Assembly (NCBI GenBank): GCA_023266675.1
Contig: JAHFPP010000004.1
Span: forward strand, 1 to 41,905
Source of the DNA: Candidatus Woesearchaeota archaeon
Lineage (GTDB): Archaea > Nanobdellota > Nanobdellia > Woesearchaeales > BM511
DNA length: 41,905 bases
Direction: 5' to 3'
Part shown: one piece after another, positions 1-41,905 of the stretch
How the letters are laid out: each line of letters begins with the position of its first letter
How positions within the stretch are numbered: position 1 is the stretch's first letter
Program-made: the position numbers and the translations under genes
Notes under the pieces: model-generated
Database searches by the model: none
What the model was told of the DNA's origin: nothing
What the model saw: the letters and a program-made list of their open reading frames with translations, nothing else

Positions 1-31
1 AAAAGATTAGTTAAATGGGTTGGTGAAAAAA

Positions 32-1420
32 ATGGAAATTTCAAGAGAATTATATGATCATTATGATGAAGAAAGCGTAAAATACAGAGTCGAAGACGGA
101 ATAACCGAAGAAGTAGTAAGGCAGATTTCCAAATACAAGAGTGAACCGCAGTGGATGCTTCAAAAAAGACTTGACGCATTAAATGTATTTAACAGATTGA
201 AGAATCCTGATTGGGGACCAAGCATTAAAAATCTTGATTTGTCAAAAATCACGTATTTCCTGGTGCCAGACGCAAAACAAAATGCGACCACATGGGATGA
301 TGTTCCTGAGAAAATAAAGAACACGTTTGAAAGGCTAGGAATACCTGAAGCTGAAAGAAGTTCACTTGCAGGCGTTGGCGCACAGTATGACAGCCAGGTA
401 GTATATCACCAGATAAGAGAAGACTTAAAGAAAAAAGGAGTGATATTTGAGGATATGGATGTTGCAGTTAGAGAATATCCTGACCTTGTAAAAAAGTATT
501 TCATGTCAAAATGTGTGAGCCCAAAACTTCATAAATTCGCTGCACTGCATGGCGCTGTATGGAGCGGAGGAACATTTATTTATATTCCTAAAGATTTAGA
601 AGTTGACCTGCCACTGCAGGCATATTTTAGAATGAACACTCAAGGGATGGGACAGTTTGAACACACTTTAATTGTTGTTGATGAAGGCGCAAAAGTCCAT
701 TATATTGAAGGATGCTCTGCACCGCTCTACAATTCAAGTTCAATACATGCTGGGTGTGTTGAAGTATTTGTGCATAAGAACGCCGTAATGAGATATTCTT
801 CAGTTGAAAACTGGTCAAGAAACACTTATAACCTAAATACGAAGAGAGCCATTGTTGAGGAAAACGGCTCAATGGAATGGGTTTCAGGAAATCTTGGATC
901 AGGTGTTACAATGCTTTACCCTACTAGCCTATTAGTTGCCAAAGGAGCCAAAGCAGACCACATATCAATAGCTTATGCAGGGAACGGACAAAATCAGGAC
1001 ACTGGAGCCAAAATATACCATATGGCGCCAAATACAACGAGCACTGTTAAAAACAAGAGCATAAGCAAGGATGGAGGCATCACAGCTTACCGCGGACTAA
1101 TAAAAATTATGAAGGGAGCAAAAAACAGCAAGTGCTCAGTAACATGCGATGCTTTGATGTTTGATAATAAATCGCAGTCCAACACCTACCCTGCAATTGA
1201 CGTTGAAGAAAAAGACGTTGACGTAGTTCACGAAGCAAGCGTTGGCAAAATCAGCGAAGAACAGATATTTTACCTTCAAAGCAGAGGACTAAGTCAGGAA
1301 GAAGCTGTTCAGATGATTGTTTCCGGATTTATAGAACCGCTGATAAAAGAGCTTCCACTTGAATACGCTGTTGAAATGAACAGATTAATTGAGCTTGAAA
1401 TGGAGGGAACGCTCGGATGA
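32..1420 (+). CDS. sufB: Fe-S cluster assembly protein SufB
   Basis: Typical SufB sequence (FERLGIPEAE, GVGAQYDS, GQFEHTLI, YIEGCSAP, HEASVGKI, FYLQSRGL). ATG at 32 follows a GGTGA SD; the ORF track starts at TTG 20. Confidence 0.97.
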   Translation: MEISRELYDHYDEESVKYRVEDGITEEVVRQISKYKSEPQWMLQKRLDALNVFNRLKNPDWGPSIKNLDLSKITYFLVPDAKQNATTWDDVPEKIKNTFERLGIPEAERSSLAGVGAQYDSQVVYHQIREDLKKKGVIFEDMDVAVREYPDLVKKYFMSKCVSPKLHKFAALHGAVWSGGTFIYIPKDLEVDLPLQAYFRMNTQGMGQFEHTLIVVDEGAKVHYIEGCSAPLYNSSSIHAGCVEVFVHKNAVMRYSSVENWSRNTYNLNTKRAIVEENGSMEWVSGNLGSGVTMLYPTSLLVAKGAKADHISIAYAGNGQNQDTGAKIYHMAPNTTSTVKNKSISKDGGITAYRGLIKIMKGAKNSKCSVTCDALMFDNKSQSNTYPAIDVEEKDVDVVHEASVGKISEEQIFYLQSRGLSQEEAVQMIVSGFIEPLIKELPLEYAVEMNRLIELEMEGTLG

Positions 1421-2631
1421 ATTCGTTTTTAAAAGAACTCCCAAAACAAATTCATGACAGGATGAATGAGAAAGGAATTCATGATGAGCGAATAAAAAGC
1501 TTGAATGAATTCTTGAAAGTGAAAAGTGAAAATTTAAGTCACGGGTTGAATATAAAAACTAATCTGGAAAAGATAGATTACTCAGATATACTTAAGGAAG
1601 GAGAGAAAAATTTCAGTTATTCACACAAAAACCTTCTTGGCAAAGATATAACCATACTGAATCTTGATGAGTTTGCATCTACAGAAAAGATATCTGATAA
1701 CCAAAAAAAAACAATATTTGACAAGATATCTGCTCAGTGGAATAAAAAATTGGATAAGATAGACCTTTTGCACTGCGCCCTTTCTGAAGTTAGAGTGATA
1801 ATATTTAAAGACGGTTTAAAGCTAAAAGATACATTTGAATTAGGAAATGTGGTTTCTGGAAACAGCTATAATCACGTTATTATAATCGTTGGAAACAATT
1901 CAGATGTAAATATAATGATAAGAAATAATACAGATAATAAGGAAATTGTGAAATCCAAAGACGGCACGGAAAAGATAATTACTGATTGTACAGATATATT
2001 TATTGGTGATAATTCCAAAAGCAGTATTGTTGAGTTCAGAAATCTAAGTTTAAAACATTTTGTTTATGGTAAAAAATTTTTATATTTGAATGATAATGCT
2101 GTTGCAAACTGGGTAGGAATAGACAAGGATTCAAAGATTGCGATTATAAAACAGCACACAGTTCTTGAAGGAGCAAACAGCAAAAGCACAATGAGTAATA
2201 TTTTATGCGGCAAAGATTCAGAATATTTTCTTAACAATATTTCAGAGCACGCTGAAATAAACACCGAATCAATGATAAGAACAAAAGCCGGGTTAAGAAC
2301 TAGCAGGGCTGTTGTTAAAGGACTTGTGAAGATAAATGAGAATGCTGAATCAAGCGCAGGATACCAGAAATCTGATATACTTCTCATTGATGAAGAAAGC
2401 AGCGGAGTGTCAATTCCTGACTTGGAAATCCATAATGATAAGGTAAAATGCACACACGGCTCAACAATAAGCAGGATTGATGAAGAAAAAGTATTTTATC
2501 TCCAGTCAAGAGGGCTGTCAAAGAAAGAAGCCGAATCTTTGATGATAGAAGGTTTTTATGATACTGTGCTAAATGAGATTCCTGATGAAAAAATAAGAGA
2601 GGACATCAGAAACGAGGTTGTAGAGCTATGA
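1417..2631 (+). CDS. sufD: Fe-S cluster assembly protein SufD
   Basis: SufBD C-terminal motifs (SIPDLEIHNDKVKCTHGSTI, FYLQSRGL); ATGA overlap with sufB. Confidence 0.9.
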   Translation: MNSFLKELPKQIHDRMNEKGIHDERIKSLNEFLKVKSENLSHGLNIKTNLEKIDYSDILKEGEKNFSYSHKNLLGKDITILNLDEFASTEKISDNQKKTIFDKISAQWNKKLDKIDLLHCALSEVRVIIFKDGLKLKDTFELGNVVSGNSYNHVIIIVGNNSDVNIMIRNNTDNKEIVKSKDGTEKIITDCTDIFIGDNSKSSIVEFRNLSLKHFVYGKKFLYLNDNAVANWVGIDKDSKIAIIKQHTVLEGANSKSTMSNILCGKDSEYFLNNISEHAEINTESMIRTKAGLRTSRAVVKGLVKINENAESSAGYQKSDILLIDEESSGVSIPDLEIHNDKVKCTHGSTISRIDEEKVFYLQSRGLSKKEAESLMIEGFYDTVLNEIPDEKIREDIRNEVVEL

Positions 2632-3920
2632 TAAGAAAACTTCAGTTAATGACAAAAAAAATATCAAATTCGAAATTCACAAATAAATTCAGAAGAGAAG
2701 AGGACATTTTGCATAAATTTCAAAATAATCTTGCAAAAGATTTTCCTTTGTTAAAAAAAAGGAGGATATCATATCTGGACAGTTCTGCAACAACGCAAAA
2801 ACCGAAAATCGTCATAGACAAATTAAAAAGAGTTTATGAAATGCATAATGCGAACTCTCATCGCGGACTGTATGATATATCTGAAGAATCAACAAAAATG
2901 CTTCATGATGCCCGAAAGGTTTTTGCATATTTCATTAATGCATCAACTGAGGAAATAATTTTTACAAGAAACAGCACAGAAGCGTTGAATGGAATTGCAA
3001 ACAGTCTTGAAAGGACATTAAATTTTAAGAATAAAAATATTGTATCAACAGTGATTGAGCATCACAGTAATTTTGTTCCGTGGCAGCAGCTTAGCAAAAG
3101 AACTGGCGCCAAGTTTAGAATTGTTGATTTTGACATTTAAAAAAGCGAGTTTTCAATGATAAGCAAATATGCTGATAAGAATACATTGATATTTTCAATT
3201 ACTGGTATGAGCAATGTTACAGGATTCATTCCGGACTTAAGAAAAATAATAGATGAACTTCGTTCAATAAATAAGGATATGATAATCGTAGTTGATGCGA
3301 CGCAGCTTATTGCTCACAGAAAAATTGACGTTAAAGAGATGGATGCCGATTTTGTTGCCTTTTCAGCACACAAATTGTATGGTCCGACAGGCGTTGGTGT
3401 TCTTTACGGAAAAAAGAGCATGCTTGAAAAAATGGAGCCTTTCAGTTATGGTGGCGGAATGATAAACAAAGTTGAGTTGTATGATTCGAACTGGGCAGAA
3501 CTTCCTGATAAATTTGAAGCGGGAACAATAGACACCCCTGGAATTGTTGCATCGGCTGAAGCAATAAAGTATGTTGATGAAAAGTTTGAGTTTACAGTTA
3601 AGTATGAAGATATGCTGAAAGAATACGCTTTGAAAAAACTCAGAGAAATTAAAGAATTAAAAGTTATAGGGCATAATGAAGGGGCAAATTTTGGTCCTGT
3701 AATAAGCTTTATTGTCGACGGTGTCCATCCTCATGATTTGGCAGCGATATGCAATGAGAAAAAAGTGTGCATAAGGGCAGGGCATCACTGCTGTCAGCCA
3801 TTAATGGGAAAACTTTGTGTCGTTGCAACATCAAGAATGAGTATAGGAATGTACAATACAAGGAATGATATTGATAATCTTACTGATGCAATAAACCATG
3901 CCATAAAGGTCATAAGGTGA
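2628..3920 (+). pseudogene. sufS: Cysteine desulfurase SufS interrupted by one in-frame TAA at 3138-3140 (nonsense mutation or sequencing error)
   Basis: ORFs 2628-3140 (YLDSSATTQKP, EHHSNFVPWQ) and 3156-3920 (SAHKLYGPTG, RAGHHC) are in the same frame, separated by GAC ATT TAA AAA AGC GAG TTT TCA ATG. Confidence 0.88.
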
Positions 3921-3921
3921 G

Positions 3922-4317
3922 ATGATGGAAGGATTATACCGTGAATACCTGCTTGACCATTACCATAATCCGCAGAATGTTGGAAAAATTGAGAATGCAG
4001 AGATAAAGAAGCATGATTTGAATGTAAGCTGCGGCGATGAAGTTGAGATGTTTGTAAAACTTGATGATGATAAAAAACATATAAAAGAAATAAAATTTAT
4101 TGGTCATGGATGCGTCATTTGCATGGCATCAACATCAATACTTACAGATGAATTAAAAGGAAAATCACTAAAAGAAGTCAAAGAGATGAATACTGATACA
4201 ATACTTGAGATGATTAAGCTGAAACTTACGCCGACAAGAATAAAGTGCGCAATGCTTTCGCTAGTTACAATAAAAAAAGGAATACTTGATTATGAATTAA
4301 AAAACAGTGAGGGATAA
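3922..4317 (+). CDS. sufU: SufU/IscU-family scaffold or sulfur-transfer protein
   Basis: LDHYHNPQN, SCGD, GCVICMAS and RIKCAML motifs; lies in the suf operon. Confidence 0.92.
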   Translation: MMEGLYREYLLDHYHNPQNVGKIENAEIKKHDLNVSCGDEVEMFVKLDDDKKHIKEIKFIGHGCVICMASTSILTDELKGKSLKEVKEMNTDTILEMIKLKLTPTRIKCAMLSLVTIKKGILDYELKNSEG

Positions 4318-4318
4318 A

Positions 4319-5062
4319 ATGGATGAAGTTTTTAATGTAAAAGATTTTCATGTAAATATAAAAGATAAGGAAGTTGTAAGAGGAGTTACTTTACAGCTTA
4401 AAAAAGGAGAAATCAGTGTTATCATGGGACCAAATGGTGCTGGAAAATCTTCATTTGCAAACGGACTAATGGGTCACCCAAGTTATGAAACAAAGGGGAA
4501 CATAGTTTTAGACGGCGAGGACATATCCTCATTATCTGCAGACAAGCGTTCAAAGAAAGGCTTGTTTTTGTCATTTCAGAATCCTGTTGAGATACCTGGC
4601 GTAACTGTTGCAAATTTTCTAAGGACGGCTGTTAACTCACGAAAAGAGAAAGGTGAGAAGTCAAATCCGTTAAAGTTTATGAAACTTATTAATGAGAAGA
4701 TGGAATTGCTTCACATACCTGTAAGTTTTAGTTCACGATACATAAATGAGGGGTTTTCTGGTGGAGAAAAGAAGAAGATGGAGATACTCCAGCTTGCAAT
4801 GCTTGATCCAAAAGTTGCTATACTTGACGAAACAGATTCAGGCCTTGACATTGATGCTTTAAAAAAAGTCTGTGAAAGCATAAACATACTAAAAGAGCAA
4901 AACAAAGAGTTAACATTGCTTATAATCACCCATTATCAGAAGATGCTTGACTACCTAAAGCCTGATCACGTATTTATCATGCTTGACGGAAAAATAGTAA
5001 AGAAAGGCGGCGGAGAGCTTGTGAAGCAGCTTGAAGAAGAAGGATACAAAGCATTTAGATAA
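4319..5062 (+). CDS. sufC: Fe-S cluster assembly ABC ATPase SufC
   Basis: Walker A GPNGAGKS, FSGGEKK signature, ILDETDSGLDID, ITHY. ATG at 4319 (track start 4307 GTG). Confidence 0.96.
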   Translation: MDEVFNVKDFHVNIKDKEVVRGVTLQLKKGEISVIMGPNGAGKSSFANGLMGHPSYETKGNIVLDGEDISSLSADKRSKKGLFLSFQNPVEIPGVTVANFLRTAVNSRKEKGEKSNPLKFMKLINEKMELLHIPVSFSSRYINEGFSGGEKKKMEILQLAMLDPKVAILDETDSGLDIDALKKVCESINILKEQNKELTLLIITHYQKMLDYLKPDHVFIMLDGKIVKKGGGELVKQLEEEGYKAFR

Positions 5063-5112
5063 CCTCTTTGAAAATGGGAGGATATTTAAACTCTTAATTA
5101 TTTTTATTTAAC

Positions 5113-6837
5113 ATGGTAAAATGGAATCTAGAGGACATATACCGGTTTAAAGATACTGAGAAGCTTATCAGCGAATTAAACAAAGAAGTTTCTGAGTTTA
5201 AAAAGTACAGGTCAAGATTAAATGACTCCCTTTCTAATAAAGTGTTTATGAAAATTGTTAAAAAGAAAGAAAGCATAATGGTTAAAGCTCATAAATTGTC
5301 AAGCTATGCTGGGCTTTCACTTAGCGAAAATACGTCTGACGGCAAGCGTATTGCCCATGAATCAAAGATATCACAGATATGCACTGAAGTTGGAAATGAG
5401 ATAATGTTTTTTAGCCTCTGGTTTAAGAGTATCAGCGATAGGAAGGCAGATTATTACATCAAGAATTCTGGAAAATACAGATATTTCTTGGAAGTTTCAC
5501 GAAAGTATAAACCTTACACATTGAATGAGAAAGAAGAAAAAATAATTAATTATAAAGACCTTAGCGGCGCTGATTCCTTAATTGGTATTTATGAGATAAT
5601 GACTAACGGGTTTACGTTTAAATGGAAAGGGAAAACAATAACACGCGAAGAGCTTTTTACAAATGTTCACAGTAAATATAGACGTGACAGAAAAGAAGCT
5701 TATGACTTGATTCTTAACCGTTACGCAGAAAATGAGACTGTATTAAGCGAGATTTACAAAGGAATAGTAACAGACTGGAATAATGAAAACGTTAAGATAA
5801 GAGGTTTTAAGACTCCAATATCGGTTAGAAATTTTGGAAACGAGCTTCCTGACGAATCTGTTGATGCGCTTTTAAAAGTTGTAAGGAAAAACTCAGGACT
5901 TTTCATGGAATATTTTGAATTAAAATCAAAAATCCTGAATGTAAAAATGGACAGATATGATATTTATATAAATTACAATGATGAAAAACCAGATTATCCT
6001 TTTGAGAAATGCAAAAAAATTGTGCTTGAAGGATATAAAGAGTTTGATAATGAGATGTATTTGAATGCAAAGAAGATTTTTGATTTAAACCATGTTCATT
6101 CTGATATAATTAAAAACAAAAGAGGAGGGGCTTTTTGTGCATCTGTTACACAGGGTGTTGCCCCTTATGTTTTTTTAAATCATGTAGGACGGCTTGAAGA
6201 TTTGTTCACAATGATGCATGAATTTGGACACGGAGTACATAATCTGCTTGCTAGCAAAAACACCGAGTTTACATGTGCAGCGCCTCTTCCTCTTGCTGAG
6301 ACCGCGTCAACATTTGGCGAGCTTCTTTTGTCCAAAAAACTTATTAGGAATGTTAGTGATGAGGAGAAGAAAGCCATACTGATAAAGCAGCTTGACGGTT
6401 TTTATGCAACGATTATAAGACAGGCGTATTTTGTGATGTTTGAGATTGAGGCGCATAAAGCGTTTTCAAAAGGCGCAACGCTTGACGAAGTCAATTTGAT
6501 TTATCTTAATAATCTTAAAGAGCAATTTGGAAAATCGATTAAAATACCTGATATATTCAAGCATGAATGGAAATACATACCGCACATTTATTTTTCGCCG
6601 TTCTATTGTTATTCATATTCTTTTGGAAACCTGCTTGTTTTGTCTTTATATAAAAAATATCTTGAAGATGGAGAAAGCTTTGTTCCAAAATACTTAAAGA
6701 TTCTTTCTTACGGAGGCTCAAAGGCGCCGGCTGACATATTAAAGGAAGTCGGTTTTGACATCACAAAAGAATCATTCTGGGAAGGCGGGTTTGATGTGAT
6801 ACGTGAAGAGATTGAAGAGCTTAAGAAACTCGTCTAA
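5113..6837 (+). CDS. pepF: M3B oligoendopeptidase F
   Basis: WNLEDIY N-terminus, KRGGAFC, HEFGH zinc motif, AETASTF, HIYFSPFYCYSY. Confidence 0.93.
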   Translation: MVKWNLEDIYRFKDTEKLISELNKEVSEFKKYRSRLNDSLSNKVFMKIVKKKESIMVKAHKLSSYAGLSLSENTSDGKRIAHESKISQICTEVGNEIMFFSLWFKSISDRKADYYIKNSGKYRYFLEVSRKYKPYTLNEKEEKIINYKDLSGADSLIGIYEIMTNGFTFKWKGKTITREELFTNVHSKYRRDRKEAYDLILNRYAENETVLSEIYKGIVTDWNNENVKIRGFKTPISVRNFGNELPDESVDALLKVVRKNSGLFMEYFELKSKILNVKMDRYDIYINYNDEKPDYPFEKCKKIVLEGYKEFDNEMYLNAKKIFDLNHVHSDIIKNKRGGAFCASVTQGVAPYVFLNHVGRLEDLFTMMHEFGHGVHNLLASKNTEFTCAAPLPLAETASTFGELLLSKKLIRNVSDEEKKAILIKQLDGFYATIIRQAYFVMFEIEAHKAFSKGATLDEVNLIYLNNLKEQFGKSIKIPDIFKHEWKYIPHIYFSPFYCYSYSFGNLLVLSLYKKYLEDGESFVPKYLKILSYGGSKAPADILKEVGFDITKESFWEGGFDVIREEIEELKKLV

Positions 6838-6879
6838 TTAAACGATATAGATATAAATTAAGTATTAATACTTGAGTCT

Positions 6880-7656
6880 ATGATGCCGGTTATTTTTGTT
6901 GGACATGGAAGCCCTATGAATGCTATTGAAGAGAATGAGTTTTCTAGAAAGTGGAGAGAACTTGGGAAAGTTTTACCTAAGCCAAAAGCAATTGTCTGCG
7001 TTTCAGCGCACTGGGAAACAGAAGGAAAATTTGTTACAGCGATGGACGCTCCAAAGACTATTCATGATTTTGGAGGATTTCCAAAAGAGCTTTATGAAGC
7101 AAGGTATCCTGCAAAAGGAAATTTGAAGCTTGCAAAAGAGATTGAGAAAAAAGGAATATCGCTTGACAATGATTGGGGTCTTGACCATGGATGCTGGTCT
7201 GTTTTAATTCAGATGTATCCAAAAGCTGACATACCTGTCGTTCAGGTAAGCCTTGATTATAATCTTAATTCAATAGAACACTATAAACTTGCCAAGAAAT
7301 TATTATTTTTGCGCGAAAAAGATGTTTTAATAATTTGCAGCGGAAACATGGTCCATAACCTTTCGCTTGTTGAATTCAGGACTGACTTTAATGAAAGCTT
7401 TGGGTTTGAATGGGCAAAGCATGCAAATGAATTATTCAAGAAACTAATAATTGAAGGACGCCACGAAGAGCTTGTAGAGTATGATAAACTTGGAAGTGAA
7501 GTCTCGCTTGCAATTAACTCAGCCGAGCATTATCTTCCTATGCTTTACGCGCTTTCATTAAAACATGAAGGCGATAAAATAACGTTTTTCAACGACAAAC
7601 TCATTGCAGGTTCAATCTCAATGACATCGTTTATTCTCAGTGAGAGGAAGTATTGA
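6880..7656 (+). CDS. ygiD: 4,5-DOPA extradiol dioxygenase (YgiD/LigB family)
   Basis: FVGHGSPMNA, SAHW, HDFGGFP, GLDHG, SGNMVHNL, EHYLP. Confidence 0.92.
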   Translation: MMPVIFVGHGSPMNAIEENEFSRKWRELGKVLPKPKAIVCVSAHWETEGKFVTAMDAPKTIHDFGGFPKELYEARYPAKGNLKLAKEIEKKGISLDNDWGLDHGCWSVLIQMYPKADIPVVQVSLDYNLNSIEHYKLAKKLLFLREKDVLIICSGNMVHNLSLVEFRTDFNESFGFEWAKHANELFKKLIIEGRHEELVEYDKLGSEVSLAINSAEHYLPMLYALSLKHEGDKITFFNDKLIAGSISMTSFILSERKY

Positions 7657-7694
7657 AAAATTATTATTAGAAAAGATTTAAAAAAAATAAGAGA

Positions 7695-7937
7695 TTAACA
7701 GCATTTATGTCCTTCTTCACCTCTTTTGGTTCCGTCCATAAAAAGGAAGTATGCCTTGACCTGATCCTCTTTTGATTTTGGAAACAAGTCTTTGATTAGC
7801 TTAATTAAGTCGTCATGCTTCATGTCTGTTTTTTTGAAGTTTTCCCAGATTTTGTCGTATTCTTTCTCTGTAACTTTAAATTCGTCTGCTATTGTTTTTT
7901 CTTTTTTTGGTTTTGTCTTTTTAGTTTCTTTTTTCAT
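7695..7937 (-). CDS. Small hypothetical protein (Lys-rich N-terminus, C-terminal HKCC)
   Basis: ORF with a GAGG SD before ATG 7937 (MKKETKK...). Confidence 0.65.
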   Translation of the reverse strand: MKKETKKTKPKKEKTIADEFKVTEKEYDKIWENFKKTDMKHDDLIKLIKDLFPKSKEDQVKAYFLFMDGTKRGEEGHKCC

Positions 7938-8020
7938 TGTTTTTCCTCGTTTGTAAGTTATTATCAAATAATCCTTAATAAATAAGTTTGTTTTAAGAGT
8001 AGAAGATATTGATGAAAAAA

Positions 8021-8263
8021 TTATTTATTTAGCTTATTTTTAAGCGATATCTCTTCCTTCGCTTCAGCTTTCATCAGGAAATACAACGTTGGCATAAGAA
8101 CTAATAGTCCAAGAATAATTATTATCATCCATAATGGTTGAAGATACAGATAATATGAAGCTAGTACTAGACCAATTCCAACACCAATCATCAGTTTGCT
8201 AGTCAATAGCAAGATAAATTGAAGTACAGATATTTCTTTTCTGATTATCTTCTTGTTTAGCAT
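8021..8263 (-). CDS. Small membrane protein (two hydrophobic helices)
   Basis: 80 aa ORF with two long hydrophobic segments. Confidence 0.7.
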   Translation of the reverse strand: MLNKKIIRKEISVLQFILLLTSKLMIGVGIGLVLASYYLYLQPLWMIIIILGLLVLMPTLYFLMKAEAKEEISLKNKLNK

Positions 8264-8337
8264 GTTATTCTCTAATGTCTGATATTATTTAAATATATCT
8301 TTTTTAAGACTATTTAGAAATTAAAAATAAAAAAATA

Positions 8338-8410
8338 CGCCTTCAACCAGGCTCGAACTGGTGACCTTGCGGTTAACAGCCGCACGCTCTACCTACTGAG
8401 CTATGAAGGC
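8338..8410 (-). tRNA. tRNA-Asn (GTT)
   Basis: Reverse complement GCCTTCATAGCTCAGTAGGTAGAGCGTGCGGCTGTTAACCGCAAGGTCACCAGTTCGAGCCTGGTTGAAGGCG: 73 nt cloverleaf, GTT anticodon, no encoded CCA. Confidence 0.97.
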
Positions 8411-8529
8411 CTCGTAGATTTAATTGTTAAAAATTCGCAGCATTTTATAAACATTTCGAATAATGAAACATAAAATTGAGTATATATTTATAAACTTTAG
8501 ACTTCACCGTTAGTATTAGGTGATATTTT

Positions 8530-8949
8530 TTGAGTATTTTAAAGAAAGTTATTGACAGTCTTTTTAGCAGCAGCAAAAATTATGAATCAAAGGAGACTAA
8601 AGTAAAACCAAATGTTTCAAGAGAGTTATCGCTTGATAAAGTTAGAAAAGAAGCTGGCGCGCATCTTGAAAAAGAGCTGTTAAAAACAAAAACTGAAGAA
8701 AACAGAAACCCTTTGGAGCGTATTGTAAGCAAAGAGGAAGTTAACTGGAAAGCCCATGAAGAAGGTGAAGACCATCAGCGAAGAGAAGTTGAAAAGATTG
8801 TCGGCGCGTCTTATGGACAGCATGATACCTTTAATCATCACGAAGATGAAGCGTCTCACCAGGCTTATCTTACACATAATAATAGAGGAGGCGAAAGGCA
8901 TTACAATTCGTCTTCAAATCAAAGAGATGTTTATAATAATCAACACTAA
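8530..8949 (+). CDS. Hypothetical hydrophilic protein with His/Asn-rich C-terminus
   Basis: TTG start preceded by an AGGTGA SD and an upstream TTTATAAA box; 139 aa. Confidence 0.6.
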   Translation: MSILKKVIDSLFSSSKNYESKETKVKPNVSRELSLDKVRKEAGAHLEKELLKTKTEENRNPLERIVSKEEVNWKAHEEGEDHQRREVEKIVGASYGQHDTFNHHEDEASHQAYLTHNNRGGERHYNSSSNQRDVYNNQH

Positions 8950-9001
8950 ACGTCTAATCAGTTCTTTATAATTTAAGTTAATTCTAGGAAGATTTAAGCT
9001 T

Positions 9002-9227
9002 GCACTGGACTAACTCTTTTGCCAGTTAGAAGCTATGTTAAGGACTAGTTCTCTGACGATAAATAGTCCGAACTGAATAATTGTTAAGAAAGTAGCACTG
9101 GACATTTAATTTTGTCGTCGATAAAATTTAATTATGTTAAAAGTTAGTATGAAATAAAATGGACTATTTATTGAGGATAAATAGGCCGTGTTTTTGGTTG
9201 AGGTTTTTCTTAAAAACGTCACTGGAC
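9002..9227. repeat. Intergenic array of (CACT)GGAC motifs with two GGACTA...TAG(T/G)CC inverted repeats
   Basis: CACTGGAC at 9003, 9096 and 9220; imperfect palindromes at 9042-9069 and 9161-9187. Confidence 0.7.
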
Positions 9228-9271
9228 ACGCTTGCGTGAGGTATATAAACCAAATTAGTCTCATATTATTT

Positions 9272-9805
9272 ATGAAACCGAAGATATCAATTGACACGCC
9301 AATATCTGAGCTTACAGTTAGACGATACGAAAAACCGTATAATCTCTCAAGAAGGGAACTTGTTAGAAAACTCTGTCTTTCAATTGGGATTTTGCAGCCT
9401 GGTGATTCAAGGGATGTAATTGTTGATCTACTTTATGTCATGCTTGAGGCTAAGATGGAATCAAAGGTATTGTCATCTGAGGAGATTACACGTCTTGTCA
9501 TTGAACTTCGAAAAGCAGAGAGTCTTGAACTTAATGGCGTTGCAGGCTCAAACATACGGCGCCAGCTAAAACGGCTGCGTGAAGTGCATATTGTTGAAAA
9601 AGTAAAAAACAACTATAGGATTACAGAATTTCTTGGTTTAAAGGCTAATTTTGACGAGAAGATAATGAAATACATGCTTCCAAGCATTCTTGAGCGTGTG
9701 CGTGAGTATTTTGATAAAGTTGATGAAGTTTTTGCTAATAAGAATGAGATTAAATCAATGAATGCTAATATTGAAAAGAATAGTTCAAATGTTATTAAAG
9801 CATGA
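9272..9805 (+). CDS. Putative winged-helix DNA-binding protein
   Basis: TATATAAA at 9242-9249 supports ATG 9272 (MKPKISIDTP). Contains SSEEI...SNIRRQLKRLREVHIVEKVKNNYRI, a wHTH pattern. Confidence 0.75.
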   Translation: MKPKISIDTPISELTVRRYEKPYNLSRRELVRKLCLSIGILQPGDSRDVIVDLLYVMLEAKMESKVLSSEEITRLVIELRKAESLELNGVAGSNIRRQLKRLREVHIVEKVKNNYRITEFLGLKANFDEKIMKYMLPSILERVREYFDKVDEVFANKNEIKSMNANIEKNSSNVIKA

Positions 9806-9810
9806 TTTGA

Positions 9811-10677
9811 TTAAATGTTTATTCCAAGGACTGTTCTTACGAGATATCCTACGCAGAAGCTTATGCCTGCAACTCCAAGGCTGATTAGTGTCATCTCAAA
9901 GAATCTCTTCTTAAATGGAAGGTCTTTTGCAACTGATGTATAAAATGTGAACATGAATATTATTAGTATTGCCGTGAATATTGTTGTAGCAAGCGCAAAG
10001 TATACGTTTGATGATAGGAAGTAAGGCAATACAAGGAAGATTACTGTGATTATATATGTCATACCTGTGTATATTGCTGCCCTGATAGGGTTGGCGTTTC
10101 CGTCTGCTTTTGATGAAAGGTATTCTGACGCTGCCATAGAAAAGGATGCTGCGATTCCTGCAACAATTCCTGCGAGAGCTATCAGTTTTGAGTTTTGAAG
10201 CGCAAAAGTGAGTCCTGCAAGCATTCCAGTGAATTCAACAAGAGCATCAGAGAGTCCAAGGACAATTGAGCCTATGTATTCAAGTTTTTCTTCATGGATC
10301 ATAGTAATTAGCTTTTGCTCATGCGCCTCTTCATCATGAAGAACGTTTTTTGCTTCAGGAACATCTTTTATTATGCTGTTGTATAGCGTTACCGCCTGAT
10401 TCTCTCCCATTTCCATAAGCTTTAATCCAAAGGTTAGTCCAAGTATTTTAGAGATAATATAATAGTACCATACAAAGAACATGTTTGGTTTAATGTCTTT
10501 TCCTGTCTGTTTCTTCCAGATTTCATAATGTCTCATTTCATCATGAGCTATTGCGACAAGTATCTTTTTGTTTTTAGGATTTTTTTCAGAATTTGAAAGT
10601 TTCGTATAAATTAAAGACTCAGTAATCTCATTACGTTGAGCTTTAAGTATTTTTTTAAGAGTTGACTCCGTATGCAT
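9811..10677 (-). CDS. Rubrerythrin/ferritin-like domain fused to VIT1/CCC1 Fe/Mn transporter
   Basis: N-terminal ExxH motifs (DEMRH, EEAHE); VLGLSDALVE and SMAASEYLS VIT1 motifs; multiple TM helices. Confidence 0.9.
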   Translation of the reverse strand: MHTESTLKKILKAQRNEITESLIYTKLSNSEKNPKNKKILVAIAHDEMRHYEIWKKQTGKDIKPNMFFVWYYYIISKILGLTFGLKLMEMGENQAVTLYNSIIKDVPEAKNVLHDEEAHEQKLITMIHEEKLEYIGSIVLGLSDALVEFTGMLAGLTFALQNSKLIALAGIVAGIAASFSMAASEYLSSKADGNANPIRAAIYTGMTYIITVIFLVLPYFLSSNVYFALATTIFTAILIIFMFTFYTSVAKDLPFKKRFFEMTLISLGVAGISFCVGYLVRTVLGINI

Positions 10678-10791
10678 TATCTTAATTAATTTGAGGGATT
10701 ATATAAAACTTTAGGATTGATGATTTACTTTTTAGTGAATTAGTATAACAGATAACAATTAATAAACCACTTAATAGGAGTAACTATAGAA

Positions 10792-11781
10792 ATGTTTTTA
10801 AACCGAGACTTCATTCTTGATAACATGGATAATTTAGAAAAACATTTGCTTGAATTTTTATCAAGGTATGGCGGACTAAGTGTAAGAGACAGCAAAATCC
10901 CATCATCTTCTGTAAGAAGTTCACAAGGACTGTCACCATACCCAATTAGAACTGTTAATCCTCCTGATTTTGAGCCATTAAAGATGAAAGAGATTTCGCT
11001 TGAAGAGTTTGAACGCATGCCATTATATGACATACCAAACAACCCGGATTCTGCGCTTATTGATATTGGTTCAAGCCTTGGCGCTGGCGCCACAAGAAAC
11101 TTTGCAAGAAGAAATCCTCATGTTCGTGTGATTATGATTGACAAAATGTTTAAATCATCACTTGAAACCCAGATGAATATAGATAGGGACCAGTACAAAG
11201 ACGAATTTGTCGTTGATTATGCCGATATGACCTCTGATATTGAAAAATTGGTAAATGATATATATAGGAAAAACGGATTTGAAAATGTCAGTTATATTAA
11301 CCATGAATTGACTTTCGATTCGCTTGGCCTTGAAAGAGTAAGATTGCTTGATGCTAAAAATGTTTATGTTACAGGTTTTAACAGCCCGAAAGGATTTGGA
11401 AGCCTTGTTTTGACGTTTGCAGAAATGATGAATGCAAGAAAGATTTATCTGTCACAGACAAAATTAGAGCAGACTCCTTTAGAAAGTGAAAACTATCACT
11501 TGATTGATGATTTTTTTGAAGATGCGAATATATCAGTAAAAACTGCAAAGAGAATTAAAGAATTGTTTTATGACGATGGAATTTTTGGAAAACCAAAATA
11601 TGAGTTTAACAATGAGGATGAACGTATGTTTGGAGCAGCGTTAAAACTTTTATTTGCTGTCTCACAAAAACATTTTCTTGAAAAACACGGATACTCTGTT
11701 GAGATTTTTGAGAATGAAAACAGTTTAAGAAATTTAAGCTACGCGTCACCGCTTCATTATATTGTTGCAACGAGAAAGTAA
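10792..11781 (+). CDS. Hypothetical protein with a possible class I SAM-binding motif
   Basis: 329 aa; LIDIGSSLGAG followed by VIMID resembles methyltransferase motifs I and II. Confidence 0.5.
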   Translation: MFLNRDFILDNMDNLEKHLLEFLSRYGGLSVRDSKIPSSSVRSSQGLSPYPIRTVNPPDFEPLKMKEISLEEFERMPLYDIPNNPDSALIDIGSSLGAGATRNFARRNPHVRVIMIDKMFKSSLETQMNIDRDQYKDEFVVDYADMTSDIEKLVNDIYRKNGFENVSYINHELTFDSLGLERVRLLDAKNVYVTGFNSPKGFGSLVLTFAEMMNARKIYLSQTKLEQTPLESENYHLIDDFFEDANISVKTAKRIKELFYDDGIFGKPKYEFNNEDERMFGAALKLLFAVSQKHFLEKHGYSVEIFENENSLRNLSYASPLHYIVATRK

Positions 11782-11803
11782 GATTAAGATAGATGTGATT
11801 ATT

Positions 11804-12391
11804 ATGTTAACTGATTTATTTAAACGATTGCGAAAAGTGGAAAGAGAAAAAAGAGAGGATGATATTAATAGTATTTATTTGCTTGTTCACCCATTTTACG
11901 CGTTACGTGACAAAAAACAAATAATTCATTTTGGTGATTTATGGAAAAAAAGTATAGATGATGCATCACAGAACAAGAATGCATTTGCAATAGTTTATTT
12001 TGAAGGAATTCCAAGCAAAAAAGATGTTCCTGAAAAATTAGAGTTTGCAAACAATACACCTTCTCAACTGGAGCTTGGAATAGGACGACATATTCAAAGC
12101 TCTTTTGGTATTAATAGGTCTAAGGTTATTATGGCAAGCAGCCCGTATAAACACATTGATTTTGCCTATGACCCAAAGATTAAATCAAGAATGGCTAACC
12201 CTAAAGAAATAACTGTAAGCGCGAGAGGAGTTTATGCAGATGCAGGCAGATGCGTAGAACACGGATTGCAAGCAGTTTTAGATGCTTATAATCTTTATTT
12301 AGGAAACAGCATGGTGATTTATGAAGAATCAGTTTTTTATAACAGAAATCTTGCGAGAAGACAAGGAGTTCCAGATAATGTCAGGATTTAG
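11804..12391 (+). CDS. Hypothetical protein, possible cysteine-hydrolase-like fold
   Basis: In-frame ATG at 11804; LLVHPFY and ARGVYADAGRCV motifs. Fold assignment is weak. Confidence 0.5.
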   Translation: MLTDLFKRLRKVEREKREDDINSIYLLVHPFYALRDKKQIIHFGDLWKKSIDDASQNKNAFAIVYFEGIPSKKDVPEKLEFANNTPSQLELGIGRHIQSSFGINRSKVIMASSPYKHIDFAYDPKIKSRMANPKEITVSARGVYADAGRCVEHGLQAVLDAYNLYLGNSMVIYEESVFYNRNLARRQGVPDNVRI

Positions 12392-12484
12392 TAATAAGTA
12401 AATAAACTTTTTCTATTTTAAAATAGTAACAATAAATAAGTTTTTATATAAGTTAACTTTGTAAACTCACTTGGGTGAAGTTTA

Positions 12485-13771
12485 ATGGGAAAGAATAAAG
12501 CTGTTATAGGAACGCAATGGGGCGATGAAGGCAAAGGCAAGATAATTGATTGGTTATCAGAAGATGCTGACGGAATTGTAAGATTTCAAGGCGCCAACAA
12601 TGCAGGACATAGCGCAATAATCACGTTAGAGGGTATAACACATTCTTTAAAATATAATTTAATACCTTCAGGTTATGCTCATCATGGAAAATGGAATCTG
12701 ATGGCAGCTGGCGAGATGATTGATCTTGCCCATTTAGTAAAAGAACAGAAACTCGTGTTTAATGAACTTGAAGGCAGAGTTGGAGAACTGCTGCTTGATC
12801 TTAGAGCATGTGTAACTATACCATATCATATTGGACTTGATAAAGCAAATAATGCTCACATAGGAACAACAAACCGCGGAGTTGGCCCTGCACATGAAGA
12901 CAGAGCAGGAAGAAGGGCAATTAGAATTCTTGATTTTGAAAATCCTGAAACATTAAAACAAAAGATTATTGAAAATACATTGCATGCTAACCATCTTCTA
13001 TTAATTGGGAAAAATCATGTTGAACAATATGACCCAAACAAAGTATTTGATGAAGTGATGGAGGCATATCAAAAAGTTAAAGGATTTACTAAAATAATTG
13101 ATGGAAAAAGATTCTTGGCCGAGAGAGTTAATGTAGACAATCAAACAGTATTGTTTGAACTTTCTCAAGGTTACATGCTTGATAATATATTAGGAACTTT
13201 TCCGATGGTTACATCTTCAAGAACCATCGCTAGTGAAGTCACTGCAGGAACAGGTGTTTATATTGAACTGGATAATAGAATAGGTGTTGTTAAAGCGTAT
13301 ACAACAAGGGTTGGCAATGGACACTTCACAACTGAATTAACTGACGATATAGGCAGAAGAATTCAAGAGGTTGGAAAAGAAGTTGGAACAACCACAGGTA
13401 GAACAAGAAGATGTGGATGGGTAGATTTAGTTCCAATATATGACGGCGACATAACAAACAAGTACACTGAATTAAATTTGACTAAGCTTGATGTTCTTAC
13501 AGGCATTCCGACAATTAAAGTTTGTACTGCATATGAACTTGACGGAAGCAAGATAGAGTTTATACCTCCAAATCTTTCTGATTATGAAAGGGTAAAACCT
13601 GTTTACATAGAACTTCCAGGATGGACACAGGACATAACAGGAGTCAGGGATTTTGATAAACTTCCACAAAATGCACAAAGATATGTTGATAAAATAGAAA
13701 ATTTAGTTAATATACCAATAAGATACATAGGCACTGGCCCTGAAAGAAACGATATGATAATAAGAAATTGA
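12485..13771 (+). CDS. purA: Adenylosuccinate synthetase
   Basis: QWGDEGKGK, NNAGH, IGTTNRGVGP, KAYTTRVG, GTTTGRTRRCGW, TKLDVL; GGTGA SD. Confidence 0.97.
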   Translation: MGKNKAVIGTQWGDEGKGKIIDWLSEDADGIVRFQGANNAGHSAIITLEGITHSLKYNLIPSGYAHHGKWNLMAAGEMIDLAHLVKEQKLVFNELEGRVGELLLDLRACVTIPYHIGLDKANNAHIGTTNRGVGPAHEDRAGRRAIRILDFENPETLKQKIIENTLHANHLLLIGKNHVEQYDPNKVFDEVMEAYQKVKGFTKIIDGKRFLAERVNVDNQTVLFELSQGYMLDNILGTFPMVTSSRTIASEVTAGTGVYIELDNRIGVVKAYTTRVGNGHFTTELTDDIGRRIQEVGKEVGTTTGRTRRCGWVDLVPIYDGDITNKYTELNLTKLDVLTGIPTIKVCTAYELDGSKIEFIPPNLSDYERVKPVYIELPGWTQDITGVRDFDKLPQNAQRYVDKIENLVNIPIRYIGTGPERNDMIIRN

Positions 13772-13817
13772 ATATTTGTTTATTTTTATTTTTTTAAAAT
13801 TTGTTTAAAAATTATTT

Positions 13818-15899
13818 TTATTTCTTCTTGTCAAAATAATTTGGGTCAACTAAATCTGTTTTCTTACGCATCTTTCTTAGTGCTTGCACTTCAATTTGCC
13901 TTATCCTTTCTCTGGTTATACCTCTTGGATCGCCAATTTCCTGAAGTGTTTCTTCGTCATCTCTATTTACTCCAAATCTCCTTTCTATTATTTCCCTTTC
14001 ATTAGGTGTTAGTACTGAAAGAAGCTGTCCAACAAGTTTTTTATCAGATAATTCCGTTAGATGTCTCTCAAACCTATCCTCTTCAGGTGTAAAAAGCTCT
14101 TCAAAAGTTGTATCTCCGTCACCAACAAATTGGTCAAATGATGTTTCAGCTTTAAAATTCATGTTTCTCAATTTTTGTATCTGCCTTTCTTTCATACCAG
14201 TCATCTTTGCAACTGTTGCTACTGATGGTACTTCACCATTTTTATCAATATAATCTGCATAAAATTTGCTTATCCTGCTATGCTGTTCGTAGACATGCCA
14301 AGGAAGCCTAACGCTTGCATCACCATCTGACATTGCACGCGTAATCTTTTGTCTTATCCACCACGTCGCATAAGTGCTAAACTTAAACCCTTTTGTGCCG
14401 TCAAACTTGTATGCTGCATTCATTAGTCCTATCGAGCCTTCCTGCACTCTGTCAAGAAAATCCAACCGTTTTGCATATGAATACTGTCTTGCAATTGATG
14501 CCACAAGAAGCAAATTTGCTTCAACCAAATCGTTTAATGCAACCGTGTCGCCGTTTTTTATTCGTATGGACAGTTCCTTCTCCTCTTTTGCAGTCAATAG
14601 AGGAGTTGCTGATATCTCGCTGAAATATGTTCTTTCAAGGTTTACTGATGTTGTTGAGAACTTTGCCAACTTTCCTTTGGAATTGTAGACAGGTACTCCT
14701 CTTATCATTTGATCTTCATGCACTATCTCCTCGACTTCAAGTGAGTCTTCAAGATTAAGTTCTGCTATCTTCCCTCTTAATTTCTGTTTTATTCTTCGTA
14801 TCTCTTCATTTCGTGTTAATTTCTTTGCGCTTCGTAAAGACAGGTTTCCTTCCTCTCTTCGCATCATGTAATCAATTAAGTCGTATCCTGTTATGTGATA
14901 AACACCAAAATGTGTATTAGTAGACTCAGGTTCTTCCTCATCAGCTTCAAACAGTTGACGCGGATGTGTTAATGGTCTTGTTTTTCTGTATTCACCATTA
15001 TTCACGTTTGGTTTTGCGCGCAGTTCTTTTCTGTCTATTGCCTCTGAAATCTCCCTGTATGAAATTTTGCAGAGTGACATCATTTCAAGTATGGTGTAGT
15101 CTGAGTTTGGTTTTATTTTTTTAAGCCCGAGATGTGCTGATTCTTTTTGTATCGCGTCAACATTTTTCCTTAATGACTCTACAATTTTGTGGTCTGGTTT
15201 GTATGGATATTGCTGTGTTAATTTGCCTTTGTCTTCAGCAGTTAATGATTCTTGCCCTGAGTTCTTTAGCTCCCAGAGGTCTTTTGCAAGCGAATTTAGC
15301 TCCATGTTGTCAAGTTTTATGAAACCCATTTTATATTTGATTGCCCTCACAACAGGAGGAGGTATCTGAATTGAGCTTCCAATTGTTGCGTCAGGTTCGT
15401 ATCTGTGGTCGCTTAGATATTGCATCTGATGAAGTGGAACTGAAATTTTAACGTCTTTTAGTATTTCTTCAATTGCTTTATATGAATGGCTTGTCTCAAC
15501 CTCATTAGATTGTGAGAACAAGTCTTTGAAATGTACAAGGCTTTCAAGAGGCACCATTGATAGTTTTGTGTTTCCGACAGAAACTTTGGTGGTGAGGGAT
15601 GGGTTTTCCTGAACTTTTTGAAAAACTTTGTCGGCTCCAATTATTGATGCCAGAAGAAACAGGTCTAGATGTGATTCATCATTTCTTAATGTTAAACCAT
15701 ATTCTTTTTTAAATGCATAGACTATTGACGCCCCAAGAACTCGACCGAGTGAATCGTATAACACTCCGTTGTTTGGATGTATTAATTTTGAATCCATAAG
15801 CCCTATGCTTTCAAGTTCATTATGTGAATATCTCTCGTGGAGAGCTATATTCTCAAGCGCTACAGATACTCGTTCCCGTCTTGCATCATATTCGTTCAT
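13818..15899 (-). CDS. RpoD-like sigma-70 factor (regions 1.2-4) with a ~420 aa N-terminal extension
   Basis: TYFSEISATPLLTAKEE (1.2); EANLLLVASIARQY...QEGSIGL...FSTYATWWIRQ (2); region 3 helix; TLQEIG...TRERIRQIEVQALRKMR (4.2). Confidence 0.93.
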   Translation of the reverse strand: MNEYDARRERVSVALENIALHERYSHNELESIGLMDSKLIHPNNGVLYDSLGRVLGASIVYAFKKEYGLTLRNDESHLDLFLLASIIGADKVFQKVQENPSLTTKVSVGNTKLSMVPLESLVHFKDLFSQSNEVETSHSYKAIEEILKDVKISVPLHQMQYLSDHRYEPDATIGSSIQIPPPVVRAIKYKMGFIKLDNMELNSLAKDLWELKNSGQESLTAEDKGKLTQQYPYKPDHKIVESLRKNVDAIQKESAHLGLKKIKPNSDYTILEMMSLCKISYREISEAIDRKELRAKPNVNNGEYRKTRPLTHPRQLFEADEEEPESTNTHFGVYHITGYDLIDYMMRREEGNLSLRSAKKLTRNEEIRRIKQKLRGKIAELNLEDSLEVEEIVHEDQMIRGVPVYNSKGKLAKFSTTSVNLERTYFSEISATPLLTAKEEKELSIRIKNGDTVALNDLVEANLLLVASIARQYSYAKRLDFLDRVQEGSIGLMNAAYKFDGTKGFKFSTYATWWIRQKITRAMSDGDASVRLPWHVYEQHSRISKFYADYIDKNGEVPSVATVAKMTGMKERQIQKLRNMNFKAETSFDQFVGDGDTTFEELFTPEEDRFERHLTELSDKKLVGQLLSVLTPNEREIIERRFGVNRDDEETLQEIGDPRGITRERIRQIEVQALRKMRKKTDLVDPNYFDKKK

Positions 15900-15900
15900 G

Positions 15901-17565
15901 TTATTGCCTGTTTTTTCCTAATTCTCTCATTAATAATTCTGCATCATCTTTATCTATATAACTTATTCCCTTTCTTGTTTCAGGCGCAATGCCCGCGCTC
16001 ATAAGCGCTTCAAAAAGCGCCTCTGGATTTATATTTTTGCTTGTTGCAAATTCCTGAAGCATTATCTGATTACTGTCTGCTGCAATGCTTCTATCTTTTT
16101 CATGTGAATCATTTTTTACTGATGCGTATTTGTTCAGTAGGCTCATTATTGATAATCCTGTTAATGCTTCTCTTTTTTTACCATCAACTTTTGTGGTCTT
16201 AAGTAATCCTAATTTTACTAATTCTCGCGCCACATAGGTGTGTGATGGTTTTTGAAGGACTTCATCAAGAAAAAATCTTTGAGTGTATACACCTTTCATG
16301 TCTATTTGAGGCAGTGTGTCCAATGATTCAAAGATAAGCAATCGTCTCAATGTTGACTCAAGTGAATTGTTGTTTGGCTGTTTTACTCCCTTACTCTTTG
16401 ATTGTGAAACTATATTAGTTCTTCCAGAATAATCTGATTCTGGTTTAACAACTCTTTGTTTTTTTACATGCTGCGTTGCTTGTTTAGAACTTACTTTTGC
16501 AGATGAATGTTCAAGTAACGCTTTTAAATTGTCATCAAGATGATATAATTTCTCCTTGCCATAATCTAATTTAGTTAATGGCTCTACAGCATTATTTATT
16601 CTTTTGTATGCTGTCGGATTGCTTATTCTATACATTGTTGCAAGCTGACTTATATTGTAATGATTTTCAGGCCGCATCACTGTCTTTTTCTCAGCTGTTT
16701 TTGGTTTTGAGCTTTCAAATATTTTCAAATTATCTTCAGTGATAAAAAATGAAGTTTCTTTCCCTTGTTTTCTTCTGTCTGAAAACATTCCTTTGTGTGT
16801 TGAAATTTTTACAGATATGTTTCCCTTTGTCTTTCCTGTAAATTCAGACAATTCTCGTGTTGTATAATATCTTCCAACTAAAAGCGTGTTGCCAACAGAA
16901 TCAGGGGTTATTTCAGATACACCATCTTCTTGCAGAATTCCGTCCTTCAATCGTATGTATTGTCTGTTTTCCTCAGTTATGTGATACAGTGTTCTTCCGT
17001 GTTCTTTTATTCTGGAAAATTCAGCTTTATGGTCTGAGATTATATTGTAAAGCGTGACTTTTTTTATTCCTGTGAGTTCTTCAAGCTGGTTAATTGAGTA
17101 GTGGTTTTTAGGCGCAATAAATTCAGTTTTTTCACCAGATTTTTCTTCAGAGTATTCTATAAGTGCAATGCTTCTATTGTCAGAAAGCATTAATGAGACT
17201 GGAGTTTCTGCATTTGTTCCTTCTGAAAATGGAAGATAACTTAAAAATAGTTTCTTCTGCTTTTTTATTTCTTTATAATCATCTTTTGAGACAGTGAAGC
17301 TGTGTTCAGCAGAGGCTGTTCCGTCATTTGGGTTTAGAAGTTTATAGGTCAGTGAGTTGCCGGAATATTCAAGATTGATATGCCGTTTTTCGCTGCTTAA
17401 TGTTCCGTTAGAATGGTATAAATAATCTGTTTCAAAAACTCCGTTTGATATCCTTTTTGCCTCTATAGTTACCTCACTGCCAAGCCACTCCTGAAAATTT
17501 CCCCTGTACGCTCTTTTTACAATAAGTTCAAGAGCTTCGTTTCCTTGATGTATTAGTCCAGACAA
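15901..17565 (-). CDS. Protein with tandem MerR/excisionase-like HTH repeats
   Basis: Three similar units: HYSINQLEELTGIKKVTLY, YYTTRELSEFTGKTKGNIS, HYNISQLATMYRISNPTAY. Further HTH-like segments at the C-terminus. Its stop lies 1 nt from the sigma start. Confidence 0.75.
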   Translation of the reverse strand: MSGLIHQGNEALELIVKRAYRGNFQEWLGSEVTIEAKRISNGVFETDYLYHSNGTLSSEKRHINLEYSGNSLTYKLLNPNDGTASAEHSFTVSKDDYKEIKKQKKLFLSYLPFSEGTNAETPVSLMLSDNRSIALIEYSEEKSGEKTEFIAPKNHYSINQLEELTGIKKVTLYNIISDHKAEFSRIKEHGRTLYHITEENRQYIRLKDGILQEDGVSEITPDSVGNTLLVGRYYTTRELSEFTGKTKGNISVKISTHKGMFSDRRKQGKETSFFITEDNLKIFESSKPKTAEKKTVMRPENHYNISQLATMYRISNPTAYKRINNAVEPLTKLDYGKEKLYHLDDNLKALLEHSSAKVSSKQATQHVKKQRVVKPESDYSGRTNIVSQSKSKGVKQPNNNSLESTLRRLLIFESLDTLPQIDMKGVYTQRFFLDEVLQKPSHTYVARELVKLGLLKTTKVDGKKREALTGLSIMSLLNKYASVKNDSHEKDRSIAADSNQIMLQEFATSKNINPEALFEALMSAGIAPETRKGISYIDKDDAELLMRELGKNRQ

Positions 17566-17611
17566 TTAAACCACAACTATTGTTTAGTAGTTAAATAATC
17601 TTTTGAACTTA

Positions 17612-17619
17612 TATATAAA
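17612..17619 (-). promoter_or_regulatory. Archaeal TATA box candidate (TTTATATA) for the multi-HTH/sigma operon
   Basis: Minus-strand TTTATATA about 50 nt upstream of the TTG start at 17565. Confidence 0.5.
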
Positions 17620-17721
17620 GACGATGGTTTTAATAAGTTAGGAAAAAAGGACTATTTTTTGAAATTTATAGGAGATTAGGTAAATATAGAAATATATAAA
17701 TTAAAATAAAAAACACTTCAT

Positions 17722-18936
17722 TCAAAACTTCAATTTCTTCAATCGTTCAATTGCTTCAAGCGTGTTTTCGCGTGTGTTAAATCCTGAGAATCGAAGGAAT
17801 CCTTCGCCAGCCGGTCCAAATCCTGCGCCGGGAGTTGTTACAACAAACGTTTTGTTTAGTATTTCTTCAAATACATCCCATGATTTTTTTCCTGGAAAAT
17901 GAGCCCATATGTAAGGCGCGTTTGTGCCGCCGTAAGTTTTGATGTTGAAAGATTCAAGCGCATTTTTAATTAAGCGTGTGTTTTCTAAATAGTGATCAAT
18001 TGTTTCTTTCATCTCAACTACTCCCTTATTGTCAAGCGCATAAAGTCCGCCGTATTGTGCAACATTTGACGCGCCGTTGAAAAGTGTTGTCATGACACGG
18101 TTCCAGTCTTTGTTTACTGACGAACCGTCATCATATGAAAGCAGCTGTGGAACAACTGTCCAACCGAGTCTAACGCCAGTGAATCCTGCTGGTTTTGAAA
18201 AGCTTGAGATTTCTATTGCAACTTCCTTTGCGCCTTCAACTTCATAGATTGATTTTGGAAGTTTTTCGTCGCTGATAAAAAAACTGTATGCTGAATCAAA
18301 AAGTATTATTGATTTGTTTTTCTTTGCAAAGTCAACAAGCTTTTTTAGTTCTTCGCGTGTTGCAACTGCACCTGTCGGGTTGTTTGGCGAGCAAAAGTAT
18401 ATCAAATCTGTTCTTGGAAGATTTTCAAGGTCAGGGAAAAAATTGTTTTCTGGCGTGCACTTCATGTATACAATCTTGTCAAACTGCCCTTTTTTCTCGT
18501 TGTATTTTCCTGTTGCGCCAATTATAACTGAGCCGTCAACGTAAACAGGATATGATGGGTCCTGTATTGCGACGCTTGCATCTTTTCCAAATAATACCTG
18601 AAGTCGTGAGATGTCGCATTTTGCGCCGTCAGAAACAAAAACTTCATCAGGACTTACAGCGCCGCCATAAATGTTTTCAGAAATCTTTCGTCGTAACGAA
18701 GTCATTCCCTGCTCGTCACCATATCCTGAGTATCCTTCTTTTGTTGAAAGCGCGTTTGACTCTTTTAGCAGCCCTTCAGTTATATGTAAGGACAAAGGAA
18801 GCGTTGTGTCGCCGACTCCAAGGCTTATAATTTTCGCATTTGGATTTTTTTCTGCGACTAACTTTTTTCGTCTGTTTATTTCCGGGAATAAGTATCCTGC
18901 TGTAAGTTTTGTAAAATTTTCATTTCTTTTTACCAT
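17722..18936 (-). CDS. dapL: LL-diaminopimelate aminotransferase
   Basis: GYLFPEI, ISLGVGDTT, GYGDEQG, SDGAKCD, CSPNNPTG, SFSKPAGFTGVRLGW. Confidence 0.96.
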   Translation of the reverse strand: MVKRNENFTKLTAGYLFPEINRRKKLVAEKNPNAKIISLGVGDTTLPLSLHITEGLLKESNALSTKEGYSGYGDEQGMTSLRRKISENIYGGAVSPDEVFVSDGAKCDISRLQVLFGKDASVAIQDPSYPVYVDGSVIIGATGKYNEKKGQFDKIVYMKCTPENNFFPDLENLPRTDLIYFCSPNNPTGAVATREELKKLVDFAKKNKSIILFDSAYSFFISDEKLPKSIYEVEGAKEVAIEISSFSKPAGFTGVRLGWTVVPQLLSYDDGSSVNKDWNRVMTTLFNGASNVAQYGGLYALDNKGVVEMKETIDHYLENTRLIKNALESFNIKTYGGTNAPYIWAHFPGKKSWDVFEEILNKTFVVTTPGAGFGPAGEGFLRFSGFNTRENTLEAIERLKKLKF

Positions 18937-18985
18937 TCATATTCCTCGCTGTGTAAATTAATATGGTTATTAGTGTTTTTATAAC

Positions 18986-20260
18986 TCAAGGTTCAAACGC
19001 TTTTAATTTCTTGAAGTTTAGCGTTGCGAAGTAATCATCTTTTGTTTCTGCGCGGCGTATTTCAACTATGCTTCCATCTTCTCGTATGAGCAGTTCTGCT
19101 GACCTTAATTTTCCGTTGTAGTTGAACCCCATTGCGTGACCATGAGCGCCTGTGTCATGTATGACTATTATGTCTCCTCGCTCAATTTCAGGAAGCATTC
19201 TGTCAATTGCAAACTTGTCATTGTTTTCGCACAGGCTTCCTGTGACATCATATTTATGTGTTGGATTTGCTTTTTCCTTGCCGACAACTGTTATATGGTG
19301 GTATGAACCGTAAAGCGCTGGTCGCATCAAGTTTGCCATGCACGCGTCAATCCCTACGTAATCCTTGTAGATATGCTTTAAGTGTCTAACTTTTGAAACA
19401 AGGTAGCCGTATGGTCCTGTGATGAACCTTCCGCATTCCATAACTATTTTTAATTCCTTGATTCCGTTTTTAATTATGATATTCTGATATTCTTCCTTGA
19501 TTCCTTTTGAGATTACATCAAGATCAATTGGTGACTGGTCAGGTTTGTATGGTATTCCAATTCCGCCGCCAAGATTGATGAATTCAATTTGTATTCCAAG
19601 TTTTTCTTTTATCTCAACAACAAGTTCAAAAAGCATCTTAGCTGTTTCAACAAAGTATTCTTCCTTAAGCTCATTTGACGCAACCATTGTGTGAAGGCCA
19701 AACCTTTTTACGCCAGATTCTTTTAGCATCCTGTATCCTTCAAAAAGCTGTGATTTTGTAAAGCCGTATTTTGCTTCTTTTGGGTCGCCAATTATTGCGT
19801 TGCCTACTCTTGCAGGGCCTGGGTTGTATCTAAAGCATATTAATTCAGGAAGTCCTGCTGTCTTCTCTAAAAAAGGGATGTGGTTTATGTCGTCAAGATT
19901 TATTACAGCGCCTAGTTCCTTTGCCTTTTCAAACTCCTCAATTGGTGTGTCGTTTGATGTGAACATTATTTCTTCACCTGTTATGTCGACCTCTTCAGCA
20001 AGAAGCAGTTCTGGTAGTGAGCTGCAGTCTGCACCCATGCCTTCGTCTTTTAGAATTTTCATGATGAACGGGTTTGGAAGCGCTTTTACGGCAAAATAAT
20101 TCTTAAATCCTGGCATCCATGCAAAAGCCCTGTACATCTTTCGCGCATTGGCCCTGATTGCTTTTTCATCATAAACGTAAAATGTTGAAGGATACTTTTT
20201 AATGAGTTCCTGTATCTGTTTCTTTGTTAATGGAATCTTTTTCTCAATTTTCTCAGCCAT
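18986..20260 (-). CDS. lysA: Diaminopimelate decarboxylase
   Basis: FAVKALPN (PLP Lys), NLGGG, ECGRF, GSLCENND, GAHG. Confidence 0.95.
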   Translation of the reverse strand: MAEKIEKKIPLTKKQIQELIKKYPSTFYVYDEKAIRANARKMYRAFAWMPGFKNYFAVKALPNPFIMKILKDEGMGADCSSLPELLLAEEVDITGEEIMFTSNDTPIEEFEKAKELGAVINLDDINHIPFLEKTAGLPELICFRYNPGPARVGNAIIGDPKEAKYGFTKSQLFEGYRMLKESGVKRFGLHTMVASNELKEEYFVETAKMLFELVVEIKEKLGIQIEFINLGGGIGIPYKPDQSPIDLDVISKGIKEEYQNIIIKNGIKELKIVMECGRFITGPYGYLVSKVRHLKHIYKDYVGIDACMANLMRPALYGSYHHITVVGKEKANPTHKYDVTGSLCENNDKFAIDRMLPEIERGDIIVIHDTGAHGHAMGFNYNGKLRSAELLIREDGSIVEIRRAETKDDYFATLNFKKLKAFEP

Positions 20261-20364
20261 TTTAATCCTCCTATACTAATATAATATTAGCTCTCAATTC
20301 GTCTTTATTGATTGTAATAAACATTTTTTAAGGTCAATTTAAGTATCCTTTGTTTAAACATTGG

Positions 20365-21453
20365 TTATTTTAGGTATCCTTTTGCTTTTAAAAGCTCGGC
20401 GTTTAGTATTCCGCCGCCAGCAGCCCCTCTTATTGTGTTGTGTGAAAGCCCGACAAATCTGATGTCAAAGACGTTGCATACCCGAAGGCGCCCAACACTC
20501 ACTGCCATTCCTTTGTGTAAATCCCTGTCTTTTCTTGGTTGCGGCCTGTTCTCTTCTTCCATGTAGACAATTGGGTTAGTTGGCGCAAACGGGAGATTTA
20601 GCTCCTGCGGAACTGATTTGAAGTTTTTCCATATTTTCTTAATCTCATCAATGCTTGGTTTTTTGCTTCCAAATTCAAGGCTTACGCATGCTGTGTGCCC
20701 ATCAATCACCGGCACCCTGTTGCAGTGAGCTGATATTTTAATTGACGTGTCTGAGACTATTTTATCACCGATTATTTTTCCAAAAATCTTTTGAGGCTCA
20801 TTCTCAGTCTTTTCTTCCTCTCCTTTGATTAATGGAACAACGTTATCAATGATGTCAAGTGATGCGACGCCTGGATACCCTGCGCCTGACACTGCCTGCA
20901 TTGTTGTTATGAATATTCTTTTTATTTCGTATCCTGCATTTATCAATGAATATACAGGCGTGAGGTAGCTTTGTATTGAGCAGTTTGGTTTAACTACAAC
21001 AAATCCTTTTTTCCATCCGTGCCTTTTCTGCTGCGATTTTATTATCTCAATATGATTGTGGTTTATTTCAGGTATTATCATTGGCACATCATACGTTCCC
21101 CTGTGGGCTGACGCGTTTGATATTACTGGAATATCATTTTTTGCGTACTCATCTTCAAGCGCTCGTGTGAGTTCCTTGTCTATTTCAAGCGCTGAAAAGA
21201 CAAAATCAACTTTTCCTTTTGCGTCATTTACTTTATTTGCGTCTTTTACAATTAAGTCTTTTACGTTTGATGGAATGCTTTTTGACATCTGCCATTTTCC
21301 TTGTACTGCGTCAGAGTATTTCTTTCCTGCGCTTGATGGCGACGCTGCTACGTACACGACTTCAAACCATGGATGATTATCTAAAAGCTGAATGTAATTT
21401 TGCCCGACCATTCCTGTTGCTCCAAGAATGCCGACTCTAAGTTTTTTTACCAT
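20365..21453 (-). CDS. asd: Aspartate-semialdehyde dehydrogenase
   Basis: GATGMVG, PNCS, MQAVSGAG, CNRVPVIDGH, HNTIRGAAGG. Confidence 0.96.
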   Translation of the reverse strand: MVKKLRVGILGATGMVGQNYIQLLDNHPWFEVVYVAASPSSAGKKYSDAVQGKWQMSKSIPSNVKDLIVKDANKVNDAKGKVDFVFSALEIDKELTRALEDEYAKNDIPVISNASAHRGTYDVPMIIPEINHNHIEIIKSQQKRHGWKKGFVVVKPNCSIQSYLTPVYSLINAGYEIKRIFITTMQAVSGAGYPGVASLDIIDNVVPLIKGEEEKTENEPQKIFGKIIGDKIVSDTSIKISAHCNRVPVIDGHTACVSLEFGSKKPSIDEIKKIWKNFKSVPQELNLPFAPTNPIVYMEEENRPQPRKDRDLHKGMAVSVGRLRVCNVFDIRFVGLSHNTIRGAAGGGILNAELLKAKGYLK

Positions 21454-21490
21454 TATTTTTTCACCTTAATTTATTTTAATGTTTTAAGTT

Positions 21491-21679
21491 TTATTTTCTA
21501 CTTATTGAAAACGGAATGTCTCCACATGCCCAGTTTGTTTTTGGAACGTCCCGAATTATTATCTGAACGTTCTCTTTTTTTACGCCAACTTTTTCAAACG
21601 CTTTTGCGATTCCTATGAAAAGTTTTTCTTTTGTTTTCTCGTCTCGTCCTTCTAACCAATCAATTTGTACAAATGGCAT
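21491..21679 (-). CDS. 4-oxalocrotonate tautomerase family protein
   Basis: 62 aa; begins MP (catalytic Pro1) and contains LEGR; GAGGTGA SD. Confidence 0.88.
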   Translation of the reverse strand: MPFVQIDWLEGRDEKTKEKLFIGIAKAFEKVGVKKENVQIIIRDVPKTNWACGDIPFSISRK

Positions 21680-21767
21680 AATTTCACCTCATTATTTTTT
21701 GTGGGTTTCAACCCGCCTTGTTTTGGTCAAGCTTTTCTTAAAATGTTGTGGCATTTAGTTCACATCC

Positions 21768-22670
21768 TTAAATCAATTTTAATTCTTTCATTGCTTTTTT
21801 TAGTTCGTCTCTGTTTTTAGAGCTCATTTCGCAAAGCGGCAGCCTGTATACTTCTTCGATTTTTCCCTGCATTGAAAGCGCTGCTTTTATTGGAATCGGA
21901 TTTGTCTCTATGAATTCGGCTTTAAAGAATGGCTGGAGTTTTTTATCTAATTCTTCTGCTTTCTTGAAATCTTTTTTTAGCGCATAGTCAACCATTGTTG
22001 AAACTTCTTTTGGTATTATGTTTGCAGCAACGCTGATTAAGCCGTCGCCTCCCATTTTTACTAATTCAAGCGTTATGCCATCATCGCCTGAGAAGACAAA
22101 AAAGTCTTCTGGTGTCTGCTTTATTACATCCTTTATCTGGTTTAAGTCTCCTGATGCTTCTTTGACGCCAACAAGGTTTCTGCAGTCTTTGATTAGGCGA
22201 AGAAGTGTTGGTGTTTCAACATTTACGCCAGTCCTTCCTTTTATATTGTAAAGTATTACAGGGATTTTTACTGAACTGCATATTGCCTTAAAATGCCTGT
22301 AAAGCCCTTCCTGAGTTGGCTTGTTGTAGTAAGGATTTACTGAGAGTATCATATCTGCGCCAAGCGCTTCTGCTTCTTTTGACAAATCAATTGCCTCTCT
22401 TGTAGAGTTTGAGCCTGCGCCTGCTATTACAATTACTCTTTTGTTTACAGCTTTTACTGTTTCTTCAATTACTTTTTTATGCTCTTCATCAGACAGTGTT
22501 GGACTCTCGCCTGTTGTTCCGCACGGAACGATGCCTCTAACTCCATTTTTTATCTGAAATTCTATGAGTTCCCTTAATCTTGTGTAGTCGACGCTTTCAT
22601 CTTTTTTGAAAGGAGTGACTATTGCTGTATGGACTCCTTGAATATTTTTTAGCTTTAAAGATGCTGCCAT
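21768..22670 (-). CDS. dapA: 4-hydroxy-tetrahydrodipicolinate synthase
   Basis: GTTGES, PYYNKPTQ, LYNI, GVKEASG, SGDD, ETNPIPIK. Confidence 0.96.
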   Translation of the reverse strand: MAASLKLKNIQGVHTAIVTPFKKDESVDYTRLRELIEFQIKNGVRGIVPCGTTGESPTLSDEEHKKVIEETVKAVNKRVIVIAGAGSNSTREAIDLSKEAEALGADMILSVNPYYNKPTQEGLYRHFKAICSSVKIPVILYNIKGRTGVNVETPTLLRLIKDCRNLVGVKEASGDLNQIKDVIKQTPEDFFVFSGDDGITLELVKMGGDGLISVAANIIPKEVSTMVDYALKKDFKKAEELDKKLQPFFKAEFIETNPIPIKAALSMQGKIEEVYRLPLCEMSSKNRDELKKAMKELKLI

Positions 22671-22671
22671 T

Positions 22672-23421
22672 TTATCCCCCTATTATTTTGTCCATTAAAT
22701 CGTTGATTGTATAAAATCCTTTTTTTCCGTTTAAAAACTCTGCTGCCATCACTGCGCCTTTTGCAAATCCTTTTCGTGTTCTTGCAGTGTGAGTGAGTGT
22801 TATCGAGTCTGCATCTGAATCAAAGGTAATCTCATGAATACCAGGTATCTTTCCGCCTCTAACGCTTGATAGCTGTATTTCGTCAGGTTTAATCTGGCGC
22901 TCAAGCATTGTGTAGACTGCTGTTTTTTTGCGTTCAATGTTGTTTAGGAGTATATCGCCTATCATTTTCATTGTTCCTGAAGGTGAGTCTGCTTTTTTGT
23001 TGTGGTGGTATTCAACGCCCATTATATCATAGTCATCAAGATTATTTGCTACTTTTGCTGCCTCTTCAATTATCTTAAAGAACATGTTAACGCCTATTGA
23101 GAAGTTTCCTGACCAGATACACCCTATGCCTGCATTTTTGACCATGGATTTTACGTCACTCATGTGCTCGTACCATCCTGTCGTGCCTATCACAACGTTC
23201 TTTTTTAGTTCGCAGTATTTTTTTATGTTGCCCATAATAACTGATGGATGAGTGAAATCTATGCAGACGTCTACATCATGTAATGATTCTTTAGTTATCT
23301 CCTTGAATTTTGCGTCCTTTGTGTTTGGGTCGATTGTTGAGACAACTGTCACTCCTCTCTCTTTTGCAGCTTCCTCAATCATCTTTCCCATCTGTCCATA
23401 TCCGACTATTGCTATTTTCAT
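22672..23421 (-). CDS. dapB: 4-hydroxy-tetrahydrodipicolinate reductase
   Basis: GYGQMG, IDFT, GTTG, NFSIG, EYHHNKKADSPSGT; ATG at 23421. Confidence 0.96.
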   Translation of the reverse strand: MKIAIVGYGQMGKMIEEAAKERGVTVVSTIDPNTKDAKFKEITKESLHDVDVCIDFTHPSVIMGNIKKYCELKKNVVIGTTGWYEHMSDVKSMVKNAGIGCIWSGNFSIGVNMFFKIIEEAAKVANNLDDYDIMGVEYHHNKKADSPSGTMKMIGDILLNNIERKKTAVYTMLERQIKPDEIQLSSVRGGKIPGIHEITFDSDADSITLTHTARTRKGFAKGAVMAAEFLNGKKGFYTINDLMDKIIGG

Positions 23422-23498
23422 TAGTTCCACTCCCTTAAATTTATTTTTTCTTGAACAATCCGAATTTTTTATTTGAATATATCCTGTTTTGATTAACC

Positions 23499-23590
23499 TT
23501 TTAGGTTTTCTGAGGGTTTACCCGAAGGTATCGCTTCAGCGAAAAACCGGTTAAAACGCTTGAAAAGCTTTGCTTTTCTGCGTCCTAAAA
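23499..23590 (-). repeat. Multi-hairpin palindromic element between lysC and dapB
   Basis: TTTTAGG...CCTAAAA outer stem enclosing TACC-CGAA-GGTA (cUUCGg on the minus strand), TCGCT-TC-AGCGA and GAAAAGC-TTT-GCTTTTC. Confidence 0.6.
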
Positions 23591-23616
23591 AACAAAAACG
23601 TTTTTTATGAGGTTAT

Positions 23617-24957
23617 TTAAAAAAATTCTTTGTATATTATATTTACAGCTTTTGCAGAGTCTTTCTGGTCAATGCCAACAATTGTGCTTATCTCTGACGC
23701 ACCCTGGTTTATTATTTCTATATTTATTTTTGCCTTTGCAAGCGCTCCTGTTACCCTCGCTGAGATTCCTGGCGTTCGTTTAAGCCCTATTCCAACTACT
23801 GATATTAAACATTTGTGCTGCTCAACTGAAACAAGGTCAGGGTTCAGGTTTGATTTTATCTTTGAGATTATCTCTTTTGTGAGTTCTGGCGTTAGCTGCG
23901 TCTCGTCAAGTATCACTGAAATGCTGTCAATTCCTGAAGGTGAGTGCTCATATGAGAGTCCGCTTTCCTCAAATATTTCAAGTAGGCGCCGTCCAAACCC
24001 GACTTCCTGGTCAAGCAGTATCTTTTCAACGTTAAACACGCAAAAATGGTTTCGTGATGCAACTCCAATTATCGGCTCTGATGTTTTTACCTGCCTTGAG
24101 TTTACTATGAAAGTTCCTTTTTCACTTGGATTGTTTGTGTTCTTGATGTTTATTGGAATTTGCTTGTGCATTGCAGGTATCATTGCTTCTGCATGAAACA
24201 CCTTGAATCCCATATATGCTAGTTCCCGTATCTCTTTATAGGTTATCTCCTCTATCTTCTCAGGGTTTTTTACGATTCTTGGGTCTGCTTTTCTTATTCC
24301 GTCCTGGTCAGTCCAGTTCTCATACACCTTTGCGTGTATTGCTGACGCAAGTATTGAGCCTGTAAGGTCTGAGCCTCCGCGTGAAAACGTTGCTGTCTTG
24401 TTGTTTTTTGTTTTCCCGTAAAACCCCGGGAACAAAACAACTTTTTTTAATTTTGACAATGAATCTGATATGTTTTGGTATGATTCCTTTAGGACTTTTG
24501 CGTTTCCAAAATCTTCGGTTACATAAAGCCCGACGTCGTCTGGCGTCATGAAAACTGAGGGTATTTTTGCTTTGTTGAAATATTCGGATATAACTTTTGC
24601 GTTTGAGTATTCCCCCCATGACTTGACAAGGTCTTCGTACTGTTTTTTCTGGCTGACGCCAGACGTTATCCTTGATTTTAGCTCATTAAGCGCTTCGTCG
24701 GTTGTCTTTTTTATTGAAAGGTTTGCTCCTATCTCGTCATATATCTCCTTTATTTTCTGAAACTCTTTTGATGGGAAAATTTTTGTTTCAAAATATTTCT
24801 TTGCAGCATTGATTAATTCGTCTGTAACTCCTTTTGGAGCAGAGACTACAACAACTTTTCTTGACTTGTCTGCACGAATTATCTCGGCTATTTTTTTTAT
24901 TTGTGAAGAGTTTGCAACTGATGAGCCGCCAAACTTGCACACTATAACATCATTCAT
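23617..24957 (-). CDS. lysC: Aspartate kinase
   Basis: KFGGSSVA, VVVSAP, RGGSDLTG, ADPR, C-terminal ACT domains; first gene of the lysine operon. Confidence 0.94.
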   Translation of the reverse strand: MNDVIVCKFGGSSVANSSQIKKIAEIIRADKSRKVVVVSAPKGVTDELINAAKKYFETKIFPSKEFQKIKEIYDEIGANLSIKKTTDEALNELKSRITSGVSQKKQYEDLVKSWGEYSNAKVISEYFNKAKIPSVFMTPDDVGLYVTEDFGNAKVLKESYQNISDSLSKLKKVVLFPGFYGKTKNNKTATFSRGGSDLTGSILASAIHAKVYENWTDQDGIRKADPRIVKNPEKIEEITYKEIRELAYMGFKVFHAEAMIPAMHKQIPINIKNTNNPSEKGTFIVNSRQVKTSEPIIGVASRNHFCVFNVEKILLDQEVGFGRRLLEIFEESGLSYEHSPSGIDSISVILDETQLTPELTKEIISKIKSNLNPDLVSVEQHKCLISVVGIGLKRTPGISARVTGALAKAKINIEIINQGASEISTIVGIDQKDSAKAVNIIYKEFF

Positions 24958-25005
24958 GAATACCCCTCTATCTCTTTGATATTGTTAAGATAAATTTCAG
25001 ATTCT

Positions 25006-25053
25006 TTAATAACTTTATGTTATTAATATAACAAATTACTCATAATTTGTTAT
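25006..25053. promoter_or_regulatory. Palindromic operator-like sites upstream of lysC
   Basis: TTAATAAC-TTTAT-GTTATTAA (25006-25026) and ATAACAAATTA-CTCA-TAATTTGTTAT (25028-25053). Confidence 0.55.
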
Positions 25054-25173
25054 TAATCCAATTATTAAGAATTTCAAATTAGTAATAATTTTATCAAAAG
25101 CCACACGACTTAATTTTAAAGACAAGAATATTGCTGTTACAATGATTAAATCTCTTGTTGAATCGTCAGTCAT
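25036..25173 (-). pseudogene. Truncated paralog (N-terminal 41 aa) of the membrane-anchored protein at 30365-31279
   Basis: MTDDSTRDLIIVTAIFLSLKLSRVAFDKIITNLKFLIIGLI aligns without gaps to MVDNSTRDLIIVITIALSLSINKAVFDEIREVLKFLVIGLI, then TNYE-stop. Confidence 0.85.
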
Positions 25174-25437
25174 TACTCATGCACCTTTAAATCCATAACA
25201 ATTACGAGCCTCACAAACAATAAAAGCCGAACTCGGAGATTGTATAGCAAATCGTAAACATAACTATCCTAAACGATTATGAAAACAATATAGAACTGAG
25301 CCTACAAAATTGCATAAATTTACACAAAAGTGTCAAAATTAGTGCAAAAATGTAACCCACAGAACAAAAAGTGTACCGAAGGTAAGGAATAGCAATGTTT
25401 TTTATCCTTTAACTTCCCTTTTGCCCAGATTCATTAT

Positions 25438-25734
25438 CTAAAAGAATAGGTGATACCTATAAATTAAAAATAAAGGGATATATATTATTACCAAACCAAT
25501 TCCAATTAGTTCCAATAATCTTTGTTTTGCATATTTTGGTCTTAATTCATTAGGAATTTCTGGAAGATTTGGATTAAAGTAATATCTAAACCAGAATGTG
25601 AATTTTCTTTTTCTGCCAAATTCAGGGCATACTTTTAAAGTATAATTAAATAAATGCAAACTTGAAAAACGAACATAAAAAACATACAACCCTAAACAGA
25701 TTTCATATATCATTAATAATTTATTCATATCCAT
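25438..25734 (-). CDS. Putative immunity protein (2 TM) for the orphan RHS tip
   Basis: 98 aa with two hydrophobic helices, directly downstream of the RHS C-terminal cassette. Confidence 0.6.
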   Translation of the reverse strand: MDMNKLLMIYEICLGLYVFYVRFSSLHLFNYTLKVCPEFGRKRKFTFWFRYYFNPNLPEIPNELRPKYAKQRLLELIGIGLVIIYIPLFLIYRYHLFF

Positions 25735-25774
25735 TTTAGTCTTAATACCTTTTCTATTTAAATATTTTTTTAAT

Positions 25775-26458
25775 CTAGCAAAAGCGTGCCGAATGAGTAG
25801 AGCAATAATCCTTATAATTTAAGGGAACATTATTCTGGTAATTATTGTTTGTATTCCCGTTTGAATTGCTTTGACCACTAGTACCACTGGTTGAACCTGA
25901 TTTGTCATTATTATTTACTTTAGAACTTTCATCTATTTGACTGATATAATTATGAAATACATTATATGTAAGTTCAGTTAAGATAGTATAAAAAATGGAT
26001 GGGTCAGGACGCATTGATTCAGTTAACAAACTCGTACTCATTGAATCTACTTGGTTAAGACTTTCCGTCCTTTTTGAATCTTTATTTCCAGCAATTGTAT
26101 TGAGAGTTGAAGAAACAGTACTTACCTTACCTAAGTCTTCATCAATTTTAGTATCTTGCGAACTTGTTGTAAAGGTCGAACTTATTAATTTGGTAAGACC
26201 ATAACCTGCTATAACAATACCACCAACTAATATTACTGCACCACCCACAGCAAGTACTGCACTTCCCCCAGCTGCAACCGCAATTCCGTAACCAAGATAA
26301 GCAGCATACCCGCCTTTTGCTAAATCTAACAAACCAAATAATGCACCCTTTAAAGCATGTCCACTCGGGTCAATGTATCTGTATGGATTCGACCTCTCAA
26401 AATTATAACGATTTAACATCTGCGGGTCATACACATTTTGAATCAAAGTATCAGGTTG
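25775..26458 (-). pseudogene. Orphan RHS core end plus C-terminal toxin-like cassette
   Basis: Begins QPDTLIQNVYDPQMLNRYNFERSNPYRYIDPSGH just after TAG TAA; followed by a Gly/Ala-rich hydrophobic domain. Confidence 0.82.
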
Positions 26459-26510
26459 TTACTAATTCTGAATGTGTATGAAGTCCTTTTGTATGATAAG
26501 AACCATTAGG

Positions 26511-26528
26511 TAACCTATCAATAGGTTA
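26511..26528. promoter_or_regulatory. Perfect palindrome TAACCTAT-CA-ATAGGTTA, candidate operator
   Basis: Lies between a minus-strand TATA (26541-26550) and an ATG at 26506, near a divergent wHTH gene. Confidence 0.5.
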
Positions 26529-26729
26529 AATTGTGAGTTTTATATTTAAACTCATCTTTTTTAATAAAAAAAGAGCCTACCTCACCCAAAATCGTTAAAG
26601 CTAGTCAGCCATCTTTGGTTTTGAGCTATTACTATATTTTGTCAGGTATGACGACACATATTTAAATGTTACTAATATGTTACTTATATGTTAATATTAT
26701 TTATATCTAGCCGTTACGCTCAGGTTATT

Positions 26730-26987
26730 ATGGAAAAAAACTTCATAGTTGTTATGAAAAGTAAGATAAATTATGAAATATTGAGACAATTAGACGAAAA
26801 ACCATTAATACCAATTATGTTATCGAAGGCATTAAAAAGACCAAGACCGAGTATAAGCAGAGCATTAAATGAATTGGTAGAACATAATCTTGTCAAGTGT
26901 GAGAATCCTAAAGACAAAAAATTCAGATTTTACAGCATAACTTCTATAGGGAAAGATGTTTTGAAAGAGGCAGGAAAATATAATTAA
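26730..26987 (+). CDS. ArsR/MarR-like winged-helix transcriptional regulator
   Basis: LSKALKRPRPSISRALNELVEHNLV...FYSITSIG; ATG at 26730. Confidence 0.85.
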   Translation: MEKNFIVVMKSKINYEILRQLDEKPLIPIMLSKALKRPRPSISRALNELVEHNLVKCENPKDKKFRFYSITSIGKDVLKEAGKYN

Positions 26988-27006
26988 GAATTATTTTTTT
27001 AACAAT

Positions 27007-27894
27007 TTAACATTGTAGCATTACTGCATTATCTGTTCTTGAGAATATTCCAGACATCACAAGTGAATTTAATTTTTCATTAAATTTTATGTCAGATATT
27101 TTGTTGAATAAGTTTTCATAAATTTTGTATAAATTATTAATATCTATAGAAACCCTATTTATCTTCATATTATCTGACAAATATAACATACAAGCAATTA
27201 TATCAACATAAGGTTTTAAGTGTCTTATCCCTAATTCATGGATTATATAATCATAGTTATTGCTTAAAACTTTAGATATTGCTTCTTCTACTGCTAAATT
27301 ATGTGCTTTTTTATTTTCTTCTAATAATTTTTTAAATTTGTTGGATGCTTTTAATTCTCCTTTACTATTAAACTCTGCCATATCTGAATCGACAAGCAAT
27401 TGAATATACTTTTCATATTTCTTATCTGATTCTATCATTCTTGTAAGTTTATCTTTTTTTATAACATCGTCATAAACTAATTCATTAAGAAGTACATAAA
27501 ATTTATTTAAAAATGCGGAAGTAGTGTGTATTGATTTTAATATTTGAATCATGATTTTTTTATTCGATATTACCTTGTTAAACAAATTATTTCTTAGTTC
27601 AATAAACTCATCATTAATCGCATTATTAATTTCTTGCAAAGGAAGTTTTAAATCTTCCCCTTCTCTTACATCTGCTCCATATATATTCTCGAAATAGATA
27701 TTTCTTATATATACCTTTTTTGAGTTTTCATCAATAACATTAAAAATTTTGTTGTAATTAAAATAAACTTTGTAGTTATTATTTCCTAACTCTTTTACAT
27801 CACTTACATTTAGACGTACACCATATTTTTTTAAGGTTTGAAAATTAAGTGATTGTTTAAAATTCTCTATCCTGTTATCAATTAATAAGCTCAT
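27007..27894 (-). CDS. Hypothetical protein (possible wHTH-like segments)
   Basis: 295 aa, very AT-rich; ATGA overlap with the upstream peptidase gene. Confidence 0.75.
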   Translation of the reverse strand: MSLLIDNRIENFKQSLNFQTLKKYGVRLNVSDVKELGNNNYKVYFNYNKIFNVIDENSKKVYIRNIYFENIYGADVREGEDLKLPLQEINNAINDEFIELRNNLFNKVISNKKIMIQILKSIHTTSAFLNKFYVLLNELVYDDVIKKDKLTRMIESDKKYEKYIQLLVDSDMAEFNSKGELKASNKFKKLLEENKKAHNLAVEEAISKVLSNNYDYIIHELGIRHLKPYVDIIACMLYLSDNMKINRVSIDINNLYKIYENLFNKISDIKFNEKLNSLVMSGIFSRTDNAVMLQC

Positions 27895-28550
27895 TTTAAT
27901 TTTTCCTGTTTTTCTTGTTCTTTTCGTTTATTGTTATATTTCTTGGCTTCTGTCTTTAAATATTTTACTTCTATAAAAGCCTTTATCTGTTTTATGCATT
28001 CATAAAAGTCTTTTTTATCAAGTTTAAAATAATGGTTTAATAAGTCTTTCTCATTTTTTGATATCCATGGCATCTGGTAACTCGGGTCAATAAAAAGTAT
28101 CTCGTCACCTTTTGATTTGTATCCAACAAAAAGCAATACATGTTTGACATCAGACCTATGTATGTCACCAAAGTCTAATTGATATTCATTTTTATAATGT
28201 TTTCTTGTAAAATCAAGCACTTTTAACCAAAAAAATACTGGTATTGGAATGTTATTGCTTAAGTTTTTATGGATGTCTTGAATACTCTCAAATTTCCTTA
28301 CAGAGAAGGAATAAGGCACTTCCTTTTGTTTCAGATAAGTATTGAATTTATTGAAAATGTATCTTTCATCTCTTATGCCTTCATGGTCGTAATCAAAAAT
28401 CACTTTTAGGTCATTAATATCTACTTTATTTATGTAACCAAGATGTTCAAGAATAGCTAGTATGGAGTTTAAACCACATGCCTGATATTCTTTGATATAG
28501 ATATCAGAATTTTTCAAATTTATTATAAATGAATCTTTTAAGGTTCCCAT
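27891..28550 (-). CDS. Papain-fold (C39-like) cysteine peptidase
   Basis: ACG...AIL helix, HVLLFVGY, FIDP: Cys-His-Asp triad pattern; no signal peptide. Confidence 0.75.
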   Translation of the reverse strand: MGTLKDSFIINLKNSDIYIKEYQACGLNSILAILEHLGYINKVDINDLKVIFDYDHEGIRDERYIFNKFNTYLKQKEVPYSFSVRKFESIQDIHKNLSNNIPIPVFFWLKVLDFTRKHYKNEYQLDFGDIHRSDVKHVLLFVGYKSKGDEILFIDPSYQMPWISKNEKDLLNHYFKLDKKDFYECIKQIKAFIEVKYLKTEAKKYNNKRKEQEKQEKLK

Positions 28551-28656
28551 ATCAAATACCTGTTAACACGCATATTTAAATGAAATCTGTAAAGAAACTT
28601 ATAAAGCTTGCTCTTTTTTAGAGAGTAATTGCTTTATCGTTAGGTTGATTCTTTAA

Positions 28657-29799
28657 TTAATTCACATGGCATTTCATCATGTCATAATAGCATTTTACAG
28701 CGTATTTTCTTGAAGTTGCTGTAACACATTGTTTTGGATGTTTTCCTTTCTCTTTTAGTCTGTTGAAAAACTTTGCTAAGTGTCCCTCTTTGTTATGACT
28801 TAGTTGCACGAGTGACAATAAATAAAAAGTGTGTCGCAATATCTTATCGCCTCTCTTTGTTATATAACAATTTTTGCTTAAGTTTTTACCTGATTGTTTC
28901 TCACTCACGTTTAATCCGCAGTAGCTTACAAATTTTTTATGATTTGGGAATCGCCTTATATCTCCAACCTCACCAATTATACAAGCCAAACTTACATCAT
29001 CATATCCAAACTCATTTAATAATCTGCTATAGGGACTTGACATGACGGCGACTTTGATTTTTGATTTGATATCCTCCATTGTCGCTTCATAGAAATTTAA
29101 TATCTTGATTGTTTGAACAAAGCAATCAGTAGGATATCCCTTGATACCTACACTTTTTTGTGCTAATTCCCTTATTTTAGGAATAAACTTTTTTTGAAGA
29201 AATGCCAGTTTTTTGTATTTAGAAGTTAAGGCTTCTTGCATTTCCTCATCTGTTAGTTTTGCTATTATCTCAGGGCTTGGATATCTTGTTAATAACCCTG
29301 TGATTGCTTTAGTTTTTGACAAGTGAAAATGTGTTTCAAGTTCAGGAAATATTATGTTTATCTGTCCTTTAAACATGTGCTTGTATTTACTAAGCTGAGA
29401 GCTCGTCTTATAATATAATCTTGCCAAATCCCTCATCTCATCTTCTTTAATAGGATTTATCTTTTTTAAACCAAACGATAAGTATTTTGAGATTAGCCTT
29501 GCATCTATCTTATCATTCTTCATATGGGTAAAATGCAGTTTAGCAAAAGTATGCATTTGGGCATTATCTACATAAATAACATTGTATTTCGTTTTGAAAT
29601 AATCATATATTGCTTTGCTGTAATTCCCTGTTGTCTCCATAGCAATAGTTGTGTCATAAGTTATGTTATGTTCTAATTCATCAAAACCCTCTTTTGTGTG
29701 AGCTATTTCAAATTCCTTGAAGATAGTCCTATCATCATTAAGTATACAAACCTGTGATTTATTTTTTGATACGTCTATTCCGCAAAACATTTTCTTCAA
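28657..29799 (-). mobile_element. IS110-family transposase/recombinase
   Basis: DEDD RuvC motifs (GIDVSK, METTG, KNDKIDA) and C-terminal GEVGDIRRF...YCGL...QSG; TTG start with a GGGAGG SD. Confidence 0.93.
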
Positions 29800-29815
29800 C
29801 CTCCCTTATAAAAAA

Positions 29816-29911
29816 GTAAAAAATGCAACCAGTTACACAAGGCTGATGTCGGGCACACGAAAAAAAACGAAGTCCCACCAGACACGACGTGCTTAATGGT
29901 TGCAGTTTTAC
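29816..29911 (-). ncRNA. Candidate IS110-associated structured RNA (bridge/seek RNA-like)
   Basis: Non-coding segment directly upstream of the transposase, closed by a TGCAACCA/TGGTTGCA stem with an internal CTGGTG/CATCAG stem. Confidence 0.45.
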
Positions 29912-29913
29912 AA

Positions 29914-30321
29914 TTAATTTACTCGATTAATCATCTTAAGAGACCCTTTTCTCCAATGGTCGATATTTACAAGCCAAAAATTTCTATGCACTCCACGAGC
30001 AGTTCTGCAATCAGGATTAGCACAATGAATTGTTATCTGATGGTCTTTCCTGATTCTTCTGATAGTGTTGCACATTGGGCAGACAACTTTCTCAATAATT
30101 AGCTCCTGATTGGTTTCGGCAATGTAGAAATAAGCTCCATCAACACCGCTTCTTTCTGATAAAAAATTCTTTGAAATAAGCTTTCTCAAAACTTTATGAA
30201 TCTTCATAGGGTCAGGTCTAATCTTCACAAGGTCTGCAAAATACAAACCCTTTGATGGACTGCTTTTAATTGCATCCAAAACTTCCAAATCAATTTCCTT
30301 ATATCTATCTTTTTTATCCAT
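29914..30321 (-). CDS. Putative wHTH plus Zn-ribbon protein
   Basis: N-terminal helix-turn-helix-like region; CPMC and CANPDC motifs; GGAGG SD. Confidence 0.7.
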   Translation of the reverse strand: MDKKDRYKEIDLEVLDAIKSSPSKGLYFADLVKIRPDPMKIHKVLRKLISKNFLSERSGVDGAYFYIAETNQELIIEKVVCPMCNTIRRIRKDHQITIHCANPDCRTARGVHRNFWLVNIDHWRKGSLKMINRVN

Positions 30322-30364
30322 TTTCTATCCCTCCAAAATGTTTTTCTAAAAAAGTCAGTTAATG

Positions 30365-31279
30365 TTAAGAGCCTATTATGGTGGGGGGCTTTTTTGACTT
30401 AGAAAAAGCCCCCATTCGTCGATAAGAGTTATTTTGATTAGAACTTTTCTGGGGGCTAATTTGCCCCCATTTCAATATTTTTTCTAAGTAATTCAAAAGA
30501 TATCTTTTCTCAATCGTTTTTCCTAAACTTCTATATTTCTGAACTAATTTTTTATCGCTTACAACAAAAAACCATTCATCATACTCTTTTTTCAAAAGAT
30601 TAACTTTCTTTATCAGTTCAGGTCTTTTCTTCTTGATAACTTTTCCAGTTTCAACTTCAACTGCAAATTTTCTTGAATTCAATTCAAAAACCAAATCAGG
30701 TTTCTTTGTAACAAACAAAGAAACCTGGACACCTTTACTTTCAAGAAAATTTGCTATATCAAAAACCACAAAACAGTGGTTTAGACTTTCATTAAATCTA
30801 GTTTTCAAAAGATATTTTTCTTTTTTGTTTGAGCTTAAGCTTTTATGTTCACTAATCCTGTAGCCTTTGGCTAACAGGTAATTCACTTCCTCAAGCTTAA
30901 GCTCTCTAAACCTGAAAAATCGTTTATCGGCATCCAAAGTGATTGTGATGTCTTTTCGTTTAGGAATAGCCGCAATTTGAGGCGTTTTCTCCGTTTTGCG
31001 GCTATCTTCAATTAGAGGTAATCTCTTTTCCGTTAAGGTATGTTCTTCAATTTGAGATAATACAATCGGTTTTGTAGCTTCTAAACTCTCAGATTTTCTT
31101 TTCGTTAAGGATTTTTTAACAAAATAGACAACTCCTAAAACGAGTAACCCCAAGATAATTAACCCAATGACTAAGAATTTTAGAACTTCACGGATTTCAT
31201 CAAAAACCGCTTTGTTTATACTTAAGGACAAAGCTATTGTAATTACAATGATGAGGTCTCTTGTGGAATTGTCAACCAT
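30365..31279 (-). CDS. Membrane-anchored protein with a PD-(D/E)xK-like nuclease domain
   Basis: N-terminal TM segments; KPDLVFELNSRKFAVEVETG motif. The ATG 31279 start is supported by the paralog at 25173. Confidence 0.72.
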   Translation of the reverse strand: MVDNSTRDLIIVITIALSLSINKAVFDEIREVLKFLVIGLIILGLLVLGVVYFVKKSLTKRKSESLEATKPIVLSQIEEHTLTEKRLPLIEDSRKTEKTPQIAAIPKRKDITITLDADKRFFRFRELKLEEVNYLLAKGYRISEHKSLSSNKKEKYLLKTRFNESLNHCFVVFDIANFLESKGVQVSLFVTKKPDLVFELNSRKFAVEVETGKVIKKKRPELIKKVNLLKKEYDEWFFVVSDKKLVQKYRSLGKTIEKRYLLNYLEKILKWGQISPQKSSNQNNSYRRMGAFSKSKKPPTIIGS

Positions 31280-31450
31280 TTTAGCCCGTAAACATAGACA
31301 TCCTCCATTCATAAACGAAACTCGGAGAATGTATATCAGAACGAATACGGGTTTAGGGCTAGTTTAAAAAGAAGGTATTAATTTCGTAATGACGTTAGAA
31401 TTTGTCAATATCTCGACTAACTTATTCTTTTATCTCTTTTTTTAAAAAAT

Positions 31451-31738
31451 TCAAGGAATTCGTGCGTTAGTCAATAAATCCCTTAATTTATCTAACCCTT
31501 TTTTGATTTTTTGTGCTATTTTTGAATTTGGAAAATACTCTTCCAAATAATATGAAGTAATAACTAACAACATAAAAATCACGAAGAGTAGAGTTATTGG
31601 AACTATAAAATTTCCCCAAGTATCCCATTCTCTATAAATTATTTTATGTAAACTGAAAATAATCCCAGATAGAACTAACAAACAAAAAGGGATGATTATT
31701 GCCCGTTCTATTAGTGTTGGTAATAGGTCTTTTCTCAT
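31451..31738 (-). CDS. Putative immunity protein (2 TM)
   Basis: 95 aa with two TM helices, immediately downstream of the RHS core/toxin gene. Confidence 0.6.
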   Translation of the reverse strand: MRKDLLPTLIERAIIIPFCLLVLSGIIFSLHKIIYREWDTWGNFIVPITLLFVIFMLLVITSYYLEEYFPNSKIAQKIKKGLDKLRDLLTNARIP

Positions 31739-31790
31739 TATGCTCTAATTGTATAAGTTATTAATAAATCTATTTGAGTTTTTTCCTCGT

Positions 31791-33017
31791 CTATTTTCTT
31801 GAATCAGTAACTTTGCCTGTTTTTGTGTCCCTAGTATATCTGCCTGTTTCGCTTGATACAAAGCTTCCACCTGAATAATATCCTCTTTCTGAACCAGATG
31901 GGGTTGCATATGTAATACCATAACTATTTCTTTGTCTATTAGACGATGTTGATTGTGTAACCAACGAAGGATTGCTCTCTGTCACCTTATTTGAATTGTC
32001 CGATTGAGTTGGTGCATAACACATGTTAGGAGTTGGATTTTTTAAATTTACCACTACACTTGATTGTTCTTTATCTTTTAGAAATTTTGCTATCTCCTTT
32101 TGTTTTTCTATTGTGTCAACGAAAGTTTCTTTTAGTTGTTTTACTTCATCTTTTATATCATTAACTTTGCTATCCATAAAATTACTAACATCATTGCCAT
32201 ATAAAGAAACTGCTCGGGGTATTGCAGGTATGGTATAATCTGCTAATATTATCGACCCGTATATAAGTGCCATAAAAATGAAATAAGGAACAATGTGTCC
32301 AGTCGGGTCAGTATTTTTCACAGGATTATTATTTTCGAAGGCATAGCGGTTCAAATCCTGAGGATTGTAAACATTGGGAATCAATGTATCTGGTTGTTGG
32401 AATGGCGGTGTGCCAGCGATTCCTTGTTGTCTAAAATGATAATCTGTGCTTTTGATTAATGGGTCATACTCTTTAGCTTCATAATTATATCTTGATAAGT
32501 TACCGCCTGATTGTATGTCTCCAAACGGAGCATAAGCCGTGTTTTCAACTATTCCACCAGTTGAATTCGTGACGACAGTAGCTGACCCTTGATGGTCGGA
32601 CATTATGAAATATTTAGTGCTACCAGCAGAGCTATCTTCTTGTTGAGCAACTAATTGTCCATTGTGATAAACAAGAGTATAGTTATATTCTCCTGAATCA
32701 TTAATGAGTTTTACAAAATTCTGACTGCTGTAAATCAGCATCTGTTTTACAGAGCCGTTAGGATAGTATGTTTTCTTTACATGAACTCTCTCCTCTATAG
32801 GATGATAAAAATATTCAACAAGTAAAGTGCCTGACGAGTTACTGCCATTATACACTTTCCATAACTGATTATAAGAGTTGTATTCATGATAAAATCCGTC
32901 GCCACTTTCAAGATTTCCGTTAGGGTCCCATGTTAAATCATACTCAACAGAAAAGCAGATTGGCAGAGTTATGATTAGCAAAATCATGAAAATGCTAATT
33001 AGTTTGAGATTTTTCAT
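31791..33017 (-). CDS. Secreted RHS repeat-associated core protein with variable C-terminal (toxin-like) domain
   Basis: Signal peptide MKNLKLISIFMILLIITLPICFS; WDPNGNL, DHQGS, YAPFG, LNRYAFENNNPVKNTDPTGH. Confidence 0.9.
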   Translation of the reverse strand: MKNLKLISIFMILLIITLPICFSVEYDLTWDPNGNLESGDGFYHEYNSYNQLWKVYNGSNSSGTLLVEYFYHPIEERVHVKKTYYPNGSVKQMLIYSSQNFVKLINDSGEYNYTLVYHNGQLVAQQEDSSAGSTKYFIMSDHQGSATVVTNSTGGIVENTAYAPFGDIQSGGNLSRYNYEAKEYDPLIKSTDYHFRQQGIAGTPPFQQPDTLIPNVYNPQDLNRYAFENNNPVKNTDPTGHIVPYFIFMALIYGSIILADYTIPAIPRAVSLYGNDVSNFMDSKVNDIKDEVKQLKETFVDTIEKQKEIAKFLKDKEQSSVVVNLKNPTPNMCYAPTQSDNSNKVTESNPSLVTQSTSSNRQRNSYGITYATPSGSERGYYSGGSFVSSETGRYTRDTKTGKVTDSRK

Positions 33018-36000
33018 GATATCACCAATTCATTTTCTGTATCTGCATACTGGCTTGAATTGATTCTTGCTGTCGAGACATAAATACCACTTGAAGTATT
33101 CTGTTCTACAATAATGAAAGCATCATCAGAAGTGATGTTTATTGAATTAGTCGAGTTAATGCTATCCAACTGCCAATTAAAGACTTGAGATGAATTCAAA
33201 TGATTCCTTGCAACTATCTCAAAAACATTGCCAGTCAAAGCTTCAAATGAGCTTATCTGCAATGGCAAGACTGTAAAAAAGTCTGTCATAGTATCGACAT
33301 AAGATGATGCTTTTGCTCTGATTTCTGCTTTATTATTTCCTGAAACATTATATGAATTTTCAATGATTACAGCAACAGAATCACCATTGTTTACATCAAT
33401 TGTAACATTCACATCTGGATTAGTAAGATTCCAGCTTATGTTACCAGATTTCCAATTATTTTTAACATCAAACATAAGAACTTGGCTTGTATAATTATTC
33501 TCTAATCTAACATAATTCTCGATTGAAATTCCAGCTATCAAGAATCTCTCAATGTGTGATGAGCTTGTATCATTTGAGGTGAAATCAATTTCATAATCTT
33601 TTTGACCGTCAGAGGAATAATTTATTTCAGTTATTACTATTATATCTTCATTTGAACTTATGTTAAAGGAATTATTAAAAGTCTCATTATTTGTCGAGAT
33701 TTTAATATTCGTTGAAAGATTATTGTAGTAATTCTTAGCTGTAAATGCCATGACATATCGGCTTATATTTGAGTAAAGCACATCATAATCTTCAACTTCC
33801 AAGCCTCTAATCGTTAAGTCTTTGCTTATACTATCATTTCCATCTAAAGAAGTAACATTGCATTGGAAAGTCTTTTTACCTGGCGAGGAATAATAGTAAT
33901 CAATTAAATCTGATGAAGAACTATTACCCGATAAATTCATTGTCATGAAACTATAAATATTTTCGCTACAGTTCCAGTTAATGTTATTCGCCTGTTCTTT
34001 AACATCATTTCCAATAATCAGTTCAAACATTCTTCTTGTAATGTCTGAATAGAGAATGTCAAGTGCCTCTGCATTTGTCCCGAATTTAATATCCTTAGTC
34101 TCATAATCTGACAATCCATTTGCACTTGCTGTAAAGTTAACTGAATAATCTCCGCCGTGACTATAATTCTGCTCTACAAGAACAATAACACTATCTGTAA
34201 TATTCATATTATTAGATGTGAATGTCGGACTGCCATCACCAAAGTTAGTGCTAAAATTAGCGGTAATAGTGCTATTTTTTTCATTTATCAAATAGAACTC
34301 AAATACTCTATCTTTTGAGTTAGTGCTTAATTCATGAGGATTTTGTAAATCAACACTTGCACCACCTTCAATGATTTTACTTGGAGCGTGTGCAAGACCT
34401 GAATAAACAAGTTTCTTCGACTCATTATTTTTGAGAATCTTTTGCATATTTCCAATTGAATTATAGGAATAAGTGTAGGTATCGGTGCCAATTGTTGCAT
34501 TAACCAGTCTGTCTAATGAGTCGTAGCTCATCCTGTAAAGTTTCGGGGTTAGGCTATCATTAATTTGCACAATATTCCCAATAGAATCATATTGATAACC
34601 GAAATTCATCACACTCGGCACAGATATTGTTGTAAGCCTATTATTTTGCGGATTATAAGCAAAATTCATCGTCAAGCCATTTGAATACCCTCTGCTTGAA
34701 ATACTGCCAAATGCGTTAAAAGACGTATCTGTAATGTAATTTGGTATCTTCCTAACAAACTCTTGTTTATTGAAGATGTAATCCAGCTTGGAATAACCCT
34801 TATTTGTTACTAACTTATCTTGAGAATCATATTCAAAATTCTGCACAATAGGATAACCAAAAGTATTCTCAGTAATCTTAGAAATTCTTAATCTATCATC
34901 ATAAGTATAAGCAAAAGTTCTGTTGCCGATAGTAACATTTGAAAGAGTGCCATAAAACTGTTGGTCATAATCAAAAGAAGTATTGACTTTTGAACTAAGC
35001 TTTGACTTAATCCTATTCAAAGAATCATAGCTTTCAGTAATTGTACTATTTTTATTGTCAGTTTGAGAAATCAAGTTATTATTTGCATCGTATTGGTATG
35101 TCCATGTTCCCATGTCTGGGTCTATCATCTTTATCTTACGACCTAATGCATCATAAAAGAATTGGAAAACGTTGTTTTCATTGTCAGTGATTTTGATTAG
35201 ATTGTCGTTACTATCATACTGGTAAGAAGTCGTGTATGTTTCGTCTATTTGCGTGTATGGGTCTTTGTTGTATTCGTAAACCCTTGTTATCCTTCCATAC
35301 GCATCAATAGAATAAATATGTCTATGCCCATTTTCATCGTAATCTGTTATGTTATATTGATTAAAAGAGACGGTCTTATTACTTCCGTCTGTATTTTTTA
35401 CTAAAACAACTCTTGACAATGAGTCATAATTGTAAATTGTGATATTGTCTGTTGATGACTTGCTTGTCAATCCCGAATTATAATTTGCGAAGTAAGGGTT
35501 TTGTTCTGAACCAACTCTAAATTTAGAATCATAGAAAATGTTTTTGACAACTTCTTGACCGTTTTCTATTTCTTGTTTAATTTGAACGATGTTGCCAAAA
35601 CCATCATAAAAGAAGTTGGTGTTGTCTGTGTCGTTGGCTGTCGTTTTTTGTTTGACTGTGATTTTCTCAGGAGCAACGCCGTCAAATGAGTAAACATAAG
35701 TTTTTGTTGGCAAGAATGTTGAGTCGTATGGTTTGATTTCTTTCAAAATTCTGCCGAATGTGTCGTATGTGTAATAGGTTGTTATTCCGTTTGAAGTTGA
35801 TGATAAAAGATTTCCAGTGCCAGCGTCATAACTAAATGTTGATACATGCCCAAGTGGGTCAACAGTTGACTCGACAAAGATATTCAATTTATCATATTTG
35901 TATTTGTAAATGTTTCCAAGTGAATCTGTTTTTGAGATTAAATTCCCAAATGAATCATAATTGAAATAATTGTAAGTATCATTTCCAGATTCTAACCATT

Positions 36001-38551
36001 GCTCTGTTTTGGTCAATTCACCTTTTGAGCCGACGCCATTCAACCCTAAATTATCATAATAATATTTTGTCTCCTTGACTTTATTAAAGTTTGAATCATA
36101 CGCAGTCACTCTTGAAACTTTGTTAATAATCCAAGCATCAAAATTAAAACCATATGAATAATTATAATATTTCTCATCACCAACAACATCAGCATCACCA
36201 AAATCCATCACAAATTGAGGATTACCAAATAAATTGTAAGAGTAGGATATATTATGTATTTTTGGAATTAAATTTCCATCATAAACGTAATCTGTTGATG
36301 ATTTCAAAGACAGATTATAAATTCCGTTAGAGTAAGTGTAATTATAATCTTTAGTATTTTTGAAAAACAAATTATTATTAAAATTGTAAATTTCTGTCTG
36401 ATACTCTTTTCCTCGCCTTGCATCATCCTGCATGAAGTAATGTTTTGTAACAGAATCATTGTCAATTTCTGTTGATATTCCAAATCCTCTAAACTCAGAT
36501 TTGTCATAATTGTATTTGCCTAAAGAATAATTATAATTAGTAAAAGCGACTATGTTGAAATCAGATGTCAGAGAATTATTCTTTAGAACATTATTGACAA
36601 CAAAAATGTTAAAACCTAAATTAATATTTGAATACTGCGTTGACTTCGTATAATTGATAAAAGTAACTCCGCCATATTCATTAGTTATAGATTTAAGCAT
36701 GTAAGGCAAAGTAGAATTCTTCGTCCAAGTATAATTTGAAACATTATAGGAAATCATGATATCAACAAAACCATCCCCATCAACATCAGCTAATCGTCTA
36801 CCAATATTTTTACCGCCAACAATGAAATCCTCAGGCGACTTCCAGGAGTTATTCAAACTCCAACCAAAACCAGTATTCAAGTAAGCCGCGTTTGACTGAT
36901 TCAAAATATCAACCAAACCATCACCATTGACATCAACAAAACGAACACCTAAGTCTCCGCCAGAAGAATTCACAAAACTTATTGGCGGAGCCCAAGTTGA
37001 ATCATAATTAACAAAACCAGAGCCGTTATTTAGCCAAGCCTTTAAAGATGAATTTCCTTTCAGTAAATCAGGCAATCCATCGCCATTGATGTCAACCAGC
37101 CTTAAACCTGTATCAATGGTTGTTACAAAATCATCAGGAACACTCCACACGCTTAAACTCCAACCACTGCCAGTATTCAAATAAACGCTTCTGTTGCCTG
37201 ACTTCGCCTGAATCAAATCAATTCTTCCATCACCATTAACATCACTTAATTGCACGCCTTGATCAAAGCCAGATGAATTAACAAAATCAAGAGGTATACT
37301 CCATGAGCTTAAACTCCAACCGCTACCAGTGTTCAAATAGACAATTCTGCTGCTTGAATTGGATTTCAACAAATCAGTATAGCCATCTCTATTTACATCT
37401 GCAAACCTAACACCTAAATCAATATTTGAAGAAATAATCGCAACGGGAAGATTCCAAGAAGAATCCAAACTCCAGCCGTTTGATTTATTGTTTATCCAAG
37501 AATTGTTATTAGAAGCGTTGTTTTGAACAACATCAATGAATCCGTCATTGTTTAAATCTAGAAGCTGAAACCCGTAATCATTAGTTGCGTCACTAAAGAC
37601 GCCAACAGGCGTCCATGAAGTTGAATTCGAATAACCTTCAGATGAAACATAGTAATCGAAGTTTATGCTGAAAAGCGAGGAAACATTATCATTTCCATAA
37701 AGAGTTATCTTTGAAAGTGAAGATAATGAAGGAGTTAATGAAGTATATGTAAAATGATTTCTTCTAACAAGCGCAGAATCAACAGTTATGGTGATATCTG
37801 TCAATCTTCTTGACTCCTCAAACAAGTTTCCTTGGTCATAAACTCGTCGCCTGTCAGGTCGGACAGAGCTTTCATAAACAAAACTTACCACTCTTTTCTG
37901 GTCGCTGTTGTATTTTATGTTATCAAGATAAACAGCTGACGAATCTTCAGCGTAAGGATTAAGTAAATAAGTATAGTTTATAGAATTCGAATTAGTATCT
38001 TCAACTAGTGATAATAACCATTTAGAGGTATAACCTCGCGAAGAGTCCAATACATACGCGAAAGTGTATTTTTTGCCGTCCTGTTTTGTAACAGTCCAGT
38101 TAGCAGAGTTTTTTATAATCTTAAACCAGTAATCAACTTCTGTATGATAAGCACCATTGAAATATATCAATTCATACTGGTTGCCGTCAAGAATCATTAA
38201 ATATTTGTCATCACTTACATCATCAGGTGTTCCATTGGCATCACGATAAATCAAGTCCTGGTTTAAACTCCAACCAGAACCTAAAATTCCTGGTCTTCCT
38301 TTAGCGCCTTGTGAATTATAAGAAACAAAAACTGAAGGCGATAAACCATTGACACCTTTAGGAACATCAATTGGATAATTGTAAGTTGCGCTTCCAGGAA
38401 ATAAGTTAGTATTGTACTGCCCAAACATTCTCACCTTAGGCGTTTCAGGAACCTTAGCGCTGTGCAGATAAGGTTTGTAATTATCTGCAAATCCCACGCC
38501 AACTAGTAATAAGAAAACAAATAAACTTAAAACTATTTTGTTGGAAGACAT
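33014..38551 (-). CDS. Secreted SpvB/TcB-like + FG-GAP + RHS/YD shell protein with Ig-like (PKD/CARDB-like) tail; lacks an RHS core
   Basis: Signal peptide; GSATYNYPIDVPKGVNGLSP...YNS...GSGWSL; six D-x-[ND]-x-D-G-x-x-D repeats; EFRGFG; many YD repeats; no PxxxxDPxG motif. Confidence 0.9.
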   Translation of the reverse strand: MSSNKIVLSLFVFLLLVGVGFADNYKPYLHSAKVPETPKVRMFGQYNTNLFPGSATYNYPIDVPKGVNGLSPSVFVSYNSQGAKGRPGILGSGWSLNQDLIYRDANGTPDDVSDDKYLMILDGNQYELIYFNGAYHTEVDYWFKIIKNSANWTVTKQDGKKYTFAYVLDSSRGYTSKWLLSLVEDTNSNSINYTYLLNPYAEDSSAVYLDNIKYNSDQKRVVSFVYESSVRPDRRRVYDQGNLFEESRRLTDITITVDSALVRRNHFTYTSLTPSLSSLSKITLYGNDNVSSLFSINFDYYVSSEGYSNSTSWTPVGVFSDATNDYGFQLLDLNNDGFIDVVQNNASNNNSWINNKSNGWSLDSSWNLPVAIISSNIDLGVRFADVNRDGYTDLLKSNSSSRIVYLNTGSGWSLSSWSIPLDFVNSSGFDQGVQLSDVNGDGRIDLIQAKSGNRSVYLNTGSGWSLSVWSVPDDFVTTIDTGLRLVDINGDGLPDLLKGNSSLKAWLNNGSGFVNYDSTWAPPISFVNSSGGDLGVRFVDVNGDGLVDILNQSNAAYLNTGFGWSLNNSWKSPEDFIVGGKNIGRRLADVDGDGFVDIMISYNVSNYTWTKNSTLPYMLKSITNEYGGVTFINYTKSTQYSNINLGFNIFVVNNVLKNNSLTSDFNIVAFTNYNYSLGKYNYDKSEFRGFGISTEIDNDSVTKHYFMQDDARRGKEYQTEIYNFNNNLFFKNTKDYNYTYSNGIYNLSLKSSTDYVYDGNLIPKIHNISYSYNLFGNPQFVMDFGDADVVGDEKYYNYSYGFNFDAWIINKVSRVTAYDSNFNKVKETKYYYDNLGLNGVGSKGELTKTEQWLESGNDTYNYFNYDSFGNLISKTDSLGNIYKYKYDKLNIFVESTVDPLGHVSTFSYDAGTGNLLSSTSNGITTYYTYDTFGRILKEIKPYDSTFLPTKTYVYSFDGVAPEKITVKQKTTANDTDNTNFFYDGFGNIVQIKQEIENGQEVVKNIFYDSKFRVGSEQNPYFANYNSGLTSKSSTDNITIYNYDSLSRVVLVKNTDGSNKTVSFNQYNITDYDENGHRHIYSIDAYGRITRVYEYNKDPYTQIDETYTTSYQYDSNDNLIKITDNENNVFQFFYDALGRKIKMIDPDMGTWTYQYDANNNLISQTDNKNSTITESYDSLNRIKSKLSSKVNTSFDYDQQFYGTLSNVTIGNRTFAYTYDDRLRISKITENTFGYPIVQNFEYDSQDKLVTNKGYSKLDYIFNKQEFVRKIPNYITDTSFNAFGSISSRGYSNGLTMNFAYNPQNNRLTTISVPSVMNFGYQYDSIGNIVQINDSLTPKLYRMSYDSLDRLVNATIGTDTYTYSYNSIGNMQKILKNNESKKLVYSGLAHAPSKIIEGGASVDLQNPHELSTNSKDRVFEFYLINEKNSTITANFSTNFGDGSPTFTSNNMNITDSVIVLVEQNYSHGGDYSVNFTASANGLSDYETKDIKFGTNAEALDILYSDITRRMFELIIGNDVKEQANNINWNCSENIYSFMTMNLSGNSSSSDLIDYYYSSPGKKTFQCNVTSLDGNDSISKDLTIRGLEVEDYDVLYSNISRYVMAFTAKNYYNNLSTNIKISTNNETFNNSFNISSNEDIIVITEINYSSDGQKDYEIDFTSNDTSSSHIERFLIAGISIENYVRLENNYTSQVLMFDVKNNWKSGNISWNLTNPDVNVTIDVNNGDSVAVIIENSYNVSGNNKAEIRAKASSYVDTMTDFFTVLPLQISSFEALTGNVFEIVARNHLNSSQVFNWQLDSINSTNSINITSDDAFIIVEQNTSSGIYVSTARINSSQYADTENELVIS

Positions 38552-38575
38552 TTTATTTTTTAATAATCCTCCAAC

Positions 38576-40327
38576 CTAATTAGTGCTGTCAATCAAGCTT
38601 TGAACGCTGTTCTTTATTGCTAGAGATGACATGTTAAAGTTTTGCCAAACATAAAACACCGGCGTGATATTATACATTGTCGGAAAGCTTATGCTGCTAT
38701 TCTGATTATAATTAAAAGCGTACCTTTTATTACCAGAAGTTATAAACACGTCAAATGCTCCCAACGCCTGCGTCGTGTTTGCCAGCCTTATATAAACATT
38801 TTTATCATTATAAGAATTATAAGCTGTCCCAAGTTCAGACGCGATTACTCCCTGAATTATCGCATCCCTCCCTTGCGTTTCATTGGAAAAACAATTTGTA
38901 AAAGTATAGTTTATTATTTTTGAATAACCATCTGAACTGTTGTAAAAACCGAAAATGCTCCAGTTCAAACTGGTTTTTCCAGCTATCAGATTATAACACT
39001 GACCTGATAATAAGTTATTTCCTAGTGCCGTGTCATTTAATTGTGTTACAACATTATTATTGTAGGATATAACAACACCTGTCCCGCTTGAGCTTATTGA
39101 TAAATTGTCAGATGATTGTAATGAGTTAATAGGAAAATTTCCATTCATACTTGTAGCTTCCATAAGTAAAGCAGATGTGTATGAATTGCTTTGTGGTGTT
39201 GGTGAATTATCTGACCAATCATCATCTTCTAACTGCCCGCTTGCATAAGGATAACGAATAAAACATCCAACAAACCCGCCGGTTGAAGTATTCGCTGATA
39301 ACTGTTGTTGACTTCCATCGTTAGGATGATAAGTTATAGAATAACTTTTTCCTGAAGTTATGTTATAACTCATCACATCACTATAAACTACACCGTTTGC
39401 AGCTAAATTAAAAGTATTACTGCCATTAAAAGTAAGATTTCTTTTTGTACCGCTCATAACCTTTCCAACATCTAATCCGTTTACTTCTGCGATATAAGCA
39501 TAATTACTTGTGTTCAGACCGACCGTATTTCCGGCTTGAAACTTAATTCTGATAGAGGTTGCAGAACCATTAATAGCACCGCTCCAAATAAGTCCTCTAA
39601 TAGCTCCGCCAGTACTACCTACAGACAATGCGCCTTGTTTTGAAGCATCCCAAATAGTCTGATTTGGAGTAAAATATGAAGACAAATTTATGTAATAATT
39701 ATTTGAATCTAAGAAAGGATCAAGAGTAGTCTCCTTATTATCATCATCAGTTGCTTTGATATCATACTTTGTTTTTTGACCAAGAGGCTGATAAACAGTT
39801 GTCTTAAACTTCTGCTCAGAATTTTGAGAAAGCGTAACCAAATCATTATTATTTATCTCGTTTGAAGCCTTATCTGAAGACATTTCAGAAAAGCCTTGAT
39901 AAGTGTAATCATAAGATGTAACATTGTCACACATCATAACAGGCTTGACTATAACTGAACCATTTTCATTTAACTGAACCGAATTAACATCTGAAACTGA
40001 ATCATTTAAAACATCAGTTTGAACATCGCAAGGATAAGGATTATTCACACTTCTCGTCTCAGTTATCTGACCGTATTTTTCAAACTTCTGTGGGGAAACT
40101 TTATCAGAATGAAAAACATTGGAAACAACCACGTTCTTATCAACGCTGCCAAGATTCATAATCGAATACTCAATCGTACAAACTGTACCATGACAATAAA
40201 CAGTCTCAGGCGAAGAAATATTAACGCCATTACCCTCAATACTGACAAAATTACTGTCAGCAAAAACTGAAGAGATACTTATTGCTAAGACTAGAATAAA
40301 TAAAATATTTGTTTTCATGAAAATCAA
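38576..40327 (-). CDS. Secreted Asn/Ser-rich protein, first gene of the RHS operon
   Basis: Signal peptide, many N-x-S/T sequons, 24 nt from the RHS shell gene. Confidence 0.8.
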   Translation of the reverse strand: MIFMKTNILFILVLAISISSVFADSNFVSIEGNGVNISSPETVYCHGTVCTIEYSIMNLGSVDKNVVVSNVFHSDKVSPQKFEKYGQITETRSVNNPYPCDVQTDVLNDSVSDVNSVQLNENGSVIVKPVMMCDNVTSYDYTYQGFSEMSSDKASNEINNNDLVTLSQNSEQKFKTTVYQPLGQKTKYDIKATDDDNKETTLDPFLDSNNYYINLSSYFTPNQTIWDASKQGALSVGSTGGAIRGLIWSGAINGSATSIRIKFQAGNTVGLNTSNYAYIAEVNGLDVGKVMSGTKRNLTFNGSNTFNLAANGVVYSDVMSYNITSGKSYSITYHPNDGSQQQLSANTSTGGFVGCFIRYPYASGQLEDDDWSDNSPTPQSNSYTSALLMEATSMNGNFPINSLQSSDNLSISSSGTGVVISYNNNVVTQLNDTALGNNLLSGQCYNLIAGKTSLNWSIFGFYNSSDGYSKIINYTFTNCFSNETQGRDAIIQGVIASELGTAYNSYNDKNVYIRLANTTQALGAFDVFITSGNKRYAFNYNQNSSISFPTMYNITPVFYVWQNFNMSSLAIKNSVQSLIDSTN

Positions 40328-40419
40328 CCCCCGTTGATATAAACATAAAATTTAATTATTGTATAATCTGTAGTATATATAAAAGACTATCTATTTTCTA
40401 GAATGTTTGCAAATATTTA

Positions 40420-40440
40420 TTAATAACATTCTGTTATTAT
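40420..40440. promoter_or_regulatory. Operator-like palindrome TTAATAAC-ATTCT-GTTATTAT overlapping the TATA of the ACT gene
   Basis: Matches the lysC-upstream palindrome and overlaps TTTATTAA about 30 nt before ATG 40448. Confidence 0.55.
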
Positions 40441-40447
40441 ACTAACA

Positions 40448-41098
40448 ATGGTCACAATAGCTCATATAGTTGAACGGGAAGTCACAAAAATGCCTTACTT
40501 ACAGGAGGCGCTTTTACGAGGACTGATAAATTACGGTGCCCTTGCAGATGAACTCATCCCAAAAATAAAAGAAGAGATAAAAAAGCCTGTTAAGCATGCG
40601 GCTGTTATGATGGCACTACGGCGTCTGTGCGAAAAGCTTGAGGGGAAAAGCGATACAAGTTTTAGGTTTTCGCCGGAAACTACTATAACAATAAAATCTG
40701 GACTTTTCAATATCGCCTACAAAAAATCATTGAATATTAATAAGGCGCTTCAAAAAGTGTTTGAAGTCGTTGACTACTCGTCTGGCGACGTTCTTGCGAT
40801 AAACCTTGGAAACCATGAAGTTACAATTGTCTCAAACACAAAAAACCTTTCAAAGCTAAAGTCAATAATGAAAAGTGAGAATATAATTCATGAATCCAAA
40901 AACGTTGCTGCGATTTCATTGTCTTTGCCAATTGACCTTATGGACCTTCCTGGTTTTTTTTACCTTATAACGCGTGTTTTAACGTGGGAAAATATTAACA
41001 TCCGGGAAGTAGTCTCAACACCAACAGAGTTCACAATAATCGTTGACGAGAAAGAAGTCATGAAAGGATACAATGTACTTCGCGAATTGTTTAAGTGA
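40448..41098 (+). CDS. ACT-domain-containing putative regulator of amino acid metabolism
   Basis: N-terminal helical domain (GLINYGALA...AVMMALRR) and C-terminal ACT (PGFFYLITRVLTWENINIREVVSTPTEFTIIV). Confidence 0.8.
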   Translation: MVTIAHIVEREVTKMPYLQEALLRGLINYGALADELIPKIKEEIKKPVKHAAVMMALRRLCEKLEGKSDTSFRFSPETTITIKSGLFNIAYKKSLNINKALQKVFEVVDYSSGDVLAINLGNHEVTIVSNTKNLSKLKSIMKSENIIHESKNVAAISLSLPIDLMDLPGFFYLITRVLTWENINIREVVSTPTEFTIIVDEKEVMKGYNVLRELFK

Positions 41099-41195
41099 AA
41101 AGGAAGAACATAATCTAAATTTAAAATGAGATTAGAAATGATAATTTTAATCAAGTTTGTTTTCAAAATATAAAATTGTTAGAGTATATATAAAA

Positions 41196-41540
41196 TTAAA
41201 AGGTATTATTACCAAGGTCATCTAAACTTTTTATTGACCCATTACCCTGCATGTTTTGAAAATGGATAAGACTTCCCTCTACCTCATCAGCTGCTTTTCT
41301 CAATTCTATTGAATATAATGCAAAGAAGGTTGGAAGTTGGAGAGGAGGTAAAGCTCTACCACAAGTTGTTTCAAATCTTTGTAAAAGCGAATTATAGGTT
41401 GCCACAGGGATTTCAATTTTGTCACCTGACACTTTGAAACCATGCAAAAGTGCATGTTCAGGATTTAAAGAATGTAATCGTCCATATTCCTGTAACATAA
41501 AGTCAGTTGGGGTTTTATAACCGCTTTCAAAAGTTCTCAT
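41196..41540 (-). CDS. Hypothetical protein
   Basis: ORF; ATG 41540 lies ~25 nt downstream of a TTTATATA box. Confidence 0.55.
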   Translation of the reverse strand: MRTFESGYKTPTDFMLQEYGRLHSLNPEHALLHGFKVSGDKIEIPVATYNSLLQRFETTCGRALPPLQLPTFFALYSIELRKAADEVEGSLIHFQNMQGNGSIKSLDDLGNNTF

Positions 41541-41663
41541 AAAAAATGTAATCACTAAGCAGTATATAAATTTTTCTACAAGCTGATTATATGAGGAAGA
41601 GATGTTCAAATAAATCTGACTTTTTAAGCAAGCTATTTAAAGAAATCATTCTTTCTAGTCGTT

Positions 41664-41905
41664 ATGAACTTTCAGGACTTAAAAAAGATAGAGAAAGCCG
41701 ATTTTTATATAGACTTGGCATTTAGGCGCGCAACTGAGCGAGGAGACATAATGCGAAGTTCTCTTGCGGGTAAGCCGTCAAACAGGCTTGAGAAGTCAAA
41801 AACAATTGAGCTAGAAAAAATTGCAACAATTAGGCTGACATTTGCCGAATGCTTAGACAGAATAATCAAGAATTTTCCGTCCTTAGACGACTTGCCTGAG
41901 TTTTA
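41664..41905 (+). CDS. NOG1-family GTP-binding protein, N-terminal part (runs off the window)
   Basis: MNFQDLKKIEKADFYIDLAFRRA...IIKNFPSLDDLPEF matches the NOG1 N-terminal helical domain; TATTTAAA upstream. Confidence 0.8.
   Translation, partial: MNFQDLKKIEKADFYIDLAFRRATERGDIMRSSLAGKPSNRLEKSKTIELEKIATIRLTFAECLDRIIKNFPSLDDLPEF

Follow-up and report, generated by a model that had tools for sequence, protein, structure and literature searches.

Sigma factors on the one hand and TBP/TFB on the other are the textbook alternatives that divide bacterial from archaeal and eukaryotic transcription, so that intact sigma genes, kept for long in archaea having no bacterial polymerase, stand as an unexplained exception. 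We examined what such a gene may be doing in a Candidatus Woesearchaeota archaeon, within a stretch of 41,905 nucleotides of contig JAHFPP010000004.1 (the window, referring to the whole of the DNA analysed), where a bacterial-type sigma-70 gene is preceded by a second large open reading frame. Bacterial-type sigma genes in DPANN archaea are already known: the review PMC6126073 credits Rinke et al. 2013 with the first description of sigma factors in archaea, and Castelle et al. 2021 reported sigma-70 genes in Woesearchaeota (fam00359; PMC8204110), in a passage stating that no anti-sigma factor was recognised and that the mechanism is unknown. The premise of a first-pass annotation, that such genes are unheard of, is therefore outdated.

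The features of the two genes are collected in Table 1. The partner is the upstream gene, and a single base (15900) separates its stop codon from the sigma ATG, in full agreement with the 1-nt spacing from the sigma gene to the 554 aa gene read earlier. A Shine-Dalgarno-like word, GTGG, lies about 8 nt ahead of the partner's TTG start. The pair is flanked by purA and by lysine-biosynthesis genes (dapL), and there was no integrase and no repeat at the locus.

Table 1. Positions of the sigma gene, its partner and their parts within the window.
Feature	Position	Strand	Basis and remarks
Sigma gene	13818-15899	(-)	ORF; 693 aa, ATG start
Sigma-70 domain, residues 416-693 plus stop	13818..14654	(-)	Pfam, NCBIfam, PDB, AF2
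Region 4	13863-14024	(-)	Sigma70_r4 PF04545, residues 626-679, E 4.9e-16, 58.4 bits (cut-off 24.1)
Region 3, divergent	14088-14279	(-)	Sigma70_r3 PF04539, residues 541-604, E 0.019, 15.5 bits (cut-off 25.3)
Region 2	14328-14528	(-)	Sigma70_r2 PF04542, residues 458-524, E 1.6e-15, 57.1 bits (cut-off 24)
Region 1.2	14547-14633	(-)	Sigma70_r1_2, residues 423-451, E 6.9e-10, 39.2 bits
N-terminal domain, residues 1-415	14655..15899	(-)	Conserved in the 'long sigma' subfamily
Partner gene	15901..17565	(-)	ORF; 554 aa, TTG start
Three tandem repeats of ~55 aa, HTH_17 (excisionase/MerR-like) type	16504..17130	(-)	Partner residues ~146-354
AT-rich intergenic region, dapL stop to partner gene	17566..17721	(-)	Sequence
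TATA-like element TTATTTAA	17591-17598	(-)	-33 from partner TTG start
TATA-like element TTTATATA	17612-17619	(-)	-54 from partner TTG start

The genome under study (G000; GC 35%) was confirmed as an archaeon of the Woesearchaeota/Nanoarchaeia kind, and the earlier claim of an archaeal genome was borne out by its TBP (encoded on contig C8), a split rpoB-rpoA' operon, TATA promoters and Rpo1N. In all 40 relatives Rpo1N identity lay at 59-84%, and those with names are Woesearchaeota or Nanoarchaeota MAGs. Models for bacterial rpoB and rpoC matched the genome below their cut-offs, and these matches were the split archaeal B''/B'-A' operon (C18/C71); a profile search of the genome found no bacterial-type rpoB or rpoC, and bacterial RNAP genes were likewise absent from five relatives that bear a sigma gene, of which two have closed or nearly closed genomes. 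TFB was not found in the G000 assembly, probably because of an assembly gap; it was found in the sigma-bearing relatives G019 and G031. The contig itself belongs to this genome by host-like composition (its tetranucleotide distance is among the lowest in the bin) and by synteny on the dapL side, where lysC-dapB-dapA-lysA-dapL is shared with the same-family genome G001 at 65-71% amino acid identity. Counting G000, 25 of the order's 61 genomes have a sigma homologue, and these homologues adjoin archaeal housekeeping genes. G000 thus holds, as do the DPANN genomes of Castelle et al., a bacterial-type sigma gene together with archaeal basal machinery, its neighbours excluding mis-binning.

Promoters of G000 are leaderless and of TATA or TATA/BRE type genome-wide. 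For genes with an upstream gap of at least 80 nt (n=582), and with distances counted from start codons, TTTAWA started within -35..-26 in 169, the other 5-nt bins holding 12-34 each. The archaeal-type TATA box that had been placed ahead of the pair is found there as two TATA-like elements (Table 1), to be read beside this genome peak. Sigma-70-type promoters were in no excess across positions 13500-18000 (14 found vs 14.1 +/- 3.2 expected), and those matching the consensus with one mismatch at most were barely enriched genome-wide (85 vs 68.9 +/- 4.4).

A group-1/2-type sigma-70 domain, well preserved but for a divergent region 3, occupies residues 416-680 of the sigma protein. The superfamily model TIGR02937 scored 88.3 bits (cut-off 42.9), the region 2 match was also obtained in the search of the whole genome, and the PDB SigA chain 8x6f_E matched residues 422-679 at E 5e-48. 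The AF2 model had pLDDT >90 over most of residues 420-688, and Foldseek matched it best to holoenzyme structures, with sigma-S and sigma-A as the leading chains (lowest E 2e-16, TM by target ~0.6), in keeping with a sigma fold of helical domains sigma-2, sigma-3 and sigma-4. The first-pass description of complete regions 1.2, 2, 3 and 4 holds for 1.2, 2 and 4, region 3 being below its Pfam cut-off; the model places confident helices in the region 3 area (residues 534-579, pLDDT 86-97). The motifs and substitutions noticed at first sight (FSTYATWWIRQ, TRERIRQIE, NLLLV, DRVQEG) are all present in the translation. Aligned with E. coli RpoD, the protein keeps L402, D403, Q406 and E407; F427, Y430, W433, W434, R436, Q437, T440 and R441; H455 and E458 of region 3.0; and R584, E585, R586, R588 and Q589; the changes are R385L, L404R, N409S and Y425F. 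In bacterial sigma-70 such residues serve in clamp-helix docking, in reading and melting of the -10 element and in reading of the -35 element, and nearly all of them are kept here. The same motifs are kept in 50-90% of the rows in an alignment of 24 archaeal homologues.

With bacterial RpoD/SigA and RpoS the protein shares its fold and about 40% identity across residues 415-680, the span in which regions 1.2, 2, 3.0 and 4.2 can be aligned, and the residues for the -10, the extended -10, the -35 and core docking are almost all kept; unlike them, the protein lacks region 1.1, has a weak region 3, carries an unrelated N-domain of 415 aa, and resides in a host without a bacterial core. No match to region 1.1 was obtained in Pfam even at E<=10, and assignment to Group 1 (RpoD-type) was rejected on this and on the scores for RpoD_Cterm (202 vs 354) and NF004208 (201.9 vs 555). 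The RpoS equivalog model scored 207 (cut-off 378.7), and all equivalog models were below cut-off. The best-scoring named family was MzaA of the MZA anti-phage system (NF041931 / PDLC02203), in which a C-terminal sigma also comes after a long N-terminus; unlike in MzaA, the match here is to the C-terminal sigma part alone and MzaB-E neighbours are missing. MZA membership was rejected at 228.6 bits (cut-off 800), and a scan of 15 proteins of the window turned up no Mza partner.

The N-terminal domain has no Pfam relative and no PDB sequence match, and its AF2 pLDDT was mostly <50 (60-74 at residues ~200-290). A full HMMER search with this domain found 12 further representatives at E<=0.001 (the strongest being P0122, E 9e-58, 37% identity), and sigma-70 regions lie C-terminal to it in 9 of the 12 matching cluster representatives; the motifs WY..EL, VLGASV, YPY.P and LGL..I.P..YTI.E run through the alignment. 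What is new here is that the N-terminus of 415 aa has relatives of its own and defines a subfamily, 'long sigma', by which we mean an N-domain of ~400 aa followed by sigma regions 2-4. The passage in Castelle et al. mentions neither an N-domain family nor a coupled partner; fam00359 may already include long sigma. Long sigma was found in four DPANN genomes of two orders and is rare, at 2 of 401 sampled genomes of the order and 3 of 401 of the class (G000 included). So far, N-domain relatives occur only in DPANN genomes or as unnamed metagenome proteins, and with the patterns used none was found for the N-domain or the partner on viral contigs. Of 10 aligned long-sigma members, 6 have a degraded melting motif (e.g., FPAYASWLIKK, FSRYAAIWVRK) and 2 have lost region 4.2, which implies that canonical sigma chemistry is not required subfamily-wide.

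The partner had been described as a multi-HTH protein. Three units stand: repeats at residues ~148-205, 231-285 and 296-350, the second and third scoring 73 and 69 against unit 1 in a self-comparison where the 99th percentile of shuffles was 47; further C-terminal units are not part of this support. A profile of the repeat unit found three domains in the partner and none in the other G000 ORFs, and Pfam HTH_17 (PF12728) matched at 25.8 bits (E 1.2e-5), just under its cut-off of 27. In the ESM Atlas, the clusters nearest to the partner by features and structure carry HTH_17 in 90-100% of their members, and multi-HTH_17 proteins (300-550 aa, mostly labelled Bacteroidota) resemble it in the three repeats; with scores <=0.78 and TM <=0.25, these clusters are leads only. 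No anti-sigma family was among the partner's Pfam, NCBIfam, PADLOC and PHROG matches. The partner, a lineage-specific protein, has a homologue of 376 aa encoded immediately ahead of long sigma in genome G355 (BLASTP E 8e-15, phmmer E 1.1e-18), and a word-indexed search of 5.8 billion proteins gave no further relatives.

A large, Pfam-less gene on the same strand is coupled upstream of long sigma (coupling referring to a gap <=3 nt or an overlap) in all four readable contexts, and this is likewise new here. The spacing was a 1-nt gap in G000, a 3-nt gap in G355, a 4-nt overlap in G688 and an 11-nt overlap in G585. Homology of the coupled genes is limited to the pairs G000/G355 and G688/G585, the hhalign probability across pairs being 0.4%. 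The idea of a horizontally acquired two-gene module therefore survives as to the module (the pair recurs in G355, and the coupling in 4/4 contexts) and fails as to bacterial import of the whole, since bacterial relatives were found for the sigma domain only, those of the N-domain and the partner being DPANN or unnamed metagenome proteins. On sequence criteria a recent transfer is ruled out, by host-typical codons (codon bias B is 0.200 in the sigma gene, the 14th percentile among genes of comparable length, and 0.204 in the partner, the 11th percentile) and by identity of <=43% to any other sigma.

We propose tentatively, with doubt slightly outweighing belief, that the pair is a resident, sequence-specific transcription regulator acting inside the archaeon. 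In this reading a DPANN archaeon of Woesearchaeota type would long have carried the two genes as one operon, transcribed from a TATA-type promoter of the archaeal kind. The first gene would encode a fast-evolving, putative DNA-binding protein with three HTH_17-like repeats; the second, translationally coupled 1 nt downstream, would supply long sigma, in which the ~400 aa N-domain is joined to a group-1/2-like sigma-70 module. DNA may be bound by sigma regions 4 and 2/3 together with the HTH units of the partner, and the N-domain and partner would control or target this binding, atop the normal TBP/TFB machinery. Counted against such a regulator are the sigma-70 promoters, barely enriched genome-wide and not at the locus, the degraded motifs within the subfamily, the non-homologous partners in G688 and G585, and the rarity of the subfamily. 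A further objection is that bacterial sigma-70 at full length is a poor promoter binder when the core enzyme is missing.

It is unlikely, in our estimate, that the sigma protein is a true initiation factor of the archaeal RNAP, which would replace or complement TFB/TFE and direct initiation or the formation of open complexes at -35/-10-like promoters, with region 2 docked on the coiled coil of the Rpo1 clamp, the counterpart of the bacterial beta-prime clamp helices. Such a role is favoured by the region 2.2 docking and melting residues kept here and in the 24 archaeal homologues at the frequencies given above, by retention of region 1.1 in some relatives, by the want of a bacterial polymerase in G000 and the five sigma-bearing relatives, by an Rpo1 coiled-coil segment invariant in 30/30 aligned genomes, and by the absence of TFE-beta from DPANN as stated in a passage of PMC7289017. 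However, the coiled coil is equally invariant with and without sigma, and so gives no sign of co-adaptation; TBP is present and promoters are TATA/BRE genome-wide, TFB accompanies sigma in G019 and G031, and sigma-70-type promoters are hardly enriched. A bolder version, to which we would give a rather small chance, is that long sigmas are working cofactors of archaeal RNAP, with region 2 at the Rpo1 coiled coil (the TFE/Spt5 site) helping to melt a subset of promoters with -35/-10-like elements, and with the N-domain and partner as an anti-sigma- or activator-like switch.

Canonical core-docking and promoter-reading residues in a genome without a bacterial core enzyme could also point outward, to an effector delivered to a bacterial partner or host and reprogramming its RNAP. 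We consider this decidedly unlikely: no secretion signal or delivery system was linked to the sigma gene, whose neighbours are purA and lysine-biosynthesis genes; the known hosts of DPANN are other archaea, as stated in PMC8204110; and a coupled HTH partner and a 400-aa N-domain suit a resident regulator better.

Very improbable is a functionless relic, i.e., an old bacterial import drifting to loss, as might be read from the long tree branch of the sigma (1.11 substitutions per column vs 0.05-0.4 for some relatives), from the changes R385L, L404R and N409S at usually conserved sites, and from the lack of an orthologue in three same-family genomes. Against drift, the 693-codon frame is intact at 35% GC together with its functional motifs, codon usage is host-typical, the N-domain has been conserved in two orders, the gene coupling is conserved as well, and the protein is recorded a second time, on a different contig (35,649 bp), with a change at just 1 of its 693 residues.

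There is a very slim prospect that the gene belongs to a defence system or mobile element, e.g., as a MzaA relative or a virus-borne sigma. MzaA, with its own long N-terminus, is the best NCBIfam and PADLOC match (228.6 and 158.7 bits), the phage sigma family PHROG 351 scored 222 bits, and the sigma of relative L049 comes after a GHKL ATPase that matches MzaB weakly. But the MzaA score is far under its cut-off and covers profile positions 461-704 of 726, the sigma part alone; the 15 window proteins scanned hold no MZA partner; and the metabolic flanks, the lack of integrase and repeats, and the lack of viral-contig relatives with the patterns used all speak against it. A mis-binned bacterial contig or a chimeric join at purA/sigma/dapL is barely credible, the best match of PurA to a bacterial-type model being outweighed by the dapL-side synteny, genome-typical composition and codon usage, the TATA-type upstream region, recurrence of the subfamily and gene pair in other DPANN genomes (one labelled Nanoarchaeia by its source), sigma homologues beside archaeal markers in one-contig and three-contig genomes of the order, and the same protein on the second contig.

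The locus thereby narrows the puzzle of archaeal sigma genes without solving it, to a subfamily with its own domain, a coupled partner gene, and canonical docking and promoter-reading residues, and it offers experimenters a defined two-protein system. If long sigmas do act as cofactors of the archaeal RNAP, this would be the first bacterial sigma module working on a polymerase of the archaeal/eukaryotic type.

The sigma module, which lies C-terminal in the 693-aa protein, was compared with family models, with known structures and with E. coli RpoD. Pfam matches above cut-off were obtained for Sigma70_r1_2 (residues 423–451), r2 (458–524) and r4 (626–679), and region 3 gave 15.5 bits vs a cut-off of 25.3. 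The NCBIfam sigma-70 superfamily model was passed (88.3 vs 42.9); the equivalog models were all under their cut-offs (RpoD_Cterm 202 vs 354, RpoS 207 vs 378.7, MzaA 228.6 vs 800), and scores were highest for RpoD/RpoS-type models and far lower for RpoH (117), SigB/F/G (91) and ECF. SigA chains were the best matches among PDB sequences (E 5e-48, aligned over residues 422–679), and an AF2 model made from a 38-row alignment reached pLDDT >90 across most of residues 420–688, with sigma-S and sigma-A in holoenzymes as its Foldseek neighbours. The first-pass annotation, which had reported a sigma-70 with complete regions 1.2, 2, 3 and 4, therefore described the gene rightly as to family and as to regions 1.2, 2 and 4, with the reservations that region 3 has diverged and that there is no region 1.1.

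When the module was aligned with E. coli RpoD and 24 archaeal homologues, the residues kept (E. coli RpoD numbering) were L402, D403, Q406 and E407 in region 2.2; F427, Y430, W433, W434, R436, Q437, T440 and R441 in regions 2.3/2.4; H455 and E458 in region 3.0; and R584, E585, R586, R588 and Q589 in region 4.2; those changed were R385L, L404R, N409S and Y425F. We take the compared positions to serve core docking, -10 melting and reading, the extended -10 and the -35. The archaeal copies as a group kept NLRLV, DLIQEG.IGL, FSTYATWWIRQ and TRERIRQIE in 50–90% of rows. The specificity residues of the 693-aa protein predict a preference for a canonical -35/-10 promoter, yet TTGACA-N16-18-TATAAT-like sites were only slightly over-represented in the genome (85 vs 68.9 ± 4.4 expected with at most 1 mismatch; 1, 85 and 1217 sites at 0, 1 and 2 mismatches vs 2.8, 68.9 and 1049.6 in shuffles), and the sole perfect consensus site was within a coding region of contig C34. 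No excess of such promoters was seen at the locus (14 vs 14.1 ± 3.2 expected).

The genome (G000) comprises 1.22 Mb in 83 contigs, rated 95.9% complete and 0.9% contaminated, and the window is the whole of its contig C9. A TBP gene is present, and a search for bacterial rpoB and rpoC, as proposed in the first-pass annotation, gave weak matches only, to an archaeal-type split B''/B'-A' operon on contig C18 that continues on C71 with an NADFDGD motif. In the 582 genes preceded by a spacer of 80 nt or more, TTTAWA started at -30..-26 in 118, at -35..-31 in 51 and in every other 5-nt bin in 12–34, with an A-rich stretch just 5' of the peak, a pattern characteristic of leaderless mRNAs read from TATA/BRE promoters. 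Over its N-terminal 459 aa, Rpo1 showed 59–84% identity in 40/40 relatives searched; among named genomes, those holding the closest copies were labelled Candidatus Woesearchaeota, Nanoarchaeota or Nanoarchaeia, and some carried the generic label "uncultured Methanosarcinales". Neither of two models found a 16S rRNA in the genome. The tetranucleotide distance of C9 to the bin mean was among the smallest, and lysC-dapB-dapA-lysA-dapL was syntenic with the same-family genome G001 at 65–71% aa identity, in which guaA and purM come next after dapL, without the sigma gene. Codon bias relative to the genome was 0.200 for sigma and 0.204 for the partner (14th and 11th percentile among genes of similar length), and GC3 was 0.31 and 0.25, respectively (genome mean 0.296 ± 0.059). 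Mis-binning or a recent import of the two genes is unlikely, and the archaeal taxonomy first given to the contig is borne out by TBP, the Rpo1 operon, the TATA/BRE promoters, the G001 synteny and the bin-like composition.

A TFB (TFIIB cyclin) gene, present in 5/5 relatives, was not detected in the 95.9%-complete assembly with the TFIIB model and the TFBs of five relatives as queries (best E 0.39, for the relatives' TFBs). In G001 and in G002, another comparison genome, TFB has neighbours that map to contig ends of G000, and the missing gene is likely due to an assembly gap. A second sigma-family gene, ECF-like (Sigma70_r2 36.9 bits, r4_2 29.9 bits), was found on a low-GC 11-kb contig with a ParB-like gene nearby; a phmmer search with the RpoD-like domain did not pick it up.

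Coordinates of the gene pair, its flanks and other features of the window and of compared loci
Feature	Location	Coordinates	Strand	Remarks
partner gene	window	15901..17565	-	554 aa, TTG start; 1 base, then sigma ORF
sigma gene	window	13818..15899	-	693 aa, ATG start
purA	window	12485..13771	+	flank on one side of pair
dapL, lysA, asd, dapA, dapB, lysC	window		-	lysine-biosynthesis row, other flank
spacer before partner	window			156 nt; TTTATATA at -54, TTATTTAA at -33 from TTG start
SufS-like ORFs	window	2628-3140, 3156-3920	+	Pfam profile positions 2-120 and 134-371
low-GC stretch	window	25000-40327		GC 0.23-0.33
IS110-family transposase	window	28657-29799		in low-GC stretch
FG-GAP, TcdB_toxin_midN, RHS-repeat protein	window	33014-38551		1845 aa; in low-GC stretch
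TFB-flanking genes of G001/G002, mapped	G000	C49:19714-21017, C12:11041-11175		contig ends
ECF-like gene	G000, locus L176	C10:5779-6498	-	239 aa
two family-less ORFs	L025 (G001:C77)	9624-10635		84 and 247 aa; between lysA and dapL
GHKL (HATPase_c_3) ATPase	L049 (G059:C12)	6661-8604	-	647 aa; ends 4 nt before sigma gene
sigma gene	L049 (G059:C12)	5364-6656	-	430 aa
tandem sigma-70 ORFs	L030 (G042:C3)	5361-6224, 6260-7153, 7236-8351, 8442-10496	-	adjoin exosome RNase PH and deoxyhypusine synthase genes

The two ORFs are separated by one base, as had been recorded at first pass together with an archaeal-type TATA box ahead of the pair, and the element at -33 agrees with the genome-wide TATA position. 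A GTGG word lies ~8 nt ahead of the partner TTG start, and an oligo-T run lies within a few bases 3' of the sigma stop. No TATA-like box was present in the -35..-26 region upstream of the sigma ATG, which, taken with the other signals, fits co-transcription of partner and sigma. Among sequencing runs searched by sequence words, one DNA run, possibly the source sample, contained 0.99 of the words; the runs listed included no RNA run.

Elsewhere in the window, two adjacent ORFs together make up the class-V aminotransferase (SufS-like cysteine desulfurase) of the suf cluster, a split that may come from a frameshift, from a stop codon in frame or from a sequencing error. The low-GC stretch, which also holds a C39-like peptidase and several family-less ORFs, has the look of an archaeal island of the polymorphic-toxin type. 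The lysA-dapL gene row, interrupted in G001 by two family-less ORFs, appears to be a place where lineage-specific genes often insert.

The partner has three significant tandem repeats of ~55 aa (residues ~148–205, 231–285 and 296–350) that resemble HTH_17 (excisionase/MerR-like) at 25.8 bits, slightly under the Pfam cut-off; the multi-HTH description of the first-pass annotation applies to these three units, and the HTH_17 match stays below threshold. The ESM Atlas neighbours were multi-HTH_17 proteins, all with scores <=0.78, and so count as leads only. The AF2 model made without an alignment was unusable (mean pLDDT 35), and the ESM Atlas model had pLDDT 0.57 and pTM 0.24. No relative of the partner was found among 60 relatives, 5.8 billion word-indexed proteins or its own genome. 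The sole relative was reached through the sigma N-domain (residues 1–415): in G355, a DPANN genome with a long sigma (N-domain joined to sigma-70 module) truncated by the contig end, the sigma starts 3 nt after a 376-aa gene homologous to the partner (BLASTP E 8e-15, 27% identity over 325 aa). In two further DPANN genomes, G688 and G585, the long sigma overlaps an upstream same-strand gene by 4 and 11 nt; the encoded proteins (819 and 614 aa) are homologues of one another (E 3e-17) without a Pfam match, and hhalign of the G000/G355 partners with them detected no relation (probability 0.4%). A large, fast-evolving, tightly coupled gene was thus upstream in 4/4 readable long-sigma contexts. Upstream ORFs of the non-long archaeal sigmas were unrelated orphans and, in one case, a GHKL ATPase (locus L049), which has a weak MzaB-like match.

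The N-domain had no match in Pfam, NCBIfam, the word-indexed 5.8 billion proteins or the 60 relatives, and its apparent orphan status was overturned by an exhaustive HMMER search of 1.84 billion representatives, which at E<=0.001 returned 12 further proteins. P0122, the top match, has 670 aa and 37% identity over residues 12–369 (E 9e-58). Sigma regions 2, 3 and 4 followed the matched part in 9/12 (487–670 aa); the remaining three were a 1112-aa repeat protein, a 97-aa fragment and a protein of GcrA-like repeats. Conserved blocks in the alignment of relatives were WY..EL..GLYD, VLGASV, DYID..LA.AL, L.Y.S.H...IP..V..A.YK.G, YPY.P, A..LGL..I.P..YTI.E and V.I.G..L..Y. One member is labelled at source as a sigma-70 family protein of Candidatus Nanoarchaeia archaeon, and is apparently the G688 protein, the Pfam scores of the two being identical. 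The N-domain was present in 2/401 species-representative genomes sampled from the order (G000 and G355) and in 3/401 from the class (G000, G585 and G688, the latter two of another order). Its profile matched no PDB sequence at E<=10, and AF2 modelled it poorly. Sigma motifs were looser in the subfamily than in G000: the FSTYATWWIRQ block was clearly degraded in 6/10 rows and TRERIRQIE was lost in 2/10. Pattern-limited searches gave no match in genome contigs (sigma protein as query), metagenome contigs (alignment A5 and matched protein P0126) or viral contigs (alignments A5 and A6, used to seek relatives of the N-domain and of the partner). Against the sigma N-domain the HTH unit profile reached a non-significant 0.8 bits (E 0.085 with 3 targets), which does not establish an HTH_17 unit there. 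In the matches to P0124 and P0132, N-domain residues 89–143 align with nine repeats of the 1112-aa protein and residues 205–265 with a protein of five GcrA-like HTH repeats; these alignments hint that the N-domain may itself be built from small DNA-binding-type modules.

With the whole protein as query, a sigma homologue was found in 25/61 genomes of the order, G000 included, all matching ~residues 390–690 only at <=41% identity. Copies were 265–881 aa long and in tandem in G042 (four) and G035 (two), and region 1.1 was kept in 3/14 copies scanned with Pfam. In the G042 row (L030), two of the four copies have region 1.1 and very short tree branches (0.05 and 0.17). Archaeal housekeeping genes lie beside the relatives' sigma genes, among them those for exosome RNase PH, deoxyhypusine synthase, diphthamide synthase, RIO kinase, archaeal CCA-adding enzyme and an S13_N-domain ribosomal protein S15. 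The bacterial rpoC cut-off was reached in 0/5 sigma-bearing relatives (two of them assembled into one and three contigs, respectively), which had archaeal-type Rpo1 only. This spread matches Castelle et al. 2021 (PMC8204110), who describe sigma-70 genes (fam00359) as especially widespread in Woesearchaeota, exclude mis-binning, find no anti-sigma factor and regard the mechanism as unclear. The first description of archaeal sigma factors is credited to Rinke et al. 2013 in a review (PMC6126073). Our literature search found no mechanistic follow-up on archaeal sigma-70. A tree was made of 49 sigma domains (24 archaeal, 24 taken as bacterial, being every fifth best hit of the word-indexed search with the sigma protein, and the window; rows <230 aa were dropped). 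In it 20/41 inner branches were without support and the window row was a long branch paired with another long branch, and the tree supports neither a particular origin nor monophyly.

We lean, tentatively, to the reading that sigma and partner would act as a resident, sequence-specific regulator pair. That sigma is a true cofactor of the archaeal polymerase, the type found in all sigma-bearing genomes examined for rpoC, is unlikely; a complex prediction for sigma residues 415–540 with residues 1–459 of the N-terminal part of Rpo1 (both as alignments, without controls) gave a score of 0.00 against a mark of 0.32 and weighs neither way. An effector for a bacterial partner is improbable. The only close copy, a protein record, has 1 change in 693 residues, and the nearest homologue known as DNA has ~31% protein identity. 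A relic is very doubtful. A part in defence or in a mobile element is a shade more doubtful, the MzaA model being far under its cut-off, and an artefact is scarcely credible. The putative regulator pair is the reading we retain. What the analysis shows is an archaeal operon maintained by selection, in which the product of the second gene combines a DPANN-restricted domain with a nearly canonical sigma module.

What the first reader, a model, noticed from the sequence alone, without database searches (positions are those of the whole stretch)
31791..38551. Split RHS system: shell and core-plus-toxin tip are two separately secreted proteins
Seen: the 1845 aa protein has SpvB/TcB-like, FG-GAP and YD-repeat regions. 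Its RHS repeats stop at ...VYSGLAHAPSKII (~34370), then a ~450 aa Ig-like tail follows, with no PxxxxDPxG core. The next gene overlaps it by ATGA and has its own signal peptide. Its mature part starts VEYDLTWDPNGNL, the kind of repeat that normally follows HAP/HAV in full-length RHS proteins, and carries the core (DHQGS, YAPFG, NPVKNTDPTG) plus a C-terminal domain. Known: RHS/TcB-TcC cocoons are closed by the core autoprotease. Inference: the cocoon is completed in trans outside the cell, so a reusable surface-displayed shell could be loaded with exchangeable small plug-plus-toxin subunits. No TcA, VgrG or PAAR gene is in the window. A second signal peptide and an inserted tail argue against a simple frameshift.
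Basis: partly seen in the sequence, partly recalled or inferred. Interest (0 to 1): 0.88.

Follow-up and report, generated by a model that had tools for sequence, protein, structure and literature searches.

The report
Two-gene RHS toxin cocoon in archaea
Tiny DPANN archaea encode an RHS toxin capsule as two separately exported proteins, a large shell and a small plug carrying a variable tip, so the capsule is probably assembled only after export.

Summary
An 1845 aa protein has a signal peptide, SpvB-like, FG-GAP, TcdB-midN and RHS regions, then a 450 aa beta-sandwich tail, and no RHS core. It overlaps by ATGA a 408 aa protein with a signal peptide, about 217 aa of terminal RHS repeats plus core, and a 168 aa variable C-terminus.

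It is not a frameshift or misassembly. Among 63 related loci, mostly Woesearchaeota/Nanoarchaeota MAGs, 22 show the same shell+tail then small-gene layout. 12 have the small gene upstream of a shell with a different tail, and 5 have a single fused ORF. In fused L061, ...VHAPS and SYDLTYDKNGNL... are joined by a ~70 aa loop exactly at the window's split point.

In 401 genomes of the order, 42 of 44 with the shell also have the small protein. A complex model scored ipSAE 0.87 (best control 0.00), though this may reflect likeness to solved RHS cocoons.

C-termini are hypervariable, co-vary with the downstream ORF, and occur as 5'-truncated orphans. The best reading is a Sec-exported polymorphic toxin cocoon split at the shell/plug boundary, a new variant of the TcB-TcC/Rhs kind. 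Extracellular assembly, re-use, surface display and toxicity are untested. The hydrophobic start of many C-termini is unexplained.

The parts
33014..38551 (-). Shell gene, 1845 aa: signal peptide, SpvB-like, FG-GAP propeller, TcdB midN, RHS wall, beta-sandwich tail; no RHS core
38486..38551 (-). Shell signal-peptide-like presequence (about residues 1-22, ...GVGFA|DNYKPYLH)
   Evidence: The only TM-like segment of the protein is 1-25. The same N-terminal pattern occurs in relatives. Heuristic only.
38198..38395 (-). SpvB-like segment (residues 53-118)
   Evidence: PF03534, E 3.9e-5, 23.4 bits, cut-off 22
36812..37594 (-). FG-GAP / integrin-like beta-propeller region (about residues 320-580)
   Evidence: FG-GAP_3 1.2e-19, FG-GAP 1.5e-8
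36401..36802 (-). TcdB_toxin_midN region (residues 584-717)
   Evidence: PF12256, E 2.9e-16
34367..36394 (-). RHS/YD-repeat shell wall (about residues 720-1395), ending in the conserved ...AHAPS motif
   Evidence: RHS_repeat 8.2e-27. The AF2 model matches Rhs cores, TcdB2-TccC3 and teneurins by Foldseek at E 5e-26 and weaker. H1388 and P1390 are invariant in 27 shells.
33017..34366 (-). 450 aa tail of tandem beta-sandwich (Ig/PKD-like) domains, residues 1396-1845, emerging at the split point
   Evidence: AF2 model all-beta, block pLDDT mostly 70-90. Weak PKD_4, E 0.0017. Conserved at 34-60% identity in 25 relatives. No C-terminal anchor.
31791..33017 (-). Small plug-plus-tip gene, 408 aa, ATGA-overlapping the shell gene
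32949..33017 (-). Small-protein signal-peptide-like presequence (residues 1-23, ...LPICFS|VEYDL)
   Evidence: Hydropathy. 56 of 63 full-N relatives have a 15-80 aa presequence with a strongly hydrophobic window. It has no counterpart in the fused form.
32298..32948 (-). Terminal RHS repeats plus RHS-associated core / plug (residues 24-240), with invariant D210 and D237 (..QPD..., ..NTDPTG)
   Evidence: TIGR03696, 31.3 bits. PDB profile matches. Invariant columns. Complex model contacts.
31794..32297 (-). Variable C-terminal tip (residues 241-408): hydrophobic helix 241-266, then a charged helical and low-complexity region
   Evidence: Conservation stops after DPTGH. TM-like segment 240-266. 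No family match.
31451..31738 (-). 95 aa membrane protein directly downstream: candidate immunity or partner protein
   Evidence: Position. Downstream ORFs co-vary with the tip type across loci. 34 of 36 hydrophobic-start tips are followed by a TM-like ORF.
38576..40327 (-). 583 aa secreted protein upstream. Its C-terminal ~100 aa domain recurs upstream of shell genes.
25775..26446 (-). Orphan tip: starts inside the core (..IQNVYDPQMLNRY..IDPSGH), has no signal peptide, and carries a Gly-rich hydrophobic C-terminus
25438..25734 (-). 98 aa membrane ORF behind the orphan tip (candidate orphan immunity gene)

Best explanation
This is a Sec-exported RHS polymorphic-toxin module of DPANN archaea in which a BC-type cocoon (as in TcB-TcC) is encoded as two polypeptides. 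The cut lies exactly where the shell wall ends and the conserved C-terminal plug/autoprotease region begins.

The 1845 aa protein supplies the SpvB-like part, the propeller gate and the wall. From the cut point it also carries an outward Ig/PKD-like tail, probably for adhesion.

The translationally coupled 408 aa protein is exported on its own signal peptide. Its ~217 aa of terminal repeats continue the beta-spiral and plug the shell in trans. It also brings a ~150-260 aa hypervariable C-terminal tip.

The tip is paired with a co-varying downstream gene, here a 95 aa membrane protein, as toxin and immunity.

Further small-subunit genes with their own signal peptides, and 5'-truncated orphans, supply alternative tips for the one shell.

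Shown: the gene architecture, its conservation, contiguity in fused relatives, co-occurrence, tip/downstream co-variation, and a confident model of the complex. Inferred: export, assembly after export, autocleavage at DPTG, encapsulation, toxicity and immunity.
For: (1) Architecture.

(2) The small protein belongs to a ~400 aa family. There are 82 hits, 41 others at E<=3e-52. About 220 residues are conserved, and identity collapses right after DPTGH.

(3) Of 63 loci, 22 have shell+tail followed by the small gene, and 22 loci share the 4-nt overlap. 2 have another tail followed by the small gene, and 12 have the small gene followed by the shell. 4 have only a tail-fragment ORF in front of the small gene, and 5 are fused (with my corrections for L026, L035 and L067).

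(4) Fused L061 reads ...VHAPS, a ~70 aa loop, then SYDLTYDKNGNL. That is the window's two ends joined. HAPS ends the wall in all types.

(5) Order census: small protein in 60 of 401 genomes, shell wall in 44 of 401, both in 42. The 2 shell-only hits are weak partial matches. 38 of the 42 lie on one contig within about 7 kb (hand tally). One of these genomes, G183, is unpublished; without it the figures are 41 and 37.

(6) Complex model of shell 650-1400 with small 24-250: ipSAE 0.87 in three runs, best control 0.00. The mark was reached by 116 of 157 solved complexes and 2 of 215 mismatched pairs. Partner pLDDT >=84 and contact agreement >=98%. Shell 1388-1396 touches small 24-28.

(7) Günther 2022 (PMC8765631, passages read) states that the conserved C-terminal region spirals inside and seals the cocoon. 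The small protein's profile matches that region of teneurins, YenC2 and RHS2.

(8) Polymorphic-toxin signature: of 34 tip-similar pairs, 17 have similar downstream ORFs, against 11 of the other 2381 pairs. There are 22 5'-truncated orphans and an orphan block in the window. Tips span only 149-260 aa, which fits a cavity limit.

(9) An independently built contig bridges the junction with 0 differences, though it probably comes from the source sample.
Against: No experiment or RNA evidence bears on this. The complex is a split of a fold with many solved single-chain and BC examples, so the pass may be memory of those structures (caveat).

The core scores just under NCBIfam's cut-off, 31.3 against 32.5 bits. 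The first DPxG of the published DPXGX18-19DPXG protease motif is replaced by PD-TL, with 26 residues between the two Asp. The residue after DPxG is H in 61 of 81 cases, not L. Autocleavage is therefore uncertain.

39 of 81 tips, including this one, begin with a strongly hydrophobic helix right after the core. During Sec export such a helix would be expected to stop transfer and stay in the producer's membrane, which sits badly with encapsulation outside the cell.

18 of 63 loci, and the second copy in this genome (contig C11), show no shell gene nearby. 18 of 60 genomes with the small protein gave no shell match, though many of those are fragmented.

The window's tip and its downstream ORF match no known toxin or immunity family.

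How a ~170 aa tip would get inside a pre-folded shell is unknown.
Confidence: 0.6

Rival explanations
1. Teneurin-like surface complex, not a toxin-delivery device. The small protein is a type I membrane protein: signal peptide, plug outside, the hydrophobic helix after DPTGH as a stop-transfer anchor, and a variable tail in the cytoplasm. It tethers the otherwise anchorless shell to the cell, and the shell with its Ig tail and propeller serves adhesion or recognition of hosts or kin.
For: 39 of 81 tips start with a TM-like helix within 15 residues of the core, 22 of them at KD>=2.0. None of the 28 shell proteins has a membrane anchor of its own. The shell carries an Ig/PKD-like tail. The small protein's best sequence matches in the PDB are teneurin plugs, which are not cleaved (Günther 2022, PMC8765631, passages).
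Against: There is no positive-inside signal behind the helix. In the next 15 residues K+R averages 1.36 against D+E 2.0, net positive in 9 of 39 and net negative in 17 of 39. 23 of those 39 tips have two or more hydrophobic segments. The other 42 tips have no such early helix.

Hypervariable tips that co-vary with the next gene, together with stacks of 5'-truncated orphans, are the signature of toxin-immunity cassettes.

There is no linker between DPTG and the helix. In known cocoons the end of the plug lies inside the lumen, so a docked plug could not also be membrane-anchored. That last step is inference.
Confidence: 0.15
2. The two proteins work separately. The ~400 aa proteins are self-sufficient secreted mini-RHS toxins, with the plug domain acting only as a carrier or protease. 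The large protein is an independent surface protein, and adjacency reflects co-regulation or a shared recombination history.
For: Solitary small genes exist: the C11 copy here, and 18 of 63 loci without a shell in the available flank, some with about 10 kb of flank (L006, L012, L017, L040, L055). 18 genomes have the small protein only.
Against: 42 of 44 shell-bearing genomes have the small protein, mostly adjacent. The 4-nt overlap is conserved in 22 loci. The shell lacks any closing core, while the small protein is exactly the missing piece of fused relatives. A ~217 aa open fragment of a beta-spiral is unlikely to be stable alone; this is inference. The complex model is confident. Orphan TcC genes far from TcB are also known and still thought to use TcB (PMC7861908, passages).
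Confidence: 0.12
3. Artefact or decay: a frameshift, a misassembly, or a dying RHS gene broken by an insertion.
For: 5'-truncated and fragmentary copies do occur around such loci. An IS110 transposase lies 2 kb away.
Against: Both ORFs are intact. The same layout, with an intact signal peptide on the small gene, recurs at 36-61% identity in dozens of independent MAGs. A second assembler's contig bridges the junction with 0 differences. The inserted tail is itself conserved.
Confidence: 0.02

Closest known systems
TcB-TcC (BC) cocoon of bacterial Tc toxins (TcdB2-TccC3, YenB-YenC2)
   Same: The shell has an N-terminal SpvB-like part, an FG-GAP propeller and a TcdB midN region followed by an RHS wall. 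The cocoon is built from two polypeptides, and the second carries the core and a hypervariable tip. Several C-type genes, some far from B, serve one B (PMC7861908, passages). The fold matches 6sup, 6h6g and 4o9x.
   Different: The cut is far nearer the end. The C-like subunit is 408 aa with about 217 aa of repeats, whereas 97.2% of TcC proteins are 851-1050 aa (PMC7861908). Both halves carry signal peptides. A 450 aa Ig-like tail sits at the cut. No TcA was found, although that search was uninformative. The host is a DPANN archaeon.
T6SS Rhs effectors (RhsA, Rhs1, Tse5, Tse15)
   Same: An RHS cocoon sealed by a C-terminal plug that is an aspartyl autoprotease, with the cleaved tip kept inside. 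Tse5 carries a hydrophobic pore-forming tip shielded by the shell (PMC10684867 and PMC8765631, passages). These are the top Foldseek hits.
   Different: They are single chains with PAAR/VgrG mounting and no signal peptide. PAAR and GPD were not found here. The protease motif here deviates from DPXGX18-19DPXG.
'TcdB/TcaC-type' polymorphic toxins of Zhang et al. 2012 (signal peptide + SpvB + integrin-like propeller + RHS + toxin)
   Same: The same N-terminal export and propeller module and the same RHS stalk. The class is listed for Euryarchaeota as well (PMC3482391, passages). The fused relatives L014, L060, L061 and L066 fit this class.
   Different: That class is described as single proteins of about 2200 aa. 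In the passages I read, no form is mentioned in which the core plus toxin is a separate signal-peptide protein.
Orphan rhs-CT / immunity arrays
   Same: 5'-truncated core-plus-tip genes, each with a downstream partner, are stacked behind the main gene (22 such ORFs; window 25775..26446).
   Different: Here many extra copies are complete genes with their own start codon and signal peptide, so they need no recombination to be expressed.
Teneurin YD shell
   Same: These are the best sequence matches to the small protein's plug region. Teneurins are also extracellular shells with appended adhesion domains.
   Different: Teneurins are single-chain eukaryotic type II membrane proteins with an uncleaved plug and an empty shell (PMC8765631, passages).

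Membership tests
RHS/YD-repeat cocoon proteins | Multiple RHS/YD repeats forming the shell wall | tested here: met
   PF05593 at 8.2e-27 and TIGR01643 at 3.3e-17 on the big protein. The AF2 model matches solved Rhs, Tc and teneurin shells at E down to 5e-26.
RHS/YD-repeat cocoon proteins | C-terminal RHS-associated core (TIGR03696) on the same chain as the repeats | tested here: not met
   The big protein has no core match at E<=1. The core lies on the next protein, residues 162-241, at 31.3 bits against a cut-off of 32.5. A profile of the family matches teneurin plugs (2e-12), YenC2 and RHS2.
RHS aspartyl autoprotease | DPXGX18-19DPXG motif with two catalytic Asp (PMC10684867, passages) | tested here: inconclusive
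   The second motif, DPTG, is present with D237 and G240 invariant in 16 of 16. The first is ..QPDTL.., with D210 invariant but no P-x-G, and 26 residues lie between the two Asp. The residue after G is H in 61 of 81 cases.
RHS aspartyl autoprotease | Autocleavage and retention of the tip inside the shell | not testable with these tools
   Needs protein chemistry or a solved structure.
Tc toxin BC component | SpvB + FG-GAP propeller + TcdB midN at the N-terminus of the shell | tested here: met
   PF03534 at 23.4 bits (cut-off 22), PF13517 at 1.2e-19, PF12256 at 2.9e-16.
Tc toxin BC component | Two chains jointly build one cocoon | tested here: met
   By model only: ipSAE 0.87 against a best control of 0.00. 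The pass may stem from likeness to solved cocoons. It is supported by contiguity in fused L061.
Tc toxin BC component | C subunit of about 850-1050 aa that forms roughly half of the shell (PMC7861908) | tested here: not met
   The small subunit is 408 aa, with about 217 aa of repeats plus core.
Tc toxin BC component | A TcA translocator partner | tested here: inconclusive
   PF18276 and PF03538 were not found in the own genome, but the controls rang nowhere.
Polymorphic toxin system | Conserved N-terminal part joined to a hypervariable C-terminus at a sharp boundary | tested here: met
   Alignment A1 shows 36-48% identity overall, and conservation ends at DPTGH.
Polymorphic toxin system | A cognate downstream gene that co-varies with the tip, plus orphan cassettes | tested here: met
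   17 of 34 tip-similar pairs share a similar downstream ORF, against 11 of 2381 other pairs. There are 22 5'-truncated copies and an orphan block in the window.
Polymorphic toxin system | The tip belongs to a known toxin family or is shown to be toxic | tested here: inconclusive
   No Pfam hit for the window's tip. Among 46 relatives scanned, only DUF6765 was found on one tip. The Atlas neighbours with Ntox families scored 0.77-0.84, below the 0.9 bar.

The most novel reading that the evidence does not exclude
DPANN archaea assemble an RHS cocoon outside the cell from separately Sec-exported parts. One shell is loaded in trans with any of several plug-plus-tip subunits. The frequent hydrophobic or Gly-rich tips are membrane-inserting agents used at the contact with host or rival cells, for example to open the partner's membrane. 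That would be a new assembly route for RHS capsules and a first molecular handle on how these episymbionts attack or tap other cells.
Probability: 0.15. Interest if true: 0.9.

Novelty: new variant of a known kind. Interest (0 to 1): 0.68.

Why it matters
In known RHS and Tc cocoons the toxic tip is enclosed as the chain or chains fold in the cytoplasm. Here the shell and the plug-plus-tip are separate proteins, each with its own export signal. If confirmed, an unfolded tip can be captured and sealed by a pre-exported shell after translocation. That would be a naturally modular form of the capsule.

The module is common in one order of DPANN archaea: 44 of 401 sampled genomes have the shell and 60 of 401 have the small subunit. 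Very few conflict or host-interaction factors are known for these organisms. Zhang et al. [quoted passage not shown] So the module also widens the known archaeal armoury.

My searches of the held library turned up no description of it. These were 'RHS'+'Woesearchaeota'; DPANN with YD repeat/SpvB/Rhs/teneurin; Rhs+split+cocoon+in trans; and TcB+TcC+fusion+naturally split. Makarova et al. 2019 (mBio) could not be read and may bear on this.

Tried and rejected
- Frameshift or misassembly: rejected on conservation and on a bridging contig.
- RNA evidence: no RNA holder was listed. The one metatranscriptome of the same sample gave no cover, which says nothing either way.
- Function of the window's tip and of the 95 aa ORF: Pfam found nothing meaningful. 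Atlas neighbours scored below the bar (0.77-0.84).
- Pfam on 46 small proteins: only weak YD-shell/RHS hits in the conserved part, and DUF6765 on one tip.
- TcA search: no hit, but the controls were silent, so it is uninformative.
- Whether the shell's tail occupies the plug site: it could not be read from the AF2 job. pTM was 0.34 and no coordinates were available.
- Upstream 583 aa protein: the AF2 model was poor overall (pLDDT 53). Only residues 481-583 were confident, and the best fold match had Z 6.6, within the noise range.
- Longer fused relatives of the small protein in the 5.8-billion-protein set: only 2 at E<=1e-10.
- Earlier-scan notes: no look-alike of this protein. Notes on orphan arrays in other archaea were not used.
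- Makarova et al. 2019 was not held. One search failed on a too-short search term and was re-sent.
- A recalled likeness of the recurring 'LDIxFIxxDI...' start of some tips to pre-toxin domains was not tested.

Full report
**What is in the window**

On the minus strand, ORF 33014..38551 encodes 1845 aa and ORF 31791..33017 encodes 408 aa. The first ends ...ELVIS-TGA, and the ATG of the second overlaps it as ATGA, with GGTGA 7-11 nt upstream.

The large protein has one N-terminal hydrophobic segment, residues 1-25, and no other. Its domain matches are:
- SpvB on residues 53-118 (E 3.9e-5, 23.4 bits, cut-off 22).
- FG-GAP_3 (1.2e-19), TcdB_toxin_midN on 584-717 (2.9e-16) and RHS repeats (8.2e-27).

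It has no RHS-associated core at E<=1. RHS homology ends at ...LAHAPSKII, residues 1388-1396. The remaining 450 residues fold in an AF2 model as tandem beta-sandwich domains. That model covers residues 700-1845 with 26 aligned relatives, mean pLDDT 78 and pTM 0.34. The tail gives only a weak PKD_4 match (E 0.0017, below cut-off). The wall part of the model matches solved T6SS Rhs cores, TcdB2-TccC3 and teneurins, at Foldseek E 5e-26 and weaker.

The small protein has a hydrophobic N-terminus and then VEYDLTWDPNGNL.... Its core (TIGR03696, residues 162-241) scores 31.3 bits, just under the 32.5 cut-off. Its conserved part matches the last part of the teneurin YD shell (E 9e-7). As a 16-member profile it matches teneurins at 2e-12, and also YenC2 597-764 and RHS2 583-694.

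**It is a conserved architecture, not damage**

A search of 5.8 billion proteins found 82 proteins of 224-714 aa. 41 of them besides the window's own have E<=3e-52, and those with names are from Woesearchaeota and other archaeal MAGs.

In an alignment of 16 members, the signal-peptide-like start and about 220 residues are conserved. D210, D237 and G240 are invariant, and similarity stops abruptly after ...NPxKNTDPTGH.

A scan of one genome per species gave 466 confirmed stretches, and the best 80 fell in 63 loci. 61 of these come from records titled as archaea (Woesearchaeota, Nanoarchaeota/Nanoarchaeia, Pacearchaeota, Aenigmatarchaeota, 'uncultured Methanosarcinales' MAGs). 2 come from records titled as bacteria (L005, L044).

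I blasted both window proteins against all ORFs of at least 120 aa in these loci. I corrected three loci by hand: L035 and L026, where the ORFs overlap by more than 10 nt, and L067, where the gap is 1.5 kb. The result:

| Layout | Loci |
|---|---|
| Shell with the same tail, directly followed by a small gene (14 complete shells, 8 cut by a contig end) | 22 |
| Only a tail-bearing fragment ORF in front of the small gene | 4 |
| Shell with an unrelated tail, followed by a small gene | 2 |
| Small gene upstream of a 1900-2250 aa shell whose homology stops at ~1390, followed by another (often Cys-rich) tail | 12 |
| One fused ORF | 5 |
| No shell in the flank available | 18 |

In 22 loci the tail-bearing ORF and the small ORF overlap by 4 nt, as in the window. 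Of 63 small ORFs with a complete N-terminal match, 56 have a 15-80 aa presequence (median 25 aa) with a strongly hydrophobic window. 22 further ORFs are 5'-truncated and 7 are cut by contig ends.

A contig made by another assembler from run X1 spans 31777-34452 with no difference. That run is probably the source sample, so this excludes an assembly artefact but is not independent biology.

**The two proteins are the two halves of one known fold**

The fused relative L061 (1943 aa) aligns to the shell over residues 5-1450 and to the small protein over residues 23-250. Around the junction it reads ...TYDSGPVHAPS, a ~70-residue low-complexity loop, then SYDLTYDKNGNL.... So the window's ...LAHAPS and VEYDLTWDPNGNL... 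are neighbours in a single chain. The site also tolerates an insertion in the fused form.

The HAPS motif closes the wall in all 27 shells aligned, with H1388 and P1390 invariant. After it the tails diverge by type.

Günther et al. 2022 (PMC8765631, passages read) state that in all Rhs structures a conserved C-terminal region of Rhs repeats spirals into the cocoon and seals it, acting as aspartyl autoprotease in Tc toxins and RhsA. The small protein corresponds to that region. The cut therefore lies at the wall/plug boundary.

**Co-occurrence without seeding on adjacency**

I searched 401 genomes sampled from the same order. The small protein's conserved 250 residues matched 60 genomes at E<=1e-10. 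The shell wall (residues 700-1395) matched 44 at E<=1e-20. 42 genomes have both.

The two shell-only genomes, G005 and G116, have weak partial hits (about 1e-22). By hand tally of the listed coordinates, in 38 of the 42 the two matches lie on one contig within about 7 kb.

One of these genomes, G183, is flagged unpublished; without it the counts are 41 and 37. Related genomes are not independent, so I attach no statistic. The 18 genomes with the small protein only are often fragmented.

**Predicted complex**

I modelled shell residues 650-1400 (27-row alignment) with small-protein residues 24-250 (16-row alignment). The result was ipSAE 0.87 in all three runs, with a best control of 0.00. That mark was reached by 116 of 157 solved complexes and 2 of 215 mismatched pairs. 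Partner pLDDT was at least 84, and contact agreement between runs at least 98%.

The contacts fit a continued spiral that ends in a plug:
- Shell 1388-1396 touches small 24-28.
- Small 93-165 lies against shell 1230-1293.
- The core, residues 200-234, lies against shell 1080-1124.

This is a split of a fold with many solved examples. The pass therefore shows likeness and does not prove that these copies bind.

**Polymorphic-toxin signature**

I collected 81 tips, defined as the sequence after the core motif with at least 80 aa, including the three from this genome. They are 149-260 aa long, median 193. 70 have a same-strand ORF of at least 45 aa starting within -20..+200 nt.

Among the 34 tip-similar pairs in which both members have such an ORF, 17 also have similar downstream ORFs. 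Among the other 2381 pairs, 11 do.

The window holds a displaced copy of the block:
- An orphan tip at 25775..26446 that starts inside the core and lacks a signal peptide.
- A 98 aa membrane ORF at 25438..25734.
- A 45 aa relic at 25036..25173 of the 315 aa gene that follows the main block.

An IS110 transposase lies between this copy and the main block. A second complete small gene with its own signal peptide and a different tip sits alone on contig C11. Tandem complete copies occur in other loci, such as L005, L007, L020, L038 and L062.

The closest precedent is Tc toxins. One TcB serves several TcC proteins, some encoded far away, but 97.2% of TcC are 851-1050 aa (PMC7861908, passages). Zhang et al. 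2012 (PMC3482391, passages) describe the single-chain class 'signal peptide + SpvB + integrin-like propeller + RHS', including in Euryarchaeota. [quoted passage not shown]

**What does not fit**

39 of 81 tips begin, within 15 residues of the core, with a segment of mean hydropathy at least 1.6 over 19 residues; 22 reach 2.0. The window's tip is one of them (IVPYFIFMALIYGSIILA, residues 241-258). 34 of the 36 such tips that have a downstream ORF are followed by a membrane-type ORF.

A helix like this should halt Sec translocation and stay in the producer's membrane. That would make the small protein a type I anchor for a shell that has no anchor of its own.

Against that reading, the 15 residues behind the helix carry on average 1.36 K+R against 2.0 D+E. 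They are net positive in 9 of 39 and net negative in 17 of 39, and 23 of the 39 tips have further hydrophobic segments. Also, the plug's end lies inside the lumen in known cocoons, which is my inference for this one.

Tse5 shows that an Rhs shell can carry a hydrophobic pore-forming tip (PMC10684867, passages), but Tse5 is not exported by Sec. I leave this open and give the anchor reading 0.15.

The protease motif also deviates. The published DPXGX18-19DPXG (PMC10684867) is here ..QPD210TL.. followed, 26 residues later, by D237PTG. The next residue is H in 61 of 81 cases.

**Surroundings**

The 583 aa secreted protein upstream (38576..40327) has a C-terminal ~100 aa domain. That domain recurs directly upstream of shell genes in 18 loci, is downstream of the shell in L050, and is upstream of a small gene in L046. 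The N-terminal parts vary, and 5 of 20 carry a LamG lectin domain.

In the order census the domain occurs in 47 of 401 genomes, but in only 17 of the 44 with a shell. So it is a wider module of secreted proteins that often accompanies the same-tail type. Only residues 481-583 of its AF2 model are confident, and no fold match stands out (best Z 6.6).

PAAR and VgrG-type families were not found in the genome, with working controls. The TcA searches were uninformative.

**Verdict**

It is best filed as a new variant of the TcB-TcC/Rhs cocoon and of polymorphic toxin systems, widespread in DPANN archaea.

Assembly outside the cell, re-use, surface display, autocleavage and toxicity remain inference.

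I found no description of it in the held library. Makarova et al. 2019 (mBio) could not be read.

Noticed in passing
window 38576..40327 (-): A 583 aa secreted protein. Its last ~100 aa form a confidently modelled alpha/beta domain. That domain is conserved directly upstream of shell genes in 18 related loci. It is also present in 30 genomes of the order that gave no shell match, and 5 of 20 relatives carry LamG. It may be a docking or surface-anchoring module; the fold is unmatched.
   Followed up: partly
window 25036..26446 (-): A displaced copy of the tip block. It comprises an orphan core-end plus Gly-rich hydrophobic tip (223 aa, no signal peptide), a 98 aa membrane ORF, and a 45 aa relic of the N-terminus of the 315 aa gene at 30365..31312.
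   Followed up: partly
window 30365..31312 (-): A 315 aa protein with an N-terminal membrane segment. Its C-terminal part recurs next to RHS modules in L057, L050, L031 and L011. It has no Pfam family and its role is unknown.
   Followed up: no
window 27891..29799 (-): A Peptidase_C39_2-like protein (219 aa, E 5e-6) and an IS110-family transposase (380 aa) lie between the main RHS block and the orphan block.
   Followed up: no
P0013, P0015, P0040, P0043: Some small subunits of 600-676 aa carry a LamG (Laminin_G_3) domain inserted inside the core region, between ..YGYEGKE.. and ..TDFNxR..
   Followed up: no
L014 7896..11239; L019 7794..11290; L066 11619..13619: Behind a fused full-length RHS gene lies a ~700 aa ORF equal to the last third of the wall plus the tail, followed in L014 and L019 by a small gene. 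This suggests that wall-end + tail + small gene moves as a replaceable cassette.
   Followed up: no
L029, L043, L045, L057 and others: Shells encoded downstream of the small gene carry a different tail. It starts with a Cys-rich segment (..CCRDNDCW..) in place of the Ig/PKD-like tail.
   Followed up: no
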